This document shows positions 1 through 64,000 of a stretch of DNA of 64,000 bases, piece by piece. The stretch lies in the IMG/VR virus record IMGVR_UViG_3300032116_000002; one strand, written 5' to 3'. The notes beneath the pieces are model-generated. The model was not told the origin of the DNA and ran no database searches. It saw only the letters and a list, made by a program, of their open reading frames with translations. The stretch comes from a virus (Duplodnaviria > Caudoviricetes). Both the position numbers and the translations under genes were made by a program. The stretch's first letter is position 1. Every line of letters starts with the position of its first letter.

Positions 1-328
1 GAATCTTAAAATTTCAGATAGCGTAATAAACAAAGTAAATGAATTAATTGCTGAAGAACAAAACCCAGATTTAAAACTTAGAGTGTTTGTCCAAGGAGGC
101 GGGTGCAGTGGCTTTCAATATGGGTTCACTTTTGATGAAGTTATGAATGAAGATGACTTTGAAATCCAAGCAGGGGAGTTAAAAGTGCTTGTGGATAGCA
201 TGTCTGCACAGTATCTCTATGAGGCTGAGATTGACTATACAGAAGATTTGCAGGGTGCCAGCTTCAAAATCAAGAACCCAAACGCTCAAACGACTTGTGG
301 ATGCGGATCTAGCTTTAATCCTTTCTGA
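1..328 (+). CDS. erpA: Fe-S cluster insertion protein ErpA/IscA (HesB family), 5' end truncated by window edge
   Basis: Frame is open back to base 2 ([40 protein letters not shown]); GGCSG and C-terminal TCGCGSSF motifs. Confidence 0.93.
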
Positions 329-334
329 TAAATA
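328..334 (+). promoter_or_regulatory. T4-type late promoter-like element (ATAAATA)
   Basis: ATAAATA 19 nt before the ATG of a structural gene; resembles the T4 gp55 TATAAATA consensus. Confidence 0.55.
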
Positions 335-352
335 CTAGATAAGGGGTTATAG

Positions 353-2491
353 ATGGCTATTTCAGGACAAAAACTAGTCAATATAGGGATACAGAATCAA
401 GCAAGCAACAGTGATTCCCTATATACTGCGTTTAATAAAATACAAGATAATTTTTCCAATCTGTTTGCTAAGGCGAGTCCTTACAATACATTCACAGGTA
501 ACATTGGAATCTCTACAGAAACTAATGAAGTTACTGGTACAGTAACAATAACCAACACTGGTGTCACAAAAATAACTCCGGGTACCGGTATCACACTAAG
601 TGGTAGCAACGGAGAAGTTGTTGTAAGTGTTTCTGGAAATGTCACAGGTAATCTAGTAGCTGGTGTAACAAGAGTTGGAGTATTAAGTAACAGTCTTACT
701 GTATCAAACAACCAAATTGTCAGCACTGGTAACATTGAAATTGAAATGCCTAAGACAGGCATTACTGCTGGTCAATATACAGCCCCAACTGTTACAGTAG
801 ATGAATACGGTCGTATCACAAATATTGCTAATACAATTAGCACGGGAACAGTTACAAGTGTAGCGGTAGCTCCAGGTAATGGTATCGCAGTATCAGGTAG
901 TCCAATCACAAGTGATGGTGTTATAACGATTGTTAACACAGGTGTTACACGATTAACTGCTGGCACAGGTATAACTTTAAGTGGTAGTAATGGTGCGGTT
1001 ACTATTAGTGCCGGTATCACAAGAGACATAGGAACAGTAACTAGCGTAGGTATTTCTAGTAATACATTATCAGTTGCAGGTGGTAGAGTAACGACCTCAG
1101 GTAATATCATCGTAGAACTACCGGATAACTTAAGTGTTGTTGGTAACATTGATTCCAGAAATTTAATTTGGGATGAAGGTAACGCTAAAACTATAGCAAA
1201 TAGTAAGTTTGAATCTACAATAGAAACACAATTAGGTAATGTTGGTACTATTAAAATTGCAGGTGGTACTAATGGTCAAGTATTGCAAACAGATGGAACT
1301 GGAAATCTGACATGGACAACATTACCAACACCTAATATTCCTGCAGCAGTAGTAGCAGGTGGTAGCAACACACAAATTCAATTTAATAATGGTGGCACGT
1401 TTAGCGGGCACTCTGGATTAACTTATAACAGAATCACAGGTAGATTAACAGCTACCTCATTGAACGTAAATTCAGATTCAGTAATTACTGGTAACATTAC
1501 CGTTAATGGTAATAACTCAGTAATCAATACCTTGGCAGTTCTTAATGGCGCTGAAGTTGATGGGAACGTCACGATAGGTGGTGCGGTAACAGCAAACGCA
1601 TTAAACATTCTCGGTTCCGGTAGACTTACAGGTAATTTATCAGTTCAAGGATTTATATCTGCTACCAAACCAATTACAGGAACAAATAATGCTCAAGTTG
1701 CTACAACATCATTTGTAGCAGAAGCAATTAATGTAGTAAACAACCAAAAAGCAAATGTAAATAGTCCTGCTTTCAGTGGAGTACCAACAGCGCCTACAGC
1801 AAATACAGCAGGTGCCGGCACTACTCAAATTGCTACAACTGAATATGTAAAATCTGTAGTTAATAATACATTAATAAGCCCAGTAAGTGGATATGTGATT
1901 CCAAGTGGTGTTATAGTTATGTGGTCGGGTTCCATTGTAAACATTCCTAGTGGTTGGAAACTATGTGACGGTACTAATGGTACACCTAACTTACGTGATA
2001 GATTTGTATTAGGTGCAGGTGGTGCTTACGCGGTAGGTGCAACAGGTGGAAGTGCAAATGCTATAGTGCCAAGTCATACACACTCTGCTATTTCTACATT
2101 CACTGGATATAACTTACCTACTCATACTCACAACATTACAGACACAGGACATGATCACCGCGTGAGAGATCCTGGTCACTATCATGACTTGAAGGGCGAT
2201 CAAGGTACACAGTTTTATGCAATCAATGATAGAAATAATATCCCTAAAGACACTGGATCATTTAGAGCGCAGGGCCCTAGCGCAAGTCGTGATGCTCAAT
2301 ATTTACCTTTTACTAGCCCTACCTTTACTGGAATTGGCGTAGATAGAAATGCTACAGGAATAACCATAAATGCTGCTAGTGCTGGCACACCAGGAGGTAC
2401 TGTAGCAACAGTAATAGATTCTACCGGATCTAGTGTATCAAATGCAAATATGCCACCGTATTACGCACTCTGCTTTATCATGAAAACCTAA
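353..2491 (+). CDS. Tail fibre/baseplate-type structural protein with C-terminal tail-collar domain
   Basis: N-terminal SDSLYTAFNKIQDNF resembles T4 gp9/gp10 N-termini; G/T/N-rich repeats; C-terminal GVIVMWSGS..PSGWKLCDGTNGTPNLRDRFVLGAG tail-collar motif. Confidence 0.8.
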   Translation: MAISGQKLVNIGIQNQASNSDSLYTAFNKIQDNFSNLFAKASPYNTFTGNIGISTETNEVTGTVTITNTGVTKITPGTGITLSGSNGEVVVSVSGNVTGNLVAGVTRVGVLSNSLTVSNNQIVSTGNIEIEMPKTGITAGQYTAPTVTVDEYGRITNIANTISTGTVTSVAVAPGNGIAVSGSPITSDGVITIVNTGVTRLTAGTGITLSGSNGAVTISAGITRDIGTVTSVGISSNTLSVAGGRVTTSGNIIVELPDNLSVVGNIDSRNLIWDEGNAKTIANSKFESTIETQLGNVGTIKIAGGTNGQVLQTDGTGNLTWTTLPTPNIPAAVVAGGSNTQIQFNNGGTFSGHSGLTYNRITGRLTATSLNVNSDSVITGNITVNGNNSVINTLAVLNGAEVDGNVTIGGAVTANALNILGSGRLTGNLSVQGFISATKPITGTNNAQVATTSFVAEAINVVNNQKANVNSPAFSGVPTAPTANTAGAGTTQIATTEYVKSVVNNTLISPVSGYVIPSGVIVMWSGSIVNIPSGWKLCDGTNGTPNLRDRFVLGAGGAYAVGATGGSANAIVPSHTHSAISTFTGYNLPTHTHNITDTGHDHRVRDPGHYHDLKGDQGTQFYAINDRNNIPKDTGSFRAQGPSASRDAQYLPFTSPTFTGIGVDRNATGITINAASAGTPGGTVATVIDSTGSSVSNANMPPYYALCFIMKT

Positions 2492-2521
2492 TTTTTGGTG
2501 ACTCTTTTTCCCTGTATTTTG

Positions 2522-2528
2522 ATAAATA
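2522..2528 (+). promoter_or_regulatory. T4-type late promoter-like element (ATAAATA)
   Basis: ATAAATA followed by SD AAGGAG and the ATG at 2549. Confidence 0.55.
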
Positions 2529-2548
2529 CAGTATAAGGAGTCACTAAA

Positions 2549-5500
2549 ATGGCACAACAAATTCCAGTACAAACAATAATAGATCCTAAAACAGATACGG
2601 GATTAACCAACTATAATACAACGATTTCCAAGGTTCCTACGAACGCAGCGAACGTTTTCGTTACCAGTGTTACAAACAACACGACCCAAATTAACACACA
2701 GGTGTTCCAAACTCAAACAAACGCTAACGCAGCGGCTGGGGCATCTACTCAAGTACAATTTAACGACCGCGGGATACTAGCAGGTAGCCCGGGTTTCACA
2801 TACAACACTAATACAAGTTCATTAATTGTAACGGGGAACGTCACTACAAGTACGATTCGTACTAACACATTGCTATATCAAAATGGCGATCCAATGATGT
2901 TTTCGTATTCTAATGCGAATGTAACTAGCTTCTTACCAACATATGGTGGCAATTTAAGCGCAACGCAAGTAACAGCATTAAACTTTGTGGGTAACGGTGC
3001 GTTATTAAGTAATATCACAGGCTCAACTGTTACTGGTACAGTTGCATCTGCTAATTATGCGACTGAATCTAACAGAGCTAATACAGTAATGTCAGCTAGT
3101 CAGCCAAACATTACTAGTGTTGGCACATTATTAAATCTAACAGTTGAAGGAAGTGTACAAGCTAACAATATTTCAGCAACAAACTCAATATTTGCTAACA
3201 GAATTGCAGGTGATGGTGCCAACATTAGCAATATCACTGGTGCATTTGTTACTGGAGTAGTTGCTAATGCTAATTACGCTGCATTATCAGGAACAGCAAA
3301 CACTGTTAGCACTTCTGCTCAACCTAATATTACTAGTGTTGGTATACTAACTGGATTACAAGTTGGTGGTAACCTATTAGTAAGCAATGCAGATTTAGGT
3401 AACATGGTTTATGCTAACCATTACAGCGGTAATGGTAGTATGCTTAATAATTTAACCGGTGCTAATGTAACTGGTGTAGTACCAATGGCAGAAGAATCGA
3501 ATGTGGCAGTAAACGTTAGTTCAAGTAGCCAGCCAAACATTACAAGTGTTGGTACACTAACAAGCTTAACAGTGACAGGTGCAATTACAGGAAGCAATGT
3601 AAACTTTGACACAGTTAACGCACAGTTCTTAGTAGGCGATGGCGGTAACATTACAGATATTGCTGCAACAGAAATCGTTGGTACAGTTGCTAATGCAACT
3701 CATGCCGCAGTAGCAGCAACAGCTAATACAGTAGCTGGTGCTAATGTAACTGGAACAGTTGCTAATGCTACACATTCAAATACTTCAGCAGTTGCTTATA
3801 GTGTTGCTGGTGCTAACGTTACCGGAACAGTAGCAGATGCAGCACATGCAATCGTTGCTGATAGTGCTAATAGTGTTGCAGGTGCAGACGTAACTGGTAC
3901 CGTAGCAAATGCAACCCATGCAATTAGTTCAGATAGTGCAAGTAGTGTTGCTGGTGCTAACGTTACAGGTCAAGTGTCCAATGCATTAGTTTCTGGCACG
4001 GTTTATACAAATGCACAGCCAAACATTACAAGTGTTGGCACATTAACTAGCTTATCTGTAACAGGAAATGTAAGCGCAGGTAACATAACAGTATCCGGAG
4101 CAATTAGTGCTGCAAGTGTAGCAGGTGATGCTATTAACCTAAGTAATATTCCCGGTGCTAATGTAGCAGGTACTGTTGCAAATGCAGCATATTCCACAAC
4201 AGCAGGTGTAGTAAGTATTAGTTCACAACCAAACATCACTAGTGTTGGTACATTGACAACGGTTGAAGTACTAACATCAGCAAACGTTGGCCAATTAAAT
4301 GCAAACGGTAATGTATCAGGTAATGTAATAAGTGGTAATTTATTTGTAGGCAGTGGCGCTAACTTAACAAACATACCAGCAGCAAATATTTCTGGAACTG
4401 TAGCCAATGCTACTTATGCTGTTAATGCCAATGCAGCTAATGCATCACTTGTAGCAGCAACAGTTACAGACAGTAGCCAACCTAACATTACTAGTGTTGG
4501 TACTCTAGCAAGTGTTACTGTATCCGGAGTGTCCAACTTTGGTGCAGTAGGAAATGTTAAGATTACAGGCGGTGCTAGTGGTCAAGCACTCGTAACAGAC
4601 GGTGCAGGTAATCTAAGCTTCTCAACCGTCGCTACAGAATCATATGTTACTTCAGAAATTTCTAATGTGATTAATGGTGCACCTGGTGCACTGAACACAT
4701 TAAATGAATTAGCAAATGCATTAGCAAATGATGCTAGCTATTCAACCACAATCACAAACGCATTAGCTTTAAAAGCCGACAGTTCTAGTTTGGCAACAGT
4801 AGCGACTAGTGGTAGTTACAGTGACTTAACAAACAAGCCAACATTATTTGATGGTGCATATAGTAGTTTAACTGGATCACCAACACTAGCTACAGTAGCA
4901 ACAAGTGGTAGCTACAATGATTTAAATGACAAACCAAGCATACCTAGCTTAACTGGCTACGCTACAGAAACTTATGTAACAACCTCATTAACTTGGTCTA
5001 ACGTAAGTAGTAAGCCAACATTTGCTACAGTTGCAACAAGTGGTGCATATGCAGACTTAAGTGGTCTACCAACATTGGGTAATATTGCTAGTGCAAACTT
5101 CGATGGTAGTGCAAGTAACGTATTATATGGCAATGGTGTATTCGCTGCTGCGACTGGTGGCGGCGGTGGCATCACACTAACCAGCTTAAGTGTATCATCA
5201 ACTACAGCATCCGGTGGTGGAAGTCTATCATATGACAATACAACGGGCGCATTTACATTTGCTCCTGCAAGTATCCCAAGCTTAGCTACAGTAGCAACAA
5301 GTGGTAGCTATAGTGACTTAACAAACAAGCCAGCATTGTTTGATGGGGCTTATACTAGCTTGACTGGAGCACCAGCATTATTCGACGGTGCGTATTCTAG
5401 TTTAACAGGAGCACCTAGCTTAGCTACAGTTGCAACAAGTGGTGCATATAGTGACTTAAGTGGTACCCCAACATTAGCTACAGTAGCAACAAGTGGTAGC

Positions 5501-5683
5501 TATGATGACTTAAGTGACAAGCCAAGTATACCAAGTATCACTGGTCTATTAAGTTGGACTACAGCGCCAGCTACCGCAGCTTCAACGGGAACTACGGGTC
5601 AGATAGCGTATGATTCAGGATATCTATATGTATGTGTATCTACAGATACTTGGGTGCGCACTGCATTAAGTACATGGTCGTAA
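2549..5683 (+). CDS. Long repetitive tail-fibre-like protein (1044 aa)
   Basis: 6x QPNITSVG, multiple AGANVTGTVANA, 6x ATVATSG(S/A)YxDL, 3x LFDGAYxSLTG; C-terminal GTTGQIAYDSGYLYVCVSTDTWVR cap. Confidence 0.75.
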   Translation: MAQQIPVQTIIDPKTDTGLTNYNTTISKVPTNAANVFVTSVTNNTTQINTQVFQTQTNANAAAGASTQVQFNDRGILAGSPGFTYNTNTSSLIVTGNVTTSTIRTNTLLYQNGDPMMFSYSNANVTSFLPTYGGNLSATQVTALNFVGNGALLSNITGSTVTGTVASANYATESNRANTVMSASQPNITSVGTLLNLTVEGSVQANNISATNSIFANRIAGDGANISNITGAFVTGVVANANYAALSGTANTVSTSAQPNITSVGILTGLQVGGNLLVSNADLGNMVYANHYSGNGSMLNNLTGANVTGVVPMAEESNVAVNVSSSSQPNITSVGTLTSLTVTGAITGSNVNFDTVNAQFLVGDGGNITDIAATEIVGTVANATHAAVAATANTVAGANVTGTVANATHSNTSAVAYSVAGANVTGTVADAAHAIVADSANSVAGADVTGTVANATHAISSDSASSVAGANVTGQVSNALVSGTVYTNAQPNITSVGTLTSLSVTGNVSAGNITVSGAISAASVAGDAINLSNIPGANVAGTVANAAYSTTAGVVSISSQPNITSVGTLTTVEVLTSANVGQLNANGNVSGNVISGNLFVGSGANLTNIPAANISGTVANATYAVNANAANASLVAATVTDSSQPNITSVGTLASVTVSGVSNFGAVGNVKITGGASGQALVTDGAGNLSFSTVATESYVTSEISNVINGAPGALNTLNELANALANDASYSTTITNALALKADSSSLATVATSGSYSDLTNKPTLFDGAYSSLTGSPTLATVATSGSYNDLNDKPSIPSLTGYATETYVTTSLTWSNVSSKPTFATVATSGAYADLSGLPTLGNIASANFDGSASNVLYGNGVFAAATGGGGGITLTSLSVSSTTASGGGSLSYDNTTGAFTFAPASIPSLATVATSGSYSDLTNKPALFDGAYTSLTGAPALFDGAYSSLTGAPSLATVATSGAYSDLSGTPTLATVATSGSYDDLSDKPSIPSITGLLSWTTAPATAASTGTTGQIAYDSGYLYVCVSTDTWVRTALSTWS

Positions 5684-5698
5684 TTTTTAGTACCCATT

Positions 5699-5724
5699 AA
5701 AAAAGCCCCGTAAGGGGCTTTTTT
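5699..5724. terminator. Bidirectional intrinsic terminator
   Basis: AAAAAAGCCCC-GTAA-GGGGCTTTTT between convergent genes. Confidence 0.9.
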
Positions 5725-5941
5725 ATTTTACTTGTTTAAGCATGTGATCAGAATATTTATTGTCACACATTGATATAACATCACTAAACGGCCATTCTAA
5801 ATAAAACGGACAACCGTTCTCCCACTTACTATTCTTTTTGAAAAACTTAAGTTCGTTCAAATCCTCACGTTTACTCGGATCAAAATAGCGTCTGCGTTGT
5901 GCAAACCTATGTAGTACAGTTATGTGTTCATAACTGTTCAT
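5723..5941 (-). CDS. Hypothetical phage protein
   Basis: Tightly packed ORF in the early-gene array. Confidence 0.7.
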   Translation of the reverse strand: MNSYEHITVLHRFAQRRRYFDPSKREDLNELKFFKKNSKWENGCPFYLEWPFSDVISMCDNKYSDHMLKQVK

Positions 5942-6129
5942 TAACTACGTTCCATTTGTGTAGCTTCGGTAATAAGTGCGGTGACTTGATTAAGATCGTT
6001 ACATAAAATCTTTACACTAGTCCAATCGTCGTTATCATCTCTACCGCTTATTTCAAAAAGAAAACCATTGTCGTACATGCGGATACTCATATCCTCATCG
6101 ACTTTGGCTAGTTTATCAGAAATTTTCAT
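5941..6129 (-). CDS. Hypothetical phage protein
   Basis: SD (AGGAG) and stop/start overlap with the next gene. Confidence 0.7.
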   Translation of the reverse strand: MKISDKLAKVDEDMSIRMYDNGFLFEISGRDDNDDWTSVKILCNDLNQVTALITEATQMERS

Positions 6130-6176
6130 TCATACTCCTAAGGAAAGATAGGGGCAACAAGTGCCCCTGTATACAA

Positions 6177-6527
6177 TTATTCAACCGTTGCAGTTGCTTT
6201 GCCGCGGGCTTTGATTGCGTTGAGGCTTGGCTTCGGTGCCTTAGTAGCCTTAACTTTAACTTCGCCACTCTTTGCAGTCTTTTCACGATCTGCAAGGCTG
6301 TCAGCGATGAGTGCCTGATCGTCAGGGCTCTGAAAATCCTGATGACCTTGTAGATACTTGAGTGCATCTACCTTACTCATTGCACTAGGCAATTCCATCA
6401 AATCGATGCGAGTTGCACCGCCCTTAGTAAACTGCTTAACACGGCGAATCAAATCATCAGTAAAGCGAACCTTACTGTTACCGTTGTGAGTTGTGATACC
6501 TGCTACTTTGAACACTTGCTCAGTCAT
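6177..6527 (-). CDS. Hypothetical phage protein
   Basis: SD AGAGG; immediately downstream of a sigma70-type promoter. Confidence 0.75.
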   Translation of the reverse strand: MTEQVFKVAGITTHNGNSKVRFTDDLIRRVKQFTKGGATRIDLMELPSAMSKVDALKYLQGHQDFQSPDDQALIADSLADREKTAKSGEVKVKATKAPKPSLNAIKARGKATATVE

Positions 6528-6587
6528 ACATAGACCTCTTAAGGTTAGTTAATAATAAAATTAAAATGTGTTTATCACACAAGTATA

Positions 6588-6616
6588 ATGATAACACCGA
6601 TTCTTTTTAATGTCAA
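6588..6616 (-). promoter_or_regulatory. Sigma70-type promoter TTGACA-N17-TATCAT
   Basis: Read directly on the minus strand. Confidence 0.75.
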
Positions 6617-6640
6617 CAATCGGTGTTACCAAAATCAGAT

Positions 6641-7054
6641 TTAGTTGCCCAAAACGTAGGGTTTATTCCAACGACCAATGTTAACATCGATATACCAGCC
6701 CACATCAAAATAATCGGTTTGGATATCCGAGTTATCGTGGTTGCCGTCGTTCATTGCATGTAGAATTTCACGCAGGAACTGTTTGGCAACACCATCGAAA
6801 TGTTCATGATACCAAAACGGGTTAACATCGATATAATCTACTGCAGGGCGAAAACCACCGTATTGTGCGTAACGTGGGTTGTCAATATTGAAACTATTGT
6901 AGTTGCCAATAAAATCAATTGCACCCGACTTGATGGTCAAGCAAAGGGTCATGTGATTACGGACACTTAGTGAACCCTTAACACCATACTTTTTAAGAAT
7001 TGCCTTAACGACTGGGGCGATTTTTGCTTTACGTTCCTGAGACATGTATGCCAT
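6641..7054 (-). CDS. Conserved phage hypothetical protein (possibly LPD29-like)
   Basis: C-terminal DNSDIQTDYFDVGWY resembles large-polyvalent-protein-associated domains; family call from memory only. Confidence 0.6.
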   Translation of the reverse strand: MAYMSQERKAKIAPVVKAILKKYGVKGSLSVRNHMTLCLTIKSGAIDFIGNYNSFNIDNPRYAQYGGFRPAVDYIDVNPFWYHEHFDGVAKQFLREILHAMNDGNHDNSDIQTDYFDVGWYIDVNIGRWNKPYVLGN

Positions 7055-7086
7055 TTGTTGCTCCTTGTTTGTCAGTTAATGTAGCT

Positions 7087-7115
7087 ATTATATATCCGAA
7101 CCGATTTATTGTCAA
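7087..7115 (-). promoter_or_regulatory. Sigma70-type promoter TTGACA-N17-TATAAT
   Basis: Perfect consensus; spacer starts ATAAATCGG. Confidence 0.9.
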
Positions 7116-7312
7116 CCAAAATTAAATTCTAATACCAAAAGAATTTGTTCGGCCACAGTGACGCAAGCTTCCGGGCATTTTAGCAGTAACAGTTTTTGGG
7201 GTTTTTTGTGGCTTGCAAATAACTACTTTGTAACCCTCAGTACTTACATATTCAACAATTACTTTTTTGTTAACGGTTTTCATAACTAGCCCTTTATCAA
7301 GTTAGTAAAGCT

Positions 7313-7341
7313 ATTATATACCCAAACCGATTTATTGTCAA
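7313..7341 (-). promoter_or_regulatory. Sigma70-type promoter TTGACA-N17-TATAAT
   Basis: Perfect consensus; spacer starts ATAAATCGG. Confidence 0.9.
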
Positions 7342-7571
7342 GTTTTGGGCGTGTTTCTTGAGGGAAACTTTTTGCACCACATACATTTCTCACTTTTATT
7401 TCCGTAGAAATATAAGCCCGTATCGGGAAACTTTTGTTTACATGCCTTACATGTAAACACTTTCATTTCCACTTCTGTTTCTTTTTTAGCAACCTTTTTA
7501 GGCGTTACTTTCTTCGCTGGTGTTTCCTTCGCTACTGACTTTTTGGGTAATGGCATGTAATCTATCCGCAC
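7338..7571 (-). CDS. Small basic protein with two CxxC pairs
   Basis: Lys-rich N-terminus, CKAC and CMWC; start uncertain. Confidence 0.5.
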   Translation of the reverse strand: MRIDYMPLPKKSVAKETPAKKVTPKKVAKKETEVEMKVFTCKACKQKFPDTGLYFYGNKSEKCMWCKKFPSRNTPKT

Positions 7572-7994
7572 AGTTTCGAATGTCCTCGCTAAGCTTGCCT
7601 ACACCAATATTGGATTCGACAAACCTAGCGATATTGTGTAATTCTATAACTGCACTTTCATTAGTTGTATCCAACTTCGTAGTCCTCTGGTTCTAGCATA
7701 TCTGCCTCAAGTACAGCATCCTGATAGGTATTTGCTTCTAGTTGAATTACTTGACCATCAGCAAAACATGCCATATAGCCACCTGTTGCAGGATCAGATT
7801 CAACACTTACTAGAAAATTTCCCATTACATAGTCCTCTTAATATAGTTGATAACAGCCATTGCTTCAGTAAAATCAGTAATGTTATCATCGGTGTTACTT
7901 TCAATAACAGCCATTACTTGACGTTTACGATTCAACCCACTGAATGTGACGGTTGTGTTTAAAACTTTATAATCATTGTCTTTGTACGTACCCA

Positions 7995-8144
7995 TTATTG
8001 CTCCTTTGTTTTAACAGTTTCTTTTTTCTCTGGCATCATAGTACTAGTGTACTCTGCCGATTTCTGTATGTCTTTACCCATGCCTGCAATTGTGTTACAA
8101 GCGGTCAAAGAAAACATTGCAATAAATGCTACTATAATTTTCAT
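7995..8144 (-). CDS. Entericidin EcnA/EcnB-family lipoprotein (49 aa, not in ORF track)
   Basis: Hand-translated: MKIIVAFIAMFSLTACNTIAGMGKDIQKSAEYTSTMMPEKKETVKTKEQ; lipobox LTA-C followed by CNTxxGxGxDI. Confidence 0.8.
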   Translation of the reverse strand: MKIIVAFIAMFSLTACNTIAGMGKDIQKSAEYTSTMMPEKKETVKTKEQ

Positions 8145-8145
8145 A

Positions 8146-8439
8146 TCAATCCCACTCCTTGTGATCACCTAACTTTTCGTTATAATCATAACCATCCATG
8201 TACTCAGTAATTTCTTCCCTAGTAAGTTTAATTACTCTAGTACCATTCCCAGTCCCTTCGGGGTACCAATGAGGATCACGCGGGCGGCGATAATAACTAT
8301 CAGCACGACCTCGGTCATACAAACCACCGTGACGGTTACGGTCAAATTGCGGTTCGTCTTTTAAAATACGAATAACTTTTTCTTTAGTAATTTCCATATT
8401 AATCTCCAAGATAGATACCACCTGCTTGACGGCGCTCAA
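8146..8439 (-). CDS. Hypothetical phage protein
   Basis: Packed ORF; true start may be internal. Confidence 0.65.
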   Translation of the reverse strand: MSAVKQVVSILEINMEITKEKVIRILKDEPQFDRNRHGGLYDRGRADSYYRRPRDPHWYPEGTGNGTRVIKLTREEITEYMDGYDYNEKLGDHKEWD

Positions 8440-8599
8440 GTTCCCATTGACGGTGCAAACGCTTGATCAACCATTGGGTAAAATCTTTGACTGCACCAAA
8501 ATCTTTTACACATACCTTGTGACGCTGGCGAATATCTTTTTCCTGCGCAACATCAAACCCTAGTGACTTGAACAAAGCTAGTTGTCGTTCTGTTAACAT
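8399..8599 (-). CDS. Hypothetical phage protein
   Basis: First ORF after promoter 8631-8659; SD GGAG. Confidence 0.7.
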   Translation of the reverse strand: MLTERQLALFKSLGFDVAQEKDIRQRHKVCVKDFGAVKDFTQWLIKRLHRQWELERRQAGGIYLGD

Positions 8600-8630
8600 G
8601 ATTACTCCGTATCAATCAATCAATACCGTT

Positions 8631-8659
8631 ATTATATGCCCAAACGGATTTATTGTCAA
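8631..8659 (-). promoter_or_regulatory. Sigma70-type promoter TTGACA-N17-TATAAT
   Basis: Perfect consensus; spacer starts ATAAATCCG. Confidence 0.9.
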
Positions 8660-8921
8660 CCGTTATCATATTTGCAATAAATGGATAAATATCATTATGA
8701 CAAGATTACAATTTTATCACTATATAAAGCAATTCATTCTTTATTTTCCTACACCGACATCTTTTGTACTAGGAGTGTTATCACTTACCGGTCCAAGTTA
8801 TATATGTGGGCAACATGGATACGAAATGTCCTTAATGTGGTTTTTAATGAGTTTAGCACATAGTAAAGTATACATTGATTTTGTAGAGCAATACTTTTGC
8901 CCAAACAAACATAAACATTAA

Positions 8922-9167
8922 TTACCTAGATAGCATCTTAGCTAGGTAGTTGTGTATCTCAGCCATTTCCTCATGATCCACATAAAAATCAGTCAATGGA
9001 TCGTAATACTTGCCCTCTTTTGGATCGTAGTACAATACACGACCATCTGAGTAGAAGAAAGGACCCTCTAGACCTTTGCGGGGCTGCCAGCGATTATCAC
9101 GCTCGTTTAAGATTTTGTATGCCATATTATTTGTAGGTTTTAACGTCCCAGATAAGAAACAAACCAA
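8922..9167 (-). CDS. Hypothetical phage protein
   Basis: LEGPFFY..GRVLYYDPKEGKYYDP motif; likely start MAYKIL. Confidence 0.65.
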   Translation of the reverse strand: MVCFLSGTLKPTNNMAYKILNERDNRWQPRKGLEGPFFYSDGRVLYYDPKEGKYYDPLTDFYVDHEEMAEIHNYLAKMLSR

Positions 9168-9302
9168 TGCCTAACCAAAATAGACCCGTCATTACATTAC
9201 CTAATGCAATGTTTACAAGCCCACTCATTACGTTTAGATATCCAATTGAATATCCAATTATAGCACGGTGCTTCCAAAACCAATCTACAATTTTCGTTTT
9301 CA

Positions 9303-9530
9303 TCATTCCACCCCAAAATGTTTTTTAACATCATCAACACAACGGCGAACTTCCCAGTCCTCACGATTTAGGTCGCCCATAAATCGTCTGTTCAATACAC
9401 CAATACAATCCTTGACAATCAGATCCGCAAACTTAAGTATGGCAGTGCGGTCGTACTCATCCATCTCATCCCAACAGCCTTGTGCTGTTAGTCCGGCTTC
9501 GTACATAAGGTCATCAAATTTATTTGTCAT
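9303..9530 (-). CDS. Hypothetical phage protein
   Basis: ATGA-type overlap with upstream ORF. Confidence 0.65.
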   Translation of the reverse strand: MTNKFDDLMYEAGLTAQGCWDEMDEYDRTAILKFADLIVKDCIGVLNRRFMGDLNREDWEVRRCVDDVKKHFGVE

Positions 9531-9754
9531 AGTTTAGTTTTAATACTTTGAATAACTTCCTCTGCCTCATCGGTAGTTTCAACTTGATCGATTATTGCAA
9601 GCTTCATCATTTCAATGAGGCTATAACAATCACGTTGGTCTTGTTTAGGCAGTGTAGATATAAAACTTTCAACACCTTCCATTGTTTCAATAGCCCACAT
9701 GATATCACATAATGCAGCTTGCTTTTCTGTTAAGCCTTCTAGTTCGAATAACAT
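9527..9754 (-). CDS. Hypothetical phage protein
   Basis: SD GGAGG; packed in operon. Confidence 0.7.
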   Translation of the reverse strand: MLFELEGLTEKQAALCDIMWAIETMEGVESFISTLPKQDQRDCYSLIEMMKLAIIDQVETTDEAEEVIQSIKTKL

Positions 9755-9937
9755 TTAGCCTCCGTATATCAGTAATGCTACTATAAAACCGGCTACAAAA
9801 GCAAGCATTAAGTTGACCATTTTGTCGCCAGTTTCAGGACTTGGTGTAGGAATAGCATCGATAAAATTTTCTAAAAATCTTTTCATATTAAAGCCCCCAA
9901 TAGCAATTACACAAAAAATCTGCGGTTTCGTTATCAT
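9755..9937 (-). CDS. Small membrane protein (likely start MKRFLENF)
   Basis: C-terminal hydrophobic segment. Confidence 0.55.
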   Translation of the reverse strand: MITKPQIFCVIAIGGFNMKRFLENFIDAIPTPSPETGDKMVNLMLAFVAGFIVALLIYGG

Positions 9938-10079
9938 ACAAATAACTTAAAGTTTTCCATACAGAATCTTCAACATTATTGTATTCGCGGAAACCCGTGT
10001 AAAGATTTTTAAAATACATTTCATCCCCACGGGCTTCGGTATATCTTTCGGCTCGTTTTAAGAATTCTAGTGTGTACAT
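9888..10079 (-). CDS. Hypothetical phage protein
   Basis: SD GAGG; packed in operon. Confidence 0.6.
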   Translation of the reverse strand: MYTLEFLKRAERYTEARGDEMYFKNLYTGFREYNNVEDSVWKTLSYLYDNETADFLCNCYWGL

Positions 10080-10233
10080 TTTTATTCCTCTTATACCATC
10101 TGTAAGGGGTTACGGCGACGCAAGTGTGCGAGTGCCTGCTCTTTGCTATCAAACCTTCCTGAGATCGGGGTTTGATGACGACCACGCACAATGTACCATC
10201 CGTTCAGTAATTTATTGAATACGATTTTCATAA

Positions 10234-10506
10234 TTACATACTCCAGTAAGTTTCGCTGGACGGGCTGCAATAGTAAGGAGTGTCGTAACGCTCCTGAAAC
10301 TCTTTACCATTCATCATGTTTTTGCGGGTGATATAAGTTTCAAAAACTTCAACAATAAAACCCAACTTACGCTTGCCTTCAGCAACCGCTTGGATGTAAT
10401 CTTTGGTGCTAGGAGCAAAATCTTGTTTTGCATACAAGCGGCGACCTTCTTTGGTACGCTTGTCAGACTTGTAAATCTCAAGAGTGTATTCGGTAAGCTT
10501 CGACAT
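10234..10506 (-). CDS. Hypothetical phage protein
   Basis: SD AGGAG; first ORF after promoter 10537-10565. Confidence 0.75.
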   Translation of the reverse strand: MSKLTEYTLEIYKSDKRTKEGRRLYAKQDFAPSTKDYIQAVAEGKRKLGFIVEVFETYITRKNMMNGKEFQERYDTPYYCSPSSETYWSM

Positions 10507-10536
10507 TTACTTCTCCTTATCAGTGACTATAACGAT

Positions 10537-10565
10537 AGTATATCGCCAGTTGGATTTATTGTCAA
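10537..10565 (-). promoter_or_regulatory. Sigma70-type promoter TTGACA-N17-TATACT
   Basis: Spacer starts ATAAATCC. Confidence 0.85.
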
Positions 10566-10753
10566 GTTTCGGGTGAATATTTTTTGTGTTTTTGTTGTCT
10601 TTTATACAACATTTTGCTTTTGACAACTTTGGGTTTGAATGGGAGGTCGTTATCAAAAAGAACACGGTGTGCCCTAGTTTTGATGGGTGTTACAAAAGTG
10701 ACAACTTCTCGTTTCATGATAGTAAAATAATAACATCTATTTATGATACCATC

Positions 10754-10782
10754 ATTATAATACTAATTGGATTTATTGTCAA
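10754..10782 (-). promoter_or_regulatory. Sigma70-type promoter TTGACA-N17-TATAAT
   Basis: Perfect consensus; spacer starts ATAAATCC. Confidence 0.9.
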
Positions 10783-11078
10783 CCAATTGCAAACTGTACT
10801 TGTTTTACACTTTTGACAACAAAACTTCTCCAGCCCATTGCTTCAACATCATACACGGCTATTGAGTTTTCGGGAGTTGCTTTGGGCTTTCTGTTCTCGT
10901 TAACTACAGTAGGAGGGAGTAGCATTGGATCAAGTGTGCATTTCATCACCCGTTCAGTGCCATCTTTTTTCATAAAGGTGACAGTAACGGTTGTTTCTTT
11001 TAGCACACCTGATATCCAAGTTTTGAAGGTACTCCACTCAACGTCTGTCCATGAACTTGCTGGCGTAACATTATTCAT
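10779..11078 (-). CDS. WYL_2/Sm-like SH3-fold protein
   Basis: VTVTFMKKDGTERVMKCTL and VYDVEAMGWRSF motifs. Confidence 0.75.
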   Translation of the reverse strand: MNNVTPASSWTDVEWSTFKTWISGVLKETTVTVTFMKKDGTERVMKCTLDPMLLPPTVVNENRKPKATPENSIAVYDVEAMGWRSFVVKSVKQVQFAIG

Positions 11079-11386
11079 TGCTCAACTCCAATTTCTTCAC
11101 AGGCTTCGTTGACTTTAAACATATCGTCAAAGAATCTATATCCATCTTCTAACAGTCTGCGAGTATAAAATTTATTAAAGAAAAATGCCAGCATTATTTG
11201 TACAGGCAACCAAGTTAATGTAACTACTCCAAATATCCATATGGCAAAGTGTACCAATGCCATTGAATAGTGGCCTCTGAGCAGAGGTACCCAGAAGCCA
11301 AAAAATAAATAGGTCCAACTGAACCCATAATAACCACGCTTTACAATACCCGTAGTAGGGTGACGCATTCTAATTGATTTTGCCAT
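11075..11386 (-). CDS. Membrane protein, HrgC-like
   Basis: GYYGFSWTYLFFGFWVPLLRG motif, two hydrophobic segments. Confidence 0.6.
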   Translation of the reverse strand: MAKSIRMRHPTTGIVKRGYYGFSWTYLFFGFWVPLLRGHYSMALVHFAIWIFGVVTLTWLPVQIMLAFFFNKFYTRRLLEDGYRFFDDMFKVNEACEEIGVEQ

Positions 11387-11823
11387 TATTCTTTCATAGG
11401 TGTAAAAAATGCGGTCTTAATTTTTTCAGGTGTCCATGACTTTAAGTAGTCATTGTCACTATAACAAAGTTTGACTGCTTCTTCCTCTGAAATAACACGA
11501 TGACTAGATATTGTCTCGCCCAAATGTAGTTGACTGAATTCTTTTGCTTCTTCCATAGTTACAGTATCAAGTGCCCATTCTGCTTTACCAATTGGTACTT
11601 CTATACAGTATCTATGCCTGAACATTTGAACAGTTTCAACCAAGACCCACTCTGTATTTACACTTTTTTCAATTTTTGAGAGGATTACGGTTCCGTCTTC
11701 TTCAATGTCCCATTTAAGTTCATCACCCTCTTTCCAGTTAAGGTCTTGGATCATTTGATCAGGGAGCTGAACAACGGCGTCACCATCTTCGTTTGTAAAT
11801 ACTTCAAGTTGTCCGAATTTCAT
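11386..11823 (-). CDS. AbrB/MazE-like DNA-binding domain protein
   Basis: N-terminal DAVVQLPDQMIQDLNWKEGDELKWDIEEDGTVILSK. Confidence 0.65.
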   Translation of the reverse strand: MKFGQLEVFTNEDGDAVVQLPDQMIQDLNWKEGDELKWDIEEDGTVILSKIEKSVNTEWVLVETVQMFRHRYCIEVPIGKAEWALDTVTMEEAKEFSQLHLGETISSHRVISEEEAVKLCYSDNDYLKSWTPEKIKTAFFTPMKE

Positions 11824-11952
11824 TTTATATATTCCTCTGCGTATCTTAAGGCTAATTCATAGTTCTCAAAATTACTCACAAAACTATGACCCATATCATT
11901 AGTGACAACGACAAAGAATTTCTTGTCATTTTCTTTGAACAAAATACTACGC

Positions 11953-12222
11953 TTATTGCTCGTCTGGAATATCTGTAGTGGTTTCATAATCGTATAAACT
12001 TTGCTTCCAATCAGCTCCTACATAATATTCAAGTAATATTTCCATTGCTTTTTTATAGCGTTTGTTTGCCTTTAAATCTTCTTTTTGATAGGGCTTCAAA
12101 TTTTCTTTACTATCTTTTAAATTTCTAATATCACTCTTTAGATTTTTGTAATCCTGAATCATAACACTACGAAAAATGCTATCTACTGCATCACTGGTAA
12201 GTTCAACCTTCAACATTGTCAT
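11953..12222 (-). CDS. Hypothetical phage protein
   Basis: Packed ORF. Confidence 0.65.
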   Translation of the reverse strand: MTMLKVELTSDAVDSIFRSVMIQDYKNLKSDIRNLKDSKENLKPYQKEDLKANKRYKKAMEILLEYYVGADWKQSLYDYETTTDIPDEQ

Positions 12223-12751
12223 CTCCTTCTAGTTGGATTTCATTAAGTTCTTGTTTAATTTTGGCATAGCGTTCTTCACGTTCTTTTTCTTCTTTAATTC
12301 CATGCTCAGTCAATTCTACATCACTTTCGCAATAAGGACAAATCTTTCGGGGGTCATCAATCTCATTGCCCTCTTTATCTTCCCAAGACCATTGTGCATC
12401 ATAGCTTTGTCCATTCCATTTACACTTAGTACATTTATGTGTAGGTTCTGGTGGGGGAGGTTCGTGATGCCAGCTATCCTCATCTCCGTACTCGTATGTA
12501 ATTTCATATCCGCCTTTGCGGTCTGTCCACCAATCATCATATTGGCGTTCCCACTCTAACTCTACATCATTATTCCAGGCGTCTTGTATAATTGATTCTA
12601 TATCGGCTTCACCTGATTCTACTTCTTGCCAAAGTTTTTCTAGTTCATCTTCATCATAATCTGGATAAATTTCTTCTAGTGTATCCTTTGTAAATTCAAT
12701 TGCAAATTGACTATCAACTTGATGCCATTCATGTTTAACTAGAGTTACCAT
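12203..12751 (-). CDS. Acidic hypothetical protein with CxxC...CxxC zinc ribbon
   Basis: CTKC and CPYC. Confidence 0.7.
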   Translation of the reverse strand: MVTLVKHEWHQVDSQFAIEFTKDTLEEIYPDYDEDELEKLWQEVESGEADIESIIQDAWNNDVELEWERQYDDWWTDRKGGYEITYEYGDEDSWHHEPPPPEPTHKCTKCKWNGQSYDAQWSWEDKEGNEIDDPRKICPYCESDVELTEHGIKEEKEREERYAKIKQELNEIQLEGDDNVEG

Positions 12752-12760
12752 ATTTTTCCT

Positions 12761-13072
12761 TTAGGCTGTGAACCATTCATCTTGGTCTTGTGTTATAAGT
12801 GTTTCTGCTCCATCATACTCATCAATACGAAACTTTGTACCTTCGGGTACCCAGTATATGCCCAATCCTTCAACGCCACCGAAATAATGATCGTCACCAT
12901 AAAACTTTTCGCAATGTGCTAAAATTCTATCATGTGGCCAGTCAAGTTCAATCATTTTGACAACATCAGGATCAAACAACAATTCGGGAATGTGATGCCA
13001 TGAATACCATCCAGCACCAAACCCTGCTGATACTAATACAGCAACTTTTCCATCTCTTATTAACTTGTTCAT
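12761..13072 (-). CDS. Conserved phage hypothetical protein
   Basis: GFGAGWYSW and FRIDEYDGAE motifs. Confidence 0.7.
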   Translation of the reverse strand: MNKLIRDGKVAVLVSAGFGAGWYSWHHIPELLFDPDVVKMIELDWPHDRILAHCEKFYGDDHYFGGVEGLGIYWVPEGTKFRIDEYDGAETLITQDQDEWFTA

Positions 13073-13073
13073 T

Positions 13074-13280
13074 TTATTGTTTTTTCAACCTCGCACACTT
13101 AGCCTTGACTTCAATAGGTGTGTTATCTAATTTTTCTGCTAATTCACAATCATAGGTTACGCTATATTTTTCAATATCGTTTAATCTTAACCAACTATAA
13201 ACACCGAAACCGAAAAATAGTAGCCATGAAACTACCAAGGCACAAGTGGTAAGGAACAACTGCATTTGTAATCTACGCAT
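13074..13280 (-). CDS. Small membrane-anchored protein
   Basis: N-terminal TM segment, two Cys. Confidence 0.6.
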   Translation of the reverse strand: MRRLQMQLFLTTCALVVSWLLFFGFGVYSWLRLNDIEKYSVTYDCELAEKLDNTPIEVKAKCARLKKQ

Positions 13281-13300
13281 AATGCTATTGTACTATAATT

Positions 13301-13615
13301 TTATTTAAAAGTATTGAGTTTTGGGCAATATTGTTTGAGTAATTCTAGTTCACGCTGGTGCGCTTCTGCTTTACCGCGCACAATTTCAACAACACCATAA
13401 TTGAATGCACTAGTACCATGCTTGCGAATACTATTATACAATGCCCAATCTTTGTTTTCAGCAAATGCTCGTTGGACATGCTTGCGTATGCGTACATGTA
13501 GTGATTTTTTGACCGTACTATTCTTATTTGTAATACCAATGTACTGCTCGTTTGTTGCAGTATTAGTAATTACATAAATGATATGATTACGATCTGATCT
13601 GCGTTTTCTAGTCAT
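13301..13615 (-). CDS. GIY-YIG endonuclease (catalytic domain only)
   Basis: IIYVITN...QYIG, conserved Arg, E-x(11)-N at the C-terminus. Confidence 0.8.
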   Translation of the reverse strand: MTRKRRSDRNHIIYVITNTATNEQYIGITNKNSTVKKSLHVRIRKHVQRAFAENKDWALYNSIRKHGTSAFNYGVVEIVRGKAEAHQRELELLKQYCPKLNTFK

Positions 13616-13621
13616 GCCAAC

Positions 13622-13650
13622 ATTATAGCACTAACCGGATTTATTGTCAA
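13622..13650 (-). promoter_or_regulatory. Sigma70-type promoter TTGACA-N17-TATAAT
   Basis: Perfect consensus 7 nt from the GIY-YIG ATG; the transcript would be leaderless or nearly so. Confidence 0.9.
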
Positions 13651-14101
13651 GTTTGGCTAAATGTTTCTTATTTGCTAACTCTAGGGCTTCTGTTAACAAT
13701 TTGTTAACACGGTTATCTACATCTATTTCCCACGGGCAATTTTTGTACTCGTCATAATCAATCTGATCTGGAGGCTTATTGTAGTATGGTATTCCACGCC
13801 AATAATATACACCTTGCTTAATTTCTAGTAGCTTGGTGTGTCTTTGGTTAACATGTATCAATTCATGTACTAGGATAGTAGGAATTTCATTTGCCTGAAG
13901 TGTACTGTTTATGCCAATTCTATAATAAATGTTTTTGTCAACACCACCGTAAACTTCATTTGGTAAATCGTATAAACAAATTTCTAGTGAATTGGGTAAT
14001 TCGATGAGGGTAGAAACTGCATCAACAATACTTGTGATAACAGTTTCTATGAGATGGGTTTTGTGAGTATTTCTGTAATAGAACTTTACTTGTGTTGCCA
14101 C
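13631..14101 (-). CDS. Putative zinc metallopeptidase (HExxH)
   Basis: ILVHELIHVNQ and downstream PWE motif. Confidence 0.65.
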   Translation of the reverse strand: MATQVKFYYRNTHKTHLIETVITSIVDAVSTLIELPNSLEICLYDLPNEVYGGVDKNIYYRIGINSTLQANEIPTILVHELIHVNQRHTKLLEIKQGVYYWRGIPYYNKPPDQIDYDEYKNCPWEIDVDNRVNKLLTEALELANKKHLAKLDNKSG

Positions 14102-14391
14102 TAGTGCAAGGTCCTGTTGTTTACAAAATCAACATATTGTTCTACTTGCTCTACTAGGTCTTCCTTACTATAACCTAATTGTGCAAGTAGTGGGAGAACT
14201 TCTATAAACAACCCAAATGTGGCAGTTCCGTATATGTAGTTTTCATCTTCATTGCCATAATCAAAATCTTGTATTAATGGCATGATAGTATTTTCTATAA
14301 ACTCACTAGCTTTTTTACCGCTTTCTTCATACTGCCAATCTTCATATGCTTCTTCTTCTATTTCTTGTATTACATCATTGGCTTTTGTCAT
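14101..14391 (-). CDS. Acidic hypothetical protein
   Basis: Stop/start overlap with the next gene. Confidence 0.65.
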   Translation of the reverse strand: MTKANDVIQEIEEEAYEDWQYEESGKKASEFIENTIMPLIQDFDYGNEDENYIYGTATFGLFIEVLPLLAQLGYSKEDLVEQVEQYVDFVNNRTLH

Positions 14392-14427
14392 GTTAGTCTT
14401 TCATAAGAATTACTACTATATATCTAT

Positions 14428-15318
14428 TTAGACTGAACCGTAATTATGTATGGTTTTCATTGATTTTTCTATAAGATAGCTTCTTTCCTTACTGGACCTT
14501 GCACCAAGTATGACCACATTGAAAAGTTTATTTTCTGAGTTTACTAGCATTGTTATACAAAATCCAGCAGCGTTTGTAAAGCCTGTTTTGATAGTCACTA
14601 TGCCCTCTTTACCGAACATAGTACTTGTAGGTCTAGCACGAATTTTATAAGTTTTCTTGCCCTTCGTTGCAGTTACGGTTACGTTTTCCATACTTGCTGC
14701 TTCACGAAAGATTGTATAATAACTCGCTGCTTTAGTGAGTTGAGTTATGTCTGTCAGTGTACTTCTATTATTGGCGTCAAGCCCAGTTGGTTCATAAAAA
14801 ACTGTATTGTGCATGCCGAGTTCTCTAGCATTCTTATTCATCTCATATATGAATGCGTCGAACCCGCCTGGATAATTTTGTGCCAATGTCATTGCTGCCA
14901 AATTATCACTATGTACTAAACTTAGTTTAACTAAATCTATTCTGGTAAGTTGCATACCTTTAGATAATCTAGTATGATTACCTAAACTACTTTGCACTGT
15001 GATAACTTCATTTAGATTTTGATTATTTTTAACTACAGTGTATACCGTCATTAATTTACTAATGCTGGCAATACTTGATCTGGCATAATTATCTTGGTTA
15101 CCTTGTACAATAGAATTATCAGTTAGGTTAACTAATAATACATTTGCGGTAGTGTTGATGTACTTTGGCTGTTGCAATTTTGGTTTGCGTTTTGCCTTTT
15201 TGTACACAGATTTATGCACATATTGCTTTTTCTTTACTGGCTTGCGAACTTCTTTCGCATCGATAGCCGTACTAAAAGCCAATAATAGTGTTGTTAATAT
15301 TAAAAAAATCTTCTTCAT
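14428..15318 (-). CDS. Peptidase S11 penicillin-binding protein (PBP7/PbpG-like D,D-endo/carboxypeptidase)
   Basis: Signal peptide, basic linker, SIASISK (SxxK), HSDN (SxN), KTG; no C-terminal PBP5 domain. Confidence 0.9.
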   Translation of the reverse strand: MKKIFLILTTLLLAFSTAIDAKEVRKPVKKKQYVHKSVYKKAKRKPKLQQPKYINTTANVLLVNLTDNSIVQGNQDNYARSSIASISKLMTVYTVVKNNQNLNEVITVQSSLGNHTRLSKGMQLTRIDLVKLSLVHSDNLAAMTLAQNYPGGFDAFIYEMNKNARELGMHNTVFYEPTGLDANNRSTLTDITQLTKAASYYTIFREAASMENVTVTATKGKKTYKIRARPTSTMFGKEGIVTIKTGFTNAAGFCITMLVNSENKLFNVVILGARSSKERSYLIEKSMKTIHNYGSV

Positions 15319-15571
15319 AGAGTATTTGTCACTATCAAACCCTTATTATAAACGCATTTTTTACGCATGTCAAACATAAAGGTTTGGTAAAAATATAAAT
15401 GTTCCGTTGTAATTGTTTAGTGTGTAGGGTTACTGTATTATTACATTCAGTTGCGCAGAAGAAACAAACAATTACAAACGAAAAAAGGTGTTCTGAAGTA
15501 CTATATGTACTATAGCTGATGAACCATACAGTAATACTGTCTTAAGTACTATTATAATATAAGGATTCACC

Positions 15572-16279
15572 GTGATTAACTTTACAAAGCCCGTTCATTT
15601 ATATTTTACCCGTGAAGAAGATTTAGAAGAACTATGCACAACAGAAGAACTCATACAGAAGATTGATTCTATGTCTCGACAAGTAATCATGTGTACCAGC
15701 TGGTCAGAATTACCTGATAAGCTAAAACTTAATCCACTGTCTATTTGTTTTAACTATAGAGAACTAGCACACAGTTCAGCAATGGAAATAGTAAACATGG
15801 TTAAAACAATGAGCAAATTAGTTAATTTGCCCTACGAAATAAAACTATCTGTTGATGTTGGAAAAGACACCCCCTACAACACAATTAAATTATTACAAAA
15901 AAGTGATATTTTAGGAATAATACCTCGTCCTTCTGACTTTGGTTGGGATGAGTGCTTGAAAGGTGCGAATGCTTTATGGTCAAACATCCCTTACTGGCCT
16001 AAACACATACTTGAAAAATTGCCAGGTAATAAGTTAAAAAATACAAATTTACAAGCGGTCTCAAATCATATTAAATTGACAGCTCGACAACAACAAATTT
16101 ATTCGTTAGTTTCAACAAGAGGCGCAAGCAATAAAGTTATTGCTAAAACCCTAAACATCAGTGAAAGCACAGTTAAGCTTCATGTAAGTGCAATACTCAA
16201 AAAATACGGTGTTCGTAATCGTACACAATTAGCAGTATTTGCAGGTAATCATGGACTAGTAAAAGCTAGACTTCAGTAG
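15572..16279 (+). CDS. LuxR/NarL-type HTH transcriptional regulator
   Basis: C-terminal LTARQQQI..GASNKVIAKTLNISESTVKLHVSAILKKYGVRNRTQL; N-terminal region is a degenerate receiver-like domain. Confidence 0.85.
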   Translation: MINFTKPVHLYFTREEDLEELCTTEELIQKIDSMSRQVIMCTSWSELPDKLKLNPLSICFNYRELAHSSAMEIVNMVKTMSKLVNLPYEIKLSVDVGKDTPYNTIKLLQKSDILGIIPRPSDFGWDECLKGANALWSNIPYWPKHILEKLPGNKLKNTNLQAVSNHIKLTARQQQIYSLVSTRGASNKVIAKTLNISESTVKLHVSAILKKYGVRNRTQLAVFAGNHGLVKARLQ

Positions 16280-16327
16280 TAAATCTATAGTACTGCCCAA
16301 AACAACATTCTATTCTTTAAATATTTT

Positions 16328-16363
16328 TACAGCGAGTGAAAGGTTCATTCGCTGTAGTTTTTT
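16328..16363 (+). terminator. Intrinsic terminator after luxR-type gene
   Basis: TACAGCGAGTGAA-AGG-TTCATTCGCTGTA followed by a T-run. Confidence 0.75.
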
Positions 16364-16390
16364 CATTTTAATTAGAATAGGAATAATAAA

Positions 16391-16996
16391 ATGGCAATTG
16401 AAGATATGGTAAATGATGTTCGTTTTGAACAACAAGCTCAAGCCTCTGAAATTATCAAAGAGGGATTAAAAGAATCTTACAACACCCAAGGAGCAATTAA
16501 AGACTCTCGTTTTGATTTAAATGCTCGTATAGGTAGCTTAGGCGACCTGGTAGATAACCGCTTCTTTGATGTTGGTCGTGATACGCAAGATATTCGTGCG
16601 CAAATCATCTCAGCACAACAAGCAATGGTAACAGGGTTTTTAGGTTCTCAGAAAGATGCTGAAATCAATGCACTTAGAACACAAGTTGAACTATCTAAGC
16701 AAACAACTTATCTAAGCGATAAGATTGATGCTGGTAATGCAAAAACCCAAGACTTAATCAATGCATTAAGACAAGCCGACCAAGATCGTTATTTAATAGA
16801 GCGCAACACTGAATTAGTTGCTGCACTAGATGATAATCGTTTTTGGAGACATCGTTGGGACGATGGTCAATGGCAATCATTGAACACACGCCTACAGGCT
16901 TTTCAAAGTGATTTAGCTGATACTCGTCAGGGTATGGTTAACTTTGGTACAATGGCAGGTGTTGGTCAATCATCAACACAAAATCAGGTTCGCTAA
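16391..16996 (+). CDS. Hypothetical coiled-coil protein
   Basis: SD AGGA; Q/A/D-rich helical sequence ending [21 protein letters not shown]. Confidence 0.8.
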
Positions 16997-17006
16997 TTAT
17001 ACCTGT

Positions 17007-17026
17007 AAGGGCAGGCAACTGCCCTT
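17007..17026 (+). other. Intergenic GNRA hairpin
   Basis: AAGGGCAG-GCAA-CTGCCCTT, 8-bp stem; terminator or mRNA stabiliser. Confidence 0.6.
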
Positions 17027-17039
17027 CTTTGTACATACT

Positions 17040-17600
17040 ATGAATCCTCTAGACAGAAAACTAATAGAAATTTATAATTATCTTCATAGATTACAATCTG
17101 AAGATTATATGTACGCCATACAGGCATTACAATACGCTGAAAACTATAATACTAATGGGAGCGATATAATAAATGTCGAATCAAACATTCCCGGACCCCC
17201 AGGGCCACCAGGACCTCAAGGACCTCAAGGACCGAGTGGACCACCTGGAGAACAAGGCCCTAAAGGTGAACCAGGACCTCCAGGACCTATTGGCCCACCT
17301 GGAGAGTGTGCTTGCAAATGCAAGGCAATTTTGGTATCGCAAGACTATGTTGCTACATTGGATGATAATTATATTGGTGTTAATAGTACTGGACCGGTTA
17401 CTATCACACTTCCCGCAAATTGTACAGATTGCTGCCAAATTACTGTGAAAGCAGAAATGGGACCGCCACTAGGAAATCGTAAAATAACAATCAACACAAT
17501 CGATGAAGCCACTATAGACGGAGATGACGATTACGTAATGAGTATTCCATACGAATCTGTTCAATTAATCTGTAGGGGTGGAAACTGGCACATAATATAA
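17040..17600 (+). CDS. Collagen-like protein with C-terminal globular domain
   Basis: About 12 Gly-X-Y triplets ([11 protein letters not shown]...) then CACKC; ATG at 17040 preferred over 16944. Confidence 0.85.
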
Positions 17601-17611
17601 AGGAGCTAAAA

Positions 17612-17839
17612 ATGGATTATTATAGTTATTACAAATACACAAGACCACATGATTATGATTACTATGGATATCGTAGATACCCATATAGATATTACCCAAT
17701 ACATAGACCGTATCCATATTACTACGGAGGATATGGAGGCATCTATGGTAGTAACATATCAAGCATAAATCAAAGTTTAATAAATTCTGGTTCGATGAGC
17801 AATGTTTATCAAAATGCTTTAATAAATCAATTAAGATAA
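17612..17839 (+). CDS. Small Tyr-rich protein
   Basis: SD AAGGAG; Tyr-rich low-complexity N-half. Confidence 0.7.
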   Translation: MDYYSYYKYTRPHDYDYYGYRRYPYRYYPIHRPYPYYYGGYGGIYGSNISSINQSLINSGSMSNVYQNALINQLR

Positions 17840-17854
17840 AAAAGGATAACAAGA

Positions 17855-18592
17855 ATGTCATACCTTTCAAACCCAACAAGTAAAACAGAATATGGTGTAG
17901 TACAAGTAGGTGATTTCATTAATGTACTTGATGGTATCATTTCATTAGAGCAAGACTTAGGCCCTAATGCTAATGTTACATTCAACAACGCTAATGTAAC
18001 CAATCAATTAACTACACTAAACGCTAATGTAACAAACAATTTATATGCAGCAGGAAATTTAGTTTTAACTGCCGTAGACCCTAATGCAGGAGATGGCATC
18101 AACATTTCTAATGTAGGTACTAATGGCTACACTTCATTCTTTACCGTAACTAACACAGGTGTACTAAGCCTGGCAAACGGTGCAGGTATATCAACATCAA
18201 GCGGTAACGGTAATGTAACTATAACTAACACCGGTGTGTTAAGTTTAACAGCAGGTCCTGGTATTAGTTTAACAGGAGCTACTGGTAATATTACTATATC
18301 TGCGACTGGAGCAGACCTAATTAGTGTACTAGGTGTTACTGGTAACTACACTGCTACACTCAATGACGAATACATCGGGGTGTACAGTGCTGCAGCCGTT
18401 ACTATCACACTACCAACAGGAGTCAACGGTCGTGTGTACTACATCAAAGATGAATATGGACAAGGTAGCGGTAAGATAACTATTCAACCACAAGCTGGTG
18501 AAAAGGTTGATAATAAAACTAATTACGTTATCAGTGTGCCTAACCAAAGTGTCAATGTGGTGTTTCGTGCTGGATCTTGGTGGATAATTTAA
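17855..18592 (+). CDS. Fibre-like protein sharing a C-terminal domain with the collagen-like protein
   Basis: VTNTGVLSL repeats (cf. ITNTGVTKI in gene 353); C-terminus aligns with that of 17040-17600. Confidence 0.75.
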   Translation: MSYLSNPTSKTEYGVVQVGDFINVLDGIISLEQDLGPNANVTFNNANVTNQLTTLNANVTNNLYAAGNLVLTAVDPNAGDGINISNVGTNGYTSFFTVTNTGVLSLANGAGISTSSGNGNVTITNTGVLSLTAGPGISLTGATGNITISATGADLISVLGVTGNYTATLNDEYIGVYSAAAVTITLPTGVNGRVYYIKDEYGQGSGKITIQPQAGEKVDNKTNYVISVPNQSVNVVFRAGSWWII

Positions 18593-18604
18593 TTGAGGTT
18601 ATAA

Positions 18605-19087
18605 ATGTCACTTTTAAGTAATTTAACTCCCATGACGAAAGAAAGACTAGAATTGTTAAGAATGGCAAAAGAAATGCTTTTCAATGAATACATTGACAGA
18701 AAAGCACAACTTCATAATACATGGTTAACAGAGGCAGATGTTGCTTGGAAAACAAGAAGGGTAAGAATTCCTTACCCCGCATTTCCTCCCTACCCTGACA
18801 ACGAAATAATTATTGCTAAAGCAATACAATTAGAAAGATTTTTGAGTAGTCAGGAAAAAGAAGAAACACCTGTCGAAAATAAACAACCAGAAGTTCAGGT
18901 GCAAGTGGAAACAGTTGAACCTAAAATAATAGAAACCAAAACAGTTGAAGAAGTAAAAGAAGAAAAGGTTTCTAGTATAGTACCAACTATATTAGAAGAA
19001 AATGCGTATTTCAAGAATGGAGAAGATTCTAAAGAAATATTAGCTGATAAACCAAGTTTGTTACCAAACTGGTTCGCAAGAAAATAA
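18605..19087 (+). CDS. Hypothetical protein
   Basis: SD GAGG; RLELLRMAKEML N-terminus, Glu-rich tail. Confidence 0.75.
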   Translation: MSLLSNLTPMTKERLELLRMAKEMLFNEYIDRKAQLHNTWLTEADVAWKTRRVRIPYPAFPPYPDNEIIIAKAIQLERFLSSQEKEETPVENKQPEVQVQVETVEPKIIETKTVEEVKEEKVSSIVPTILEENAYFKNGEDSKEILADKPSLLPNWFARK

Positions 19088-19096
19088 GGAGATAAC

Positions 19097-19983
19097 ATGT
19101 ACAAAAAAATCACACATTATATTATAGAAGAACATTTTGACGGTGCTAACGCAATTGTAGACAAAATGTTTGCCGAAACAGGTAACAATGTCGCTAATAC
19201 GACAGTCACAACGACAACTACCACAACGGAAACACCGGAGGAAGGCCTAAAAAAAAGTTCATAGTAAAGCCTAGTCTTCCGGATGATAGAGATCATATTT
19301 ACGTACCTATTGGTGGAACTATTCCTGATAGGTTTACTATTAAAAATTTTGATAGTCCCGTAGACAACCAATGGGAACTAGGTAGTTGTAGTGCAAATGC
19401 TTTAGTCAATGCATATGAAAATCTAGTTAATCAATTACATCCAACTAAAGCCGAAGAGTTAAGTAGGCTTTTTGTTTATTACAATACAAGGGCACTTCAC
19501 GAAAATGTTACGGTTGACAGTGGTGCCTATCTTAGAGATACAGTCAAAGCTGTTGAATCATACGGCATATGTACAGAAGATTATTGGCCATACACTCCTT
19601 ATAGGTTTGATCAAAAGCCAAGCACGACTGCATATAATGATGCTAGACAAAGAAAACTGAAAAATTATAAAAGAGTATCAACTGTTGATTCTGTTATAGA
19701 TGCATTGGCTCATAAAAAACCTGTAGTATTTGGTACAACAATATACGGTGATTTTTTAAATCTTAATAGTTATAGTTCAACACTTGTAGAACCTACAACT
19801 AATGACATTAGTTTAGGTGGTCACGCTATGTGTTTTGTAGCATATGATAAACCTAATAAATTATTTAAAGCTAAAAATAGTTTTGGAAAACGATGGGGAG
19901 ATGAGGGATATTGTTATATACCTTTTGACTATATAACAAACTACGGATATGATATGTGGGTGTTTGACTTAGATATGATGTAG
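19097..19983 (+). CDS. Papain-like (C1A) cysteine protease, split by a -1 frameshift at A8 (19249-19256)
   Basis: Frame 2 ORF 19097-19264 has SD AGGAG; frame 1 is open 19198-19983 with no ATG/GTG/TTG before 19705 and encodes PSLPDDRD, NQWELGSCSANA (Q, C), GGHAM (H), KNSFG (N). Confidence 0.8.
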
Positions 19984-19984
19984 T

Positions 19985-20061
19985 TGGTCGGAGTACGAGG
20001 ATTCGAACCTCGGACCCCCTGCTCCCAAAGCAGGTGCACTACCAGGCTGTGCTATACTCCG
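19985..20061 (-). tRNA. tRNA-Pro(UGG)
   Basis: Cloverleaf, loop TTTGGGA, encoded CCA. Confidence 0.95.
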
Positions 20062-20065
20062 AAAC

Positions 20066-20139
20066 TGGTTGCGGGACCCGGAATCGAACCAGGAACTGGA
20101 GCTTATGAGACTCCCGAGATGCCGTTTCTCTATCCCGCG
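20066..20139 (-). tRNA. tRNA-Met(CAU), initiator-like
   Basis: C1:A72 mismatch, loop CTCATAA, CCA. Confidence 0.85.
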
Positions 20140-20146
20140 TCTGTTA

Positions 20147-20419
20147 TTAACCTGTTCTATGAATGATGTGAAAACCAAACTGAGTTTGCACAGGCTCACT
20201 TACTTGTCCTATTTCTAATGCGTAAGTAGCATCTTCAAAGGGCTTAACCATTTGACCTTTACCAAACAAACCTAAATCACCACCATTCTGTCCACTAGGA
20301 CATCTTGAAACTTGTTTTGCCATAGTTGCGAAATCAGCAGCTTGGCTTAGTAGTTGACTCTTTATCATGTTTGCTTGTTCTAAATTTTCTACTAAAATAT
20401 GACTTGCACGAACTTGCAT
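20147..20419 (-). CDS. ppiC: Parvulin-type peptidyl-prolyl isomerase
   Basis: ASHILV, SRCPSGQNGGDLG, QMVKPFE, TQFGFHII. Confidence 0.95.
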   Translation of the reverse strand: MQVRASHILVENLEQANMIKSQLLSQAADFATMAKQVSRCPSGQNGGDLGLFGKGQMVKPFEDATYALEIGQVSEPVQTQFGFHIIHRTG

Positions 20420-20440
20420 AATTTATCCTTGTATGTTAGT

Positions 20441-20638
20441 GTAAGGCTACTCGCTCCCACAAGCCCCTTACTGAGTTGTTGCCCTGTCCACTACATTTCT
20501 CTTTTGGTAAGGTGTAGTTCCAACCTACGACTTTTCTGGCACCCATGTAAGCGGGTTCTGAGGCAGATCGTATGCGCCCTGGCTTTCTGGTTTGCCAACC
20601 ACCCCCATTTCATAACGCAGATGGGACTACGGGATACT
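20441..20638 (-). ncRNA. Candidate structured RNA A (~200 nt), 5' of ppiC
   Basis: GC-rich non-coding stretch with several stems; shares a 17-nt core and covarying flanking hairpins with RNA B. Confidence 0.65.
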
Positions 20639-20716
20639 TGGAGCAACGGGTGAGATTCGAACTCACGGCTTTAGGGTTTTGCAGACCCTTGCATTGGGCC
20701 TCTCTGCCACCGTTGC
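20639..20716 (-). tRNA. tRNA-Cys(GCA)
   Basis: Loop CTGCAAA, U73, CCA. Confidence 0.93.
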
Positions 20717-20717
20717 A

Positions 20718-20912
20718 TTATTTCAATAGTTCAATCAACCTTTGCTTTGATTCTTCTGTCAAGAATAATTCACACTTTACCTGATCGTGTGGGAACTTTG
20801 CAACGTCCCAATGTGTATAGATTCTTAACACTTGAAAATTACTTGGGGTATCACAATTCTGTAACTCTGCATATGTTTTAAATCCATCATTCTCATTCAA
20901 CAAAATTTTCAT
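20718..20912 (-). CDS. Hypothetical protein
   Basis: SD AAGGA before ATG 20912; the longer track call runs into tRNA-Trp. Confidence 0.65.
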   Translation of the reverse strand: MKILLNENDGFKTYAELQNCDTPSNFQVLRIYTHWDVAKFPHDQVKCELFLTEESKQRLIELLK

Positions 20913-20930
20913 TGTAATATCCTTATTGTT

Positions 20931-21004
20931 TGGCGTCCCGGCAGGGATTTGAACCCCGACCAACGGTTTTGGAGACCGGTATGCTGCCGTTACACTACCG
21001 AGAC
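20931..21004 (-). tRNA. tRNA-Trp(CCA)
   Basis: Loop CTCCAAA, CCA. Confidence 0.93.
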
Positions 21005-21012
21005 ATTATACT

Positions 21013-21216
21013 TTACTTGTACTTACTAAGATACTCTTTTGGGTTTATTAAACCCTGTTCGATTTCATTTAATGCAGTTACTACAGGTTTATCTTTGGTG
21101 ACTATTTTAGGGGCATGTCCTGAACGTAATTCACGCACCCTAGCACTAGCGATTAAAACTAAATCATATAAGCCACCTGCTTTTTTTGCTGCTACTTCTG
21201 ATGTTCTACCTTTCAT
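21013..21216 (-). CDS. rpoZ: RNA polymerase omega subunit homologue
   Basis: YDLVLIASARVRELR and KPVVTALNEIEQGLI match omega conserved regions (E. coli FDLVLVAARRARQM / TTVIALREIEEGLI). Confidence 0.85.
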   Translation of the reverse strand: MKGRTSEVAAKKAGGLYDLVLIASARVRELRSGHAPKIVTKDKPVVTALNEIEQGLINPKEYLSKYK

Positions 21217-21235
21217 ATTACTTCCTTATGATGTT

Positions 21236-21309
21236 TGGTAGGGGATAACGGGGTCGAACCATTGACCTTCGCCTTGTAAGGGCGCTGCTCTACCACTGAG
21301 CTAATCCCC
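21236..21309 (-). tRNA. tRNA-Val(UAC)
   Basis: Loop CTTACAA, CCA. Confidence 0.95.
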
Positions 21310-21375
21310 TAGTATTTTTTATTAGGTACGAAATTCTCTATCGGTTGATAGATATTTAAGTGAAGTGATTAAAAA

Positions 21376-21573
21376 TTAATCTGAGACTTTTTCAATTCTT
21401 ACGGACAAATCTTCTTGGGTCAAGAATTTGCTTGGTAGAGTATTGTTATCTCTTTCAGCAATGATTCCGTCAGTGACAGACTTAGGATTATATCTTTCCT
21501 GACCTGTTAAGTCCATAGACTTGTAAAAAATTTCGTTAATGTAGACATTGATTTTCATATAACTATTTATCAC
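21376..21573 (-). CDS. Hypothetical protein
   Basis: ORF between tRNAs; start uncertain. Confidence 0.55.
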   Translation of the reverse strand: MINSYMKINVYINEIFYKSMDLTGQERYNPKSVTDGIIAERDNNTLPSKFLTQEDLSVRIEKVSD

Positions 21574-21585
21574 TTTACATTAAAA

Positions 21586-21668
21586 TGGTGCGCATAGAGG
21601 GACTCGAACCCCCACCCGTTGAGACCAGAACCTAAATCTGGCGCGTCTACCAATTTCGCCATATGCGC
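21586..21668 (-). tRNA. tRNA-Leu(UAG)
   Basis: Long variable arm, loop TTTAGGT, CCA. Confidence 0.95.
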
Positions 21669-21676
21669 ATAATACT

Positions 21677-21760
21677 TGGTGCCCAGAGCCGGACTCGAAC
21701 CGGCACGCCTTGCAGCGAGGGATTTTAAGTCCCTTGTGTCTACCATTTCACCACCTGGGC
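21677..21760 (-). tRNA. tRNA-Leu(UAA)
   Basis: Long variable arm, loop CTTAAAA, CCA. Confidence 0.95.
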
Positions 21761-21769
21761 ATTCTAACT

Positions 21770-21844
21770 TGGAGCGGGTGACAGGGATCGAACCTGCGAC
21801 GAACAGCTTGGAAGGCTGACACTCTACCACTGAGTTACACCCGC
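21770..21844 (-). tRNA. tRNA-Gly(UCC)
   Basis: Loop CTTCCAA, U73, CCA. Confidence 0.95.
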
Positions 21845-21853
21845 ATTACATCT

Positions 21854-21930
21854 TGGTGCCTCCGAAGGGACTCGAACCCCTAACCAACGGATTATGAGTC
21901 CGCTGCTCTGACCGATTGAGCTACAGAGGC
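21854..21930 (-). tRNA. tRNA(CAU), Ile2 or elongator Met
   Basis: Loop CTCATAA, CCA; identity not resolvable by eye. Confidence 0.85.
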
Positions 21931-21968
21931 AATTTAATTTGTTTTTAAAGAACGATTTCAATATGTGT

Positions 21969-21997
21969 ATTATACTGCTAAAAACTTTATTTGTCAA
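21969..21997 (-). promoter_or_regulatory. Sigma70-type promoter TTGACA-N17-TATAAT
   Basis: Perfect consensus just 5' of a five-tRNA block. Confidence 0.9.
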
Positions 21998-22000
21998 CAG

Positions 22001-22225
22001 TTAAACAAAATCATCTGACCCAAAATACTCTGCTACTTTTTCTCTTGCTTCTTTTCTATTCAGTGCAGGAATCTTTACTGTAGCAATATTATTTTTTATT
22101 TTGATGTTAAAAGGAACTATACCATTTGGTGTCCAGTTATCTTCAACACGAACCTTAACAGTAAATTCTTTAAGGTTCATTAATCTTTCAATTACTTGTT
22201 GCGTTAAATCTGATGGACTTTGCAT
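22001..22225 (-). CDS. Hypothetical protein
   Basis: ATG 22225 just after tRNA-Thr. Confidence 0.6.
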   Translation of the reverse strand: MQSPSDLTQQVIERLMNLKEFTVKVRVEDNWTPNGIVPFNIKIKNNIATVKIPALNRKEAREKVAEYFGSDDFV

Positions 22226-22237
22226 AGTTAAGTTAAA

Positions 22238-22312
22238 TGGTGCTGGCAGTAGGAATCGAACCCACAACCTACTGATTACAAATCAGTTGCTCTACCGTTG
22301 AGCCATGCCAGC
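22238..22312 (-). tRNA. tRNA-Thr(UGU)
   Basis: Loop TTTGTAA, CCA. Confidence 0.95.
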
Positions 22313-22504
22313 GTATTCTGTATTACTTAGTCCTACTTGCAATCGCACGTTGAATTTTCATACGATGCTTTGGTCTACATGTTTCAAGCATTTTGGTAAG
22401 TTGTTCTACATTAAGTGGACCTAATTTAGTCTTACCTGTTTTTGTTTTCATTGGATCACGTTTAAAATCTTTTTTTGCACTCATATATCCTCACATAAAA
22501 AACT

Positions 22505-22580
22505 TGGCTCCGGTGGTAGGGCACGATCCTACGACATACGGATTAACAGTCCGCCGTTCTACCAACTGAACTACACCGGA
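22505..22580 (-). tRNA. tRNA-Asn(GUU), atypical T-loop
   Basis: Loop CTGTTAA; T-loop ATCGTGC; CCA. Confidence 0.9.
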
Positions 22581-22609
22581 ATTGACTCTATTCTAACAGT
22601 TAAAATTCT

Positions 22610-22703
22610 TGGCGAAGAGTATTGGATTCGAACCAATGATCCGGCTTTTGACCAGATGCCTTCTTAGCAGGAAGGTGCCTTCGACCAACTCGGCCAACTC
22701 TCC
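22610..22703 (-). tRNA. tRNA-Ser(GCU)
   Basis: Long variable arm, loop CTGCTAA, G73, CCA. Confidence 0.95.
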
Positions 22704-22710
22704 TTAAAAC

Positions 22711-22953
22711 TTAATACTTCTCTGTAATCTTTTCTATTCTATCAAAACTTTGTTTCAATGTCAATTCATATCTAACCTGATTAAGGTTAATTGCATAAAT
22801 TATATAGACACCATAAACAAACAATGCACCTAATATAGTCCAGCCAATTTGCTCACTATCAAGTGTTAGTAAAAAAGCAATTAGCAAAGGAGCAACTGTT
22901 GCTAATACAACCATTATTAATGTTCTTTTTAGTGCAATTAATTTTTCATTCAT
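22711..22953 (-). CDS. Small two-TM membrane protein
   Basis: Two hydrophobic segments; follows promoter 22965-22993. Confidence 0.7.
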   Translation of the reverse strand: MNEKLIALKRTLIMVVLATVAPLLIAFLLTLDSEQIGWTILGALFVYGVYIIYAINLNQVRYELTLKQSFDRIEKITEKY

Positions 22954-22964
22954 AACAATTCCTT

Positions 22965-22993
22965 ATTGTATATCAAACAGGATTTATTGTCAA
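22965..22993 (-). promoter_or_regulatory. Sigma70-type promoter TTGACA-N17-TACAAT
   Basis: Spacer starts ATAAATCC. Confidence 0.85.
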
Positions 22994-23289
22994 CTGTTTT
23001 CTTTGTTGTCATCTTTGTAAAACTTTTCCTGTTTATGTTTCTTTTCTTGCAACGTTTCTTCACCGAAAAACTTTCGAGGATTACCGCACATATAACACTT
23101 TGGATCTCCGCAATTAAAAATCTTTGTTTTGTGGCTACGATGTGGTTGCGTCATAAACGGCATTTTGCTCATAGCAGAACTAAGCTTGTGATATCCATAA
23201 TTCTTAGCTAATTGTAACTGTCTTTTTATCTTTGTTGCTTTTTGATGGAGTCTCTCACTGTGTCTAATTTTATCTGATTCATCTGACAT
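22990..23289 (-). CDS. Basic hypothetical protein with CGDPKCYMC motif
   Basis: SD AGGAGGG. Confidence 0.7.
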   Translation of the reverse strand: MSDESDKIRHSERLHQKATKIKRQLQLAKNYGYHKLSSAMSKMPFMTQPHRSHKTKIFNCGDPKCYMCGNPRKFFGEETLQEKKHKQEKFYKDDNKENS

Positions 23290-23306
23290 ACACCCTCCTT
23301 AACATT

Positions 23307-23397
23307 TGGCGGAAGCGGACGGAGTCGAACCCTCAAGGGCCTATTAAGCCTCAACTGTTTTCAAGACAGGTACCATCGCCAATTGGTTTGCGCTTCC
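23307..23397 (-). tRNA. tRNA-Ser(UGA)
   Basis: Acceptor GGAAGCG/CGCTTCC, loop CTTGAAA, long variable arm, CCA. Confidence 0.92.
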
Positions 23398-23836
23398 TTT
23401 TGTTTCTTGATTTATAAGTTGGTAATTGGGAATCACAATTACTACAAACAAATCTTAAATTTTCTATCCTATTATCATTGTTTATGCCGTTTATGTGATC
23501 TAGTATTAATGTCATTGGCTTACCTTGCCACATTGGTTCTATACCACAAATACCACAAACATAATCAATTAATTTTTTTGCTTTTATCCTTGCTTTAACA
23601 CTATGTCTAGAATAACTAGAATTTTCACAAAACACAACATCATCTGGGTATTTTTGATCGTAATGTTCGGGTCTGCCTGTTTTTAATCCTAAGTTCCATG
23701 GTTTAGCACCTTTTTTTCTACCTGCATTTGGTGAATGAAAATGCTTTATTTTGTTAGGATTATTAACACACGACATTTCATGTGCTTTTAGTGAACCTTT
23801 GTTTTTAATTTCTCTTTGACAATATGTGCAATTCAT
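23351..23836 (-). CDS. HNH endonuclease with N-terminal zinc finger
   Basis: CGIC..LILDHINGINNDNRIENLRFVCSNCD; last 47 nt lie inside tRNA-Ser(UGA). Confidence 0.9.
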   Translation of the reverse strand: MNCTYCQREIKNKGSLKAHEMSCVNNPNKIKHFHSPNAGRKKGAKPWNLGLKTGRPEHYDQKYPDDVVFCENSSYSRHSVKARIKAKKLIDYVCGICGIEPMWQGKPMTLILDHINGINNDNRIENLRFVCSNCDSQLPTYKSRNKRKRKPIGDGTCLENS

Positions 23837-23894
23837 AATAGTATCCTCTACTATTATTTATGCTTTAACGCAAAAAATCGTCAAATAGCTGCGT

Positions 23895-24134
23895 TTAGCC
23901 ATTCTTCCTTTTTATTATCATTGCTACATATGTTCCTGTAAATGCACCTAATAATGCAGGTATCAACATCAAATTATCGTTAACAAAGCTTATTAGAGCT
24001 ATACTATATATTAACATAACGATTGATGCAAGTGTACTGGCAACCAAAGGCTTATCTTCGGCAATAGCTTTTATATAATAGGTATTCACTATATCGGTAA
24101 AAAATACAGCAAAAAATGTGATGATATATGACAT
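23895..24134 (-). CDS. Small three-TM membrane protein
   Basis: Hydrophobic throughout. Confidence 0.65.
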   Translation of the reverse strand: MSYIITFFAVFFTDIVNTYYIKAIAEDKPLVASTLASIVMLIYSIALISFVNDNLMLIPALLGAFTGTYVAMIIKRKNG

Positions 24135-24138
24135 TGGG

Positions 24139-24210
24139 TTAGTCCTGCAGGAATCGAACCTGCATCATTGCAATCGGAATGCAGTATCTTATCCATTAGA
24201 CGAAGGACTA
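24139..24210 (-). tRNA. tRNA-Arg(CCG), divergent
   Basis: Loop TTCCGAT, canonical T-arm, one anticodon-stem mismatch, no exact encoded CCA. Confidence 0.7.
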
Positions 24211-24214
24211 AAAT

Positions 24215-24288
24215 TGGAGCGGGTAGCGAGAATCGAACTCGCAAATAATCCTTGGCAAGGATTCAGGTTACCTTTACATCATACCCGC
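24215..24288 (-). tRNA. tRNA-Gly(GCC)
   Basis: Loop TTGCCAA, U73, CCA. Confidence 0.93.
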
Positions 24289-24296
24289 TTGAAACC

Positions 24297-26207
24297 TTAA
24301 TTAGTTTCTTTTACTTCTGCGTCTACTACATTAGGATCACCTTCTGCTTTTTGTGCGTTTGGATCACCTTCTGGCATTTCTTTATTGCGCTTTTCTGCTT
24401 CATATGTAATAGTTTTGCGATATAGTTCACCGAGTTCTTCAGTGGCTTTGTCCATATCTTCTTTACTATCACCTTTAGCAACTTCTTTGTATTTACTAAT
24501 ACTATCAAGCATTGAAGTTTTTTCTTCTTCAGGAATATAGCCTTCAAGATTTTCAATTTGCTTTTCAAGCATACCAATTTGATTATCCAAACTGTTACGT
24601 GCTTGTACAAGTTCTACAACCTTTTTATCTTCCTCAGCATTTAACTCAGCGTCTTTGACCATTTGTTCAATTTCTTGTTCAGATAATCCAGAACTTGCTT
24701 TGATAGTAATTTGCTTTTCTTTGTTAGTTTTCTTGTCAAGAGCCTTAACTGATAGTATACCATTTGCGTCAATGTCAAATGTTACTTCAATCTGTGGCAT
24801 GCCTCTTGGTGCAGGATCAATGCCCTCTAGTGTAAACTCACCTAGTCCTTTGTTACCTACAACAATTTCACGTTCACCTTGGAAAACTTTAATTGTAACA
24901 GCAGGCTGATTATCGTCTGCTGTACTAAAAGTTTGGCTTGCCTTTGTAGGAATCGTTGTATTCTTTTTGATAAGTTTAGTCATAACACCACCTAGTGTTT
25001 CAATACCTAAACTTAAAGGTGTAACATCCAACAACAGAACATCAGTGCGATCACCACCTAAGACTTGACCTTGAAGTGCAGCACCAACTGCAACTGCTTC
25101 ATCAGGGTTTACATCTTTACGAGGTGCCTTACCAAAAAACTTTTCTACTGCTTCTTGTACTCTTGGCATGCGAGTCATACCACCAACAAGAATCACTTCA
25201 TCAATATCACTGATACTTACACCAGCGTCTTTGATTGCAACTTCACAAGGCTTAATGCTACGTTGAATTAACTCTTCAACCAAACCTTCTAATTTAGCAC
25301 GTGTGATTTTAACGTTAAGATGCTTTGGTCCTGTTGCATCAGCAGTGATATAAGGTAAGCTTACATCAGTCTGTGTTGAACTTGATAGTTCAATCTTAGC
25401 ACGTTCTGCTGCATCTTTAAGTCTTTGTAATGCTAATACATCTTTAGTTAAATCTACACCACTTTCTTTTTTGAACTCATCAACTAGATGATCCATAATT
25501 CTTTGGTCAAAATCTTCACCACCTAAAAATGTATCACCGTTAGTTGATAATACTTCAAATTGTTTTTCACCTTCGACATTAGCAATATCAATAATACTAA
25601 TGTCAAATGTTCCACCACCTAAGTCATAGACAGCAATTTTTCGGTCCTTCTTGTCCTGTTTGTCTACACCGTAAGCTAATGCTGCCGCTGTAGGTTCGTT
25701 AATAATACGCAATACTTCCAGACCCGCAATGCGTCCTGCGTCTTTAGTTGCTTGTCTTTGACTATCATTAAAATATGCTGGAACTGTAATAACAGCCTTT
25801 GTGACTTCTTCACCTAAGAAATCTTCTGCTGTCTTTTTCATTTTACGCAAAACTTCAGCACTGATTTGTGGAGGTGCTAGTTTCTTGTCATTCACTTCTA
25901 CCCAAGCATCACCGTTATCTGCTTCTACAATCTTATATGGCATTAGATCGATATCTTTTTGGACTGCTTGTTCTTTGAATTTGCGCCCAATCAATCTCTT
26001 TGATGCATACACCGTGTTCTTTGGATTAGTAACAGCTTGACGCTTAGCTGGCGCGCCAACAACGATTTCACCGTCCTGCATGTAGGCGATAATGCTTGGG
26101 GTAGTTCTTGCACCCTCGCTGTTCTCTAATACTTTTGGATTTTTGCCATCTATGATAGCAACGCATGAATTGGTAGTACCTAGGTCAATACCTATAATCT
26201 TTGACAT
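24297..26207 (-). CDS. dnaK: Hsp70 chaperone DnaK
   Basis: [35 protein letters not shown], full length 636 aa. Confidence 0.98.
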
Positions 26208-26267
26208 GTTATTTCTCCTTTAATAAGCAAGATTACTTCAGTGCCCGATAGGCGCAACTGAGATATG

Positions 26268-26275
26268 TATTTATA
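26268..26275 (-). promoter_or_regulatory. T4-type late promoter TATAAATA upstream of dnaK
   Basis: Exact match to the T4 late consensus. Confidence 0.65.
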
Positions 26276-26305
26276 CATTATTTTTACTAAAAATACAAAT
26301 ATATT

Positions 26306-26380
26306 TGGTAGCAGGAGAGGGATTCGAACCCCCGATAGCTTCCGTATGAAGGAAGTGCATTACCTCTTTGCTATCCTGCC
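26306..26380 (-). tRNA. tRNA(CAU), third copy (Met or Ile2)
   Basis: Loop TTCATAC, G1:U72, CCA. Confidence 0.8.
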
Positions 26381-26430
26381 ATATACTTTCGTACATTTAT
26401 TTGTTACAAGTAACAAATATATAACTTTAT

Positions 26431-26628
26431 ATGGAAATAGAATTTATTTCATTATACAAACTCGGAGTAGGATGCATCCTAGTGAGGTATGAAGATATTA
26501 TAACAATGGAGTACACTCCACTAGGATATACTCGTATTGAATTTGGGTACGGCGAACATCTTATTGTTGAAGAAGATATAATTTGTATAATGAAAAAAAT
26601 TCAAGCAGCTAAAACGCTAAGTGAATAA
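26431..26628 (+). CDS. Hypothetical protein, antisense to the array
   Basis: Fills the gap between two tRNAs; no motif recognised. Confidence 0.4.
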   Translation: MEIEFISLYKLGVGCILVRYEDIITMEYTPLGYTRIEFGYGEHLIVEEDIICIMKKIQAAKTLSE

Positions 26629-26704
26629 TGGTGCCGCCTGTTGGTTACGCTCCAACCTATCCGGCTCTTCAAACCGGCGCTTTCACTAGATTAGCTTAAG
26701 CGGC
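26629..26704 (-). tRNA. tRNA-Phe(GAA), atypical T-loop
   Basis: Loop TTGAAGA; T-loop AGCGTAA; CCA. Confidence 0.85.
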
Positions 26705-26706
26705 AT

Positions 26707-26783
26707 TGGGGTGAAGGACGGGACTCGAACCCGCAACCACTGGATCCACAATCCAGGGCTCTACCAATTGAGCTACCAACACC
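26707..26783 (-). tRNA. tRNA-His(GUG)
   Basis: G-1, C73, loop TTGTGGA, two U:U pairs in acceptor stem. Confidence 0.9.
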
Positions 26784-26990
26784 ATTGATTATGTTGCACG
26801 CCATTCTACACGACCATACTGGTCTATATGTGCAATACTTTGCATACGTTTGACTTCAACATATTCACGTTTCTCAGTAATAATTTCACCACCACGTTGT
26901 ACTAATTCATTTACTTTAATCTTTGCTACAGAATTAATAGGTTCAAATTTTTTAAACTTGATCTCCATTTTACACCTCCGATTTATAAAT

Positions 26991-27092
26991 ATGTAGTGTA
27001 GCGGTTAATCTAGCACACAAGGATGCCAACGTAAAGAGTTTTCTAGATTTCCTCTATACCTAGTCGAAGGCCAAATTGTCGCTACACTACAT
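26991..27092 (+). ncRNA. Candidate small structured RNA E closed by a 13-bp stem
   Basis: ATGTAGTGTAGCG...CGCTACACTACAT directly after TATAAATA (26984-26991); inner AATCTAG/CTAGATT stem. Confidence 0.5.
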
Positions 27093-27665
27093 CACAGGTC
27101 CATTACCATTTTTAAAACCAACAGTACCGCCTTCTTCTACAATACGTTTGATAACTTCTTCAAACAATATAGGGCGATAATCTGTTTGTTCTACACAAAC
27201 ACAATGATATCTTGGGTCGATTTTATATTCACCGAAAATTTCTGCTTTAACTCTCTGATAATGCAGATGTCCATGAATATTAGTACCGAACCTTGCGAGA
27301 CTATCTGTATGAATAGGAATATGACTTAATATCATTCCATTCATTACATGATAGCCACGAATATCTCTAAAGTATTCAGTGTATTCTTCTAATCTAAAAA
27401 TGTCGTGGTTACCCTTAATAAGAACCTTATCTCCATTAAGCCTTGCTAGAGTTTTAAGTGCTTTACGATTAATCACAACATCACCGAGATGGTAAACTTT
27501 ATCGTTTGGACGAACGGTTTCGTTCCAACGTTTTACCATTTCTTCATCCATCTCATCTGGGTCATCCCAGGGTCTGAGTTTAGTTCCATCATCACGAAGG
27601 AACTTACAAACGCCAGCATGACCAAAATGCGTATCAGAAACCAAAAAGTTTGCTGGCATAGTCAC
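27087..27665 (-). CDS. Calcineurin-like metallophosphoesterase
   Basis: SDTHFGH, LGD, GNHD, HGH motifs. Confidence 0.92.
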   Translation of the reverse strand: MTMPANFLVSDTHFGHAGVCKFLRDDGTKLRPWDDPDEMDEEMVKRWNETVRPNDKVYHLGDVVINRKALKTLARLNGDKVLIKGNHDIFRLEEYTEYFRDIRGYHVMNGMILSHIPIHTDSLARFGTNIHGHLHYQRVKAEIFGEYKIDPRYHCVCVEQTDYRPILFEEVIKRIVEEGGTVGFKNGNGPVM

Positions 27666-27680
27666 TCCTTAAATAAAAAA

Positions 27681-27709
27681 ATTATAACACAAAAACAATT
27701 TACTGTCAA
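27681..27709 (-). promoter_or_regulatory. Sigma70-type promoter TTGACA-N17-TATAAT
   Basis: Perfect consensus. Confidence 0.9.
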
Positions 27710-27710
27710 T

Positions 27711-27787
27711 TGGCACCCCAGGAAGGATTCGAACCTCCGACTCCTGCGTTCGTAGCACAGTACTCTAGTCCACTGAGTTACTGGGGC
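27711..27787 (-). tRNA. tRNA-Arg(ACG)
   Basis: Loop CTACGAA, CCA. Confidence 0.95.
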
Positions 27788-27796
27788 ATATATTGA

Positions 27797-27872
27797 TGGT
27801 GGGGGCTATGGGAATCGAACCCATTTAATCTACTATGTCATAGTAGCGACTAGCCATTCATACCTAGCCCCT
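27797..27872 (-). tRNA. Atypical tRNA-Val(GAC)-like element
   Basis: Good T-arm, anticodon stem and CCA, but A1:C72 mismatch, weak D-stem and loop ATGACAT. Confidence 0.55.
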
Positions 27873-27946
27873 CGCCGACCCGGGGTTTCCCTCCTTGCAG
27901 TCGGTGAAGTATTTATTGCCCAACACCATTAAAAATAAATACAAAA

Positions 27947-28648
27947 ATGCATATACATATATTTGGTCACAGCATTTGTGCCAGAGCAGGTTGGAAACAT
28001 GACAAACCCGAACCTGATCTATTTGTTGATAGATTAATTAAAAAATATAATATACCTAAATCAAACTATCACGCTGTTAATCAAGGCAGTGAAGAAAGAA
28101 TATTATATTTTTTAAAAAAAGTTAAAAAGATTGACTTGGCGATAATCTTCCATGGCACTCCGCAACATTTCTTTTGTCCTGCGTGGTCTAGTGATTTTCA
28201 TTTAGTAGACCAAGACAAATATTGGGAAAATGATTACCCCAGAGATTTGTATTACATGCCTGAAATACTAAAAGATAAACCAAAAGAACCTAATCCTGAT
28301 ATAATATTAGATAAGAAAAATTATCAAAAATCATATGAAAATTTTGTAAAACACTTTTATACACCTGAATTAAATCGCAATAGACACTATGGCGCATTAA
28401 TTCAAATTGATCAATATTTAAATCACAAAAAAATACATGCAATTCATTGTGTACTAAAAAACACATTACCAACTTGGTTCGAGTTTAGTAATGGTATAGT
28501 AGACAATGAACTTGCAGAGTTGCAAAAACAAAACAGTAAGTTCTATACCGGACCTCAAAACAGCGGCAATTTAATCAGTGAAGAAGGTAATATCTACATT
28601 GCTAACAAACTTACTGATTACATAGAACAATTAACTGGCTGGGGATGA
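27947..28648 (+). CDS. Hypothetical protein, possibly SGNH-like
   Basis: HIFGHSICA N-terminus; ATAAATA just upstream; 3' end overlaps tRNA-Gln on the opposite strand. Confidence 0.7.
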   Translation: MHIHIFGHSICARAGWKHDKPEPDLFVDRLIKKYNIPKSNYHAVNQGSEERILYFLKKVKKIDLAIIFHGTPQHFFCPAWSSDFHLVDQDKYWENDYPRDLYYMPEILKDKPKEPNPDIILDKKNYQKSYENFVKHFYTPELNRNRHYGALIQIDQYLNHKKIHAIHCVLKNTLPTWFEFSNGIVDNELAELQKQNSKFYTGPQNSGNLISEEGNIYIANKLTDYIEQLTGWG

Positions 28649-28711
28649 TGGACTCGAACCACCGAATGTCGGAATCAAAATCCGATGCCTTACCAACTTG
28701 GCGAATCCCCA
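28636..28711 (-). tRNA. tRNA-Gln(UUG)
   Basis: U1:A72, loop TTTTGAT, CCA. Confidence 0.95.
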
Positions 28712-28880
28712 ATTAACTTGGTATTACTTTTGGTATATACGGTACATTTCTAGGACCATGTCTTTGCTCAAATAACATACGTGCTTCCTGTAAATCTTTA
28801 GCATAGACACGATCTTTAATATCACCTTGCGGTGTTCTTACTGTAGTTTCATACATTGGCATAACAAACTCCTTAGAGGT

Positions 28881-28908
28881 AAGAAAAGGTAGCTAAGCTA
28901 CCCTTTTC
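28881..28908 (-). terminator. Intrinsic terminator after pqqA
   Basis: GAAAAGGGTAGC-TTA-GCTACCTTTTCTT. Confidence 0.75.
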
Positions 28909-28932
28909 ATTATGTTGATTGAAAATCACTGA

Positions 28933-29004
28933 TTAGCGATTTGCAATGTACATAGTGATTTCAAAACCAAAACGCATATCAGTTGCACTAGGTGTTGTCC
29001 ACAT
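28933..29004 (-). CDS. pqqA: PQQ precursor peptide (23 aa, not in ORF track)
   Basis: MWTTPSATDMRFGFEITMYIANR with ExxxY core; SD AAAGGAGAG; own terminator. Confidence 0.92.
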   Translation of the reverse strand: MWTTPSATDMRFGFEITMYIANR

Positions 29005-29212
29005 GTTACTCTCCTTTGAATTTAAAATACATGTACTGCACATGTATTTAAGAGATTGTACAACACAAAAATGGTACTGTCTATACGCATAGTATTGAAC
29101 GATAGCTAGTGAAAATCATTAAACTTACCATATAGAAACACATTCCTGGATTGTCGTAAAACCCTCCATAGCCCCGAGCGCCATTATTTTTATATTCGAA
29201 TGTGTTTTTATA

Positions 29213-29288
29213 TGGTAGGGGCACAGAGATTCGAACTCTGGACACACGGATTAAAAGTCCGCTGCTCTACCTACTGAGCTATACCCCC
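29213..29288 (-). tRNA. tRNA-Lys(UUU)
   Basis: Loop CTTTTAA, CCA. Confidence 0.95.
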
Positions 29289-29583
29289 ATCATCTTTCGA
29301 GGTTTGTCGCTTTCCTTATTCATCTTTATCACCTTTATTTCTCATGCTTCTTGTTTTAGCACTTCTTTCTGAGGATTTGACTGCCTCACGAATGAAATGT
29401 CTTTCACGTTCCTTATTAAAACTAAGGATCGCAATAGCCTTTTCTGCTTTCTTTATTTTTACTGCCTTTGGATCGTAACCCATATTAATCTCCTATTTAA
29501 AATTTCTATCAATTAATGCTAACAACCAAATAACTCCGATAATAACTGCCATTGCCCCATTGTAGTTCTCCTTATAGTTATAT

Positions 29584-29667
29584 TGGTGGGGTGTACTGGG
29601 ATCGAACCAGTCATGTCAAAGACGGCGGATTTACAGTCCACTGCATCACCATTGATGCTTCCACCCC
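29584..29667 (-). tRNA. tRNA-Tyr(GUA)
   Basis: Long variable arm, loop CTGTAAA, CCA. Confidence 0.95.
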
Positions 29668-29669
29668 AT

Positions 29670-29875
29670 TTAATGCTCTGACAGACCTCGGAGGTAATTA
29701 TACCGCATCAAGCACCGAGTAGTCTCAGTACCATCACACACGGCCTCCACCCTCTCCACGACAGGTCCCGTTCTCGCATTGCCAGCGCACTTTCGGTTTA
29801 AAGTGTACCACCCGTAGTTGTCATACTACTTCTCATCGTGCGGGTCACACTATCTGCTGACTAAGCAGAACGTTC
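29670..29875 (-). ncRNA. Candidate structured RNA C (~205 nt) between tRNA-Asp and tRNA-Tyr
   Basis: Nested stems TCTGCT/AGCAGA, ACCCG/CGGGT, GTAGT/ACTAC, CACTTT/AAAGTG, GGAGG/CCTCC, CTGAG/CTCGG. Confidence 0.6.
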
Positions 29876-29952
29876 TGGCGACACCAAGGGGGTTCGAACC
29901 CCTGACCTCCGCCGTGACAGGGCGGCATTCTAACCAGCTGAACTATGGTGCC
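29876..29952 (-). tRNA. tRNA-Asp(GUC)
   Basis: Loop CTGTCAC, G73, CCA. Confidence 0.95.
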
Positions 29953-30103
29953 ATTGTTCTACACTCTGCTACTAACTTACTTTTTACAATTGTTAATCTT
30001 TTATTCCAAACATACTCTGCATCTCTACATTCTTTTTCTGTGGCATACTTTGAGTATTGGGTATAGTTGTCAGGAAACTGTAACCAAAATACTAAAATCC
30101 AAG

Positions 30104-30568
30104 TCATCTCACACCCAAATAATGTTTGTTTACATAGCTTTGTATTGCTTGATGACTTACATTACTGATATGCACGCCTGGAGCAACATTACGCCTACCT
30201 GAACTATCAAAGTAATTTCTTGTTTCTATACCATAGACACCATAGTTAACCTGTGCTGTATGATATGCACCAATTGTAACAATAGAGTAGGGCTTATGTT
30301 TTACGTTTTTTAAAACATGTTTAATGCTTTCTGCACCCTTACTATACCCATATAACTGATACTGTTTATTATTTCTATTAATAAACTTTACTGCTAAATG
30401 TGCTTGATTCCAACTATATGTCATTGCACATGCATTCTGCTTTTTTGCATATTGATTAAAGGCACGACTATCAAATAAATCATTGATACCTTTGAAACCA
30501 ATAACGAACTTGTCACAGGCAAAACTGTTCTGTGTTACAAGTAATAAAATAAAAAATAATGTTCTCAT
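30104..30568 (-). CDS. Exported protein, possible minimal alpha/beta hydrolase
   Basis: Signal peptide; GYSKG nucleophile-elbow-like motif. Confidence 0.6.
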   Translation of the reverse strand: MRTLFFILLLVTQNSFACDKFVIGFKGINDLFDSRAFNQYAKKQNACAMTYSWNQAHLAVKFINRNNKQYQLYGYSKGAESIKHVLKNVKHKPYSIVTIGAYHTAQVNYGVYGIETRNYFDSSGRRNVAPGVHISNVSHQAIQSYVNKHYLGVR

Positions 30569-31118
30569 ATTAGTTTTGTAGCCTATACTATATGCCTAAC
30601 TCAACAGCTTTACACGTGTTTACTGTTTATTGTTTCGGTTACATAACGCCTGCGCCAGCCTCTGTGCTTACAGGCTACAAAATTAATATGCTTAGGCCAC
30701 GCTTTTCCACGGTCGCCCCCAAGCTGGAGTTGTTGCCCTGTCCGAACACTAAAGGACCTTTGCCGCGTAGTGTCCACGCTGCTATGTTGTCTGAAACACC
30801 GGAGACACCACATCGAAATGCAGAGTCTATGTTTCGCTAAAGGTGCCATAGCCACCTGGACTTTATCGTATTACCAAACGCTACTTTCAGGAAAGTAGTA
30901 ACCGGAATCTTGCTTCTTTGATTCGGCGAGCTGTCCTACTTCAAGCAGGCTCACACTGGTCGCCCTGAGGTGAAGCACCTCAGTTACTCTAGATTAATAT
31001 TAATGCTAACAAGGACAGGCCTATTACATGATACCGAAGGCATTACTGTATCAAACCCTTGCTAAACTCTTTTCAGAGACAGAACGCACATTTTCTGTTT
31101 TGTTTTTAATCTTCATTT
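30566..31118 (-). ncRNA. Candidate large structured RNA B (~500 nt)
   Basis: Own sigma70 promoter, elevated GC, many hairpins, no credible long ORF, 17-nt core shared with RNA A. Confidence 0.65.
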
Positions 31119-31124
31119 GCCGCT

Positions 31125-31153
31125 AGTATAACAGCAAATCGATTTATTGTCAA
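31125..31153 (-). promoter_or_regulatory. Sigma70-type promoter TTGACA-N17-TATACT
   Basis: Spacer starts ATAAATCG; faces RNA B. Confidence 0.85.
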
Positions 31154-31157
31154 ACTT

Positions 31158-31234
31158 TGGTGCCTGCTCTTGGAATCGAACCAAGCACCCCCGCGTTATC
31201 AACACGGTGCTCTAACCGAATGAGCTAAGCAGGC
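31158..31234 (-). tRNA. tRNA-Ile(GAU)
   Basis: Loop TTGATAA, CCA. Confidence 0.95.
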
Positions 31235-31238
31235 AAAC

Positions 31239-31314
31239 TGGCACACCCAACCGGATTCGAACCGGTGTATTCACCGTGAAAGGGTGATGTCCTAGGCCTC
31301 TAGACGATGGGTGC
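31239..31314 (-). tRNA. tRNA-Glu(UUC)
   Basis: Loop CTTTCAC, G73, CCA. Confidence 0.95.
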
Positions 31315-31348
31315 GTAAAACTGTTAAAGAACTAAAAATAATTCAGAC

Positions 31349-31377
31349 ATTTTATCTCGTTTTGGATTTAATGTCAA
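31349..31377 (-). promoter_or_regulatory. Sigma70-type promoter TTGACA-N17-TAAAAT
   Basis: Read directly; faces tRNA-Glu/Ile. Confidence 0.8.
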
Positions 31378-31386
31378 GTTGTTGTT

Positions 31387-31462
31387 TGGTGGAGGTGACA
31401 GGGATCGAACCTGCGACCTACGGCTTGCAAAGCCGCCGCTCTCCCAACTGAGCTACACCCCC
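31387..31462 (-). tRNA. tRNA-Ala(UGC)
   Basis: G3:U70, loop TTTGCAA, CCA. Confidence 0.96.
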
Positions 31463-31472
31463 AAATTAAATC

Positions 31473-31549
31473 TGGCCTGACCAGAGGGATTCGAACCCCC
31501 GACTTACTGCTTAGAAGGCAGTTACTCTATCCAACTGAGTTATGGTCAG
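31473..31549 (-). tRNA. tRNA-Arg(UCU)
   Basis: Loop CTTCTAA, CCA. Confidence 0.95.
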
Positions 31550-31558
31550 AAAGTAATG

Positions 31559-31587
31559 ATTGTACTATAACTGCGATTATTTGTCAA
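31559..31587 (-). promoter_or_regulatory. Sigma70-type promoter TTGACA-N17-TACAAT
   Basis: Immediately 5' of the first tRNA of the array. Confidence 0.85.
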
Positions 31588-32489
31588 GCCTGAAGAATTG
31601 TATATTTGTCAATTTTCATTTTATCAATTTGTTCCAATATTTTTGTTGCTAAAATTGCATTAGTTTCAGCGGTTAAGTGTATTGGACTTACTCCCCAACG
31701 GTGTCGAGGATCCATATAAACAAATTGATCGTCAAGTTCTACTACTGGTAAATCGCTTCCATGCTTTCTTTTAAAATGCTGAACCATAACATCTAACCAA
31801 CGTAATACATAAGGTCCATTTTTAGGATCATTCATGAATCTGTAGTTGTGATAGAATGGTATGTTTTCTTTTAGATTTATTGTGTACGGAACAATTTTTT
31901 GCTTGCTAATGTAACACTTTGATGCTAGTTTTGTTTTGACTAAAATAATTCTGTCCTGAAACAGTTGTTTCATCTGTACAGCAAAATCAACTAACAACTC
32001 CTTTGTTCTACCCATTACTTCTTCGGTATCAAAATCAAAATAACATTGTGTTTTACTAATAATATCTTTGTTTACCCAATCCACATCTAACAATTTGTGA
32101 AACTGGGGAACCAAACTAAAACATTCATTTTTAGTAATAAACCTTGTGTAAAGTTCATTGCTAAAATTGATCACCATAATGTCTGTAGAAACTACATTTT
32201 CTTTTAGAAATTTATAGTAAGGAAATTTTGTTAATTCAACATAAGCCTGATCATACAAAAAACTTTCATGAGGATGCTCAGGGTATTGCTCTTTCATATA
32301 GGTAAACATACGCTCAGCCATACTACTAGGCTGAGCGTACAGTGACATTAAACTTGTACCATGTGGAGGATACTTGTTTATTAAAACATTCCCACCTGCT
32401 AGGTCATATCTTCTAATTACACTTGGACTATGTAATGAATCCCATAAATCACATGCACCAAAGTGAAAAATTCTAGGTCTTAAAATCAT
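31584..32489 (-). CDS. Hypothetical protein (301 aa)
   Basis: Long ORF coupled to the HNH gene; no family recognised. Confidence 0.75.
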   Translation of the reverse strand: MILRPRIFHFGACDLWDSLHSPSVIRRYDLAGGNVLINKYPPHGTSLMSLYAQPSSMAERMFTYMKEQYPEHPHESFLYDQAYVELTKFPYYKFLKENVVSTDIMVINFSNELYTRFITKNECFSLVPQFHKLLDVDWVNKDIISKTQCYFDFDTEEVMGRTKELLVDFAVQMKQLFQDRIILVKTKLASKCYISKQKIVPYTINLKENIPFYHNYRFMNDPKNGPYVLRWLDVMVQHFKRKHGSDLPVVELDDQFVYMDPRHRWGVSPIHLTAETNAILATKILEQIDKMKIDKYTILQA

Positions 32490-33043
32490 GTAAGAATTCT
32501 ACTATGTTTCGGAACCCCGCTTAATAAGTATTCCATTTGATCCGCAAGAATGTTTCTATTTTGCAAAATCATACTTTCAAAGTGATTAGGTTCATAAGGC
32601 ACATAAAGTAGTTCCATTCTTGCTTCTTTAAGTGTCTTATTATCTTTTTTGTTATTACACGAAACACATGCAGTAACAACATTCATCCATGTATTTACTC
32701 CACCTCTACTTTTGGGTAGGATGTGATCTCGGCTTAAATGATTACTGTTAGAGAAATGCCCTCCGCAGTATGCACATACATGACGGTCACGTCCAAACAA
32801 TGTTTTGTTTGTCAATGCAACTTTGCCGTGTTTAGCCGGATCGAACCCATGTCCTTTGATTGCAATGATACTAGGAGTTTCAATGTAACTCAAACGTCCG
32901 TCATTCTGAATTCCACCATGAAACTTTGCAACAACTTCACCTAGCGACCATGCAACCATATCTTTTGCAAAATATGTGATTGCATTTTCGTGCGAAATCC
33001 ATTGTCTAGGGATTCCGCCGATGTCCAACGCTAGTACCGACAT
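32486..33043 (-). CDS. HNH endonuclease (McrA-like)
   Basis: LFGRDRHVCAYCG..SRDHILPKSRGG...WMNVVTACVSCNNKK. Confidence 0.92.
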   Translation of the reverse strand: MSVLALDIGGIPRQWISHENAITYFAKDMVAWSLGEVVAKFHGGIQNDGRLSYIETPSIIAIKGHGFDPAKHGKVALTNKTLFGRDRHVCAYCGGHFSNSNHLSRDHILPKSRGGVNTWMNVVTACVSCNNKKDNKTLKEARMELLYVPYEPNHFESMILQNRNILADQMEYLLSGVPKHSRILT

Positions 33044-33144
33044 GATTTTCTCCTTAAAAGTTAAATGTATTTAGACACTTTCAAATATAGTACTCATCCT
33101 CTTACATTCGGAGTGTAATGATGTTTCCTCTATGTCAAAAAGTG

Positions 33145-33322
33145 TATGGTAAAGCAAACTGATCCTATGTCATCGGTCATAGGGTTACACATGTTCATCA
33201 ATTTGCTTTATCATTCCCGTTTTACTCTGCTGTTACCGCCAGCACTTTCATCAGGGGCTCCGCCCGTTCGCAGCATGTTTACAGTGCGCTGCTGAGACCT
33301 CGTTTCTCTCACACCTAAACGT
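33145..33322 (-). ncRNA. Candidate structured RNA D (~180 nt)
   Basis: Follows a TTGACA-N18-TAGAAT promoter; 14-bp terminal stem with a G:U pair on the minus strand plus inner hairpins. Confidence 0.55.
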
Positions 33323-33328
33323 GTTAAG

Positions 33329-33358
33329 ATTCTAACACGGTATTGTCTTTATTGTCAA
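33329..33358 (-). promoter_or_regulatory. Sigma70-type promoter TTGACA-N18-TAGAAT
   Basis: Read directly. Confidence 0.7.
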
Positions 33359-33490
33359 CCTTTTCGCTAAAACCATAGAATTCTCTAATCCTTTCAAACT
33401 TTTCAGTTATCAATTTGTTAAGTTGTTCTTCTGATAATATATGGTTGTCAATATTATCTTTTTGATAATTCATTTTTTTCTCCATATAAC

Positions 33491-33561
33491 AAAAAACCCT
33501 GGGACTTTTTCAGTACCAGGGTTTAGATAATCTTACTATGAAACTTTACTTACCTAAACCC
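33491..33561 (-). promoter_or_regulatory. Attenuator: mutually exclusive terminator and antiterminator
   Basis: Terminator AAACCCUGG(33524-33516)/CCAGGGUUU(33502-33494)+U-run; GGGUUUAGGU(33561-33552) can pair with AUCUAAACCC(33528-33519). Confidence 0.75.
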
Positions 33562-33674
33562 CCCAAGCCCTCAATAATATTGCGATCACTTGTTAAGGCA
33601 TAAAACCCTACAGGTGACCAAACCATTAGTGTTGGCTGATTAAAGGATATATGTTTACAAGTTAAGTTTCTCAT
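33546..33674 (-). CDS. Putative leader peptide (42 aa) containing all 20 amino acids
   Basis: MRNLTCKHISFNQPTLMVWSPVGFYALTSDRNIIEGLGGLGK; ATG at 33674 lies downstream of the promoter, the track start at 33731 does not. Confidence 0.7.
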   Translation of the reverse strand: MRNLTCKHISFNQPTLMVWSPVGFYALTSDRNIIEGLGGLGK

Positions 33675-33702
33675 AGTAAATCTATTTAGTCCTGATGATA
33701 AT

Positions 33703-33731
33703 ATTGTACTATTTATCGCATTAAAATGCAA
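33703..33731 (-). promoter_or_regulatory. Sigma70-type promoter TTGCAT-N17-TACAAT with embedded late-type ATAAATA
   Basis: CTTGCATTTTAATGCGATAAATAGTACAAT on the minus strand. Confidence 0.7.
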
Positions 33732-33746
33732 GTTTTCATTTGCCCA

Positions 33747-33935
33747 TTAATTCTTTTTAAAACTAGAACACATCATCTCAAAATCCTGTTGTCTGGACTG
33801 GATTTGACTATATGACGCTTTTGGGTTTCGTTCTCTGTACGAAGTTTTTTCTTTTTCAATACATTCGTTGTATGGATCGGAGCATCCCGCCAATGACATT
33901 AAAATTAACAATCCAATTAATATTGCTTGTAACAT
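33747..33935 (-). CDS. Small lipoprotein
   Basis: Hydrophobic signal and lipobox LAG-C. Confidence 0.75.
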   Translation of the reverse strand: MLQAILIGLLILMSLAGCSDPYNECIEKEKTSYRERNPKASYSQIQSRQQDFEMMCSSFKKN

Positions 33936-33943
33936 AATTTCTC

Positions 33944-34198
33944 CTACTCAATTACCCATGGCCTAAAAGTTGTGTCTATTTTAATAGGCTTTTTGGGCTT
34001 CTCATGATTATTTATGACAACAACTTCGGGAATTTCATTGTTATAAAGTACAGAAAAACCAGTAAACTGATTGTCCTTAATGTTTGCTGTTATTTTCTGT
34101 ACAGTTTTGCCAGTTTTATCTTCTACGTATTGTTTTAATATACCTTCAACTAGTTCCTTTGTGAGGGTGGAAGTACTCTCAATGACTATATCATCCAT
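33944..34198 (-). CDS. Hypothetical protein
   Basis: SD GGAG. Confidence 0.65.
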   Translation of the reverse strand: MDDIVIESTSTLTKELVEGILKQYVEDKTGKTVQKITANIKDNQFTGFSVLYNNEIPEVVVINNHEKPKKPIKIDTTFRPWVIE

Positions 34199-34222
34199 AT
34201 ATTTCTCCGTTATTAAGTGTAC

Positions 34223-34408
34223 TTATTCGCTAGAAATTTTGCCCCAATTAAATTTCAACCACAGTCTTTCATGTATGTAATGTGCTATGGTCATAAAGAT
34301 GTTTATAACTATTGCTCCACTTAGTCCTGTCCATATTGCAGTAACCAATGTAGCTACGATTCTCCAAGTTATTGCTCTAATGATTGTTCTTTTGTGTGTT
34401 TCTGTCAT
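34223..34408 (-). CDS. DUF2061-like small membrane protein
   Basis: ETHKRTIIRAITWR and YIHERLW motifs. Confidence 0.75.
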   Translation of the reverse strand: MTETHKRTIIRAITWRIVATLVTAIWTGLSGAIVINIFMTIAHYIHERLWLKFNWGKISSE

Positions 34409-34420
34409 TGTATCTCCAAA

Positions 34421-34442
34421 ATAAAAGCCCCTTTCGGGGCTA
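34421..34442 (-). terminator. Intrinsic terminator after ahpD
   Basis: AGCCCC-GAAA-GGGGCT-TTTAT on the minus strand. Confidence 0.85.
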
Positions 34443-34444
34443 TG

Positions 34445-34963
34445 TTAATTACTCAATAACCTTGCTACAGAGGTCATAACCGCTGCTATTCGCCCTATAT
34501 CTCGTAATTGTTCTACTGTATATCCTTCTTTTTTAAGTGTTTCATAATGTGCCTTAACACAAAAATGACACTTACCTACTATACTTGCTGCAAGACTATA
34601 TGCCTCAAATCTTGCTTTGGTTGTACCACCATGCGTTGCAATCGCATTCATACGCAACTGTGCTGGCAAACCTTTTAATTGTTCATCATCTGCCATTTCA
34701 ACATATGGATACCATACATTGTTTTGTGCCATAATACTAGCTGCTGTTAGTGCTGCATCAGCCTCTTTACGATCACTTAATTGGCTGTGAACCCATGTCC
34801 AAAATTTTGAATTGCCAGTTGCAAATGCTGCTGCAAGTGCCACTGCCTCTGCTTCTTCAACTGGTAACGTACTACGTTTAATTACTGCATCTATGTTTAG
34901 TTTTGTATCCTTAGCGTATTCAGGAATACTTTGTTCTTTTAATGCGTCTACCCATGCTGTCAT
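34445..34963 (-). CDS. ahpD: Alkylhydroperoxidase AhpD family protein
   Basis: MAQNNVWY, FEAYSLAASIVGKCHFCVKAH (CxxC); next to ahpC. Confidence 0.9.
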   Translation of the reverse strand: MTAWVDALKEQSIPEYAKDTKLNIDAVIKRSTLPVEEAEAVALAAAFATGNSKFWTWVHSQLSDRKEADAALTAASIMAQNNVWYPYVEMADDEQLKGLPAQLRMNAIATHGGTTKARFEAYSLAASIVGKCHFCVKAHYETLKKEGYTVEQLRDIGRIAAVMTSVARLLSN

Positions 34964-35355
34964 TTTGTTAAAACTCCTAGTTGTCTATATCCTTTATATG
35001 TAGGATGGACCTTATCGGGAGATAGTTCAGGAATAATAATAAAAGTATCACCAAAATGTCTAGCAATTTTTTTAACCAACTCTTGTTTCTCTGGTTTAAT
35101 TGCAGGTACTATCCAAAATACTTGATCTGAATTAACATGAGTTCTTAATGCGACCAATTCTATTTCAGTGTTTAAGTTTTTAAAATCATTACTCCCTAAA
35201 CTAATAATTGTAGTTTTGGCAGGCTTGATTTTTTTAACATATGCATCATTCCAGTCTTTGCTATTGATACCACTCTGAGCATAAGCCACGCACTCAGTAC
35301 GTACTTGGCTTATACCCTTTGCTATGCTATCTCCTAAGATAAGGCACTCTATCAT
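34960..35355 (-). CDS. Minimal SGNH/GDSL hydrolase
   Basis: LGDSIA, SLGSND, DKVHP blocks. Confidence 0.8.
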   Translation of the reverse strand: MIECLILGDSIAKGISQVRTECVAYAQSGINSKDWNDAYVKKIKPAKTTIISLGSNDFKNLNTEIELVALRTHVNSDQVFWIVPAIKPEKQELVKKIARHFGDTFIIIPELSPDKVHPTYKGYRQLGVLTK

Positions 35356-35888
35356 TATAGTGTCTCGCCACCAACTGAACGGTTACATGCACATAATTCA
35401 CCTGTTTGTAGTGCATCTAGTACACGCAATGTTTCTTCTGGGCTACGACCAACATTTAGGTTATTAACAGTAACGTGTTGGATTACATTGTCTGGATCAA
35501 CAATAAATGTTGCACGGAGTGCTGCACCTGCAGGGGCGTAGAAAATGCCAAGCTGATTGATTAAGCTTAGTTCACCGCGCTGTGTATCTGCAAATTGTAC
35601 ATGTGTAATTTTTGCTAGATCAGGGTGTGCTTTCTGCCATGCTAATTTGCAGAATTCATTGTCTGTTGAACCAGTCAATAATACTGCATCACGGTCTTTG
35701 AAATCATTTGCCAACTTATCGTATGCTACGATTTCTGTTGGGCAAACAAATGTGAAATCTTTTGGGTAGTAAACGATAACTTTCCATTTACCTTCAAAAC
35801 TTGTGTCGGTAATGTCAAAAAACTGATCACTACCTGGGTTGACGCCGGTTACGGCAAATTTTTCAATGGTATCACCAACTGTTTTCAT
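35355..35888 (-). CDS. ahpC: 2-Cys peroxiredoxin
   Basis: YPKDFTFVCPTEI and GELCAC. Confidence 0.95.
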   Translation of the reverse strand: MKTVGDTIEKFAVTGVNPGSDQFFDITDTSFEGKWKVIVYYPKDFTFVCPTEIVAYDKLANDFKDRDAVLLTGSTDNEFCKLAWQKAHPDLAKITHVQFADTQRGELSLINQLGIFYAPAGAALRATFIVDPDNVIQHVTVNNLNVGRSPEETLRVLDALQTGELCACNRSVGGETL

Positions 35889-35995
35889 TTGTGTCTCCTT
35901 ATGTGTGAATGAAATTATAATAAGCTATCTATTATAATCTAGTTATTTAGCTTTTTTAAATAGTTTGGGTAAATACTTTTCGATTAAATACATAG

Positions 35996-37576
35996 ATGAG
36001 TGGATTAGCGTTTAACCCAAATGCATATGATATCGTGTTTTTAAGCTACGATGAACCAAACGCCGACGAAAACTATCAGCATTTACTCTCAATAAAACCC
36101 AAAGCAAAACGTGTGCATTGTGTCAAGGGTAGTGACGCAGCGCATAAAGCCTGTGCGGAGTTAGCTACTACAGATAGAGTTGTAATTGTAGACGGTGATA
36201 ACAAAGTTCTACCATCATTATTCAAACGTAATGTTTGGATAAAGCAAGGATATTTTGACTGGGATGATAAAGTTTTTAGCTATAGTAGTCTAAACTCAAT
36301 CAATGGCACAAGTTATGGAAACGGTGGCGTTAAGTGTTGGCCCGTGGAAAAAATTTTGGCTATGCGAACTCACGAAATCAGTGAGGATGAAAATGTAAGT
36401 GTAGATTTTGATTTTGATAGTTATCTACAATTGAACACTATCGGCAGTCATACTGTCGTTAATAGTAATCCATTACAAGCATGGCGTGCAGGATTCCGTG
36501 ATGCAGTGAAGTTATTCATGAGTGGCAATGGTACGTTTGATGACGTAGATTGGCGCAATATGGATAGATTGTATAGTTGGATGCATATAGGTGCTGATGT
36601 TGAGAATGGATTATGGGCATGTTATGGTGCAAGATTAGGATGCTATTTGATACAGCGTGGTTATGACCATCATGAATTGTGCGATTTTGATAGATTAAAT
36701 GATACATTTAAAATGTATTACGCAGCATCACACAATAACTTAGAAAAGGCATGCAATAATTTATCTATATTGCTTAATCATAGATATGTAGGTAAGGTGT
36801 TCAGTCCTGAACAAAGTATTGAATACAAAGAAAATATTAAACCACCTGTTCGTAGTCCTGAACATTTTGTAGCAGGGAATAAAGATCCTGAGTATGACAT
36901 AGTTTTTATAAGTTATGATGAATCAAATGCTGATGAGAATTATGAAAAATTATTATGTAGGTTTCCTAGAGCAAAAAGAGTACATGGAGTAAAAGGTATA
37001 CACAATGCACACAAAGAGGCTGCATTGTTATGTTCTACTGATTACTTTTGGGTAGTAGATGCAGACGCAGAGATAGTAGATAGTTTTAATTTTGATTATG
37101 TTGTACCTTTCTTTGACTTAGCAAGAGTTAGAGTATGGCGTTGTAAGAATCCTATCAATGATCTTGTATATGGATACGGTGGTGTTAAGTTGTTACCTAG
37201 ATGTTTAGTAAATAAAATGGATGTTAACACTACTGATATGACAAGTAGCATAAGCAAACATTATGAACCAGTGCAAGAGTTAAGCAACATCACAAAATTT
37301 AACACTGATCCATTTACTACATGGCGCAGTGCATTTAGAGAATGTGTTAAGTTAAGTAGTCAAACTATTCAAGGGCAGGTATCACAAGAAACATTAGAAA
37401 GATTAGACATTTGGTGCAGTGTAGGTATAGATAAAGAATATGGCAAGTATGCTATTCAAGGTGCCAAACAAGGTAGAGAATACGGTTTAGAAAACAAAAA
37501 TAATAATGAAGCATTAAGAAAGATTAATGATTATAGTTGGTTAAAAGAATTATATGAAAGAACAGTTAGCGTTTAG
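35996..37576 (+). CDS. Tandem two-domain glycosyltransferase-like protein
   Basis: YDIVF(L/I)SYDExNADENY module occurs twice, each with a DxD-like motif (VDGD, VDAD); TAAATA elements at 35970 and 35985. Confidence 0.65.
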   Translation: MSGLAFNPNAYDIVFLSYDEPNADENYQHLLSIKPKAKRVHCVKGSDAAHKACAELATTDRVVIVDGDNKVLPSLFKRNVWIKQGYFDWDDKVFSYSSLNSINGTSYGNGGVKCWPVEKILAMRTHEISEDENVSVDFDFDSYLQLNTIGSHTVVNSNPLQAWRAGFRDAVKLFMSGNGTFDDVDWRNMDRLYSWMHIGADVENGLWACYGARLGCYLIQRGYDHHELCDFDRLNDTFKMYYAASHNNLEKACNNLSILLNHRYVGKVFSPEQSIEYKENIKPPVRSPEHFVAGNKDPEYDIVFISYDESNADENYEKLLCRFPRAKRVHGVKGIHNAHKEAALLCSTDYFWVVDADAEIVDSFNFDYVVPFFDLARVRVWRCKNPINDLVYGYGGVKLLPRCLVNKMDVNTTDMTSSISKHYEPVQELSNITKFNTDPFTTWRSAFRECVKLSSQTIQGQVSQETLERLDIWCSVGIDKEYGKYAIQGAKQGREYGLENKNNNEALRKINDYSWLKELYERTVSV

Positions 37577-38549
37577 CGATATACCTTTCAATGACATTGT
37601 TAGATTTGGTCAGGCAACTATGCTTGATGACACACTGTTTTCTATAAGTTGGATATTAGGAAGATTTTGTAACTATAAATGCAGTTATTGTTGGCCATAC
37701 GCAAGAAATGATACACCAGATCATCAAGAACTAGAAACATATTTAAAAACAATAGATGAAATAAAAAGACAAGCCAGACAAAATGGCTTCAATAAATTTC
37801 ATTGGTCATTCAGTGGCGGCGAACCAACAGCGTATAAACATTTACTTGAATTAGTAAAGCATGTTGATGATGGACCTGGTACTCCATATCAAAGCATCCA
37901 CATGACTACTAACTTAAGTCCTAGTAGGCGTTGGTGGAAAAATTATGCTGAGATAACTAGCATGTTACAAAGGCGTAGTATCACTGCAAGCTTTCATGAT
38001 GAGTTCGCAAAAGAAATTGAGTTTGGTGATAAGATATTACAATTAACCGAAGATGATGTATTCGTAACTATTAATCAAGTTATGGTTCCGTCAAAGTTTT
38101 ATGAGTTATACGAAAGATTGTGTCGTTTTGCAGCACGTGGAATTAATGTCACACTCAAGCCACAAAGCGATCCTACAGCTAGTTTTGTAGTTGACGGATA
38201 CAGTGAAGATATGATAAAATTAATGCGTGATGGCTTCCCTCAACATGCAAAAAATCAAGAAGTAATGCAAGTAAAACTTATTGATAAAGATAATAAAGTT
38301 TGGTATATGGATCAAGCAGAAAGATTTAATGCGTTTGGTTTCAACAAATTTAAAGATTGGATGTGTAATTCAGGGTATCAAGGTTTAGTTATTAGAGAGA
38401 ATGAAGTAAAACGAAGCTATAGTTGTAGAGATGAAATATTAGGGACATTAGACGGTGGATTTAAATTATTTGATAGTCCTAAAATATGTATCACAGACAG
38501 TTGTGTGAGTTCCGCAGATAGTAAATTACCAAAATGCAAATCGATTTAG
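37554..38549 (+). CDS. Radical SAM protein
   Basis: CNYKCSYC, SGGEPT, C-terminal C..C..CxS Cys cluster. Confidence 0.92.
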   Translation: MKEQLAFSDIPFNDIVRFGQATMLDDTLFSISWILGRFCNYKCSYCWPYARNDTPDHQELETYLKTIDEIKRQARQNGFNKFHWSFSGGEPTAYKHLLELVKHVDDGPGTPYQSIHMTTNLSPSRRWWKNYAEITSMLQRRSITASFHDEFAKEIEFGDKILQLTEDDVFVTINQVMVPSKFYELYERLCRFAARGINVTLKPQSDPTASFVVDGYSEDMIKLMRDGFPQHAKNQEVMQVKLIDKDNKVWYMDQAERFNAFGFNKFKDWMCNSGYQGLVIRENEVKRSYSCRDEILGTLDGGFKLFDSPKICITDSCVSSADSKLPKCKSI

Positions 38550-39124
38550 AACACATATTATTTTGGATGGATGCTATTCGCAATAGCGAAGATCCTAAAC
38601 GCACTTTAGAAAGTTTCTGGAAAGGTCAGATCAAAAGCAAAGCCTGGCTGATAAGAGAAATGGGTGTGTTTATAGGTAAGCCAGTTACTATAGATATATT
38701 TGGTGGCTGGAACGGAGTGCTTGCTAGTATGTTGTTTCATGCTGCATATCCTGTAAAGTCTATTCGTAGTATTGACATTGATCCAAAATGCGAAGAAACT
38801 GCTAATACGATGAATAAGATTGAGCATATGGCGGGTAGATTTGTAGCAGTTACAGAGGATATGTGTGATTCTATTAGTGAGGCAGATGTAGTAATCAATA
38901 CTAGTTGCGAACATATTTCTCAAGACCAGTACAAAAGTTGGCTAAATAGATTACCTGCCAAAAGTTTGATTGTACTGCAAAGTAACAATTACCAAATAGA
39001 TGAGCATGTACGGATAGCTAACACACTAGATGAATTCATTGAACAATCAGAATTAAATGTTTCATTTTCTGGTGAGTTAGAGTTACCATTGTACAAAAGA
39101 TTTATGATTATAGGGAGAAAATAG
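38534..39124 (+). CDS. Class I SAM-dependent methyltransferase-like protein
   Basis: IDIFGGWNG, RSIDIDP, VINTSCEH. Confidence 0.75.
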   Translation: MQIDLEHILFWMDAIRNSEDPKRTLESFWKGQIKSKAWLIREMGVFIGKPVTIDIFGGWNGVLASMLFHAAYPVKSIRSIDIDPKCEETANTMNKIEHMAGRFVAVTEDMCDSISEADVVINTSCEHISQDQYKSWLNRLPAKSLIVLQSNNYQIDEHVRIANTLDEFIEQSELNVSFSGELELPLYKRFMIIGRK

Positions 39125-39657
39125 TGCTAAAAAAGGTTCACTTAGATTTTGACTTTAGTAAACTATTGTCAGCGGATTATACTCAGCACTGCGGTAGCTG
39201 TATTAAACATCAGGTTCATGAATTGAATGATATACATGAGCAATATGGTGGCTTCCCTGAATCATACTCGTTTGAAAATACTAAGATACATCAACTATGG
39301 TGGGATGATACACAAATAGATTATAAAGAATTGGGTGAGAAGTTAGGTATGGAAGTAATCACAGTGAGTACAATCATGCAGCCACCTGGTTGTACTGTGC
39401 CATTACACCGTGATACTTTTTATCAAATCAATACACGTTATCCAGATAGAAAAGAATTAAAAGTTCGTGCAAACATATATCTAGAGGACTATAAAATAGG
39501 TCAATTCATTCAATACCAAGAAAACAATGGCTATACAACTAGTGTAGATTGGGTAACAGGTGATGGCTTCATTTGGGATAGCGAAGTTTTACATTTAAGC
39601 ACCAACGGTGGTATGCAAAACAAATATACAATGCAAGTGTCAGGATTTTTATTGTGA
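39124..39657 (+). CDS. 2OG-Fe(II) oxygenase-like protein
   Basis: PLHRD (HxD) and distal LH; cupin-like pattern. Confidence 0.7.
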   Translation: MLKKVHLDFDFSKLLSADYTQHCGSCIKHQVHELNDIHEQYGGFPESYSFENTKIHQLWWDDTQIDYKELGEKLGMEVITVSTIMQPPGCTVPLHRDTFYQINTRYPDRKELKVRANIYLEDYKIGQFIQYQENNGYTTSVDWVTGDGFIWDSEVLHLSTNGGMQNKYTMQVSGFLL

Positions 39658-40685
39658 GATATCCAAGAAATTATACAAGCATTCACATAGAGTTAACAGA
39701 CAAGTGTCAAGCAAGTTGTCCAATGTGCGCACGTAACTACAATGGTGGTGCTGAAAGACCCTTTGTTGGTCAATCAGAGATTACACTAGAAGATTTTAAA
39801 CGTTGGGTAGATGTTGAGATATTAGAAAATTTATATTATTTTTACGCTTGTGGTAATTACGGAGATCCTATTATCGCTAAAGATTGTTTAGAAATTTTTA
39901 GATATGTTAGGGAAAATAGTGACACACGGTTGAGCATCCATACTAACGGTGGTGCAAGAAATACTAAATGGTGGCATGATTTAGCTGATGCAATGCGTGG
40001 CGATCATGAAGTTACATTTGGAATAGATGGATTTGCAGATAGTCATGTACTATATCGTAGAGGAACTGATTATAATAAAATTATCGACAACGCAAAGGCA
40101 TTTATTGATAACGGTGGATATGCTACAGTAGATACACTTATCTTCAAACACAATGAAGATGAAGCTAAGGCATTCGAAGAAGAAATGCTACGTATAGGAT
40201 TTAAATCTGTAAACTTCAAATCTACCCAACGTTTCTATGATATGGATAAGTTTCCTGTACAGGATACTAAAGGTAACTTAGAATATTATCTTGAACCTCC
40301 AACTAAAGAACCATTTAAAAGGATGAACTTCTTAAAGTTAGAAGATATTAGCAAAGATATTTCTATTTGGGAGAACATCGTTGCTACTACTAACGTTGAT
40401 CCTAAATGTATGAATAAGAATGAAATTTATATTGATAGCAGAGGCAATGTACTGCCCTGTTGTTGGGTAGGTTCAGATATGCTTGAAGAACCGTTAGACG
40501 TAAGTTTAACTATTCATAATCTTAGAAACAAATTAGTAGATAACACAAAAGAACATTTTGGTAAGTTTACAGGTCTTAATTTAAATGACTTGCCATTAGA
40601 TTATATTTTAGAAAGTGAAGCTTGGGCACTATTACATGATAAAGATATTAAGCCATGGATATGTACTAAGAATTGTTCAGCATGA
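39654..40685 (+). CDS. Radical SAM/SPASM-twitch protein
   Basis: CQASCPMC; C-terminal C..GNVLPCCW..CTKNC. Confidence 0.92.
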   Translation: MRYPRNYTSIHIELTDKCQASCPMCARNYNGGAERPFVGQSEITLEDFKRWVDVEILENLYYFYACGNYGDPIIAKDCLEIFRYVRENSDTRLSIHTNGGARNTKWWHDLADAMRGDHEVTFGIDGFADSHVLYRRGTDYNKIIDNAKAFIDNGGYATVDTLIFKHNEDEAKAFEEEMLRIGFKSVNFKSTQRFYDMDKFPVQDTKGNLEYYLEPPTKEPFKRMNFLKLEDISKDISIWENIVATTNVDPKCMNKNEIYIDSRGNVLPCCWVGSDMLEEPLDVSLTIHNLRNKLVDNTKEHFGKFTGLNLNDLPLDYILESEAWALLHDKDIKPWICTKNCSA

Positions 40686-41935
40686 TTAATTTATTCTACG
40701 ACAATTTAATTACAGGAAATGGTTCAAGTGAAATTGATAATCCAGTTCGCCCCACAATTAGCATTACACACCATTTAACTCAGTTGGGCGTAGAATTCAC
40801 AACTCATCAAATCAATTCAGAAACCAAACTAGACCACAATCAAACTAATTTATACGTTATTGAATTAATGTATGGGAATAAGATTGATGAGATATTTAAA
40901 AATTTAAGTGAGCAGGCACTAACATTTTTACGCAATGACATAAAGCTATTAGTTTATTTTCCATATGAGGGTTTTGAACTCAAATTATACGAAAATTGGT
41001 TTTATAAATTACACAAAGGGTTTATAAACCATAATATCACTTGCAAAAAATACTTTGTATTTAATAACTTGTATATGGAAGACCATTACAAGCATTTTTT
41101 ATTAGAAAATACGATAGGTGAACAGTTTCAATTCAACAACGTGTTCGGGTTCCCCTATTTTCAATTCGAATACTATCACACAGTAAAAGAACAAGTTGAA
41201 GAAGGACTTCCACAAGTTAAAGTAGAAAACCTTTTTAACAAAGATAAAGATTATTTGTGCTTAAATTCTAAAATAAGAGCCCATAGAGTGTTTTTAGTAA
41301 GTGAGTTGGAACGTAGAGAAATAGAAAAAAATTGTTATCTAAGTATGATGGGTAGCACATTTAAGTACGACGAAACTACAATAGAATTTGCCAAAAATGT
41401 ATTATCGCAATACATGAAAAACTCCGAGATGGTTAGTCAACCAATGATTGATGGGGTGCGTAAATACGTTGATGATTGGAAAGAACGACTTTTAGATAGT
41501 GATGCTAATAACTTAAACGACAGAGTATTAGATCCAAAATACTATGAGTCAAGTTTCTTCAGTATAGTAAGCGAAACTGGAATGAGTCATCATTTAAGAT
41601 TGACTGAAAAGCCATTCAGAGCGATAGTAAACTATCACCCATATATTATTGTGGGATGTAACGGTACTTTAGAATATCTAAAGTCATTAGGTTTTGAAAC
41701 TTTCCCTGAATTGTTTGATGAAAGTTATGATAATGAACCAGATATGGCTAAACGATTATTAATGGTAATTAATGAGGTAGAAAAGTTTGTCAATCTTACA
41801 TTCGACGAAAAAATGTCGAGATATAGAATGGTACACGATAAAGTATTACACAACAGAGAAGTATTTTTTAATAAAGTCGCAGTTGATACTATTAATGACT
41901 TTAAAAAGATTTTTGAGTATATAAAAAATGACTGA
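40673..41935 (+). CDS. Hypothetical protein, possibly glycosyltransferase-like
   Basis: IVSET...LTEKPF...LGFETF C-terminal motif; family not certain. Confidence 0.55.
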   Translation: MFSMINLFYDNLITGNGSSEIDNPVRPTISITHHLTQLGVEFTTHQINSETKLDHNQTNLYVIELMYGNKIDEIFKNLSEQALTFLRNDIKLLVYFPYEGFELKLYENWFYKLHKGFINHNITCKKYFVFNNLYMEDHYKHFLLENTIGEQFQFNNVFGFPYFQFEYYHTVKEQVEEGLPQVKVENLFNKDKDYLCLNSKIRAHRVFLVSELERREIEKNCYLSMMGSTFKYDETTIEFAKNVLSQYMKNSEMVSQPMIDGVRKYVDDWKERLLDSDANNLNDRVLDPKYYESSFFSIVSETGMSHHLRLTEKPFRAIVNYHPYIIVGCNGTLEYLKSLGFETFPELFDESYDNEPDMAKRLLMVINEVEKFVNLTFDEKMSRYRMVHDKVLHNREVFFNKVAVDTINDFKKIFEYIKND

Positions 41936-43340
41936 ACAATTTTGGAAAACACACAACAGCCCTAAACTGGCTGAACTACAGACAAACATAGAGCAACTAG
42001 CCGGTACAGATACATTCTGTGTATTACCTTGGATACACTTTGCTACTAGACCAAATGGCGATATGAGATTATGCTGCTCTGCTAATGCAAGCGGTGCAGG
42101 ACTAGATCATACAGTTGGATTAGTAAAAAACGAAACAGGAAAGCCTGCTAACTTTGGTAAAGAAACTCCATTAAGTGCATGGAACAATGACTACATGAAA
42201 AGTGTACGCACAACTATGCTACGGAATGAAATACCTAGTAGTTGCAGTAAGTGCTTTGAAGAAGAAGGTAAAGGTGTAGTCAGTAAGCGTATGTGGGAAA
42301 GCAACACATGGATGGCTGATGGTTTAGATATACCTGAACTCGTAAGACAAACACAAGAAGATGGCACTATACCTGACAAACTTGTTTACTTAGACTTGCG
42401 TTTAGGTCATACGTGTAATCTTAAATGTATTATGTGTAGCCCACATGATAGTAGTAAATGGGTACAAGATTACAAAAAAGTGTTTCCTATACTACAAAGT
42501 GAGGTAGTTAAATCACAAATTGCATGGGAGCAATCAGAGTTTAATAATCAATGGTATGAGAATCCATCGTTCTGGGAACAGATGTTTGAGCAGATTCCTA
42601 ATCTCAAACAAGTGTACTTTGCAGGTGGTGAACCACTAATGATCAAAGAACACAAAATGTTTTTAGAAGAAATCATACGCAGAGGATATGCTGATAAGAT
42701 ATTAATTCGTTACAACAGTAATGGATTGTTATTAGATCAGGATACAATTGATTTATGGAAACAGTTTAAGAAAGTTAAATTCGCAGTAAGTATTGATGAC
42801 ATTGGAGATAGAAATTACTTCATACGTTATCCAGCAGATTGGGCCACACTTGAAAAGAACATGCACATTCTAGATCAGACACCTAGCAACATTCATGTGA
42901 GTATCGCAACTGCTATTCAAATACTTAATATTAAAACGTTACCTGAACTAGCAAAGTGGAAGATTAATCAAGGATTCAAAAAGATTAATTTAGAAAATGT
43001 ATACGACGGTGTACAAGCAGGTGGCGGTATATTCAATATGCATTTGCTCTATATACCAACATTCTTAAGTTGTAGACTATTGCCTGAAGAAGATAAACGT
43101 GAAGTTCGTAAGATATACGGTGAGTTTGCTACATGGCTACATGAGAATTATAGACAAGATGAAGATTTTTGGAAGATAAATCCATATGGCTGGAAGCGTT
43201 GGCAAGCTATACTAGACTTTATGGATGCAGAAGATCATACGCATTTATTACCAGACTTTAAAGAATACATTCACAAAATGGATAATATTCGTGGCACTGA
43301 CTTTAAACAAATATTCCCTGGATTAGCACACTTACTATGA
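41928..43340 (+). CDS. Radical SAM protein with N-terminal twitch-like domain
   Basis: FCVLPW..CC..CSKC, then CNLKCIMC and FAGGEP. Confidence 0.92.
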   Translation: MTEQFWKTHNSPKLAELQTNIEQLAGTDTFCVLPWIHFATRPNGDMRLCCSANASGAGLDHTVGLVKNETGKPANFGKETPLSAWNNDYMKSVRTTMLRNEIPSSCSKCFEEEGKGVVSKRMWESNTWMADGLDIPELVRQTQEDGTIPDKLVYLDLRLGHTCNLKCIMCSPHDSSKWVQDYKKVFPILQSEVVKSQIAWEQSEFNNQWYENPSFWEQMFEQIPNLKQVYFAGGEPLMIKEHKMFLEEIIRRGYADKILIRYNSNGLLLDQDTIDLWKQFKKVKFAVSIDDIGDRNYFIRYPADWATLEKNMHILDQTPSNIHVSIATAIQILNIKTLPELAKWKINQGFKKINLENVYDGVQAGGGIFNMHLLYIPTFLSCRLLPEEDKREVRKIYGEFATWLHENYRQDEDFWKINPYGWKRWQAILDFMDAEDHTHLLPDFKEYIHKMDNIRGTDFKQIFPGLAHLL

Positions 43341-44344
43341 AAAAGATCATTAAGATAATAAACGTACAAGAAAACAATGTACTGGACATACGCTTTTGGC
43401 CTACGGATATATGTAATTATGATTGCAGTTATTGCTTTCCAAATAGTAAAGATGCCATATATAGATATCCAAAAAATGTTGACACCGTAGTCAGAAACTT
43501 TAGAAAACTTTTTAATGTTTACAATGAAAAGTTTGGTAAAGACACATTCTATATTAACTTAGTAGGTGGTGGTGAACCAACACTATGGCCTCAGTTCAGT
43601 TATTTTTGTGAACACATTAAGAAAGAACACAATGTAAGACTACAAGTTACTACAAATGGTAGCAGAACACTACGTTGGTGGGAAGAAAATATACAGTACC
43701 TAGATAAAGTTGTGTTAAGTTGCCACAATGAATTTGTAGATTTAGAAAATTTTATTAATGTTGCGGATTATGTGTATGAGCAAGGCAAAGTTATAAATGC
43801 ACTTGTTCTTATGGATGCGCCTAACTTTGATAAGTGTGTAAACATAGTAGAAACTATGAAGTCTACTAGCAAACATCCATGGCTGATTGAAGTAAAAACT
43901 GTTGTAGATAGTCCTGGACACGATGTTGGTTCGTACACAGAAGAACAATTAAAATATATGCGTATGGGACTTAAGAGAATACCAGATGGAGAGTGGATAC
44001 TTAAGCACATGGATCAATTAGTTCCATTCAAAAGCATTGGAATGTTTGATGATGGTTCTGTAAAGCCATTTAAACCTGATGACTATATTAGTCAACAAAT
44101 AAACAATTTTTACAATTGGAAATGTAACGTGTCAATTGAAAATCTTGTTATCAGCTATGATGGTAAAGTAACCGGTAGCTGTCAGGAAGAAGTATTCACT
44201 AATACGAATCTTAATATGTTTAGTGAAAACTTTGAAGAAGAATTCAATAGTGAGGCACTTGCACTGAAACCAATTATATGTCCTAGATTACACTGTGGAT
44301 GTACGCCAGATACGCATATCACTAAAGAGAAGGTGCAAACTTAG
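43337..44344 (+). CDS. Radical SAM protein
   Basis: CNYDCSYC, GGGEPT, C-terminal C..C..CxCxxD. Confidence 0.92.
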   Translation: MKKIIKIINVQENNVLDIRFWPTDICNYDCSYCFPNSKDAIYRYPKNVDTVVRNFRKLFNVYNEKFGKDTFYINLVGGGEPTLWPQFSYFCEHIKKEHNVRLQVTTNGSRTLRWWEENIQYLDKVVLSCHNEFVDLENFINVADYVYEQGKVINALVLMDAPNFDKCVNIVETMKSTSKHPWLIEVKTVVDSPGHDVGSYTEEQLKYMRMGLKRIPDGEWILKHMDQLVPFKSIGMFDDGSVKPFKPDDYISQQINNFYNWKCNVSIENLVISYDGKVTGSCQEEVFTNTNLNMFSENFEEEFNSEALALKPIICPRLHCGCTPDTHITKEKVQT

Positions 44345-45209
44345 TAATAGGAATGTCAGCCGCACATGTGCAGAACTCTCTTGTACATGTGATAGGCTCT
44401 TTGGGTATATCAAAAGTACCATTGTAGATATTACCCAAACTACCGCCTACTCTGCAAGTCGCACGATGTACTTCACCATCCCAGTTAATCATCAAGCTTT
44501 CTAATCCTATATTACAAGTCCAATCTTTGAACTTGTTGAGGTGTAATTTAATAATTTCATTAGCATGATACTTGTGTTCATCATCTACAACGGTGTTAGG
44601 TTGCGTTTTAGCCTCGTACCCTTTTATCCAATCTAAATCATTCTGATCGTATTTCATATCATCAAACAAATCATGATCACCTTCAGTCCAACGAACACGA
44701 CGGATGATATGATGAACTCCGTGCTGCTGTAGTATATCAACTGCTTCTCTAACATCTTTCATTAGGTCTTGATGAGCCATTACATGTACGACAGTAGTTC
44801 TAAACTTGCTTACTTCAACAATTGTTTTTAGTACTCTTCTCCAATCATATTCAAAGTGTAAACTGAAAACAAATTGATCGGCTTTTTGTTGTAGATACCA
44901 TGAGTAAGGTCTAGTACCATTTGTAGTAACGCTTACCCATTCTACTTTATTATCTTTTGCATGTTTAATTATTTCTTCAAAGTTGGGATGTACTGTTGGT
45001 TCACCACCCGTAAAACTTAACCTAATAGGTCTACCTATATCAAGTAATTTATTAATAGAACGTTTAATTATTTCAATATCAGTATGTGGACTGGTGTTGT
45101 CATGTATAACCGCAGGACAATAACTACAATCGTAATTGCACCGCTTACCTAAATTCCATTCTACTTTAATAGAATTTTGATGCGACCATCTGCTAGTAAC
45201 TTTAAACAT
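44322..45209 (-). CDS. Radical SAM protein
   Basis: CNYDCSYC, TGGEPT, C-terminal C..C..CTCAAD. Confidence 0.92.
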   Translation of the reverse strand: MFKVTSRWSHQNSIKVEWNLGKRCNYDCSYCPAVIHDNTSPHTDIEIIKRSINKLLDIGRPIRLSFTGGEPTVHPNFEEIIKHAKDNKVEWVSVTTNGTRPYSWYLQQKADQFVFSLHFEYDWRRVLKTIVEVSKFRTTVVHVMAHQDLMKDVREAVDILQQHGVHHIIRRVRWTEGDHDLFDDMKYDQNDLDWIKGYEAKTQPNTVVDDEHKYHANEIIKLHLNKFKDWTCNIGLESLMINWDGEVHRATCRVGGSLGNIYNGTFDIPKEPITCTREFCTCAADIPITKFAPSL

Positions 45210-46476
45210 ATGGTGCGAACTCTTTAATTACGCTTTCTAGAGGACCTTGATTTCTTGTTTTATCTAATCTACGATTGAATTCTACAAACTCTGACCATAA
45301 ATTATGTTGATCTCTAGCTTCCAAATAGTTTATATTATCTCTTATCTGTTGTCTAGTTATTCTTTCTAACAAAGGATGCTTTTTAATATTTTCAAATGTC
45401 CACAATCTTTTTTCAACAGATTCTAATCTATCTATAGCTAACTCTTTTAACTCAGTAGGCAATACCTGAGCAGATAAACAATTAGGATAACTGACTCTAT
45501 GACTGTAGAATACAATATTCATTTCATTGATAAAGTAATCTATACATTCTGCTGCTTGTAATATGTTACCTGCTTGTGCAGTGAATGCGCCAACTATTCT
45601 ACTAATGTTAGGTAGTGTTTGCATCTCTTTAATGTTCTTCTCTACCTCAGCAAAGTTGCTATTGCTTCTAATATAGTTGTAAACATCATGTATGCCGTCT
45701 AAGCTAACATTGACTGCGATACTCTTAAAGTGTGGCCAATAATCATGTATCGTTCTATTCTTGCTGATGCCTAATGTTGTTCCGTTAGTAGCATACTTCA
45801 ACTCCATGTTCTTACCATATGGCTTTAGCATATCTAATATCTTATAATGCTGTGGATCCATTAATGGCTCGCCACCTGCAAACTCAACACGACGGAAATG
45901 TGGTATTAGTTTTTCAAAGCTGTTCCACCAATTCTCTGTATCGTCAAATGGGCCTATATATTGTCCGGGCTTGTCAACAAGTTTTGCTACAGTTGGTACA
46001 AGATAATTATTTTCTTTTTCATAGAATGGTTTTACTTCATTCCAATCTTGCCAACTTGTACTATCAAGTGGGTTACACATTCTACACTTAAGATTACATA
46101 GATTATTCAATTTGATTTCCATTGTAGGGAACTCAAATGGCATTGAGTAATCATCATTTAAATTGTCTAGTGCGTTTGGGTATAAATTAATTCTAGCTTC
46201 TGGTATAACACCATTGATGTGTCGTTGTCTTAAACTCTCTACACCTTGATCTTCTAAATCAAAGCAAGGCTTACAAACATCAGGTCTTTCACCATTCAAT
46301 ATTTGTTGTCTCACTTTTTTCATTTCATCGTTGTTCCACGCTGATTCTAAACTTTCGTTCTGAATCCAACCTATGGGTAGACTACGACAACAAATTTTTA
46401 TCGCACCATCTTCTCTAGTAGCAAGCCCTGTAAAGGGATGCATACAAAATGTTTTACTTTGATTGTTCAACTGCAT
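45202..46476 (-). CDS. Radical SAM protein with N-terminal twitch-like domain
   Basis: FCMHPF..CC..CKPC, then CNLKCRMC and FAGGEP; ATG 46476 preferred as start. Confidence 0.92.
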   Translation of the reverse strand: MQLNNQSKTFCMHPFTGLATREDGAIKICCRSLPIGWIQNESLESAWNNDEMKKVRQQILNGERPDVCKPCFDLEDQGVESLRQRHINGVIPEARINLYPNALDNLNDDYSMPFEFPTMEIKLNNLCNLKCRMCNPLDSTSWQDWNEVKPFYEKENNYLVPTVAKLVDKPGQYIGPFDDTENWWNSFEKLIPHFRRVEFAGGEPLMDPQHYKILDMLKPYGKNMELKYATNGTTLGISKNRTIHDYWPHFKSIAVNVSLDGIHDVYNYIRSNSNFAEVEKNIKEMQTLPNISRIVGAFTAQAGNILQAAECIDYFINEMNIVFYSHRVSYPNCLSAQVLPTELKELAIDRLESVEKRLWTFENIKKHPLLERITRQQIRDNINYLEARDQHNLWSEFVEFNRRLDKTRNQGPLESVIKEFAPYV

Positions 46477-47233
46477 ACTCTCTTTCTTTGCACCAAAAGC
46501 ATTCACCGCATACAGGAACATGTTGACCCCGCACATAGGTTTTGTAGTCTAACTCTGGAAACTCGCCCTCACAACTTCTGGTTAAATTAAATAATCTCAT
46601 TATTCCTAATATTCTATATTGTAACACAACCCATGACTTATCTATGAATCTAAAGGGATGACATGCCAATATATCTAAATGGTTCATTACCATTAATCTA
46701 AAATTTTCTTCATTTGGTTCAACATCTCTTGCTGATAAGCTATAATCATGCAAATTTACTTCTGGGTTTTTAGTTACCGCGTTAAAATATGCGTCAACCT
46801 TATTGTGAAAACTTACATACTCAGCCCATGCTCGTAATTCCATTGTATCACCACTGACTGTTTTACCATATTCATCAGTCAAGTTCTGACCACTAAAGCC
46901 ATGTTCTAATTCAGGTGGTACGAAATTTTCATGTATAGTAAAATGTATTTCTGGGAAATGTTTTTCAAAGTAATCAACAACAATATCTCTTACAGGACCT
47001 TGCCAAGGTCTAGTTTTCCAACATCTTATATTACATACTAAGTGTATGTCAATTTTGGCTTTTGTATCTAGTATTTTCTTGCATAGTAAATAGAGCAATA
47101 ATGCTGAATCAGCACCACCGCTTAATGCTAAACTGATTCTGCGCCATCTAGGGTCAAATGGTATAATTAATCCATTAAAGTTATCTACAGGTCCTGTATA
47201 ATTTTTGTAGAGTTCATTGATTTTTTCTAACAT
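46454..47233 (-). CDS. QueC-like PP-loop ATPase
   Basis: LSGGADS PP-loop; TRSCEG...CGECFWC zinc site. Substrate not inferable. Confidence 0.7.
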   Translation of the reverse strand: MLEKINELYKNYTGPVDNFNGLIIPFDPRWRRISLALSGGADSALLLYLLCKKILDTKAKIDIHLVCNIRCWKTRPWQGPVRDIVVDYFEKHFPEIHFTIHENFVPPELEHGFSGQNLTDEYGKTVSGDTMELRAWAEYVSFHNKVDAYFNAVTKNPEVNLHDYSLSARDVEPNEENFRLMVMNHLDILACHPFRFIDKSWVVLQYRILGIMRLFNLTRSCEGEFPELDYKTYVRGQHVPVCGECFWCKEREYAVEQSK

Positions 47234-47240
47234 AACAAGC

Positions 47241-47256
47241 TATTTATAACTAAATA
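47241..47256. promoter_or_regulatory. Back-to-back late-type promoters
   Basis: TATAAATA on minus (47241-47248) and TAAATA on plus (47251-47256) between divergent genes. Confidence 0.6.
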
Positions 47257-47261
47257 CCTGT

Positions 47262-47936
47262 ATGATCAATAAAACAGAATGGTATATTCCTAGTGAGTTA
47301 CTAGAAGAAGCGATAGGCACACTCCCAAATATAGACTATAGACTAACACTAAACGAACCTACGGGTAGATTCTTTTATGACAAATGGAAAGTAAAAGAAG
47401 AATTTGTAGGTACAGTTTGGGAAGAAATACTTAACTCATTGCCATACGAAAAGGGTGAGGCAAGATTAATTAAATTAGAACCAGGTACTACATATATGTC
47501 ACATGCTGATTTAGATGATCGTTGGCATATGTCATTAACTGGTAACCAAAGCTATCTCATTAATTTGTCAGATGACATTATGTATAAATTAGATATTGAT
47601 GGTTATTGGCATAGTATGAATGCAGGAAAACTACATGTAGCCGCTAACTTTGGTGAGATACCAAGAGTACAATTAGTTGTAAGACAATTACTAAAACAAC
47701 CTAAATATACATCAGATTTTGTTCAATTAAAAATAATTCCAGCTATAGAAAGATTTGATAGTAGGTACCAATTTGATAAAACAATTAGTCCATGGTTAAA
47801 TCAACATATTAAGACAGGTGATATCAGCGATTTATCAGTAGAGAATGGAATCGTTAGTATGAAACTATTTGATGGTTTTCTGATTAAATTAAATGAAATT
47901 GTGAAACCTTATTTTAAGGTAGTTCTTTCCAACTAG
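47262..47936 (+). CDS. 2OG-Fe(II) oxygenase-like protein (Asp/Asn beta-hydroxylase-like)
   Basis: MSHAD (HxD), LHVAANFG..RVQLV. Confidence 0.7.
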   Translation: MINKTEWYIPSELLEEAIGTLPNIDYRLTLNEPTGRFFYDKWKVKEEFVGTVWEEILNSLPYEKGEARLIKLEPGTTYMSHADLDDRWHMSLTGNQSYLINLSDDIMYKLDIDGYWHSMNAGKLHVAANFGEIPRVQLVVRQLLKQPKYTSDFVQLKIIPAIERFDSRYQFDKTISPWLNQHIKTGDISDLSVENGIVSMKLFDGFLIKLNEIVKPYFKVVLSN

Positions 47937-48483
47937 GGTATTTACTTAAACTCTCGTAAAACTTGTCAGGGAATATCTGCCATACAGTCTGATCTATTCC
48001 CCTATAGAATACATCTTTGACTTTCTTAGCGATACCCATTTCTTGCAAAGTAGGAAAGTAAACTTTATGTACTAAACTTTGTTTACCTACTTTACTATCA
48101 TTACTTGTAGCATATAACCTGTCCGTATCAGCCCACTCAATACACTGTGGCATATAATACTGATCTGTAACATGTTGATGCGTTTGTATTCTTTTATAAG
48201 GACTTATTAATCCTTTTTCCAATGCTGTAATCTCAGGAAACACACAAACTCTACTTAGTATCCTATAACTACCATCGCCCATAACATCGTCAAATGTATG
48301 TGCTGCTACTGATCCAACTGCTTTATCATCTTGATATAGTACCCAAACATTCCATCGTTCTTCTTTGCGGAAGCAATCAACCATAACATGTTGACTGCTA
48401 TTGTTTAGAAAGCCTTTACTTTCAGCAGTTCTATAAAAATCATTAAGATTGAGCTTAGGATCCCATTCTACAAGTTTAAGCAT
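47914..48483 (-). CDS. GNAT-like acyltransferase-fold protein
   Basis: WVLYQDDKAVGSVAAH..YRILSRVCV; tentative. Confidence 0.45.
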   Translation of the reverse strand: MLKLVEWDPKLNLNDFYRTAESKGFLNNSSQHVMVDCFRKEERWNVWVLYQDDKAVGSVAAHTFDDVMGDGSYRILSRVCVFPEITALEKGLISPYKRIQTHQHVTDQYYMPQCIEWADTDRLYATSNDSKVGKQSLVHKVYFPTLQEMGIAKKVKDVFYRGIDQTVWQIFPDKFYESLSKYPSWKELP

Positions 48484-49165
48484 ATATCTCTTTAGCCTTG
48501 TTTATAAAATCTATAGGATAGTTGTTACTAAAACTATCAAAGCATAATATCTGTGCTTTTTGTAGGGGTGTAGGTTCGTCCCAACTTATACCTTTACTTT
48601 CACTGTATTTTTGTAACTCTAGTCTACGGTTACTACTAATATGACTTAGTACATCACTTATCTTTATTGTTTCTTCATCACCGCTGTATGTGAAAAAATA
48701 ATTGATGCTTTTTAATTTACCATCAACAATAAAGTAACTACTAGGATGCATACTAAATTTATATAAGTTTAAACTTCTGTGTGCTTTGATTATCTCTAGC
48801 ATTTGTTCTTGCCAGTCGGGTAATATATTATTATAGTTTTCTTCCAAACAGCCTGATTGTTCCCAAAAATCATCACCATCTACTTCTAAGTAAATCTTCT
48901 TATTAATTAAATCTATTTCTCTAATATTAGGAACTAAATCAGGAAACTCTTTACTCATAAGATAAATGTATTGTAGTTCTCTATCCCACTTCTCTTGCAT
49001 CTTTTCGGGATCAACGACTTCATTCATACCCTTATGATAGTCTGTATCATTGTGATACCATTTTACAAATGTTTTCTTGTCATCAGACATTAAACTTGTA
49101 TAGATTAAATTATTTCTGCACTGACCAATACCAGGCACATTATTGTAATAGTAAGAATAGCTCAT
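48476..49165 (-). CDS. Degenerate kinase-fold-like protein
   Basis: Paralogue of 51144-51767 (WDRELxY, KKIxxE, DWxxQ, PxSxxIxD). Confidence 0.45.
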   Translation of the reverse strand: MSYSYYYNNVPGIGQCRNNLIYTSLMSDDKKTFVKWYHNDTDYHKGMNEVVDPEKMQEKWDRELQYIYLMSKEFPDLVPNIREIDLINKKIYLEVDGDDFWEQSGCLEENYNNILPDWQEQMLEIIKAHRSLNLYKFSMHPSSYFIVDGKLKSINYFFTYSGDEETIKISDVLSHISSNRRLELQKYSESKGISWDEPTPLQKAQILCFDSFSNNYPIDFINKAKEIYA

Positions 49166-49201
49166 ATAAATACTTATAATTCAAAATAGGGAACCAAAAA
49201 A

Positions 49202-50011
49202 ATGATCAGAGGTATCGGTGGCAGACCATATGTAAACTTAGATGAATTTATTGATATTGAAAAATTTAAAAGTTTACATCCAGAAATAATGCATGGATTT
49301 GCTACAGCAAGACAATTCGCTAAAGAAGGCACTTGGATGAAGCCAGGCTTTGATACTGCAAAAGGCAGTTATCAATATTTTTGGAAACCTATTTACAAAG
49401 CAGTTGAAGAATATCTAGCATTACCCGATGACGATCCAATTAAAGTAGGTGGTTGGGATTTATATACAAGCATTAAAGATCATCATACTAGAAATATATT
49501 CACACGATATTTAAAAATGGCAATGGGTGCATATGACCCATACATTTATTATTTCTTATGGGAAGAAGGTAGTTGGGACGATAGAACTGCACCTAGAAAA
49601 TTAACAGAAGAAGCTGTACACTTTCCTAATGTTGTGCAATGGATTGAAAGCATGGTAGGAACAGTCTTTGAAGATGTGGGTAGAGTTATTTTCTTTCATT
49701 GTGAAGCAGATGGCATACCTTTTGAACACAGAGACCTAGATGCCAAGAACGGCGTTATGGATGAAAACATGTATAGCCCACATAGAAATGAATTCATACA
49801 TCTAAGAGCAAACACAAAGAAAGGATTCTATGTATGGGATCCTGATGCTAAAAACAAATATTTCTTAAACTGTCACGCAGCTTGGTGGAACGACCAAGAC
49901 TGGCATGGTGGCGAAAGAATAATGGAACAGAGTTATAGTTTACGAATAGACGGAAAGTTTACTGAGGATTTTAGAAAACAGATTGGTGTTGATCACTTAG
50001 AATACTATTGA
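49202..50011 (+). CDS. 2OG-Fe(II) oxygenase-like protein
   Basis: EHRD (HxD), WHGG, distal SLRIDG; TATAAATA at 49165-49172. Confidence 0.65.
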   Translation: MIRGIGGRPYVNLDEFIDIEKFKSLHPEIMHGFATARQFAKEGTWMKPGFDTAKGSYQYFWKPIYKAVEEYLALPDDDPIKVGGWDLYTSIKDHHTRNIFTRYLKMAMGAYDPYIYYFLWEEGSWDDRTAPRKLTEEAVHFPNVVQWIESMVGTVFEDVGRVIFFHCEADGIPFEHRDLDAKNGVMDENMYSPHRNEFIHLRANTKKGFYVWDPDAKNKYFLNCHAAWWNDQDWHGGERIMEQSYSLRIDGKFTEDFRKQIGVDHLEYY

Positions 50012-50614
50012 TTTAGCTTCTTCTAACACTGTTTCTATTTTGTCGCTACCTGTAATTCTTTTTATTTCATTGATTGTTTTTTCAGTTAATTTAACTTTGT
50101 ATTCAATCTGATGAATTTTAGGGTGTTGTAGCCAAAATTCAATACTATCTATAATATCTTTGTAGGTAATGCTGTAATCACTATCAATTCTAGCAGGACT
50201 ATGATCACTGAGTGTTGATTCAGCAAATGCTATTTTTAATAGCAAGATATTAGCGATTCGTTCATCATCAATTATACCAATTTTTCTACTAGTTTCTTCT
50301 AATTCTAATTTATTAATTATATTTTTTCTACCTAATACTTCTTCATAATCTGTAACAGCACTGCCCATAACAACAATATTAGGTGTAATAGTTGATGCCT
50401 TAATTAATAAATCTATTTGACTTGATAAGCCATCAAATGCGTTATTGATGAATAAATCTGCTGTCATTACATGATCTAATATTTTATCAATATCAGCTTT
50501 TATATCGTAGCCGTTACTACGTGATAATCCTATTACTTCATGTCCGACATTCTCAAAATAATCGTAACATGCTTTACCTATACCCTTTGTGTGTCCTGTA
50601 ATTACTATTTTCAT
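49997..50614 (-). CDS. Short-chain dehydrogenase-like protein
   Basis: IVITGHTKGIG Rossmann motif, FINNA. Confidence 0.75.
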   Translation of the reverse strand: MKIVITGHTKGIGKACYDYFENVGHEVIGLSRSNGYDIKADIDKILDHVMTADLFINNAFDGLSSQIDLLIKASTITPNIVVMGSAVTDYEEVLGRKNIINKLELEETSRKIGIIDDERIANILLLKIAFAESTLSDHSPARIDSDYSITYKDIIDSIEFWLQHPKIHQIEYKVKLTEKTINEIKRITGSDKIETVLEEAKSIVF

Positions 50615-51147
50615 TCGTATGCCAAATAATTAAATTGATATTTTACTGTGTATCCGAAGTTAGCACTACCATGCCAATCTTTGTAACTATGCCAACGATA
50701 CACATCCCCTTGTTGCCCACCTACTATGGCATAGTTACTGACTACTGCAACTTGCCCAGTTCCATCTTTGTTGATTCTTGCTGTATATCTCACTAATGAG
50801 CCTTTGTTTTCATACTCATCCGCAAAATCATCTATGTCCCAATGCCATGGTGCAGTACAACCAGGATTGATTCTGCTTATCCATGCTCTTGCATAATTAG
50901 TATTACCTACAAACTCTCCAAATAGCTTATCTATATTTGAATCATAATCTTTGTTTGGATAGTAATTAATCCACTCTGCACTTTCTTTTAGATAGTTACT
51001 GTCGATTGATAGTTGTTTAATTTTTATAAACTCAGGGTGATCCCAATCCCAACGTGGTAGTGCAACACCTGGTTTGTTTTCTATACTGTTGATGACTTCA
51101 TCCCAGTTGATTATATTACTACAATTTCCTATGTGGGTTGGACTCAT
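50611..51147 (-). CDS. 2OG-Fe(II) oxygenase-like protein
   Basis: APWHWD (HxD), WHGSAN. Confidence 0.7.
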   Translation of the reverse strand: MSPTHIGNCSNIINWDEVINSIENKPGVALPRWDWDHPEFIKIKQLSIDSNYLKESAEWINYYPNKDYDSNIDKLFGEFVGNTNYARAWISRINPGCTAPWHWDIDDFADEYENKGSLVRYTARINKDGTGQVAVVSNYAIVGGQQGDVYRWHSYKDWHGSANFGYTVKYQFNYLAYE

Positions 51148-51767
51148 AGAATTTCAGTAAGCATAACACCCCATTCAGTGATATGCTTTTTAACGCCTTG
51201 TTCGTAAAACACAGTAAGGTCTACATTGTCACCGAATGTACTTTCAAGCCAACGGTCTTGACTTTTTTGACCTATTACATGTTTCAATATATGCACGGGG
51301 ACAGTTGCTTGCGCTTTGTCAACGCAAGCATACATATCAAAGGTATGTAATGTATTATCTTTGATATAAAAACTATGCGGTTGTATAGTAAGTTTAATAA
51401 AATTATTTGATTCTAAATCTTGTATAATTTGTTTTAATTGTGATTTCCAATCTATACAATGATCTTCTAAAGCACGATTGGTAAACAATACATTGTTACA
51501 AGATTCTGTAAATTCTATAAAAATTTTCTTAGTTGAAGTATCAACATGTTTAACTACTGGTGCCCAAGAATAATTTTTAAATTGCTCTAAGTATTTTAAT
51601 TCACGATCCCAATAAAATGAATTATCAAAATCTATTCTAGCATTTCCGTAATCCATGCATAATGTGCCACTATCTTTATCTAACAATGGCACATATACAT
51701 GATTAGTATAACTGGGTACATCAAAATCTAATCTAAAAACTTCTTCCCAATTATCTGTGTTATACAT
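51144..51767 (-). CDS. Degenerate kinase-fold-like protein
   Basis: Paralogue of 48476-49165. Confidence 0.45.
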   Translation of the reverse strand: MYNTDNWEEVFRLDFDVPSYTNHVYVPLLDKDSGTLCMDYGNARIDFDNSFYWDRELKYLEQFKNYSWAPVVKHVDTSTKKIFIEFTESCNNVLFTNRALEDHCIDWKSQLKQIIQDLESNNFIKLTIQPHSFYIKDNTLHTFDMYACVDKAQATVPVHILKHVIGQKSQDRWLESTFGDNVDLTVFYEQGVKKHITEWGVMLTEIL

Positions 51768-51900
51768 TATTTCTCCGTTTTAGAAATCATTGCTCTGATT
51801 TTTGTTTCAAGCATTTTAGCCCAAAATGGTTGTGGGAAGTTCCAACCTATAAATGCTCCTACTAATATCCATAAAAGTGTATCTAACATAATATAGCTCC

Positions 51901-52284
51901 TTATTGTAAGTTATGTTTTTGTTTATAATCGTTCACTGCTGCTTTGATAGCATCCTCCGCCAGTATTGAACAGTGAATTTTGACTGGCGGTAAAGCCAAC
52001 TCCTCTGCAATTTCCGTGTTCTTAATTTCTGTAGCTTCCGTAAGTGTTTTGCCTTTAAGCCATGTCGTGACCAACGACGAACTAGCAATCGCCGAACCAC
52101 ACCCATAGGTTTTGAATTTTGCATCGGTGATAGTTTCATTTTCTACCTTTATCTGAAGTTGTAGGACGTCTCCGCAAGCCGGGGCTCCAACTAAGCCTGT
52201 TCCTACACTAGGATCATTTTTATCTAACTTACCTACATTTCTAGGATTTTCATAATGATCTAATACTTGACCTGAATATGCCAT
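51901..52284 (-). CDS. iscU: Fe-S cluster scaffold IscU
   Basis: DHYENPRNVG, APACGD, GCGSAIAS, LPPVKIHC. Confidence 0.97.
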   Translation of the reverse strand: MAYSGQVLDHYENPRNVGKLDKNDPSVGTGLVGAPACGDVLQLQIKVENETITDAKFKTYGCGSAIASSSLVTTWLKGKTLTEATEIKNTEIAEELALPPVKIHCSILAEDAIKAAVNDYKQKHNLQ

Positions 52285-52803
52285 TTAAAACGTTCCTTCC
52301 TTTGTTTCTACAACTAACCAACCTAATTTAAATAAATCTTCTTTTACTTCATCAGTGACTTCACCTTCACCAACATAATGTTTAGTTAAGTCACCATCAT
52401 CGTGACGTATGCCACTACAGTACCAATCCATGTAATCACCTTCTCCAGTAAGGTCAGCGACAATGCCGCCTGCATAACGCCAACTGCAAGTCCATACTTC
52501 ATCTTTTAAAATAGGCATAACATCATTGCGTTGGAACTCATTATTGCATAATGCTGCGTAAATATTTTGTGCGTAGGCTCTATTTTTGCATTTTTCTACG
52601 ATAAGTTCACTACTACGCAAATCGTATTCTAAGTTATTCTTTTGCCATTCTGGATCATTCTCTAAAGCCATTTTATCTGCTTCAAAGTTAATGTAAAAGT
52701 CTGCTAGTTTTTCCTTCATATCATCTTCATAGGTATCAGGAATTCTAGCAATTCTATTTTGTAGAGTTTGCTCTCTGTGTTTACTTATAGCTAACTTCTT
52801 CAT
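52285..52803 (-). CDS. Hypothetical protein
   Basis: Packed ORF; YAALCNN and DYMDWYCSG motifs. Confidence 0.7.
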   Translation of the reverse strand: MKKLAISKHREQTLQNRIARIPDTYEDDMKEKLADFYINFEADKMALENDPEWQKNNLEYDLRSSELIVEKCKNRAYAQNIYAALCNNEFQRNDVMPILKDEVWTCSWRYAGGIVADLTGEGDYMDWYCSGIRHDDGDLTKHYVGEGEVTDEVKEDLFKLGWLVVETKEGTF

Positions 52804-53272
52804 TGTTGACTTCTATCCAAGTATGATCACCTAAATATTGCACCTGTGTTATATACTCATAACTATCAGGTACCCCTGTTGTCCAATCATTCGGTCCCAT
52901 TGGTATAAGAATATTTTTCTGTATCTTGTTATCAAATGCTAACCAATATGTTTTACCGTGAAACAATTGAAATTTATATTCCGCAGCATGTACCATATCG
53001 GTTATATCAAGTCTGCGCTTTAACTGCTCTGCTTGTTTTTGTAATACAGTAACAAGCTCCATAATTCTGTTGTATTCTTGCTGAGCATACATTCTTGCTG
53101 TATTCAGCATTAAATCTTTTTGTTGTTTTACTGGGACAAGCTCAAACTTCGGAGCCCCAATATCCATAGGATATGTTAGGCTATGATGTTTATCGGGGTC
53201 CGAAGGTTTTAGTCTCATTGTCTGTAACAAATAACGTGAAGTATTCCGCCTAGTGAAACAAAGGCTACCCAC
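52781..53272 (-). CDS. DUF2452-like protein (likely start MRLKPS)
   Basis: AEYKF..GKTYWL..MGPNDW pattern. Confidence 0.6.
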   Translation of the reverse strand: MGSLCFTRRNTSRYLLQTMRLKPSDPDKHHSLTYPMDIGAPKFELVPVKQQKDLMLNTARMYAQQEYNRIMELVTVLQKQAEQLKRRLDITDMVHAAEYKFQLFHGKTYWLAFDNKIQKNILIPMGPNDWTTGVPDSYEYITQVQYLGDHTWIEVNNEEVSYK

Positions 53273-53454
53273 GTATTTAGTGTGTATGGTATAGCAAGAC
53301 TTGGGAACAATGTGTTAATTGCCCAAATGCCTACTATTGGACTAAGAATAAAAAAGCCCAATATTAATAACATAGTAACTACAGTGCCCAAAAGCGGACC
53401 AAACATTGCTCTTGTTCTTACTGCGTTTCTTTTCATACTAATACCTTTAAGCAT
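53215..53454 (-). CDS. Small membrane protein
   Basis: Two hydrophobic segments. Confidence 0.55.
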   Translation of the reverse strand: MLKGISMKRNAVRTRAMFGPLLGTVVTMLLILGFFILSPIVGIWAINTLFPSLAIPYTLNTWVAFVSLGGILHVICYRQ

Positions 53455-54121
53455 CTTTCACCCCCTTTACTTGATTAGGTTTTTTACTACGATGTTTTTC
53501 GTAGAAAATATGGTTTCCAATTTTCACTACCTTTCTATAAGGCCACATCGGATTTACCCATAAATTATGAAAGAATAAAACTGTGCTTGGCACTACGTCT
53601 TTATATGAATCATATGCTAGTACATTATATGCAATTCTTTCACTTTGTTTGTATCTTGGATCGTTGACATTCAATGGTCTTCTATCACTTTCACATACCC
53701 AACTAAATTGGCACAATTTTACCTTTTTATGACCTTCATCATCAATATATGGATCATCGTCCACTGGCATTAACTTTGTGCTAACTTGATAAACCACTGA
53801 GCAAGGATTAGCTGCGAATCCATGTGCTACACGATTCATTACTACCCTAGCAACTGCTTGTTTGCCCTTTTCAGACTCACTGCCTGCTTCATAAAAAATA
53901 TTTGTAGCCAAACATTTTAGTTGCTTTGCATCAACATATTTTGGTTTAACCGGTACTTGTACGACCTCTTCTTCTTCAGCAAGAATTTCAGGAATAACAA
54001 GCAACGTTTCTCTATTAATAATTAAAAACATACCCAAAAATAAGACGCCGAGGGTAGTTAAAAACTTCTTAATACTAATAATACGTAGGTTTGGTAGGTA
54101 ACTCATAAATCTCCTTTCCAC
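53447..54121 (-). CDS. SleB/CwlJ-like cell wall hydrolase
   Basis: CLATNIFYEAGSE, VVMNRV, CQFSW, IGNHIFY; N-terminal TM. Confidence 0.9.
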   Translation of the reverse strand: MERRFMSYLPNLRIISIKKFLTTLGVLFLGMFLIINRETLLVIPEILAEEEEVVQVPVKPKYVDAKQLKCLATNIFYEAGSESEKGKQAVARVVMNRVAHGFAANPCSVVYQVSTKLMPVDDDPYIDDEGHKKVKLCQFSWVCESDRRPLNVNDPRYKQSERIAYNVLAYDSYKDVVPSTVLFFHNLWVNPMWPYRKVVKIGNHIFYEKHRSKKPNQVKGVKDA

Positions 54122-54179
54122 CCATAGTATACACTACAAGCTTAAAAAAAACAAGAATTTTGGATATAACTTAACTAAG

Positions 54180-56405
54180 TTATAAATTCTCTAAGTCGTC
54201 CCAACAATCACAGTTACAGTCTATAACCTCTTGAGCCGCTGCTTCTACTGTGTTGATATGGACAATTACATTTGAAGATATATCAAATATATCTAAATTT
54301 GAAGGGATAAGCGAAGTTTCGTTAGATCCTGCGAAACTACCTGGTTCCAATGCTGCACCTGTAACCTTTGGTACACTTAAATTCCCTGAGGGCACAATTG
54401 GTTTATCGTCTGGTACATCATTATCCAGAACACCTCCTGCTAACCCTAACCTTTTTGCGTTGCGTGCCTCTCGCATCGCCGCAATTATACTTTTTCCTCC
54501 TATAGTTGTGTCGCTTATTTTCTCAAGTGTGGCTGCAGCCATTCCATACCCGGTATCTTCAGCATAATTATCTAAATTCTCAGCAAATGAGTACAAGTCT
54601 AATTGATTTGCACTGTCATTCGCCGTTATAAAGCTATTTCTAGCATTTATCTCTATAACTAATTGTGAACCTAAATTTCTCCACAATGTATTTAACTCTT
54701 GTGCTAAGGCTGACTTAGCGTTTCTTATATTTGTTATCTCTGTGTTTGCCTGTGTAATTAAAGTAGTCAAAACACTGTCGTTGTTTCTTGCTACATTTAA
54801 TTCTGTAACCATGTTTGTATAAATTTGCTTTAACGTAGATGTTTGTAATTCCAAAACCAATGCATTTATTCTTGCAATCTTATAAGGTATTCCACTCATT
54901 GAACCAAAAAAGTCGTTGAATATATAACTACCGTCAACTCCACTTCCTTTAGCAACGTTCTGTATGATTGAATTTACGTATGCAGGATCGTTTGGTGTTG
55001 TTGTACCATTTATACCTGTTATGTCGCTAATTGATTCCATGTTAGTCACAACCTGCGCAAACTTTTCAATATCCATTGTAGTGATGTTTTTAATTTGTAG
55101 CATACTACGTTTGAATGCGTCATTTGCAACTGCTATGTTTTCTGGTAAAATAACTTTTAAATCTGTGCCATAATCTTTATTTAATAAAGCACCGTTAGTT
55201 CCCTTACCAGAAAATATAAATTGATATATCTTACTGTTCGCTCTTGCTGTTGTAGTATTATAGATTGGAGTAGTTAATGAATTTCTACTGACTGGAAATA
55301 ATTTAGCAACATCAAGTAAATCAACTAAACTATTTAAATTTTGTGTTTGAGTATTGAGTGGTATTAGTACCTCATTTAATTCTTCACCCATAACTAATTT
55401 AAATGCCTCATAGATTTTCTTTTCTTGTTCTATAGTAGGATTAACTGTTTCTTGAGTTAGGTCTAAAATTTCCTCTGTGGTTAATCCAGCTGAGACTAAA
55501 GCAATGTTTACTGATTCAGTAATAGCATTGTTCTCTTGTAATGTAATCAATAAACTATATGGACTACCAAAACTATCTAATTTCTTTAAATCTAATGCTT
55601 TACCTAATCTTATTAAGTCTTGACCAAAAGACAAAGTAGCTAATGACACGCCGGTAACATCACCAGTAATCAAATCATTCATGTTGCTGTAAGTGCCATT
55701 AAGAAAGCCAACTGAGTTAGTTATGCTATTGATAGTTTTATTCAACTGCTTAATCATACCATTAGCTTGTGTAAAGCTTGATATAAAATGAGGATAAGTG
55801 CCTCTATAATAATAAAACTCTTTACTCGCTTGTAAAGCTAAAATTCTTAAAAAGCCATAACTAGAACCTTCATCAGTAAATATTTCTACTTTACTTCCTT
55901 TAGGCGGAGATACAGTAAAACTCAAAAGATTATTATTTACATTATATGTTGATGTAGCTTGTGTTACGCCATCTATCTTGACTGTATAAGGTGATCTTCC
56001 TGTACTAGGAGTTATTGTATTATTAGTTGGTGCTAGATGATTAAATCTGAAAACATTTTGTTCGCCTAATAGCAACCAGCTATCATAGAAAAAAGGATTG
56101 TATGAAATCGTAAACGTATCTGGTGGGCTATTACCCAATGCAGGTATTGTAGTTGAACCAATAGAAATTAAATTATTATAAACACTTTGACTTACATTAC
56201 CGCCTATCTTAGTCCATGCCAATCTTATTGCATCAGACAACGAATTACTAGTAGCGAACCCACCTTTCACGTAATGGTTAGGTGAGTTACTCACACCAGC
56301 ACCGTCAGTGATACCAGGATTAATTCTAAATCCTTCGTTTTTTATTAATCCTGTTACTGCGTTGATGCTTAGGGGAGTATGTTTACCTTGAAGGCTCATG
56401 GGCAA
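54180..56405 (-). CDS. Large putative structural protein
   Basis: Translationally coupled to the PAAR gene; no enzyme motifs. Confidence 0.6.
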   Translation of the reverse strand: MPMSLQGKHTPLSINAVTGLIKNEGFRINPGITDGAGVSNSPNHYVKGGFATSNSLSDAIRLAWTKIGGNVSQSVYNNLISIGSTTIPALGNSPPDTFTISYNPFFYDSWLLLGEQNVFRFNHLAPTNNTITPSTGRSPYTVKIDGVTQATSTYNVNNNLLSFTVSPPKGSKVEIFTDEGSSYGFLRILALQASKEFYYYRGTYPHFISSFTQANGMIKQLNKTINSITNSVGFLNGTYSNMNDLITGDVTGVSLATLSFGQDLIRLGKALDLKKLDSFGSPYSLLITLQENNAITESVNIALVSAGLTTEEILDLTQETVNPTIEQEKKIYEAFKLVMGEELNEVLIPLNTQTQNLNSLVDLLDVAKLFPVSRNSLTTPIYNTTTARANSKIYQFIFSGKGTNGALLNKDYGTDLKVILPENIAVANDAFKRSMLQIKNITTMDIEKFAQVVTNMESISDITGINGTTTPNDPAYVNSIIQNVAKGSGVDGSYIFNDFFGSMSGIPYKIARINALVLELQTSTLKQIYTNMVTELNVARNNDSVLTTLITQANTEITNIRNAKSALAQELNTLWRNLGSQLVIEINARNSFITANDSANQLDLYSFAENLDNYAEDTGYGMAAATLEKISDTTIGGKSIIAAMREARNAKRLGLAGGVLDNDVPDDKPIVPSGNLSVPKVTGAALEPGSFAGSNETSLIPSNLDIFDISSNVIVHINTVEAAAQEVIDCNCDCWDDLENL

Positions 56406-56677
56406 AAGACGTTTGGACTTCCAGTAACAATGCTATGACCGCAACTGTTACCTGATCCAACACGTAAGACTGGACAATTCTCTGCAAACACAGTTGGGCT
56501 ACCATCTGTGGTTGTTGCTGCTGCATGTGGGGGATGTGGTTTTCCAAAGGGTGCGTGTGGTGTTATCTGACTTACATGTAATCCTACAGGAATTCCATTG
56601 GCAAAAACTGTGCCGGCTCCACGCATAATGGCTCCACCCGGTTGATCTGTATCTCCTTTTCTGCTTAGTTGTGGCAT
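56396..56677 (-). CDS. PAAR-repeat spike tip protein (gp5.4-like)
   Basis: VFANGIPVG, ITPH, GSPTVFAEN, CGHSIVTGSPNVF; TAAATA at 56692-56697. Confidence 0.9.
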   Translation of the reverse strand: MPQLSRKGDTDQPGGAIMRGAGTVFANGIPVGLHVSQITPHAPFGKPHPPHAAATTTDGSPTVFAENCPVLRVGSGNSCGHSIVTGSPNVFCP

Positions 56678-56720
56678 AACACCTCTCTAACTATTTACCT
56701 AATATTTTACTTACAATCTA

Positions 56721-57020
56721 TTACCCAAGTACTATCTTTTTCTCAGGGACTTTAATCCCTGTAGTAGCTTCTATATACTTAACTTTAACTTGCTCGTTAG
56801 TATCTCCAACGACAGCAATGCTATTAGTATTTAGTCTAAATTTACCCTCCATATCAGTAGTAAACATGCTTGGAATCATGCCTATACCGTTTTGATTAGG
56901 AGCAATGCTCACAGGCTCAGTAATTTCAATGATATTATCATTGAGATTTACCACTTTTGCCACCATTTCTTCGCCACTGTTTAATTTGAACGAATATACT
57001 TCATTTATACTAAGATTCAT
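56721..57020 (-). CDS. Conserved phage hypothetical protein
   Basis: FKLNSGEEMVAKV and YIEATTGI motifs. Confidence 0.7.
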   Translation of the reverse strand: MNLSINEVYSFKLNSGEEMVAKVVNLNDNIIEITEPVSIAPNQNGIGMIPSMFTTDMEGKFRLNTNSIAVVGDTNEQVKVKYIEATTGIKVPEKKIVLG

Positions 57021-57022
57021 GT

Positions 57023-57247
57023 TTATCCCATTAATTTTTTCTGTAATTCTGTGTATCCACCGACTAACTCATCATCTAAGAATATCTGCGGAACTGTACG
57101 TGCGTTTGGTACTGCTTCTAATAATTGCTCTTTAGTATACTCTTTATTGATGTTTCTTTCTTCATACTGTATGCCCTTTAATTTCAACAGGGCTTTTGCT
57201 TTATCACAGAAAGGACACATGTCCTTACTCCATACTATTGCTTTCAT
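57023..57247 (-). CDS. grxC: Glutaredoxin
   Basis: CPFC, TVPQIF, GG; adjacent to RNR genes. Confidence 0.93.
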   Translation of the reverse strand: MKAIVWSKDMCPFCDKAKALLKLKGIQYEERNINKEYTKEQLLEAVPNARTVPQIFLDDELVGGYTELQKKLMG

Positions 57248-57260
57248 CTATTTCACCTTA

Positions 57261-58361
57261 TTATAATGTTGGCAATTCTTCAAAGTCTACAACGTCACTC
57301 ATAACTCCAATGACATAGTTAGTACTTTCGTTTTCTTGCAGTGCTGTTTGTTTTTTGTTTATATTGACATGTTTATTGAACCATGGAATAGGACTTGTTT
57401 TAGGATGATTTTCTAAATACTTTATACCAATATCTTTTAATCTGTTAAACGCAGTCCAGTCAACAAAATCTTTCAATATATCAGCATTTAGTCCTATAAC
57501 AACACCTTTACTAAAAAGATAGTCGGCCCAAAGTTTTTCTTCACGAATAACTTCTAAGTATAAATCGTAAACTTCTTTTTCGCATTCAATTTTTGCTTGT
57601 ACAAATCGTGGGTCATCTTTGACTACGTTATTGATTAGCCAGGCTGTCCATTCTGTATGCAATAATTCATCTTGTAAGATAAGGCTAATAATGTTGCCAT
57701 TACCAATATAAATCTTATTCTCAACCATCGCAAGACTTGTAGCGAACGATACCATAAAGCGCAATGCTTCCAGTGCATAGCTAGCATTTAATGCTAACCA
57801 TATTGCCTTTACATGCTCCATTTCAGGTATTACTTCACCTGTTTCTTTACGGCAATTAAGTTGATGCAAATCTTCATAGTAACGACCGATGTTAGCAGCC
57901 ATGTCTATAATTTCTTTTGTATCATGTATCTTGTTAAATTCTTCTTTAGGTACACCATACACATTACGAATAATATGACTATATGATTTGCTATGTATAT
58001 TTGTTTCAAAGAAACTCCAGTTATTAACTAATGCTTCTAGTTCTGGAATACTAATAACAGGACCAAATACTTGTGCTGGTGCACGACCTTGAATACTATC
58101 TAATGCTGTTTGTCTTAGTAAATTACTAGTAAAAATATGTTTTACTGCTTCAGTTGCTTCTTTATGGTCTATCTTATCTTTTGTCAATGTAACTTCTTCA
58201 GGCACCCAAAAGAAACCACGTGCGGTTTCTTCATACTTTGCAACTTTCGGGTACTTGACTTCTTCAAATCTTTGTACAGTTACAGGTCCTTCAGGATCTA
58301 AAAACATCGTGCGTTTTAGATAGTTTACTTGCTTGTTTAAATTATATTGTTCTCTACTCAT
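57261..58361 (-). CDS. nrdB: Class Ia ribonucleotide reductase beta subunit
   Basis: LDSIQ, ETNIHSKSY, LEALRF, QDELLH di-iron ligands; C-terminal QENESTNY. Confidence 0.96.
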   Translation of the reverse strand: MSREQYNLNKQVNYLKRTMFLDPEGPVTVQRFEEVKYPKVAKYEETARGFFWVPEEVTLTKDKIDHKEATEAVKHIFTSNLLRQTALDSIQGRAPAQVFGPVISIPELEALVNNWSFFETNIHSKSYSHIIRNVYGVPKEEFNKIHDTKEIIDMAANIGRYYEDLHQLNCRKETGEVIPEMEHVKAIWLALNASYALEALRFMVSFATSLAMVENKIYIGNGNIISLILQDELLHTEWTAWLINNVVKDDPRFVQAKIECEKEVYDLYLEVIREEKLWADYLFSKGVVIGLNADILKDFVDWTAFNRLKDIGIKYLENHPKTSPIPWFNKHVNINKKQTALQENESTNYVIGVMSDVVDFEELPTL

Positions 58362-58560
58362 CTGTTTCTTCTTTAGAAGATTCTATAATCAAATCTCCAT
58401 TCTCCACGTAAACGCTATCTATATCTGTTTCTGACAACAACATCAGAACCATTTCCTTTTCTATTTCTGGTATATTAACTTCTTCAGTAATCCCATGTAA
58501 AAATAAAAATGATTTTATTTTCTCATCAATTGTGAGATCATTATTACTAATTAATTTCAT
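58354..58560 (-). CDS. Small acidic hypothetical protein
   Basis: Coupled between aceA and nrdB. Confidence 0.55.
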   Translation of the reverse strand: MKLISNNDLTIDEKIKSFLFLHGITEEVNIPEIEKEMVLMLLSETDIDSVYVENGDLIIESSKEETDE

Positions 58561-58562
58561 AA

Positions 58563-59768
58563 TTAGAATTGATCGTGTTCGGTTGAAGTTTTGTTTGCTA
58601 CGGTTGACGTTGCACCAACAGCTTCACTAATTAAGTCAAAATAACTAACACCTACTTCACGTTGATGTTTGACTGTAGTAAATCCTCTGCTTTGTGCCGC
58701 AAACTCACGTTCTTGCATTTCACTGTAGCCAGCCATACCTCTTTCTTTGTATGCTTCTGCTAATTCGAATGTGGCGAGATTTACACTGTGGAAGCCTGCA
58801 AGTGTAATGAATTGGAACTTATAACCCATAGCACCCAATTCACGTTGGAATGTTTCGCACTCATCTTCACTTAAGAATTTACGCCAATTAAAACTTGGGC
58901 TGCAATTATATGCAAGCATTTGATCTGGATATACTGCATGTATTGCGTCAGCAAACTTCTTAGCCTGTTTCAAATCAGGTGTAGAAGTTTCAAACCACAA
59001 TAAATCTGCAAAAGGAGCATATGCAAGGCCACGACTGATGCAAGCATCAATTCCATTTCTGAATCTGTAGAATCCTTCTTCTGTTCTTTCATTAGTGACA
59101 AACTCCTTATCTAAAGGATCATGATCGCTTGTAATTAATGTAGCTGCCTCTGCATCTGTTCTTGCCATAATCACAGTGTCAACACCTGCAACATCTGCTG
59201 CTAGTCTTGCTGCATTAAGTGTACGAATCATTTGACTTGTTGGTACTAATACTTTACCACCAAGATGTCCGCATTTCTTTTCGCTTGCTAACTGATCTTC
59301 AAAGTGTACTCCTGCTGCACCTGCCTCAATCATGTGCATCATTAATTCATATGCATTTAATGCACCACCGAAGCCTGCTTCAGCATCAGCAACGATTGGC
59401 AAGAAGTAATCTACATCAGTCTTACCTTCGCTATAATCAATTTGGTCTGCTCTACGAAAAGCATTGTTAATACCTTTTACTACTCTAGGAACACTATCAA
59501 CTGGATATAAACTTTGATCTGGATAGGTAGTATTACTTGTGTTGTTTGCTGCTGCTACTTGCCATCCACTCAAGTAAATTGCTTTTAATCCTGCTTTAGC
59601 ATGTTGTACTGCCATTTGACCATTATAAGCACCCAATGTGTTAATGTATGGTTCTTTGTGAAGCAAATATCTTAATTTTTCTGCGCCTCTTTTTGCAAGG
59701 GTGTGTTCAATCTGTACTGTACCTTGTAACTTTCTTACTGTGTCCTGTGTGTAATTACGCTTAGTCAT
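58563..59768 (-). CDS. aceA: Isocitrate lyase
   Basis: [48 protein letters not shown]. Confidence 0.97.
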
Positions 59769-59777
59769 AAATTCTCC

Positions 59778-62096
59778 TTAAAGTACGCAAGCTTCACATG
59801 CTTCTTCATCTTCCAATTGTTCTAACTTAAATTCAATAATATTATCATCTTTTAATGCTGCTTTTGAACCCATTTTGTTTATTAGGCTATAGTAAATGGT
59901 CTTTAGTCCCCATTTATATCCTAGCATTAAATTTTTGGCAATTAATGTGCCACTTACTTTACCATCAGCAAAGTAGGCAGGATTATAGAAAGTATTAGTA
60001 CTAATACTTTGATCTATATATGCTGCTAAAACTGCTGCCGTTTTTAAATAATCTACACAATCACTTTGCTCCCACATCAATTGATAACGGTTCTTTAATC
60101 GTTTGTATTCTGGAACAACTTGTACAAAACTACCAGCTTTACTTTCTTTGACACTAATAAGTTCCATTGGTAATTCAATACCATTCGTAGAATTTAATAC
60201 TACACTAGAACTTTCTACGGGTGCGATAGCCATTAATGTACCATTACGAATACCATACTTTTTTAGTTTCTCTCTTAGAGGTTCCCAATCTAGGCTAGGA
60301 TTAAAGTCAGTGAGTTCATTGACACCTTCTGCTCTACGCTCCCATGGGAAAATACCTTTACCATAATATGTATGTTCGCTTCTCTTACATGGTCCTCGTT
60401 CTTGTGCAAGTTCAACACTTATTTCAGTTAGATAGTATGCCTGATGCTCCATCCAACGTTTTACTTCTGCAAGTCCTTCTGGTGTGCCATATCGTAAATG
60501 ACGCTTTGCATGCCAATATGCAAGATTAGTAATGCCTACGCCCAATGGCTCAAAATCTTCATTAGCTAGTTTGCTTTGTACGCTTAAGAAATCCTGATAA
60601 CCTAATAGATTACTTAGACTACGCACTAATACTCTACACGCCTTACGCATATCTTGTGGCGATTTAAAAGCTCCCCAATTAATGCTACCTAATGTGCAAA
60701 GTGCTATGCGACCATTTATATCTTCAATACGCTGAAATGGTTTTGTAGGTAATAGAATTTCTTGGCAGAGATTACTCTGATAGATAGGATCTGTTTTAGT
60801 ATCAAATGGTCCTTGATTAATAACATTATCAATGTTAACCATATAGATACGACCTGTATCTGTTCTTTCTTTTAGTATACCATTCTTAAATATCTCAACT
60901 GCTGGTAATACTTTCTTTTTTATATTTTTATCTTTTTCATATTTGGTATACAATTCTTCAAATAGTTCTGTATCACTATAATATGCTTCATATAAATCAG
61001 ACACTTCATGTGGATCAAATAGTGATATGTTTTCGTTATTCTTATAACGATTCCAAAACATCTTGTTGACTACTACACTGTAGTCTAATTGTCTAACACG
61101 TGTTTCTTCTGTGCCCTGATTATTTTTTAATACAATTAAATCTTCAAACTGATAATGCCAAATTGGAAATGTTACAGTGCAACTTGCATTACGAACACCA
61201 CCTTGACTGCAACTACGAAGGTCAGCGAACCATTTCTTTAAGAAAGGTATCATGCCTGTATGTTTAATTTCACCATTGCGAATAGGTGCGCCTAATGGGC
61301 GAATACGACCTATTTCTAAACCTATGCCAGCTCGTTTGCTAGCATACTTTGCCATCATCTCACCGGCTGCAAATATACTATCTAACGTATCATCAGAACT
61401 AATAAGCACACAAGAACTAAATTGCTTAGTAGTAGTACCGAGACCGGCAAGTACAGGAGTAGCAAGAGTAAAATGCCCATCACTAGCACACTCATAATAT
61501 TCTTTAACATACTTTAATCTTTTATCTTTTGGTTCGTTGTGAAACGCAGTGGCGGCAGCTATAGCATATCTTACTTGTGGTGTTTCAAATATTTGACCAG
61601 TGGCACGATTTTGTACAAGGTATTTCTCTGCTAATTGTGCGATAGCAGCATATGTATAATTCTCGTCTTTACTATGGTCAATGAATAAATCAATTACATT
61701 CCACTCATCTTCTGTATACCATTCTAGTAATTCACTAGTATACATACCTAACTCTACATTTTTCTTTACAATTTCATATATAGGAGGAGGTGTATATCTA
61801 CCATACACTTCTTTGCGTAGCATACTTACCTTTTGTCTGCCTGCAACGTACTGATAATTTACATTGTGTATGTCTGGATTTTCTGTTTCATCAATTAAAT
61901 CAACCATTGCCTTAAGCAATAATTCATCAATTGTATTTGTTGTCATGCCATCAGTAAATTGTATCTGAGCATTAATCTCAATCATACTTGCACTGACGTT
62001 ATCTATGCCTGCTGTAGCGTATGCTACTTGTCTTTGAATCTTGGATATATCTAAGGGTACTACTTCCCCGCTTCTTTTCTTTACGTGTATATTCAT
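59778..62096 (-). CDS. nrdA: Class Ia ribonucleotide reductase alpha subunit with ATP cone
   Basis: VKKRSG ATP cone, QFSSC, SNLCQE, APVESSS, KTIYY, C-terminal CEAC. Confidence 0.97.
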   Translation of the reverse strand: MNIHVKKRSGEVVPLDISKIQRQVAYATAGIDNVSASMIEINAQIQFTDGMTTNTIDELLLKAMVDLIDETENPDIHNVNYQYVAGRQKVSMLRKEVYGRYTPPPIYEIVKKNVELGMYTSELLEWYTEDEWNVIDLFIDHSKDENYTYAAIAQLAEKYLVQNRATGQIFETPQVRYAIAAATAFHNEPKDKRLKYVKEYYECASDGHFTLATPVLAGLGTTTKQFSSCVLISSDDTLDSIFAAGEMMAKYASKRAGIGLEIGRIRPLGAPIRNGEIKHTGMIPFLKKWFADLRSCSQGGVRNASCTVTFPIWHYQFEDLIVLKNNQGTEETRVRQLDYSVVVNKMFWNRYKNNENISLFDPHEVSDLYEAYYSDTELFEELYTKYEKDKNIKKKVLPAVEIFKNGILKERTDTGRIYMVNIDNVINQGPFDTKTDPIYQSNLCQEILLPTKPFQRIEDINGRIALCTLGSINWGAFKSPQDMRKACRVLVRSLSNLLGYQDFLSVQSKLANEDFEPLGVGITNLAYWHAKRHLRYGTPEGLAEVKRWMEHQAYYLTEISVELAQERGPCKRSEHTYYGKGIFPWERRAEGVNELTDFNPSLDWEPLREKLKKYGIRNGTLMAIAPVESSSVVLNSTNGIELPMELISVKESKAGSFVQVVPEYKRLKNRYQLMWEQSDCVDYLKTAAVLAAYIDQSISTNTFYNPAYFADGKVSGTLIAKNLMLGYKWGLKTIYYSLINKMGSKAALKDDNIIEFKLEQLEDEEACEACVL

Positions 62097-62108
62097 TTTC
62101 TGCCTAAA

Positions 62109-62543
62109 TTATAGTTTTTCTAGTAATCTGTTAAGATTAATACTGCGAGTGATGGTAAAGTCTTGTAGACAGTTATTTACTACGGTGTTGGGCCAGTAAT
62201 TAAGTATATATTTTGCGTCATCAACTAGGACTAATACTACATCGTTACCCATATTGTCTACTGCTTCTACCAATTCAAATTTTTTCTCTCCGATCATATG
62301 TAAAGTATAACAAATTCCCAATGCTCTTGCTACATAACAATATTGATTTTCAACCAATAATTCCCATGGGTTGGGCCAATTGTCTATATCAAATGTATGC
62401 AAATAGTGATTAACTAATGGAGTTTTTTGCCAAAAATCATCTATCTGTATACATTTTTCAAGTAAGGGTAAATCAATTACCGATTCTTTTAAATCACGCC
62501 AAGCCTTTAATCTTATCTCATACGATAATTGAAATATATTCAT
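62109..62543 (-). CDS. Conserved phage hypothetical protein
   Basis: WPNPWELL motif; follows promoter 62571-62599. Confidence 0.7.
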   Translation of the reverse strand: MNIFQLSYEIRLKAWRDLKESVIDLPLLEKCIQIDDFWQKTPLVNHYLHTFDIDNWPNPWELLVENQYCYVARALGICYTLHMIGEKKFELVEAVDNMGNDVVLVLVDDAKYILNYWPNTVVNNCLQDFTITRSINLNRLLEKL

Positions 62544-62570
62544 TTTTATTATTATAGAATGTGTTAACCT

Positions 62571-62599
62571 ATTATAGTATTAAAAAGTTAACCTGTCAA
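62571..62599 (-). promoter_or_regulatory. Sigma70-type promoter TTGACA-N17-TATAAT heading the nrdA-aceA-nrdB run
   Basis: Perfect consensus. Confidence 0.88.
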
Positions 62600-62666
62600 A
62601 AGTAAAGGTAAAGTTATGAATAATTAAGATTACTAAATTGTAAGTATATAGTAACCATTTAAATTT

Positions 62667-63770
62667 TCAAAATGTTATTGAGCCATTACCTGTAAACCGA
62701 TAAGTTCTCGTTCCTGCTACGTTACCCACAGTAGGTGACCCTGTAGTTGAAGATGCTAAACTGTGAGCATTTGGATATGCAATAATAACTACTCCGGAAC
62801 CACCTGCAGCATTTGTTGCCCCGCCACCACCACCAGTGTTTGCTGTGCCTGCTGTTCCTGCAGCAGATATTGAACCATTGCCACCGCCTCCTGCACCACC
62901 TGTAGGTGCTGTGCCTGATCTTGAGGATCCTCCGCCGCCCCCCGCGTAAGTTACAGCAGAACCTGTCAGAAATGAAGTAGCTCCGGCGCCACCATTACCA
63001 CCTGTATTATTATTTGTACCACCGCCTGATTCTCCGACCGCACCTGCGCCGCCGCCTCCCCCGGATCCTCCACCATTGGAGGCACCGAAGAATGTGCCAT
63101 TACCACCATTGTTACCTTGTTGTGGATTAGTTGAGGGTGTGTTCCCGGCACCTCCTGTATATGAACCACCAAATCCGCTTCCGGCTCCCCCACCGCCCGA
63201 TCCACCTGGGGATCCATTAACAACACCGTTTGCATTAATGCCGCCAGCTCCTCCACCTGCAGCAACTATTCCCGGAGACGCAAAAGTTCCAACTGACCCC
63301 CCTACGATTAAAGAAGCCACCCCAGTAACACCTTGTGTGCCGCCTGCACCTACAGTAATTGTATATGTAGTTCCGGGAACTATGTTTACCGCCGGTCCTG
63401 TTCTAAACCCGCCTCCGCCTCCGCCTCCGCTACTACTACCACCTCCGCCACCAACGACTAAATAAGTTACCAACGTTGGGGGCTGAGAAGGTGAAAATGA
63501 TAACCAAGCTGTATTGTTATAAACTTCAAATCTTAAAGTATCAGTGTTGAATCCTATTTGACCTAAAACAGGCCTAGTAGGTCTATCCACATTAGACCAT
63601 GTAGGAGTTGATACTCTACCAAAACTAGGCATTGCTAACCATTGAGGTAAGCCATTATAGGCTATGTATTTGTATAATATTGAGACAGTAGGATTGTACC
63701 ATTCATCTCCAACATTAGGAGATACTGGTTGATTAGTATCCTGTGTAAATTGTTTAAATGTAGTGAACAT
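62667..63770 (-). CDS. Gly-rich fibre-associated protein
   Basis: YLVVGGGGG, GGSGVVII, YRFTGNGSITF; ATG 63770 lies 1 nt after the upstream stop. Confidence 0.8.
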   Translation of the reverse strand: MFTTFKQFTQDTNQPVSPNVGDEWYNPTVSILYKYIAYNGLPQWLAMPSFGRVSTPTWSNVDRPTRPVLGQIGFNTDTLRFEVYNNTAWLSFSPSQPPTLVTYLVVGGGGGSSSGGGGGGGFRTGPAVNIVPGTTYTITVGAGGTQGVTGVASLIVGGSVGTFASPGIVAAGGGAGGINANGVVNGSPGGSGGGGAGSGFGGSYTGGAGNTPSTNPQQGNNGGNGTFFGASNGGGSGGGGGAGAVGESGGGTNNNTGGNGGAGATSFLTGSAVTYAGGGGGSSRSGTAPTGGAGGGGNGSISAAGTAGTANTGGGGGATNAAGGSGVVIIAYPNAHSLASSTTGSPTVGNVAGTRTYRFTGNGSITF

Positions 63771-63771
63771 T

Positions 63772-64000
63772 TTATGACGTTGGGAACGCAACCCATGCGT
63801 TTGATATGAACGCTTCAACTACGTTAGTAGTAGTGTTGAGTCCCAATGTTCCTGCTGCGGGAGTGGTAGGTCTTGTTGCTGTTGTCCAAGAAGGTAATAC
63901 TACTGTAGCAAAGCTAGGTGTTTCTGCCCACTGAGTGGTATTATTAAAATTAGCAAACCTATACAATTTATTTGTAGTAGGATTATACCATTCATCACCT
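63772..64000 (-). CDS. Partial gene, paralogous to the N-terminus of 62667-63770
   Basis: Frame open to window end: GDEWYNPTTNKLYRF..PSWTTATRPT..GLNTT vs GDEWYNPTVSILYKY..PTWSNVDRPT..GFNTD. Confidence 0.75.
   Translation of the reverse strand, partial: GDEWYNPTTNKLYRFANFNNTTQWAETPSFATVVLPSWTTATRPTTPAAGTLGLNTTTNVVEAFISNAWVAFPTS

Follow-up and report, generated by a model that had tools for sequence, protein, structure and literature searches.

A family of compact, multi-pseudoknot RNAs in the tRNA gene clusters of large uncultivated phages

Two sites on the minus strand of the window (the whole 64,000-nt stretch of phage DNA that was analysed) are best read as genes for one family of compact, multi-pseudoknot non-coding RNAs carried in phage tRNA operons, whose stable product would be cut out by tRNA-processing enzymes; judging from sequence comparison, we put the probability of this reading at about 55%. 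That the family is a real family of structured RNAs is nearly certain. It is a ~200-nt, previously uncatalogued, multi-pseudoknot RNA (185–220 nt among members) found inside tRNA gene clusters of large uncultivated phages. The two copies and their immediate surroundings are as follows.

20438–20636, minus strand: RNA copy A (A-like subfamily), ~199 nt; covariance model (CM) R1 scores 185.5 bits over 20438–20635
20473–20489, minus strand: core of copy A, a single-stranded GGACA followed by the mini-hairpin GGG N AACA N CUC
20639–20716, minus strand: tRNA-Cys, an array member directly upstream of copy A
30687–30908, minus strand: RNA copy B (B-like subfamily), ~221 nt, aligned over its full length to the A-like CM
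30727–30743, minus strand: core of copy B, identical to that of copy A
31125–31153, minus strand: candidate sigma-70-like promoter, a consensus match only (11/12 positions, with TG), ~210 nt upstream of copy B

The core is the 17-mer GGACAGGGCAACAACTC, whose identity at the two sites, remarked on in an earlier note on this DNA, is exact. It occurs exactly twice in the window; two GGACAGGGCAACAACTC matches were reached in none of 100 dinucleotide shuffles of the window, and a search of the window allowing up to three mismatches found no further site. The earlier note pictured a reusable 17-nt module with two hairpins set in otherwise different RNAs, a picture not borne out by copies A and B, whose homology runs from end to end. 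A CM built from A-like sequences only aligned model positions 1–198 to 30908–30688 of copy B (33.9 bits, E ~2e-9), and since this alignment covers the full length, A and B are paralogues of one ~200-nt RNA. They are 44.8% identical, against 81% and 97% for orthologues of each in other phages, which agrees with the earlier view that no recent duplication is involved. A-like and B-like copies occur side by side at no fewer than 10 loci; the two are old paralogues kept in the same array. The alignments present the 17-mer as the best-conserved part of two whole RNAs rather than as a free-standing module. It varies within the family, reading GGACAGGGUAACAACUC in most members fetched through other anchors, with variants known at positions 7, 9, 12, 13 and 14. 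Its 3' two-thirds form a small hairpin (G6-C17, G7.U16, which is A7-U16 in variants, and G8-C15) in which 101 members have G.U at the 7-16 pair and 6 have A-U. This mini-hairpin is 99.4% paired in alignment A7, which contains 110 sequences of all classes.

More than 110 distinct relatives were collected from IMG/VR and metagenome contigs. All 25 exact matches to the 17-mer in IMG/VR have homologous flanks; a metagenome scan added 63 family matches after removal of two false positives, and ~55 were obtained through other anchors. A degenerate pattern gave at least 120 matches, and among the matches listed 95 of the 106 new ones passed the stem check. Some 185,000 prokaryote genomes yielded a single relative, on a 3-kb MAG contig, and none was found in 50,697 cultured-phage records. 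The NrdA proteins nearest to that of the window phage belong to large myoviruses infecting Xanthomonas, Ralstonia and Stenotrophomonas. With cmscan, neither copy gave an Rfam match at the gathering threshold in a scan of the window, and no match to the RNA appeared at E values up to 10 in scans of 19900–31700 and 20420–20640; absence of either copy from Rfam 15 is an outcome the earlier note had allowed for.

Covariation supports about 11 helices, among them one that joins the 5' end to the 3' hairpin loop and a long-range pseudoknot of 5–7 bp. Alignment A4 (21 A-like sequences) is 84.4% paired, compared with 71.8% after shuffling (none of 500 shuffles was as high) and 35–54% in slid controls, and compensatory changes are present at 32 of the 55 pairs. 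The corresponding values for alignment A6 (39 B-like sequences) are 85.2%, 78.1% and 36–46%. A7 is 80.5% paired versus 62.1% when shuffled, with a covariation score of 0.378 versus 0.130. PK1 and P4 were left out of the model behind A7, and these omitted helices are still paired there (81% and 89.5%). When pairing partners were permuted, the values observed for PK1, PK2, P3, P4, P6 and the 3' stems were never reached; two region pairs used as negative controls gave z of about +1 and −1. Through its frequent G.U pairs the fold is specific to the minus strand, on which the tRNAs lie. Such compensatory pairing in homologues of both sites bears out the earlier proposal that selection acts on RNA structure. 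Single-sequence folding was no better than that of shuffled sequences (z = +0.15 and −0.70), which is expected for pseudoknots but lends the fold no support. The helices of copy A are arranged as follows.

20441–20471, minus strand: 3' hairpin with outer stem 20466–20471/20441–20446, inner stem 20459–20463/20450–20454, a conserved GG/UAG internal loop and the PK1 loop 20455–20458
20490–20518, minus strand: P6 hairpin (ACUACA/UGUAGU)
20527–20571, minus strand: PK2, the P4 loop ACGAU 20567–20571 with GUCGU 20527–20531, enclosing hairpin P5 (20541–20556)
20561–20630, minus strand: 5' domain, made up of S1, S2, P3 and P4
20627–20630/20617–20620 and 20621–20625/20604–20608, minus strand: S1 and S2, an H-type pseudoknot in the 5' domain
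20594–20597/20580–20583 and 20576–20579/20561–20564, minus strand: P3 and P4
20631–20634, minus strand: 5' strand of PK1 (UCCC), partner of the loop GGGA 20455–20458

The equivalent elements located in copy B are these.

30690–30724, minus strand: 3' hairpin with outer stem 30718–30724/30690–30696 and an inner stem with a bulged A
30705–30708 with 30904–30907, minus strand: PK1, loop GGAA with UUCC, 86.5% paired in A6
30744–30775, minus strand: P6 hairpin (GGACACUA/UAGUGUUC), 8/8 pairs compensatory in A6
30781–30852, minus strand: PK2, the P4 loop 30847–30852 with 30781–30786, across a variable insert (~30787–30841)

The hairpins that the earlier note had placed on either side of the core are real in both copies, on the 5' side as P6 and on the 3' side as the outer stem GUAAGG/CCUUAC in copy A and GCUUGG(G)/(C)CUAAGC in copy B. 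Their predicted covariation is found as well. P6 is 79.5% paired in A7 with 5/5 pairs compensatory, and in each of three classes (A, B and D) none of 2000 partner permutations reached the observed value. For the 3' outer stem, pairing is 97.6% with 4/6 pairs compensatory among the A-like sequences and 85% with 5/7 compensatory among the B-like ones (A6); the inner stem of copy A is 89% paired with 4/5 compensatory (A4). PK2 is 96% paired in A4 (4/5 compensatory), 84.5% in A6 (4/6 compensatory; permutation z = −11.5) and 91% in A7 (5/5 compensatory), with 0/2000 permutations reaching the observed value in all three classes (A, B and D). Pairing in the 5' domain of copy A amounts to 82% for S1, 84% for S2 and 95% each for P3 and P4 (A4). 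According to the covariation, PK1 draws the first nucleotides of the RNA to the loop of the 3'-terminal hairpin and thereby closes the molecule. Its strands change in concert (UCCC/GGGA, UUCC/GGAA, CCCC/GGGG, CCUC/GAGG and CACUACC/GGUGGUG); they are 89% paired in A4, and in the partner-permutation test none of 5000 permutations reached the observed value.

Both copies lie in an array of 24–27 tRNAs on the minus strand (19985–31549). Copy A begins 2 nt behind tRNA-Cys, and 18 nt separate its end from the start codon of ppiC. Across the family, at least one same-strand tRNA lies within 3 kb of 102 of the 108 members and at least three in 90 of the 108, and no opposite-strand tRNA was seen. The RNA starts 0–11 nt after a tRNA in 38 of 110 members, ends 1–12 nt before one in 22 and does both in 10; in 72 of 110 no tRNA directly abuts the 5' side. 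tRNA-Met is the commonest upstream neighbour (15/40 abutting cases), and only 15 of 108 members encode an ACCA tail. Complete phage genomes of 355–400 kb carry one copy per separate tRNA cluster, and some of these copies exactly fill gaps of 207–210 nt between tRNAs. The earlier observation that each copy lies 5' of a protein gene is correct as to position; its significance does not stand, because the genes downstream differ and in 22 of 110 members a tRNA comes next instead. Downstream genes are heterogeneous and fall into many unrelated clusters, with ppiC behind only 2 of 22 A-like members, and no partner protein consistently adjacent to members was found. An ORF starts within 150 nt downstream of 15 of the 22 A-like members, mostly at 11–25 nt, so that for this subfamily a role in cis is conceivable.

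The family RNA shares its coding strand with the tRNAs, and the boundaries of its structure, 5' as well as 3', fall at the ends of adjacent tRNAs. Its transcription would proceed as part of tRNA polycistrons or start at promoters in the array, and the candidate at 31125–31153 likely marks the start of the copy B transcript. Its release would fall to the tRNA-maturing enzymes, with RNase P cutting at the 5' end of the next tRNA and an endonuclease plus trimming acting at the 3' end of the previous one, and the released RNA would persist as a stable, nuclease-resistant particle. We give slightly better than even odds to a stable product acting in trans. Together with the GG/UAG internal loop, the near-invariant GGACA and its mini-hairpin might form a putative surface to which some protein or RNA involved in translation or tRNA metabolism binds, in which case the RNA could serve the phage tRNA pool in trans as a cofactor or decoy; any one specific target is unlikely. 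Against excision stand the members that have no abutting 5' tRNA and the 210-nt leader of copy B, a leader that just 5 of the 59 other B-like members have in common with it.

A cis-acting element of the tRNA precursor, which insulates tRNAs, guides or blocks RNase E and 3' exonucleases or stabilises the polycistron and is functionless once released, is a possible but rather unlikely alternative. It would account for boundaries that abut tRNAs, for the 0–5 single-stranded nucleotides that remain behind the upstream tRNA once PK1 has formed, and for the single copy per cluster even where clusters are 120–165 kb apart. A spacer or insulator, however, should need neither ~11 covarying helices nor a near-invariant 17-nt core nor two diverged paralogues side by side; most tRNA junctions in the same arrays also lack the RNA, and most members do not lie directly behind a tRNA.

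It is unlikely that the family represents a new functional class of phage RNA acting on the tRNA system itself, as a ribozyme or an RNA-only particle. If so, it could process, protect or sequester tRNAs or neutralise host defences directed at tRNAs. Each tRNA cluster of a jumbo phage would then have its own copy, and A and B would be cooperating diverged paralogues. A ribozyme that cleaves itself at its own 5' edge, like the HDV-like, hatchet and glmS ribozymes, or acts on tRNA precursors in trans is improbable. The 5' structural boundary 0–5 nt from the tRNA 3' end, the capture of the first nucleotides into the core by PK1 and a highly knotted fold with few but strongly conserved unpaired nucleotides would fit such an activity. 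Most copies, however, have no tRNA directly upstream, and self-cleaving ribozymes of these types leave a cyclic phosphate upstream, which on a tRNA trailer is of no help to CCA-end maturation. Neither copy matches an Rfam model of a known self-cleaving ribozyme (hammerhead, HDV-like, twister, pistol, hatchet or glmS) at E values up to 10. A resemblance to helix P4 of RNase P RNA is refuted: the CR-V-like stretch of copy A (CAGAACCCGCUUA) belongs to a local hairpin, of which it makes up the 5' arm and loop, and this hairpin covaries (ACCC/GGGU, CCCUUCGG/CCGAAAGGG and GCCC/GGGC), the CR-I-like GAAAG is unconserved, and no Rfam RNase P model matches.

The RNA is very unlikely to be the protomer of an RNA-only quaternary assembly of the ROOL or GOLLD kind, in which PK1-type pairings would join molecules and A and B might co-assemble. 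Covariation does not distinguish intramolecular from intermolecular pairing, A-like and B-like pairs recur, and the niche is the same (phages, beside tRNA islands, often after tRNA-Met). Yet the RNA is 3–4 times smaller than ROOL or GOLLD, to which it has no CM similarity, and the PK1 strands of each copy fit one another but not those of the other copy, which argues against head-to-tail pairing of A with B.

The earlier note had named a riboswitch-like element among its suggestions. Such a sensor would control ppiC downstream of copy A and a 154-aa ORF downstream of copy B; the diverse downstream genes and the tRNAs that follow 22 members, 10 of which sit between two tRNAs, make this role highly improbable. 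A complex conserved fold would suit an aptamer, the 3' hairpin often stands close to an ORF start in A-like members, and a Shine-Dalgarno-like motif precedes the start codon in all four downstream sequences read directly, including that of copy A. Still, neither a single functional class of downstream gene nor an expression platform was found among members, no conserved terminator or anti-Shine-Dalgarno alternative pairing was seen, and an outer-stem sequence able to mask the ppiC Shine-Dalgarno motif is confined to copy A and L004. The reading that there is no RNA at all, only a DNA-level site (promoter, origin or recombination site) or a small protein gene, is close to refuted: ORFs of 51–82 aa in a mechanical list overlap both copies and one of six frames is open end to end in 36 of 107 members, but stops interrupt all six frames in the other 71, B-class lengths show every remainder modulo 3, the orientation of the element is strictly that of the tRNAs, and ~11 helices carry compensatory changes and strand-specific G.U pairs.

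Among known systems, the manA motif (RF01745), reportedly described by Weinberg and colleagues in 2010 as a structured RNA near tRNAs in cyanophage genomes, had been an early lead; it was dropped, with no Rfam model match for either copy at E values up to 10 (221-nt query). RNA C and RNA D of phage T4 (species 1 and 2) are likewise small stable RNAs directly behind a tRNA in a phage tRNA region, where rnaD starts 1 nt after tRNA-Arg and rnaC 6 nt after rnaD. They differ from the family RNA in length (139 and 119 nt), and rnaC ends in a T-arm-like hairpin that the family RNA lacks. CM R1 found no match in the whole T4 genome (NC_000866), nor was the core motif found in the T4 tRNA region with three mismatches allowed. 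tmRNA is a stable RNA in which several H-type pseudoknots follow one another; tRNA enzymes mature it, and some phages encode it in their tRNA arrays. In contrast, the family RNA lacks both an acceptor/T-arm tRNA-like domain and a reading frame for a tag, and the partner of its 5' end is a hairpin loop instead of the 3' end; ARAGORN and Rfam made no tRNA or tmRNA call at 20438–20636 or 30687–30908.

ROOL and GOLLD, the latter being RF01998, typically measure 500–800 nt, ROOL being ~580 nt long. Membership of the family RNA in either was rejected, as the Rfam CM of neither matched at the gathering score or at E values up to 10. Both are encoded by phages or prophages, often beside tRNA islands, with one GOLLD located downstream of tRNA-Met, and cryo-EM structures have revealed ornate multi-pseudoknot folds for these RNAs, which have no identified protein partner or known function (PMC12286853). 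The family RNA differs from them in its core motif and helix layout and in size (185–220 nt versus ~800 nt for GOLLD and ~580 nt for ROOL). What it shares with them is context and not homology: it too is phage-encoded and adjoins tRNA islands.

The 17-nt core GGACAGGGCAACAACTC is identical at 20473-20489 and 30727-30743 on the minus strand. These are its only two occurrences in the 64-kb window; no further site was found there at up to three mismatches, and two matches were obtained in 0 of 100 shuffles. The hairpins flanking each core, as described in the earlier note, are present in the sequence at both sites. The note's reading of the two sites as a shared module gave way to a different picture: both are whole homologous RNAs, copy A (20438-20636, ~199 nt) and copy B (30687-30908, ~221 nt), alignable end to end. 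A covariance model of 198 positions, R1, built solely from 21 sequences of the A-like subfamily, scored copy A at 185.5 bits and, with filters off, matched copy B over its full length (30908-30688) at 33.9 bits (E ~2e-9). The window contains no third copy, the next R1 match reaching only 6 bits. Identity between copies A and B is 44.8%, against 81% (A) and 97% (B) for each copy with its nearest orthologue in other contigs, in line with the note's view that no recent duplication is involved. Judged by sequence comparison, the two are old paralogues.

The exact 17-mer was found in 25 IMG/VR contigs, all 25 with homologous flanks. A metagenome scan added 63 family matches, with two false positives removed, and searches with subfamily-specific 5' motifs contributed ~55 additional members. 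A degenerate core-plus-hairpin pattern gave at least 120 matches in IMG/VR; among the matches listed, 95 of the 106 new ones passed a stem check. The family comprises more than 110 distinct members. The deduplicated set used here has 108 members, split into three types: A-like (22, copy A among them), B-like (63, copy B among them) and D (23). All can be aligned from a common 5' start through the 3' hairpin. The invariance of the 17-mer is only apparent, an artefact of fetching by the exact 17-mer, because the ~55 members retrieved through 5' motifs carry cores other than the window's; the commonest core among members fetched without the exact 17-mer is GGACAGGGUAACAACUC. Run on 100 loci, R1, despite its A-like origin, returned 110 hits and recovered all three types at full length. 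Two copies occur in 10 of the 100 loci, and nine or ten of these combine an A-like with a B-like copy, as in the window; the second copy at L219 scores 59.5 bits, in the D-type range, and its class is uncertain. The B-like copy mostly comes first in the direction of transcription. D-type loci have a single copy each.

Two-copy loci (A-like/B-like spacing 0.3-10 kb, same tRNA array): L020, L106, L212, L213, L219, L227, L230, L236, L247 and the window

Among prokaryote genomes (one per species, ~185,000), the pattern searches gave 58 and 74 matches. Save for one 3-kb contig, these fall in coding sequence and are no more numerous than chance predicts; a bacterial origin was rejected on this ground. 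The exception, L290 (CAISPN010000008.1, 3,011 bp), is the sole true member in that collection and was binned into the MAG of an uncultured cyanobacterium. Mis-binning of a phage fragment is the probable explanation, and the cyanobacterial bin is at best a weak indication of host. Cultured phages in INPHARED gave no blastn match even at E up to 1. R1 found nothing in T4, and nothing in Xanthomonas phage X1, Ralstonia phage RSP15 or Stenotrophomonas phage YB07, three cultured phages with NrdA related to that of the window, a weak negative as the pre-filter let through no candidates.

The structural elements were derived by hand and then assessed by counting. PK1 is a pseudoknot joining nucleotides 2-5 to the loop of the 3' hairpin (UCCC/GGGA, UUCC/GGAA, CCCC/GGGG, CCUC/GAGG or CACUACC/GGUGGUG). 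The 5' end folds into an H-type pseudoknot, S1/S2, reduced to a hairpin in B, and is followed by the hairpin P3. The loop of hairpin P4 pairs with a segment 35-65 nt downstream in a long-range helix of 5-7 bp, PK2, which encloses the hairpin P5 or, in B, a variable insert. P6 is the 5' hairpin of the earlier note; the core consists of a single-stranded GGACA and a mini-hairpin of 3-4 bp; and the 3' hairpin contains an outer stem (the note's 3' hairpin), a conserved GG/UAG internal loop and an inner stem. This amounts to about five pseudoknot-type interactions per 200 nt.

Compensatory changes in A-like, B-like and all-class alignments substantiate the selection on RNA pairing that the note had proposed. 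In the 21 A-like sequences (plain MAFFT), 84.4% of cells are paired vs 71.8% after shuffling, and 0 of 500 shuffles were as high as the observed figure; compensatory changes occur in 32 of 55 pairs, and pairing falls to 35-54% when the partners are slid by 1-3 columns. For 39 B-like sequences the figures are 85.2% vs 78.1%, with slid controls at 36-46%, and all eight P6 pairs show compensatory changes. Across all 110 hits, aligned by fitting to the model, pairing reaches 80.5% vs 62.1%, with a covariation score of 0.378 vs 0.130; PK1 and P4, both deliberately kept out of the model, are paired at 81% and 89.5%. An alignment-tolerant permutation test set the energy of the duplex formed by the two strands of one sequence against the energies obtained with permuted partners. 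For PK1, PK2, P3, P4, P6 and the 3' stems, the observed energy was reached by no permutation; the two region pairs taken as negative controls had z near +1 and -1. Two more pseudoknots, one between the pre-P3 junction and the P3 loop and the other an 'alpha' helix interleaved with P6, pass only across classes. The fold is specific to the minus strand because it contains many G.U pairs. Single-sequence MFE folding did not set the copies apart from random sequence, which is unsurprising for a knotted fold, and RNAalifold retrieved little from a global MAFFT alignment; both results are attributed to pseudoknots and misalignment. Thermodynamic stability was dropped as support, the z-scores not being significant. 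The family is unlikely to encode protein: in 71 of 107 members every one of the six frames is interrupted by stops. These data establish a family of real, widespread, strand-specific and highly pseudoknotted RNAs.

The note had also called for an Rfam scan and had likened RNA A to the manA motif. At gathering score, Rfam 15 reported only tRNAs in the window. At E up to 10, nothing relevant appeared in the whole array, in the D-type relative L003 or in copy A searched alone, the setting with the laxest filters; manA itself had no match at either level. Within the reach of the Rfam models, these empty searches exclude manA, GOLLD, ROOL, RNase P and tmRNA as well as the known ribozymes and riboswitches. 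The idea of an RNase P-like P4, prompted by CAGAACCCGCUUA in copy A, was rejected, the segment being a covarying local hairpin. No homology to T4 rnaC/rnaD was detected, and a full-text literature search with the core sequence returned unrelated primers only. In some D-type members (for example L005, L098, L130, L258 and L266) ACCA directly follows the 3' outer stem, like a tRNA 3' end. This trait is not family-defining because it is present in a minority (10/23 D, 3/22 A-like, 2/63 B-like).

The window is phage-like, with tail-fibre, class Ia RNR, Hsp70 and radical-SAM genes, and its NrdA is closest to those of large myoviruses of Xanthomonas, Ralstonia and Stenotrophomonas. Both RNAs lie in a tRNA array together with the following features.

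19985-31549, minus strand: tRNA array, 24-27 tRNA genes
30909-31118, minus strand: leader between a promoter-like site and copy B, 210 nt, with a hairpin at 30965-30983 and a possible 21-codon ORF
27709-27681, 21997-21969, 31587-31559, 31377-31349, 31153-31125, 22993-22965 and 22764-22736, minus strand: promoter matches TTGACA-17-TATAAT, 11-12 of 12 positions
23310-23397, minus strand: tRNA-like element, 88 nt, Rfam tRNA-Sec model 44.6 bits, below the 47-bit cut-off
26632-26704, minus strand: tRNA-like element, weaker Rfam tRNA match, 43.2 bits
27800-27872, minus strand: tRNA-like element, weaker Rfam tRNA match, 29.7 bits
29587-29667, minus strand: tRNA-like element, weaker Rfam tRNA match, 35.2 bits

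None of the four tRNA-like elements is called by ARAGORN. At 24297-26207 on the minus strand, midway through the array, lies a full-length Hsp70/DnaK gene whose 636-aa product is 67% identical to proteobacterial DnaK. The seven perfect or near-perfect promoter matches all lie inside the array on the tRNA strand; only their quality and strand bias are notable, because the total count is not above shuffle expectation. One near-consensus sigma-70-type match lies ~210 nt upstream of copy B. The intervening leader falls outside the conserved RNA, since only five of 59 B-like members, very close relatives (89-100% identity), share it. A 540-nt RNA B extending to the promoter at 31153 was rejected for the same reason, and GGCCUA (30693-30698), its candidate long-range partner, is already engaged in the covarying 3' outer stem.

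Copy A begins 2 nt past tRNA-Cys and stops 18 nt short of ppiC. Across the family, a same-strand tRNA lies within 3 kb of 102 of 108 members, at least three do so in 90, and an opposite-strand tRNA in none (0/108). The 5' start is 0-11 nt (mostly 0-5) past a tRNA 3' end in 38 of 110 cases, the upstream neighbour being most often tRNA-Met; the 3' end is 1-12 nt ahead of the next tRNA in 22, and tRNAs adjoin both sides in 10. Complete IMG/VR genomes of 355-400 kb have one or two copies. Where copies are 120-165 kb apart, each lies in a separate tRNA cluster; some copies precisely occupy a 207-210 nt gap between two tRNAs. The RNA limits coincide with tRNA boundaries, and the RNA genes travel with phage tRNA clusters. 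In one complete 355-kb genome (G002), the cluster holding a family copy also has a tRNA with anticodon CUA, labelled tRNA-Pyl by ARAGORN (L279:2232-2305), possibly an amber-suppressor tRNA in a jumbo phage. Downstream genes vary, ppiC lying behind only two of 22 A-like members. A conserved partner gene was rejected, as no neighbouring protein family is constant; recurring neighbours are a 90-aa protein without known function (28 loci), a metallophosphoesterase-like protein and an RNaseH_like protein.

The RNAs of this family would be co-transcribed with the tRNAs and excised by tRNA-maturation nucleases, and closure of the 5' end by PK1 may keep them stable. We favour, with a probability of about 0.55, a stable RNA that acts in trans and would use its conserved core and internal loop to bind part of the translation or tRNA machinery. 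That the RNAs are purely cis-acting processing or stability elements is unlikely. A ribozyme is less probable again, and an RNA-only assembly like ROOL or GOLLD is very unlikely. Still more doubtful is a riboswitch, against which speak the heterogeneous downstream genes and the members followed by a tRNA rather than a protein gene. A DNA site or coding gene is scarcely credible, being contradicted by the compensatory changes.

To our knowledge, large structured RNAs without known function are rare; such classes, once solved, have been ribozymes, riboswitches or RNP scaffolds. At ~200 nt, the RNAs are of a size suited to chemical probing, crystallography and cryo-EM, and the R1 model and the model-fitted 110-sequence alignment (A7) make the family directly testable. 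Tests for membership in ROOL, GOLLD, T4 RNA C/D, manA, tmRNA, RNase P and known ribozymes all failed; the RNAs are therefore filed as a new family within a known theme, unexplained structured RNAs in phage tRNA islands. Most similar in kind are ROOL and GOLLD, phage RNAs by tRNA islands that have many pseudoknots and no known function, and T4 RNA C/D, stable RNAs of unknown role directly after a tRNA. The family adds one more such RNA and strengthens the case for a broader RNA toolkit in these islands.

Follow-up and report, generated by a model that had tools for sequence, protein, structure and literature searches.

The window, by which we mean the whole 64-kb stretch of phage DNA that was analysed, carries on its minus strand a pqqA gene of 23 codons plus TAA (29004 down to 28933), which encodes the peptide MWTTPSATDMRFGFEITMYIANR. 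A preliminary description of this DNA had pointed to the 72-nt open reading frame and taken it for a genuine PqqA, and both claims were borne out. Searched with the PqqA family models, MWTTPSATDMRFGFEITMYIANR scored 41.3 bits against PF08042 (E 1.5e-10, cut-off 21.1) and 40.7 bits against TIGR02107 (cut-off 20), about twice the cut-offs, and it aligned to the whole length of both models. The Glu-X3-Tyr pair is read from the 23-residue peptide (the family ranges from 20 to 40 residues) as E15-I-T-M-Y19; it is established pathway knowledge that these two residues of PqqA, here Glu15 and Tyr19, are cross-linked by PqqE (PMC7678222, PMC9851590). A longer reading of 36 codons would begin at an ATG (29043) that lies within a hairpin and is not preceded by a ribosome site, and for these reasons the 23-codon form was taken as the gene. 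The strong Shine-Dalgarno sequence that had been claimed is found in AAAGGAGAG (29009-29017, minus strand), where AAGGAG at 29016-29011 stands 6 nt ahead of the ATG. Purine-rich ribosome sites of the AGGA/GGAG type also precede nearly all of the viral pqqA copies listed (at least 120, described below), and the pattern used to find those copies was free of that requirement. The pqqA of the window is real, well formed and conserved, and to judge from its sequence it is almost certainly functional; its family membership suggests that MWTTPSATDMRFGFEITMYIANR is a PQQ precursor, bound by PqqD and cross-linked by PqqE.

The gene lies between those of tRNA-Gln (28636-28711) and tRNA-Lys (29213-29288), both on the minus strand, in an array of 24 tRNA genes according to ARAGORN or 27 according to Rfam, all of them in this orientation. 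Three tRNA-like genes were reported by Rfam only and not by ARAGORN (23310-23397, 26632-26704 and 27800-27872, minus strand). The setting of a pqqA in the tRNA array of a giant phage is new here. The DNA around it is bona fide phage DNA: the window encodes a tail-fibre protein, HNH endonucleases, ribonucleotide reductase and DnaK in addition to the tRNA array, and the neighbouring genes recur in IMG/VR relatives of 148-166 kb. The GC content is uniform across the pqqA site, and of the sampled words of 27000-31000, 87-97% are present in 14 DNA runs from freshwater or lakes, which come from at least 11 studies. Directly past the pqqA terminator is a 49-codon ORF with a strong ribosome site (28713-28862, minus strand), for which no family match was obtained and whose homologue in the relatives accompanies tRNA-Gln, not pqqA. 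Several other genes of the window, all on the minus strand, are recorded here as well. An intact isocitrate lyase of 401 residues (58563-59768, 349 bits) is encoded between the genes of two ribonucleotide reductase subunits, and the phage DnaK/Hsp70 is full-length (24297-26207, 851 bits), with 70-72% identity to DnaK of betaproteobacteria. At 34445-35888 an AhpC/TSA peroxiredoxin (177 residues) and an AhpD-like protein of the carboxymuconolactone decarboxylase family (172 residues) are encoded about 390 bp apart, with a 131-residue ORF between them, in what looks like a phage-borne peroxide defence pair. There are also a D-alanyl-D-alanine carboxypeptidase gene (14428-15318; S11, 122 bits) and a small ORF of the MazE/AbrB DNA-binding type (11386-11823).

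The preliminary description had assigned pqqA its own terminator, and this agrees with the intrinsic terminator at 28878-28906 (minus strand), in which a 10-bp stem with a GGGUAGC/GCUACCU core (28884-28906) is followed by the U-rich tail UUUUCUU (-11.6 kcal/mol). A GC-rich hairpin with a T run closes every related cassette. On the upstream side, the inverted repeat AAATACATGT-N5-ACATGTATTT, also noticed earlier, spans 29025-29049 (minus strand) and indeed folds as a hairpin with an 11-bp stem (-9.0 kcal/mol, z -3.6). It begins approximately at the predicted transcript start, and relatives have an ACATAC...GTATGT stem at the matching place. This 5′ hairpin may act as an mRNA stabiliser, as a processing site or as an operator. 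An Rfam search of the leader and the hairpins matched no family.

Between the 5′ hairpin and the pqqA box described below lies a promoter candidate of the sigma-70 type, TAGACA-17-TACAAT (29055-29083, minus strand), with 10 of 12 consensus matches. By eye, and uncounted, most of the related cassettes and of the Methylotenera pqqA genes displayed have a TACAAT- or TATAAT-like box at the corresponding position. We regard the site as a candidate, because promoter-like sites as a class are not enriched here over shuffles and because a metatranscriptome contig from this locus starts upstream of it. The preliminary description had pointed instead to a late-type TAAATA. The hexamer is there, at 29050-29045, but its designation as a late promoter was not supported: the position is not conserved in the related cassettes, and the T4-type late octamer TATAAATA, expected at about -10, is absent from the pqqA site, which reads CTTAAATA. 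In the window as a whole the octamer occurs 4 times against 10.9 expected, and TAAATA occurs 69 times against about 133 expected from shuffles. Since TAAATA is underrepresented in the window but slightly enriched ahead of genes, it may yet serve the phage as a signal at other sites. At pqqA, the host-type TAGACA-17-TACAAT appears to be the better candidate, since its -10-like box recurs in most of the relatives shown and the host operator is conserved, whereas TAAATA is not.

This putative operator, which we call the pqqA box, is the 17-bp sequence TTAATGATTTTCACTAG at 29106-29122 (minus strand), an imperfect copy of the palindrome CT(C/A)ATGA-N3-TCAT(G/T)AG of host pqqA upstream regions. It lies about 118 nt upstream of the pqqA start, with its centre about 64 nt ahead of the predicted start of transcription, and it fits the form CTnATGA-N3-TCAnnAG at about 100-145 nt from the start codon. 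On a matrix trained only on host sites it obtained 17.2 bits, while viral control windows reach 9.7 bits at their 99th percentile; this percentile is exceeded also by 28 of 115 other viral cassettes, among the matches listed. In the hosts, the palindrome is found 100-145 nt upstream of pqqA in 44 of 117 upstream regions of the Methylophilaceae/Methylophaga type and in 29 of 110 of Burkholderiales, compared with fewer than one in shuffled sequences. Its association with pqqA is tight: within 1.9 Mb of host loci, 45 of the 46 strict palindromes are at most 260 nt upstream of pqqA, and the 46th is about 150 nt upstream of a pqqA which the search pattern missed. Five Methylophilaceae genomes have 11 full palindromes, ten of them 100-130 nt upstream of a pqqA copy. 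The eleventh (Methylophilus rhizosphaerae, contig 10, 54729-54745), which no pattern-detected pqqA adjoins, may point to a divergent pqqA or to a further regulon member. The retention of the host pqqA operator box by a phage cassette is new here.

The box gives an RNA fold of 0 kcal/mol, so we take it to be a DNA site. Two other identities were considered for it. A repeated phage regulatory element was ruled out, as the window has 2 loose matches to the box against 4.8 expected. The ATGA-N3-TCAT core bears what we take to be a resemblance to the Escherichia coli Fur box; the reading as a global iron (Fur) box was dropped given the ten of 11 full palindromes that stand upstream of pqqA in the five genomes. 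In the literature we found no link between pqqA and Fur and no described palindrome of pqqA promoters. In DNA of up to 8 kb around pqqA, a homologue of HisKA_3 kinases is encoded at 41 Burkholderiales and 12 Methylophilaceae-type loci, and ORFs with a GerE domain are found at 24 loci. The phage itself encodes a LuxR-family protein of 235 residues (15572-16279, plus strand) with a C-terminal GerE helix-turn-helix (55 bits); its N-terminal 165 residues had no family match. This protein was rejected as the binder of the box: its helix-turn-helix domain shares only 31-37% identity with the host regulators encoded next to pqqA, and in the comparison, for which one genome with a contig was matched, the pqqA-adjacent regulator ranked third, not first.

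Four IMG/VR loci share neighbouring genes with the window at 65-80% identity by blastn (L003/L052, 166 kb; L034 and L060, 148 kb), and at this nucleotide identity they have pqqA intact. The related giant phages are estimated at about 345-356 kb. Arrays of 24-28 tRNAs adjoin pqqA in L003, L052 and L034. The L003 cassette sits at the edge of the array and is inverted relative to the conserved flanks, which argues that the cassette moved as a block; that it has moved and flipped among related giant phages is another new observation. In comparison with 12 similar viral copies, these four relatives included, pS was 0.45-0.77 and pN 0.04-0.20 (pN/pS about 0.06-0.34), and with the four relatives 0.46-0.63 and 0.06-0.09, respectively (pN/pS about 0.1-0.2), ratios which are biased low, since the pattern by which the copies were selected already dictates 11 of 22 codons. 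At the nucleotide level the whole cassette is closest to viral cassettes, with 78-84% identity, and not to bacterial sequences. The peptide subtype MWT(T/K)P-x3-DMRFGFEITMYIANR was found in no species-representative bacterial genome, and a subtype that, with these genomes as the bacterial side, would be confined to viral contigs is also new here.

Because the nearest cassettes are viral and the subtype is absent from the species-representative bacterial genomes, the capture of the cassette appears to be old. A contig chimeric with host DNA at this point, which the preliminary description had named as fatal to its reading, was rejected: the nearest cassettes are viral, and the flanks are phage tRNA-array DNA with even GC. 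The cassette does resemble the host orphan pqqA unit, host operator box included, and this resemblance would fit a neutral passenger, captured recently from a host and with no role in the phage, or an assembly chimera. We consider either of these most improbable. Beyond the viral nearest matches, the virus-only subtype and the phage DNA on both flanks, the relatives at 65-80% nucleotide identity retain an intact copy, neither decayed copies nor long reads that break at the cassette edges were seen, synonymous change is far above non-synonymous change, and the stretch is present in many independent metagenomes.

The preliminary description had also stated that pqqA stands alone, with no pqqB-E in the window, and our searches agree with it. 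Using tblastn with a reference set of pqqBCDE (the verified canonical set of an Albidiferax locus) and profiles of PqqB, C, D and E derived from 57-114 host proteins, we found none of these genes in the window or in the available parts of 120 viral loci; 15-bit matches to the PqqE profile only are noise at the level of radical SAM proteins. Four large records of related viruses (166, 148, 72 and 356 kb, the last estimated to be 96% complete) have exactly one pqqA each and no PqqB, C, D or E over the cut-off, and it is from these relatives that the absence is extended to DNA outside the 64-kb window. The gene does not occupy the canonical position directly upstream of pqqBCDE, which is not a defining feature of PqqA. 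In the hosts, pqqB was found within the available DNA (up to 8 kb) at 25 of 120 loci of the Methylophilaceae/Methylophaga type versus 104 of 120 loci of Burkholderiales.

Two functions had been proposed earlier for such a gene, precursor supply to the host pathway and a role as substrate or decoy for the radical SAM enzymes of the phage. By the second, the phage would make a cross-linked peptide or cofactor of its own without host PqqE. A cluster of six radical SAM ORFs is indeed present in the window (37554-46536, 8.5-17 kb from pqqA), two of them of the N-terminal-twitch kind (NF033640, 325-400 bits), and the related giant phages that bear pqqA have 5-8 N_Twi_rSAM paralogues each. However, no radical SAM ORF comes near the PqqE cut-off (about 15-23 bits against 381), a PqqD-type peptide-binding domain was not found in the window or in the relatives, and the distance between pqqA and the radical SAM genes varies among relatives from about 8 kb to more than 100 kb. 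Moreover, one N_Twi_rSAM of the window, used as a query, returned four GenBank phage records, none of which is a pqqA-bearing Methylophilales phage, and the peptide is host-like at every conserved residue. This part of the earlier proposal was not supported, and we give it very little credence. There is a similarly slight chance that the peptide serves also, or instead, as a substrate of the phage N_Twi_rSAM family or, in a milder variant, that the phage LuxR-family protein (15572-16279) drives the pqqA box on phage and host copies alike; if the peptide were such a substrate, a giant phage would produce a cross-linked peptide or quinone cofactor independently of PqqE of the host. Precursor supply to the host pathway is the part of the proposal that is best supported.

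RNA data give a weak hint that the pqqA cassette is expressed. An exact 160-nt contig covers 28997-29156 in one metatranscriptome, there is low depth over 28742-29143 in another, and two RNA runs from two studies contain 0.46 and 0.33 of the words of the cassette (the latter is run X18). These data are assembled contigs, from which strand and ends cannot be read and in which DNA carry-over is possible; most of the RNA cover in four runs comes from tRNA-like contigs of other organisms, and the uncovered stretches are uninformative. As the 160-nt contig begins upstream of the predicted promoter, it would fit read-through from the tRNA array. At 30618-31000, where there is no long ORF, metatranscriptome contigs from three studies pile up, with a summed depth of about 1100 in one run, a pattern that fits an abundant non-coding RNA.

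Scanning IMG/VR with the pattern W-x2-P-x3-(D/E)-x-R-x-G-F-E-(V/I)-T-x-Y as degenerate DNA revealed intact pqqA in at least 120 viral contigs. An in-frame ATG 0-3 codons before the Trp and a stop 3-6 codons after the Tyr, neither of which the pattern required, were present in all 120 matches listed, and most of the viral peptides among these matches are identical to host peptides of Methylophilaceae. Twelve GenBank phage records with pqqA were found by tblastn, nine of them named as Methylophilales or Methylophilaceae phages (P19250A, Venkman, MEP301, MEP401/402 and four Melnitz records). Their copies are mostly unannotated. The gene is indeed below standard ORF cut-offs, as had been remarked earlier. 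A viral PqqA and a viral methanol dehydrogenase of Lake Baikal were published in 2020 (Coutinho et al., Microbiome 8:163; PMC7678222), and pqqA, pqqD and pqqE figure among the virus-encoded genes listed in a paper of 2026 (PMC13188868). Viral pqqA is widespread and has been known since 2020, and the copy in the window is a good new example of it, not a discovery. One of the viral contigs, IMGVR_UViG_3300025120_009955, encodes a PQQ-dependent alcohol/methanol dehydrogenase (34049-35731; 628 residues, 608 bits) and, 6 kb apart, a pqqA (41890-41943).

These occurrences bear on the idea of interference, in which the peptide would flood or block host PqqD/E, or the box would titrate a host regulator, and PQQ synthesis of the host would be shut down or redirected. 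With replication of the phage to high copy, box and peptide alike would be multiplied, and the peptide subtype is seen only in viral contigs. Yet the peptide has lost none of the family-conserved positions, the Glu-X3-Tyr pair included, and most phage copies, among the matches listed, are identical to host peptides. The PQQ-dependent dehydrogenase on one viral contig and the Lake Baikal viruses (PMC7678222) point to a need for more PQQ, not less, and we judge interference to be highly unlikely.

The host is probably a freshwater betaproteobacterium and most likely Methylophilaceae-like, the latter being a soft assignment. Among bacteria, the MWT(T/K)P start of the peptide and the TCACTAG variant of the box were seen only in loci of the Methylophilaceae/Methylophaga type; the C-terminal 14 residues exactly match peptides from Comamonadaceae, Limnobacter and Thauera. 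The phage DnaK (about 68-72% identity to all candidate hosts) and the phage isocitrate lyase (62-68% identity to AceA of Actinomycetes, Burkholderiales and other diverse bacteria) were uninformative for host inference, their identity being similar to all candidates. A pqqBCDE set is present in all the candidate clades that have the closest peptides and box.

The best explanation for these features seems to be that the cassette in the window is a self-contained copy of the orphan pqqA transcription unit of methylotrophic Betaproteobacteria. From the sequence comparisons we consider it likely that its pqqA is an auxiliary metabolic gene of the phage, supplying precursor to PqqD, PqqE, PqqB and PqqC of the host. 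During infection, host RNA polymerase would transcribe the unit from TAGACA-17-TACAAT, probably assisted by a host factor that binds the pqqA box, perhaps a response regulator of the NarL/LuxR type. Read-through of the tRNA array is the other possible source of the transcript, and the short mRNA may owe stability to the 5′ hairpin. The peptide would then be bound by host PqqD and cross-linked by host PqqE, and PqqF/B/C would finish PQQ. The extra precursor should sustain PQQ-dependent methanol or alcohol dehydrogenase, and hence the energy supply, as host transcription declines. It should be of help because one PqqA is consumed per PQQ and because Methylophilaceae keep 3-12 pqqA copies per genome with a single set of the other pqq genes, pqqBCDE (Beck et al., 2014; PMC4109929).

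If so, the phage would follow a strategy in which only the consumable precursor of a cofactor is supplied and the catalytic enzymes are left to the host, a strategy that would be widespread and almost unannotated and would be relevant to the carbon flow via methanol-oxidising bacteria of lakes and oceans. The retained pqqA box provides a concrete, testable link between the expression of a phage gene and the regulation of PQQ in the host, and the case illustrates that genes of 23 codons are routinely overlooked in phage annotation.

Among the systems described so far, VP_266 of Lake Baikal (PMC7678222) resembles the window in having a stand-alone pqqA in an uncultured freshwater phage, with the other pqq genes missing from the virus, and there too the gene was read as an auxiliary metabolic gene for PQQ-dependent methanol oxidation. 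Unlike in VP_266, the pqqA of the window is located in the tRNA array of a giant phage, has a host operator box and belongs to a subtype seen only in viral contigs; and unlike the Lake Baikal viruses, the window has no viral methanol dehydrogenase. The Methylophilales phages (P19250A, Venkman, MEP301, MEP401/402, Melnitz) also have a stand-alone pqqA, with peptides 65-74% identical to that of the window, but they are phages of 35-142 kb with marine or lake hosts of the OM43/LD28 type, whereas the window belongs to a much larger freshwater lineage. With the orphan pqqA genes of Methylophilaceae the window shares the palindromic box, the promoter, a short leader, a length of 23-24 codons, the terminator and the N-terminal MWT(T/K)P. 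It differs from them in the C-terminal half, where DMRFGFEITMYIANR is of the Comamonadaceae/Limnobacter/Thauera type and not EVTMYVMNK, in its imperfectly palindromic box and in being carried by a phage. Promoter-stem-loop cassettes of T4-type phages were reportedly described by Arbiol, Comeau and Krisch in 2010. Like these cassettes and phage 'morons', the window has an autonomous unit of promoter, hairpin, ORF and terminator in a plastic region with many tRNAs and homing endonucleases, and the unit has been moved and inverted among relatives. Unlike in the T4-type cassettes, its promoter region seems to derive from the control region of a host gene and not from a repeated phage element.

What the first reader, a model, noticed from the sequence alone, without database searches (positions are those of the whole stretch)
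30566..31153. Candidate ~500-nt ornate non-coding RNA with its own promoter
Seen: a TTGACA-N17-TATACT promoter faces about 550 nt that is more GC-rich than neighbouring genes and has dense hairpins (CUGAGGUG/CACCUCAG 30965-30983, CUACUUU/AAAGUAG 30881-30898, AGGUG/CACCU, CGAAA/UUUCG, CCUGC/GUAGG inside GAGC/GCUC). Only a 21-codon ORF at the 5' end and two implausible overlapping ORFs are present. Established: giant phage ncRNAs such as GOLLD and ROOL occur in tRNA arrays and have no assigned function. Inference: a member or relative of such classes, or a new one.
Basis: partly seen in the sequence, partly recalled or inferred. Interest (0 to 1): 0.65.

Follow-up and report, generated by a model that had tools for sequence, protein, structure and literature searches.

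The report
Chain of phage tRNA-operon RNA cassettes
The flagged stretch is real non-coding RNA, but it is a row of four independently shuffled folded RNA cassettes in a phage tRNA operon rather than one giant RNA, and its 219-base core belongs to a well-conserved, uncatalogued RNA family whose function is unknown.

Summary
The promoter, the raised G+C and the lack of coding are confirmed, on the minus strand, co-oriented with all the window's tRNA genes. The about 550 nt are not one ornate RNA. Relatives show four cassettes that recombine independently:
- L1, 30998-31109
- L2, 30908-30997
- core "type A" RNA, 30689-30907
- module E, 30566-30688

Type A has 56 distinct variants of 183-220 nt in uncultured phage contigs. 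It occurs once per complete phage genome, always on the tRNA strand, and often within 1-10 nt of a tRNA. Its fold is seven helices plus a hairpin-loop pseudoknot: 91% of cells pair against 34-43% in slid controls, and 22 pairs carry compensatory changes. An invariant unpaired 17-mer and the 3' hairpin are shared with a shorter paralogue at 20439-20637.

Module E has a covarying 20-bp closing helix and a loop palindrome that stays a palindrome while its sequence changes, so it is a candidate kissing dimer.

There is no match to Rfam (GOLLD, ROOL, tmRNA, RNase P), to T4 RNA C/D, to cultured phages or to 185,579 prokaryote genomes.

My best reading is a stable RNA cut out by tRNA-processing enzymes that acts in trans. 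That part is inferred. This scan had already noted the same and sister families on other DNA.

The parts
31125..31153 (-). Sigma-70-type promoter. The -35 TTGACA is at 31148-31153, the spacer is 17 nt, and the TG-extended -10 TATACT is at 31125-31130. The inferred transcription start is near 31118.
   Evidence: 11 of 12 matches, TG present. Conserved in L001, L004, L005 and L069 although the leader behind it differs. The start site is inferred from spacing only.
30998..31109 (-). Cassette L1. A ~110-nt folded module with two small hairpins, then a stem AGCAAGG/CCUUGUU that encloses a GAUAC/GUAUC hairpin.
   Evidence: nhmmer finds it at other places in related arrays, including after the core in L084, L066 and L101. 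In 16 variants, 8 of 23 predicted pairs show compensatory changes.
30908..30997 (-). Cassette L2. A ~90-nt hairpin-rich spacer that holds CUGAGGUG/CACCUCAG and the nested GAGC/GCUC and CCUGC/GUAGG pairings. It is rare.
   Evidence: Found only in the window's own contig (L160), L069 and L088. One compensatory change, GAGC/GCUC to GAAC/GUUC. Too few relatives to test further.
30689..30907 (-). Core type A RNA, 219 nt, the long-P5 form. Elements:
- P1, tentative: 30900-30906 with 30736-30742
- P2: 30881-30898
- P3: 30858-30875
- P4: 30841-30857
- P5: 30794-30834
- P6: 30743-30776
- P7: 30690-30724
   Evidence: Model R1 scores 203.3 bits, E 2.7e-50, full length. Alignment A4 of 27 variants: 91.4% of cells pair against 34-43% when slid, 22 pairs have two-sided changes, and 0 of 500 shuffles reach this. 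An independent metagenome set, A7: 92.9% paired, with 26 of 44 pairs compensatory.
30781..30852 (-). Pseudoknot. The P4 loop GCUAUG (30847-30852) pairs with CAUAGC (30781-30786) and encloses P5.
   Evidence: All 6 pairs form in 27 of 27 variants. U-A changes to G-C in L040, L036, L035 and L034, and to G-U in L171. Over 56 variants the counts are 49 U-A, 6 G-C and 1 G-U.
30727..30743 (-). Unpaired 17-mer GGACAGGGCAACAACUC (junction J6/7). One position varies (C/U/A) and G175 is U in L171. It is identical in the paralogue at 20473-20489.
   Evidence: No complement elsewhere in the window. No better-than-shuffle duplex with the 24 phage tRNAs.
30566..30688 (-). Module E, a ~123-nt RNA.
- A 20-bp closing helix: 30669-30688 with 30568-30587.
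- An inner 5-bp stem: 30623-30627 with 30603-30607.
- An apical loop with the palindrome CACGUG at 30613-30618.
   Evidence: Alignment A5 of 13 variants: 96.3% paired against 33-47% when slid, and 16 of 25 pairs compensatory. The palindrome changes to CAUAUG, CUCGAG, CCGGCCGG, CUAGCUAG, CCUGCAGG and CCAGCUGG. Module E occurs next to tRNAs without the core in L035 and L016.
30104..30568 (-). A 154-aa ORF with a signal peptide followed by Cys, and no family match. Its AUG is the last base pair of module E's closing helix, and no Shine-Dalgarno sequence precedes it.
   Evidence: and sequence. Its homologues in L013, L014, L016 and L017 lack the core upstream.
20439..20637 (-). Paralogous type B RNA, ~200 nt, between tRNA-Cys and a parvulin-like ORF. 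It shares the 17-mer and the 3' hairpin (GGGGC...UAGCC) with type A, but has a different body.
   Evidence: R1 scores 19.6 bits, E 0.001, over 20439-20556. Sequence. The same pairing of one type A with one weak paralogue is seen in whole phage records.

Best explanation
The interval is the non-coding front of one transcription unit in a phage tRNA operon. It consists of four self-folding RNA cassettes.

Shown:
- The central 219 nt are a member of an uncatalogued family of 183-220-nt RNAs ("type A").
- Type A is single copy in whole phage genomes of 163-355 kb.
- It is always on the tRNA strand and often sits 1-10 nt from a tRNA on either side.
- It folds into seven helices plus a hairpin-loop pseudoknot.
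- It carries an invariant unpaired 17-mer and a 3' hairpin with a GG/URG internal loop and a GGRA-type apical loop. The sister family, type B, shares both.

Inferred:
- The RNA is cut out of the polycistronic transcript by the enzymes that mature the neighbouring tRNAs. RNase P would cut at the 5' end of the downstream tRNA, and 3' trimming of the upstream tRNA would free the other end. Here RNase III would probably also cut the 20-bp helix of module E.
- It then accumulates as a stable small RNA, as phage T4's species 1 and 2 RNAs do.
- It acts in trans. The invariant strand and 3' hairpin would be the surface that binds a protein or ribonucleoprotein partner, most plausibly one concerned with translation, tRNA metabolism or host defence against them.

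The partner is unknown.

My odds:
- About 45% for a trans-acting partner-binding RNA.
- About 20% for a purely cis-acting processing element.
- About 12% for a self-assembling RNA particle.
- The rest for something else.
For: - **Family and fold:**. There are 56 distinct full-length variants. 91-93% of cells pair against 26-44% in slid controls. 22-26 pairs have two-sided changes. The pseudoknot covaries.
- **Selection on the RNA rather than the DNA neighbourhood:** the core is 90-97% identical where the adjacent protein is 84% identical.
- **Context:** in 26 of 27 variants the locus holds tRNA genes, and every tRNA there lies on the same strand. L027 reads tRNA-Asn, 1 nt, RNA, 7 nt, tRNA-Tyr.
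- **Copy number:** one strong copy per complete phage record, plus one weak paralogue.
- **Recognition surface:** the 17-mer and 3' hairpin are shared by two families whose bodies differ.
- **Not a leader of the next gene:** homologues of the 154-aa ORF exist without the RNA, and the RNA exists without the ORF.
Against: - There are no expression or end-mapping data, so excision and stability are inferred from geometry alone.
- The invariant strand has no detectable RNA target in the window or among the phage's tRNAs. That leaves only an unidentified protein or host RNA as partner.
- The closing helix P1 is nearly invariant. The few informative sequences disagree: L043 compensates, while L171 and L018 break the pair.
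- In this phage the core has no tRNA directly beside it, so its 5' end has no obvious processing site.
- The T4 analogy is by position only, because model R1 does not match T4 RNA C or D.
Confidence: 0.5

Rival explanations
1. Cis-acting punctuation. The cassettes are folding insulators or processing signals. They keep adjacent tRNA precursors from mispairing and give RNase III, RNase E or RNase P defined entry points. They have no function once cut out.
For: - The cassettes sit exactly where tRNA spacers sit, and they are shuffled freely among arrays.
- Several cassettes (E, H, F, G) are closed by 12-20-bp helices of the kind RNase III cuts.
- No trans target was found.
Against: - A spacer needs a stable fold, not sequence. 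Yet long unpaired stretches are invariant over 56 variants and across two families.
- Type A is single copy per genome, not present at every spacer.
- Most tRNA-tRNA junctions in the same arrays do without any cassette.
Confidence: 0.2
2. RNA-only assembly. The cassettes, alone or together, build homo- or hetero-oligomeric RNA particles through kissing loops and tetraloop docking, as GOLLD, ROOL and OLE do.
For: - Module E's apical loop keeps a perfect 6- or 8-nt palindrome through seven different sequences, and the palindrome cannot fold on itself. This is the signature of a loop-loop homodimer.
- The type A and type B 3' hairpins end in GGRA-type loops.
- GOLLD and ROOL, also from phage tRNA islands, form cages held by kissing loops (PMC12286853).
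Against: - The palindrome is in module E, not in the type A core, where no self-complementary loop was found.
- The cassettes are not always together, so an obligatory hetero-complex is unlikely.
- There are no physical data.
Confidence: 0.12
3. One ~500-550-nt ornate RNA, related to GOLLD or ROOL or of a new class.
For: - A single promoter faces the whole 550 nt, and no terminator-like site separates the parts on the transcribed strand.
- GOLLD also has a variable 5' part and a conserved 3' part.
Against: - No Rfam family scores even E = 10 in the interval.
- The parts occur separately, in other orders, and directly bounded by tRNAs in relatives.
- In L027 the 186-nt core is the entire space between two tRNAs.
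Confidence: 0.06
4. A structured 5' leader or riboswitch that controls the downstream 154-aa secreted or lipoprotein-like gene.
For: - The cassettes fill the space between the promoter and the ORF.
- The ORF's AUG is the last pair of module E's 20-bp helix, and no Shine-Dalgarno sequence is present. Translation must therefore depend on what happens to that helix.
Against: - The core and module E are usually followed by a tRNA, not by this ORF.
- ORF homologues in L013, L014, L016 and L017 have no core upstream.
- No Rfam riboswitch matches.
Confidence: 0.07
5. A decayed protein-coding gene, or chance hairpins in a G+C-rich spacer.
For: - The region contains ORFs of 81 and 82 codons.
- The whole-region folding energy is not better than shuffles.
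Against: - Frame-breaking 1-nt indels occur among 97%-identical relatives.
- The ORFs have no Pfam match.
- Compensatory changes occur in 22-26 pairs, and the slid controls collapse.
Confidence: 0.01

Closest known systems
Phage T4 species 1 and species 2 RNAs (rnaC 139 nt, rnaD 119 nt; AF158101 70908-71171)
   Same: - They are small stable RNAs of unknown function.
- They are encoded inside the tRNA gene cluster of a T4-type phage, on the tRNA strand, directly abutting a tRNA.
- They are released by tRNA-processing enzymes (the last point rests on my own knowledge of the T4 literature).
   Different: - There is no sequence or structure similarity. Model R1 scores 0.6 bits or less on them with filters off.
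- rnaC carries a tRNA-type T arm, GGUUCGAAUCC, and rnaD ends in ACCA. Type A has neither.
- Type A is longer and pseudoknotted.
GOLLD and ROOL RNAs (Rfam; cryo-EM nanocages, PMC12286853)
   Same: - They are structured RNAs of phages and prophages, often beside tRNA islands, with no assigned function.
- Kissing loops matter for them, and module E here has a covarying palindromic loop.
   Different: - They are single RNAs of about 580 nt to more than 800 nt. Here the units are 110-220 nt and recombine independently.
- No Rfam match appears at any threshold tried.
Type B RNA of the same arrays (window 20439-20637). This is probably the ~190-nt pseudoknot family that this scan noted in another genome. 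It is unpublished as far as I could find.
   Same: - It shares the invariant strand GGACAG.G..AC..CU(C)CAG.
- It shares the 3' hairpin, with the GG/URG internal loop and the GGRA-type loop.
- It has the same genomic setting and one copy per genome.
   Different: The body upstream of the shared module is unrelated in sequence, and R1 scores only 16-31 bits.
Candidate structured RNAs mined from IMG/VR (Fremin and Bhatt 2023, PMC10690425)
   Same: That survey mined the same data source and the same kind of object: 8,495 unnamed candidates. The family may be among them.
   Different: This could not be checked, because no supplementary file is held. The paper's text describes only tRNA-like, terminator and gene-leader candidates.

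Membership tests
GOLLD RNA | Match to the Rfam covariance model at its gathering score | tested here: not met
   No family other than tRNA reaches gathering in the window. Nothing reaches E = 10 or better in 30400-31300 apart from tRNAs and noise.
GOLLD RNA | One large RNA, often over 800 nt, with a universally conserved 3' domain | tested here: not met
   The conserved unit is 183-220 nt. The flanking parts are separate cassettes.
GOLLD / ROOL | Encoded by phages or prophages, near tRNA islands | tested here: met
   The window holds 24-28 tRNAs on the same strand and phage proteins. Loci of 26 of 27 variants hold tRNA genes, all on the RNA's strand.
ROOL RNA | Match to the Rfam covariance model | tested here: not met
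T4 species 1/2 RNAs | Similarity of sequence and fold to rnaC or rnaD | tested here: not met
   R1 with filters off on AF158101 69500-73500 scores 0.6 and 0 bits over rnaD and rnaC.
T4 species 1/2 RNAs | Position inside a T4-type tRNA cluster, same strand, abutting tRNAs | tested here: met
tmRNA | tRNA-like domain plus tag reading frame, as detected by ARAGORN or the Rfam tmRNA models | tested here: not met
   ARAGORN reports no tmRNA. Rfam reports none.
RNase P RNA | Rfam models, and the P4 pairing between the GAAAGUCC-type and ACAGAA..GGCUUA-type conserved regions | tested here: not met
   No Rfam hit. AAAGUCCAGG and CUCCAGCUU look similar to those regions, but they are not complementary, and the first varies freely (AUUGUCCCGG in L001) without a partner change.
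Riboswitch or leader of the downstream gene | Constant position upstream of one gene family | tested here: not met
   The core is followed by tRNA genes in most loci. Homologues of the ORF lack the core.
Type A tRNA-array RNA (family defined here) | Full-length match to model R1. The 35 strong hits among the first 39 sources score 176-209 bits, and two divergent metagenome members score 151 and 164 bits. | tested here: met
   203.3 bits over 30688-30907. The window sequence was in the seed, so the independent support is the 34 other strong hits and the 26 further full-length metagenome hits plus two hits cut at the 3' end.
Type A tRNA-array RNA (family defined here) | P4-loop pseudoknot, invariant J6/7 strand, and P7 hairpin with the GG/URG internal loop | tested here: met

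The most novel reading that the evidence does not exclude
Large aquatic phages carry, inside their tRNA operons, a toolkit of interchangeable self-folding RNA cassettes that are cut out and work as particles. Type A and type B would use a shared invariant handle to capture a host factor of translation or of tRNA-directed defence. Module E would dimerise through a covarying kissing loop. That would make these arrays operons of functional RNAs rather than just tRNA supplies, and it would give phage T4's 50-year-old orphan RNAs C and D their first functional analogues.
Probability: 0.15. Interest if true: 0.85.

Novelty: new variant of a known kind. Interest (0 to 1): 0.55.

Why it matters
Stable non-tRNA RNAs in phage tRNA clusters have been known since T4's species 1 and 2 RNAs, and more recently GOLLD and ROOL. 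None of them has a function.

This locus adds a well-defined and abundant family:
- It has clean boundaries, often set by the flanking tRNAs.
- It has a strongly supported fold with a pseudoknot.
- It is single copy per genome.
- It has an invariant exposed strand shared by two families, which gives a concrete handle for pull-downs and mutagenesis.

The locus also shows that such "ornate" regions can be chains of cassettes that shuffle between phages, which changes how they should be annotated and modelled.

Finally, module E's palindromic loop, whose sequence changes while its self-complementarity is kept, is a directly testable prediction of RNA dimerisation.

Tried and rejected
- **Rfam.** Scanned at gathering score over the window and at E = 10 or better over the interval. 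Only tRNAs and noise appeared.
- **Rfam on nine related loci.** Only tRNA appears among the 150 rows shown; 23 lower-scoring rows were not listed.
- **Cultured phages.** blastn of the interval, of its 3' part and of neighbouring genes against 50,697 phage records found nothing. The only hits were at E = 3, inside a coding sequence.
- **tmRNA and RNase P.** Rejected by ARAGORN, by Rfam and by the failed P4 complementarity.
- **T4 RNA C/D homology.** Rejected by model R1. A few shared heptamers (GUAGCGU, GUUCGGA) are too short to count.
- **Whole-region folding energy.** Not informative, z = -0.99.
- **Antisense target of the 17-mer in the window.** None found.
- **Pairing of the 17-mer with the phage's tRNAs.** No better than shuffles.
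- **A 16S rRNA 3'-end mimic.** Dropped, because the shared UAACAA varies in type B.
- **Additional pseudoknots.** A scan of all column pairs found none with support beyond the P4-loop knot.
- **The recurrent GUGUGUUUCAAUAUGGUU before the core.** First read as a possible extended -10 promoter. It is the 3' strand of another cassette's closing helix, with partner CAUAUUGAAGCACA.
- **Prokaryote genomes.** The 20-nt pattern gave six hits. All are coding sequences for VFGQGNN, and none matches R1.
- **Mobile repeat (MITE-like) reading.** Rejected for type A, which is single copy per genome. Rejected for module E, whose helix changes sequence wholesale while pairing is kept.
- **Minerva preprint (10.64898/2026.09.22.753630).** It describes an unrelated reverse-transcriptase RNA array.

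Full report
**What is at the coordinates.**
- The feature lies on the minus strand, as do all tRNA genes of the window. ARAGORN finds 24 and Rfam finds 27.
- A near-consensus promoter runs from 31153 down to 31125: TTGACA, 17 nt, TG-extended TATACT.
- About 550 nt follow before the AUG at 30568 of a 154-aa ORF.
- G+C is 0.44-0.505 over this stretch, against 0.295-0.37 in the flanking genes.
- No Rfam family reaches gathering score. Nothing but tRNAs and noise appears even at E = 10.
- ARAGORN finds no tmRNA.
- The whole-region folding energy is unremarkable, z = -0.99, so the sequence alone does not prove structure.
- The window is a phage fragment. It encodes tail-fibre proteins and ribonucleotide reductase by PHROGs, and Hsp70 and HNH endonucleases within the tRNA array.
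- It has no DNA-level relative among 50,697 deposited phage records.

**Relatives show the real unit.**
- Five IMG/VR contigs found through the downstream ORF carry the promoter and the last 346 nt at 90-97% identity. The ORF's own protein is only 84% identical, and the 200 nt in between are replaced.
- Single-base indels among these close relatives exclude a reading frame. The 81-aa and 82-aa ORFs have no Pfam match.
- Degenerate pattern scans of IMG/VR and of JGI/ENA metagenomes, followed by nhmmer and a covariance model, gave 56 distinct full-length sequences of 183-220 nt, median 188.
- What these share is a core that corresponds to window 30689-30907. I call it type A.

**The fold.** On 27 variants (alignment A4) I tested a structure of seven helices plus a pseudoknot.
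- 91.4% of cells form standard pairs, against 34-43% when the 3' partners are slid by 1-3 columns.
- 22 pairs carry changes on both sides, and none of 500 shuffles reaches any measure.
- The metagenome set gives 92.9% paired, with 26 of 44 pairs compensatory. That alignment was fitted to the model, so it leans towards the structure.
- The pseudoknot joins the P4 loop GCUAUG (30847-30852) to CAUAGC (30781-30786). All six pairs form in every variant. U-A becomes G-C in four A4 sequences (six of the 56) and G-U in one.
- P5 is a variable arm. It is a 41-nt irregular hairpin in this window and an 8-16-nt hairpin, several with GNRA-type loops, in most relatives. Its closing pair is 100% paired with four pair types.
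Its CGAAA/UUUCG is not supported.
- The closing helix P1 is almost invariant, and the few informative sequences disagree, so I mark it tentative.
- Between P6 and P7 lies an unpaired strand, GGACAGGGYAACAACUC, that is essentially invariant.

**Context.**
- In 26 of 27 distinct variants the locus holds tRNA genes, and every tRNA there lies on the RNA's strand.
- In several loci the RNA fills the whole gap between two tRNAs. L027 reads tRNA-Asn, 1 nt, RNA, 7 nt, tRNA-Tyr. L032, L033 and L038 start 2 nt after a tRNA. L042, L021, L023 and L031 end 4-10 nt before one.
- Whole phage records of 355, 214 and 163 kb (100%, 100% and 98% complete) each hold exactly one strong copy. Two of the three also hold one weak paralogue.
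- The window has this paralogue at 20439-20637. It has an identical 17-mer and a 3' hairpin of the same design, but a different body.
- The 20-nt core pattern occurs six times in 185,579 prokaryote genomes. All six are coding sequences for the peptide VFGQGNN, and none matches the model.
- In the collections searched, the family is therefore confined to uncultured phage contigs.

**The rest of the interval is three more cassettes.**
- *Module E (30566-30688).*
  - It is closed by a 20-bp helix, 96% paired. 13 of the 20 pairs have two-sided changes, and the helix sequence is replaced wholesale in L035, L020 and L016.
  - It follows the core in many loci. It also stands beside tRNAs without the core in L035 and L016.
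  - Its apical loop holds a perfect palindrome that changes sequence but stays a palindrome: CACGUG, CAUAUG, CUCGAG, CCGGCCGG, CUAGCUAG, CCUGCAGG, CCAGCUGG.
  - A 6-nt palindrome cannot pair within one loop, so a loop-loop homodimer is the simplest reading. This is an inference.
  - The AUG of the 154-aa ORF is the last pair of the closing helix, and there is no Shine-Dalgarno sequence.
- *Cassette L1 (30998-31109).* It recurs at other array positions, even downstream of the core, and covaries. There are 16 variants, with 8 of 23 pairs compensatory.
- *Cassette L2 (30908-30997).* It is seen only in two relatives besides the window's own contig.
- Related arrays hold further cassettes closed by long helices.

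The "ornate 500-nt RNA" is thus a chain of independently shuffled modules behind one promoter.

**How it most likely works.**
- Shown: a single-copy, sequence-constrained, pseudoknotted RNA placed like a tRNA gene.
- Inferred: it is excised by the enzymes that mature its tRNA neighbours, and here probably also by RNase III at module E's helix. It then persists as a stable RNA.
- Long unpaired stretches are invariant across 56 variants and across two families with different bodies. No RNA target was found in the window or among the phage's tRNAs. I therefore favour binding of a protein or ribonucleoprotein partner in trans, at about 45%.
- Alternatives are a purely cis-acting processing or insulating role (about 20%), a self-assembling RNA particle (about 12%), a leader of the downstream ORF (about 7%), and one large GOLLD-like RNA (about 6%).

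**Comparison with what is known.**
- By position and presumed biogenesis, the nearest precedent is T4's species 1 and 2 RNAs. The model does not match them, and type A lacks their tRNA-like T arm and ACCA end.
- GOLLD and ROOL share the setting near tRNA islands and the lack of a function (PMC12286853). They do not share size, unity or any detectable similarity.
- A 2023 survey of IMG/VR lists 8,495 unnamed candidates and may include this family.
- Earlier notes of this scan had already flagged the shared 17-mer in this window, a type A plus type B pair in another genome, and a ~190-nt sister family. I re-derived those points here and treat the notes as leads only.

**Verdict.** It is a new, well-supported RNA family of a known general kind, embedded in a modular cassette array. 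Its function is unknown, and there are concrete, cheap tests.

Noticed in passing
window 29587-29667 (-): A tRNA-Tyr (anticodon GUA, long variable arm) was missed by ARAGORN and by the whole-window Rfam pass. It scores 35.2 bits (gathering 29) when the region is scanned alone. The acceptor stem has one mismatch.
   Followed up: partly
window 29668-29875 (-): About 200 nt with G+C up to 0.54 lie between tRNA-Asp and the tRNA-Tyr above. The region has no Rfam match. Similar stretches (GAUGAGAAG..., GGCAAURCGAGAA...) follow tRNAs in L025 and L032. It is probably another RNA cassette family.
   Followed up: partly
window 20439-20637 (-): Type B paralogue between tRNA-Cys and a parvulin-type isomerase ORF. 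It carries the same 17-mer and the same 3' hairpin design as the core studied here.
   Followed up: partly
window 30566-30590 (-): The start codon of the 154-aa ORF (signal peptide followed by Cys) is the last base pair of a 20-bp helix and has no Shine-Dalgarno sequence. Translation may depend on RNase III cutting, or the mRNA may be nearly leaderless.
   Followed up: no
L044 6300-6383, L046, L028, L001 3744-3880, L040 774-917: A cassette H is closed by CAUAUUGAAGCACA...UGUGUUUCAAUAUG. It is inserted before the core in some phages and between the core and module E in others. Further cassettes with long closing helices occur in L032, L036 and L034 (AAGGCAAGUGCUAUAG...) and in L018 and L039 (UUAAUUGUGUUAU...AUAACACAAUUAA).
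   Followed up: no
window 31125-31587 (-): Three promoters matching 11 of 12 positions (TTGACA, 17-nt spacer) lie on the minus strand at 31587, 31377 and 31153. Each heads a small group of tRNAs or RNAs, so the array is transcribed in short units as well as by read-through.
   Followed up: no
L048-L053 (genome contigs): The 20-nt RNA pattern GTGTTCGGACAGGGNAACAAC also encodes the peptide VFGQGNN, and it hits unrelated bacterial protein genes. Pattern hits for this family therefore need confirmation with the model.
   Followed up: yes
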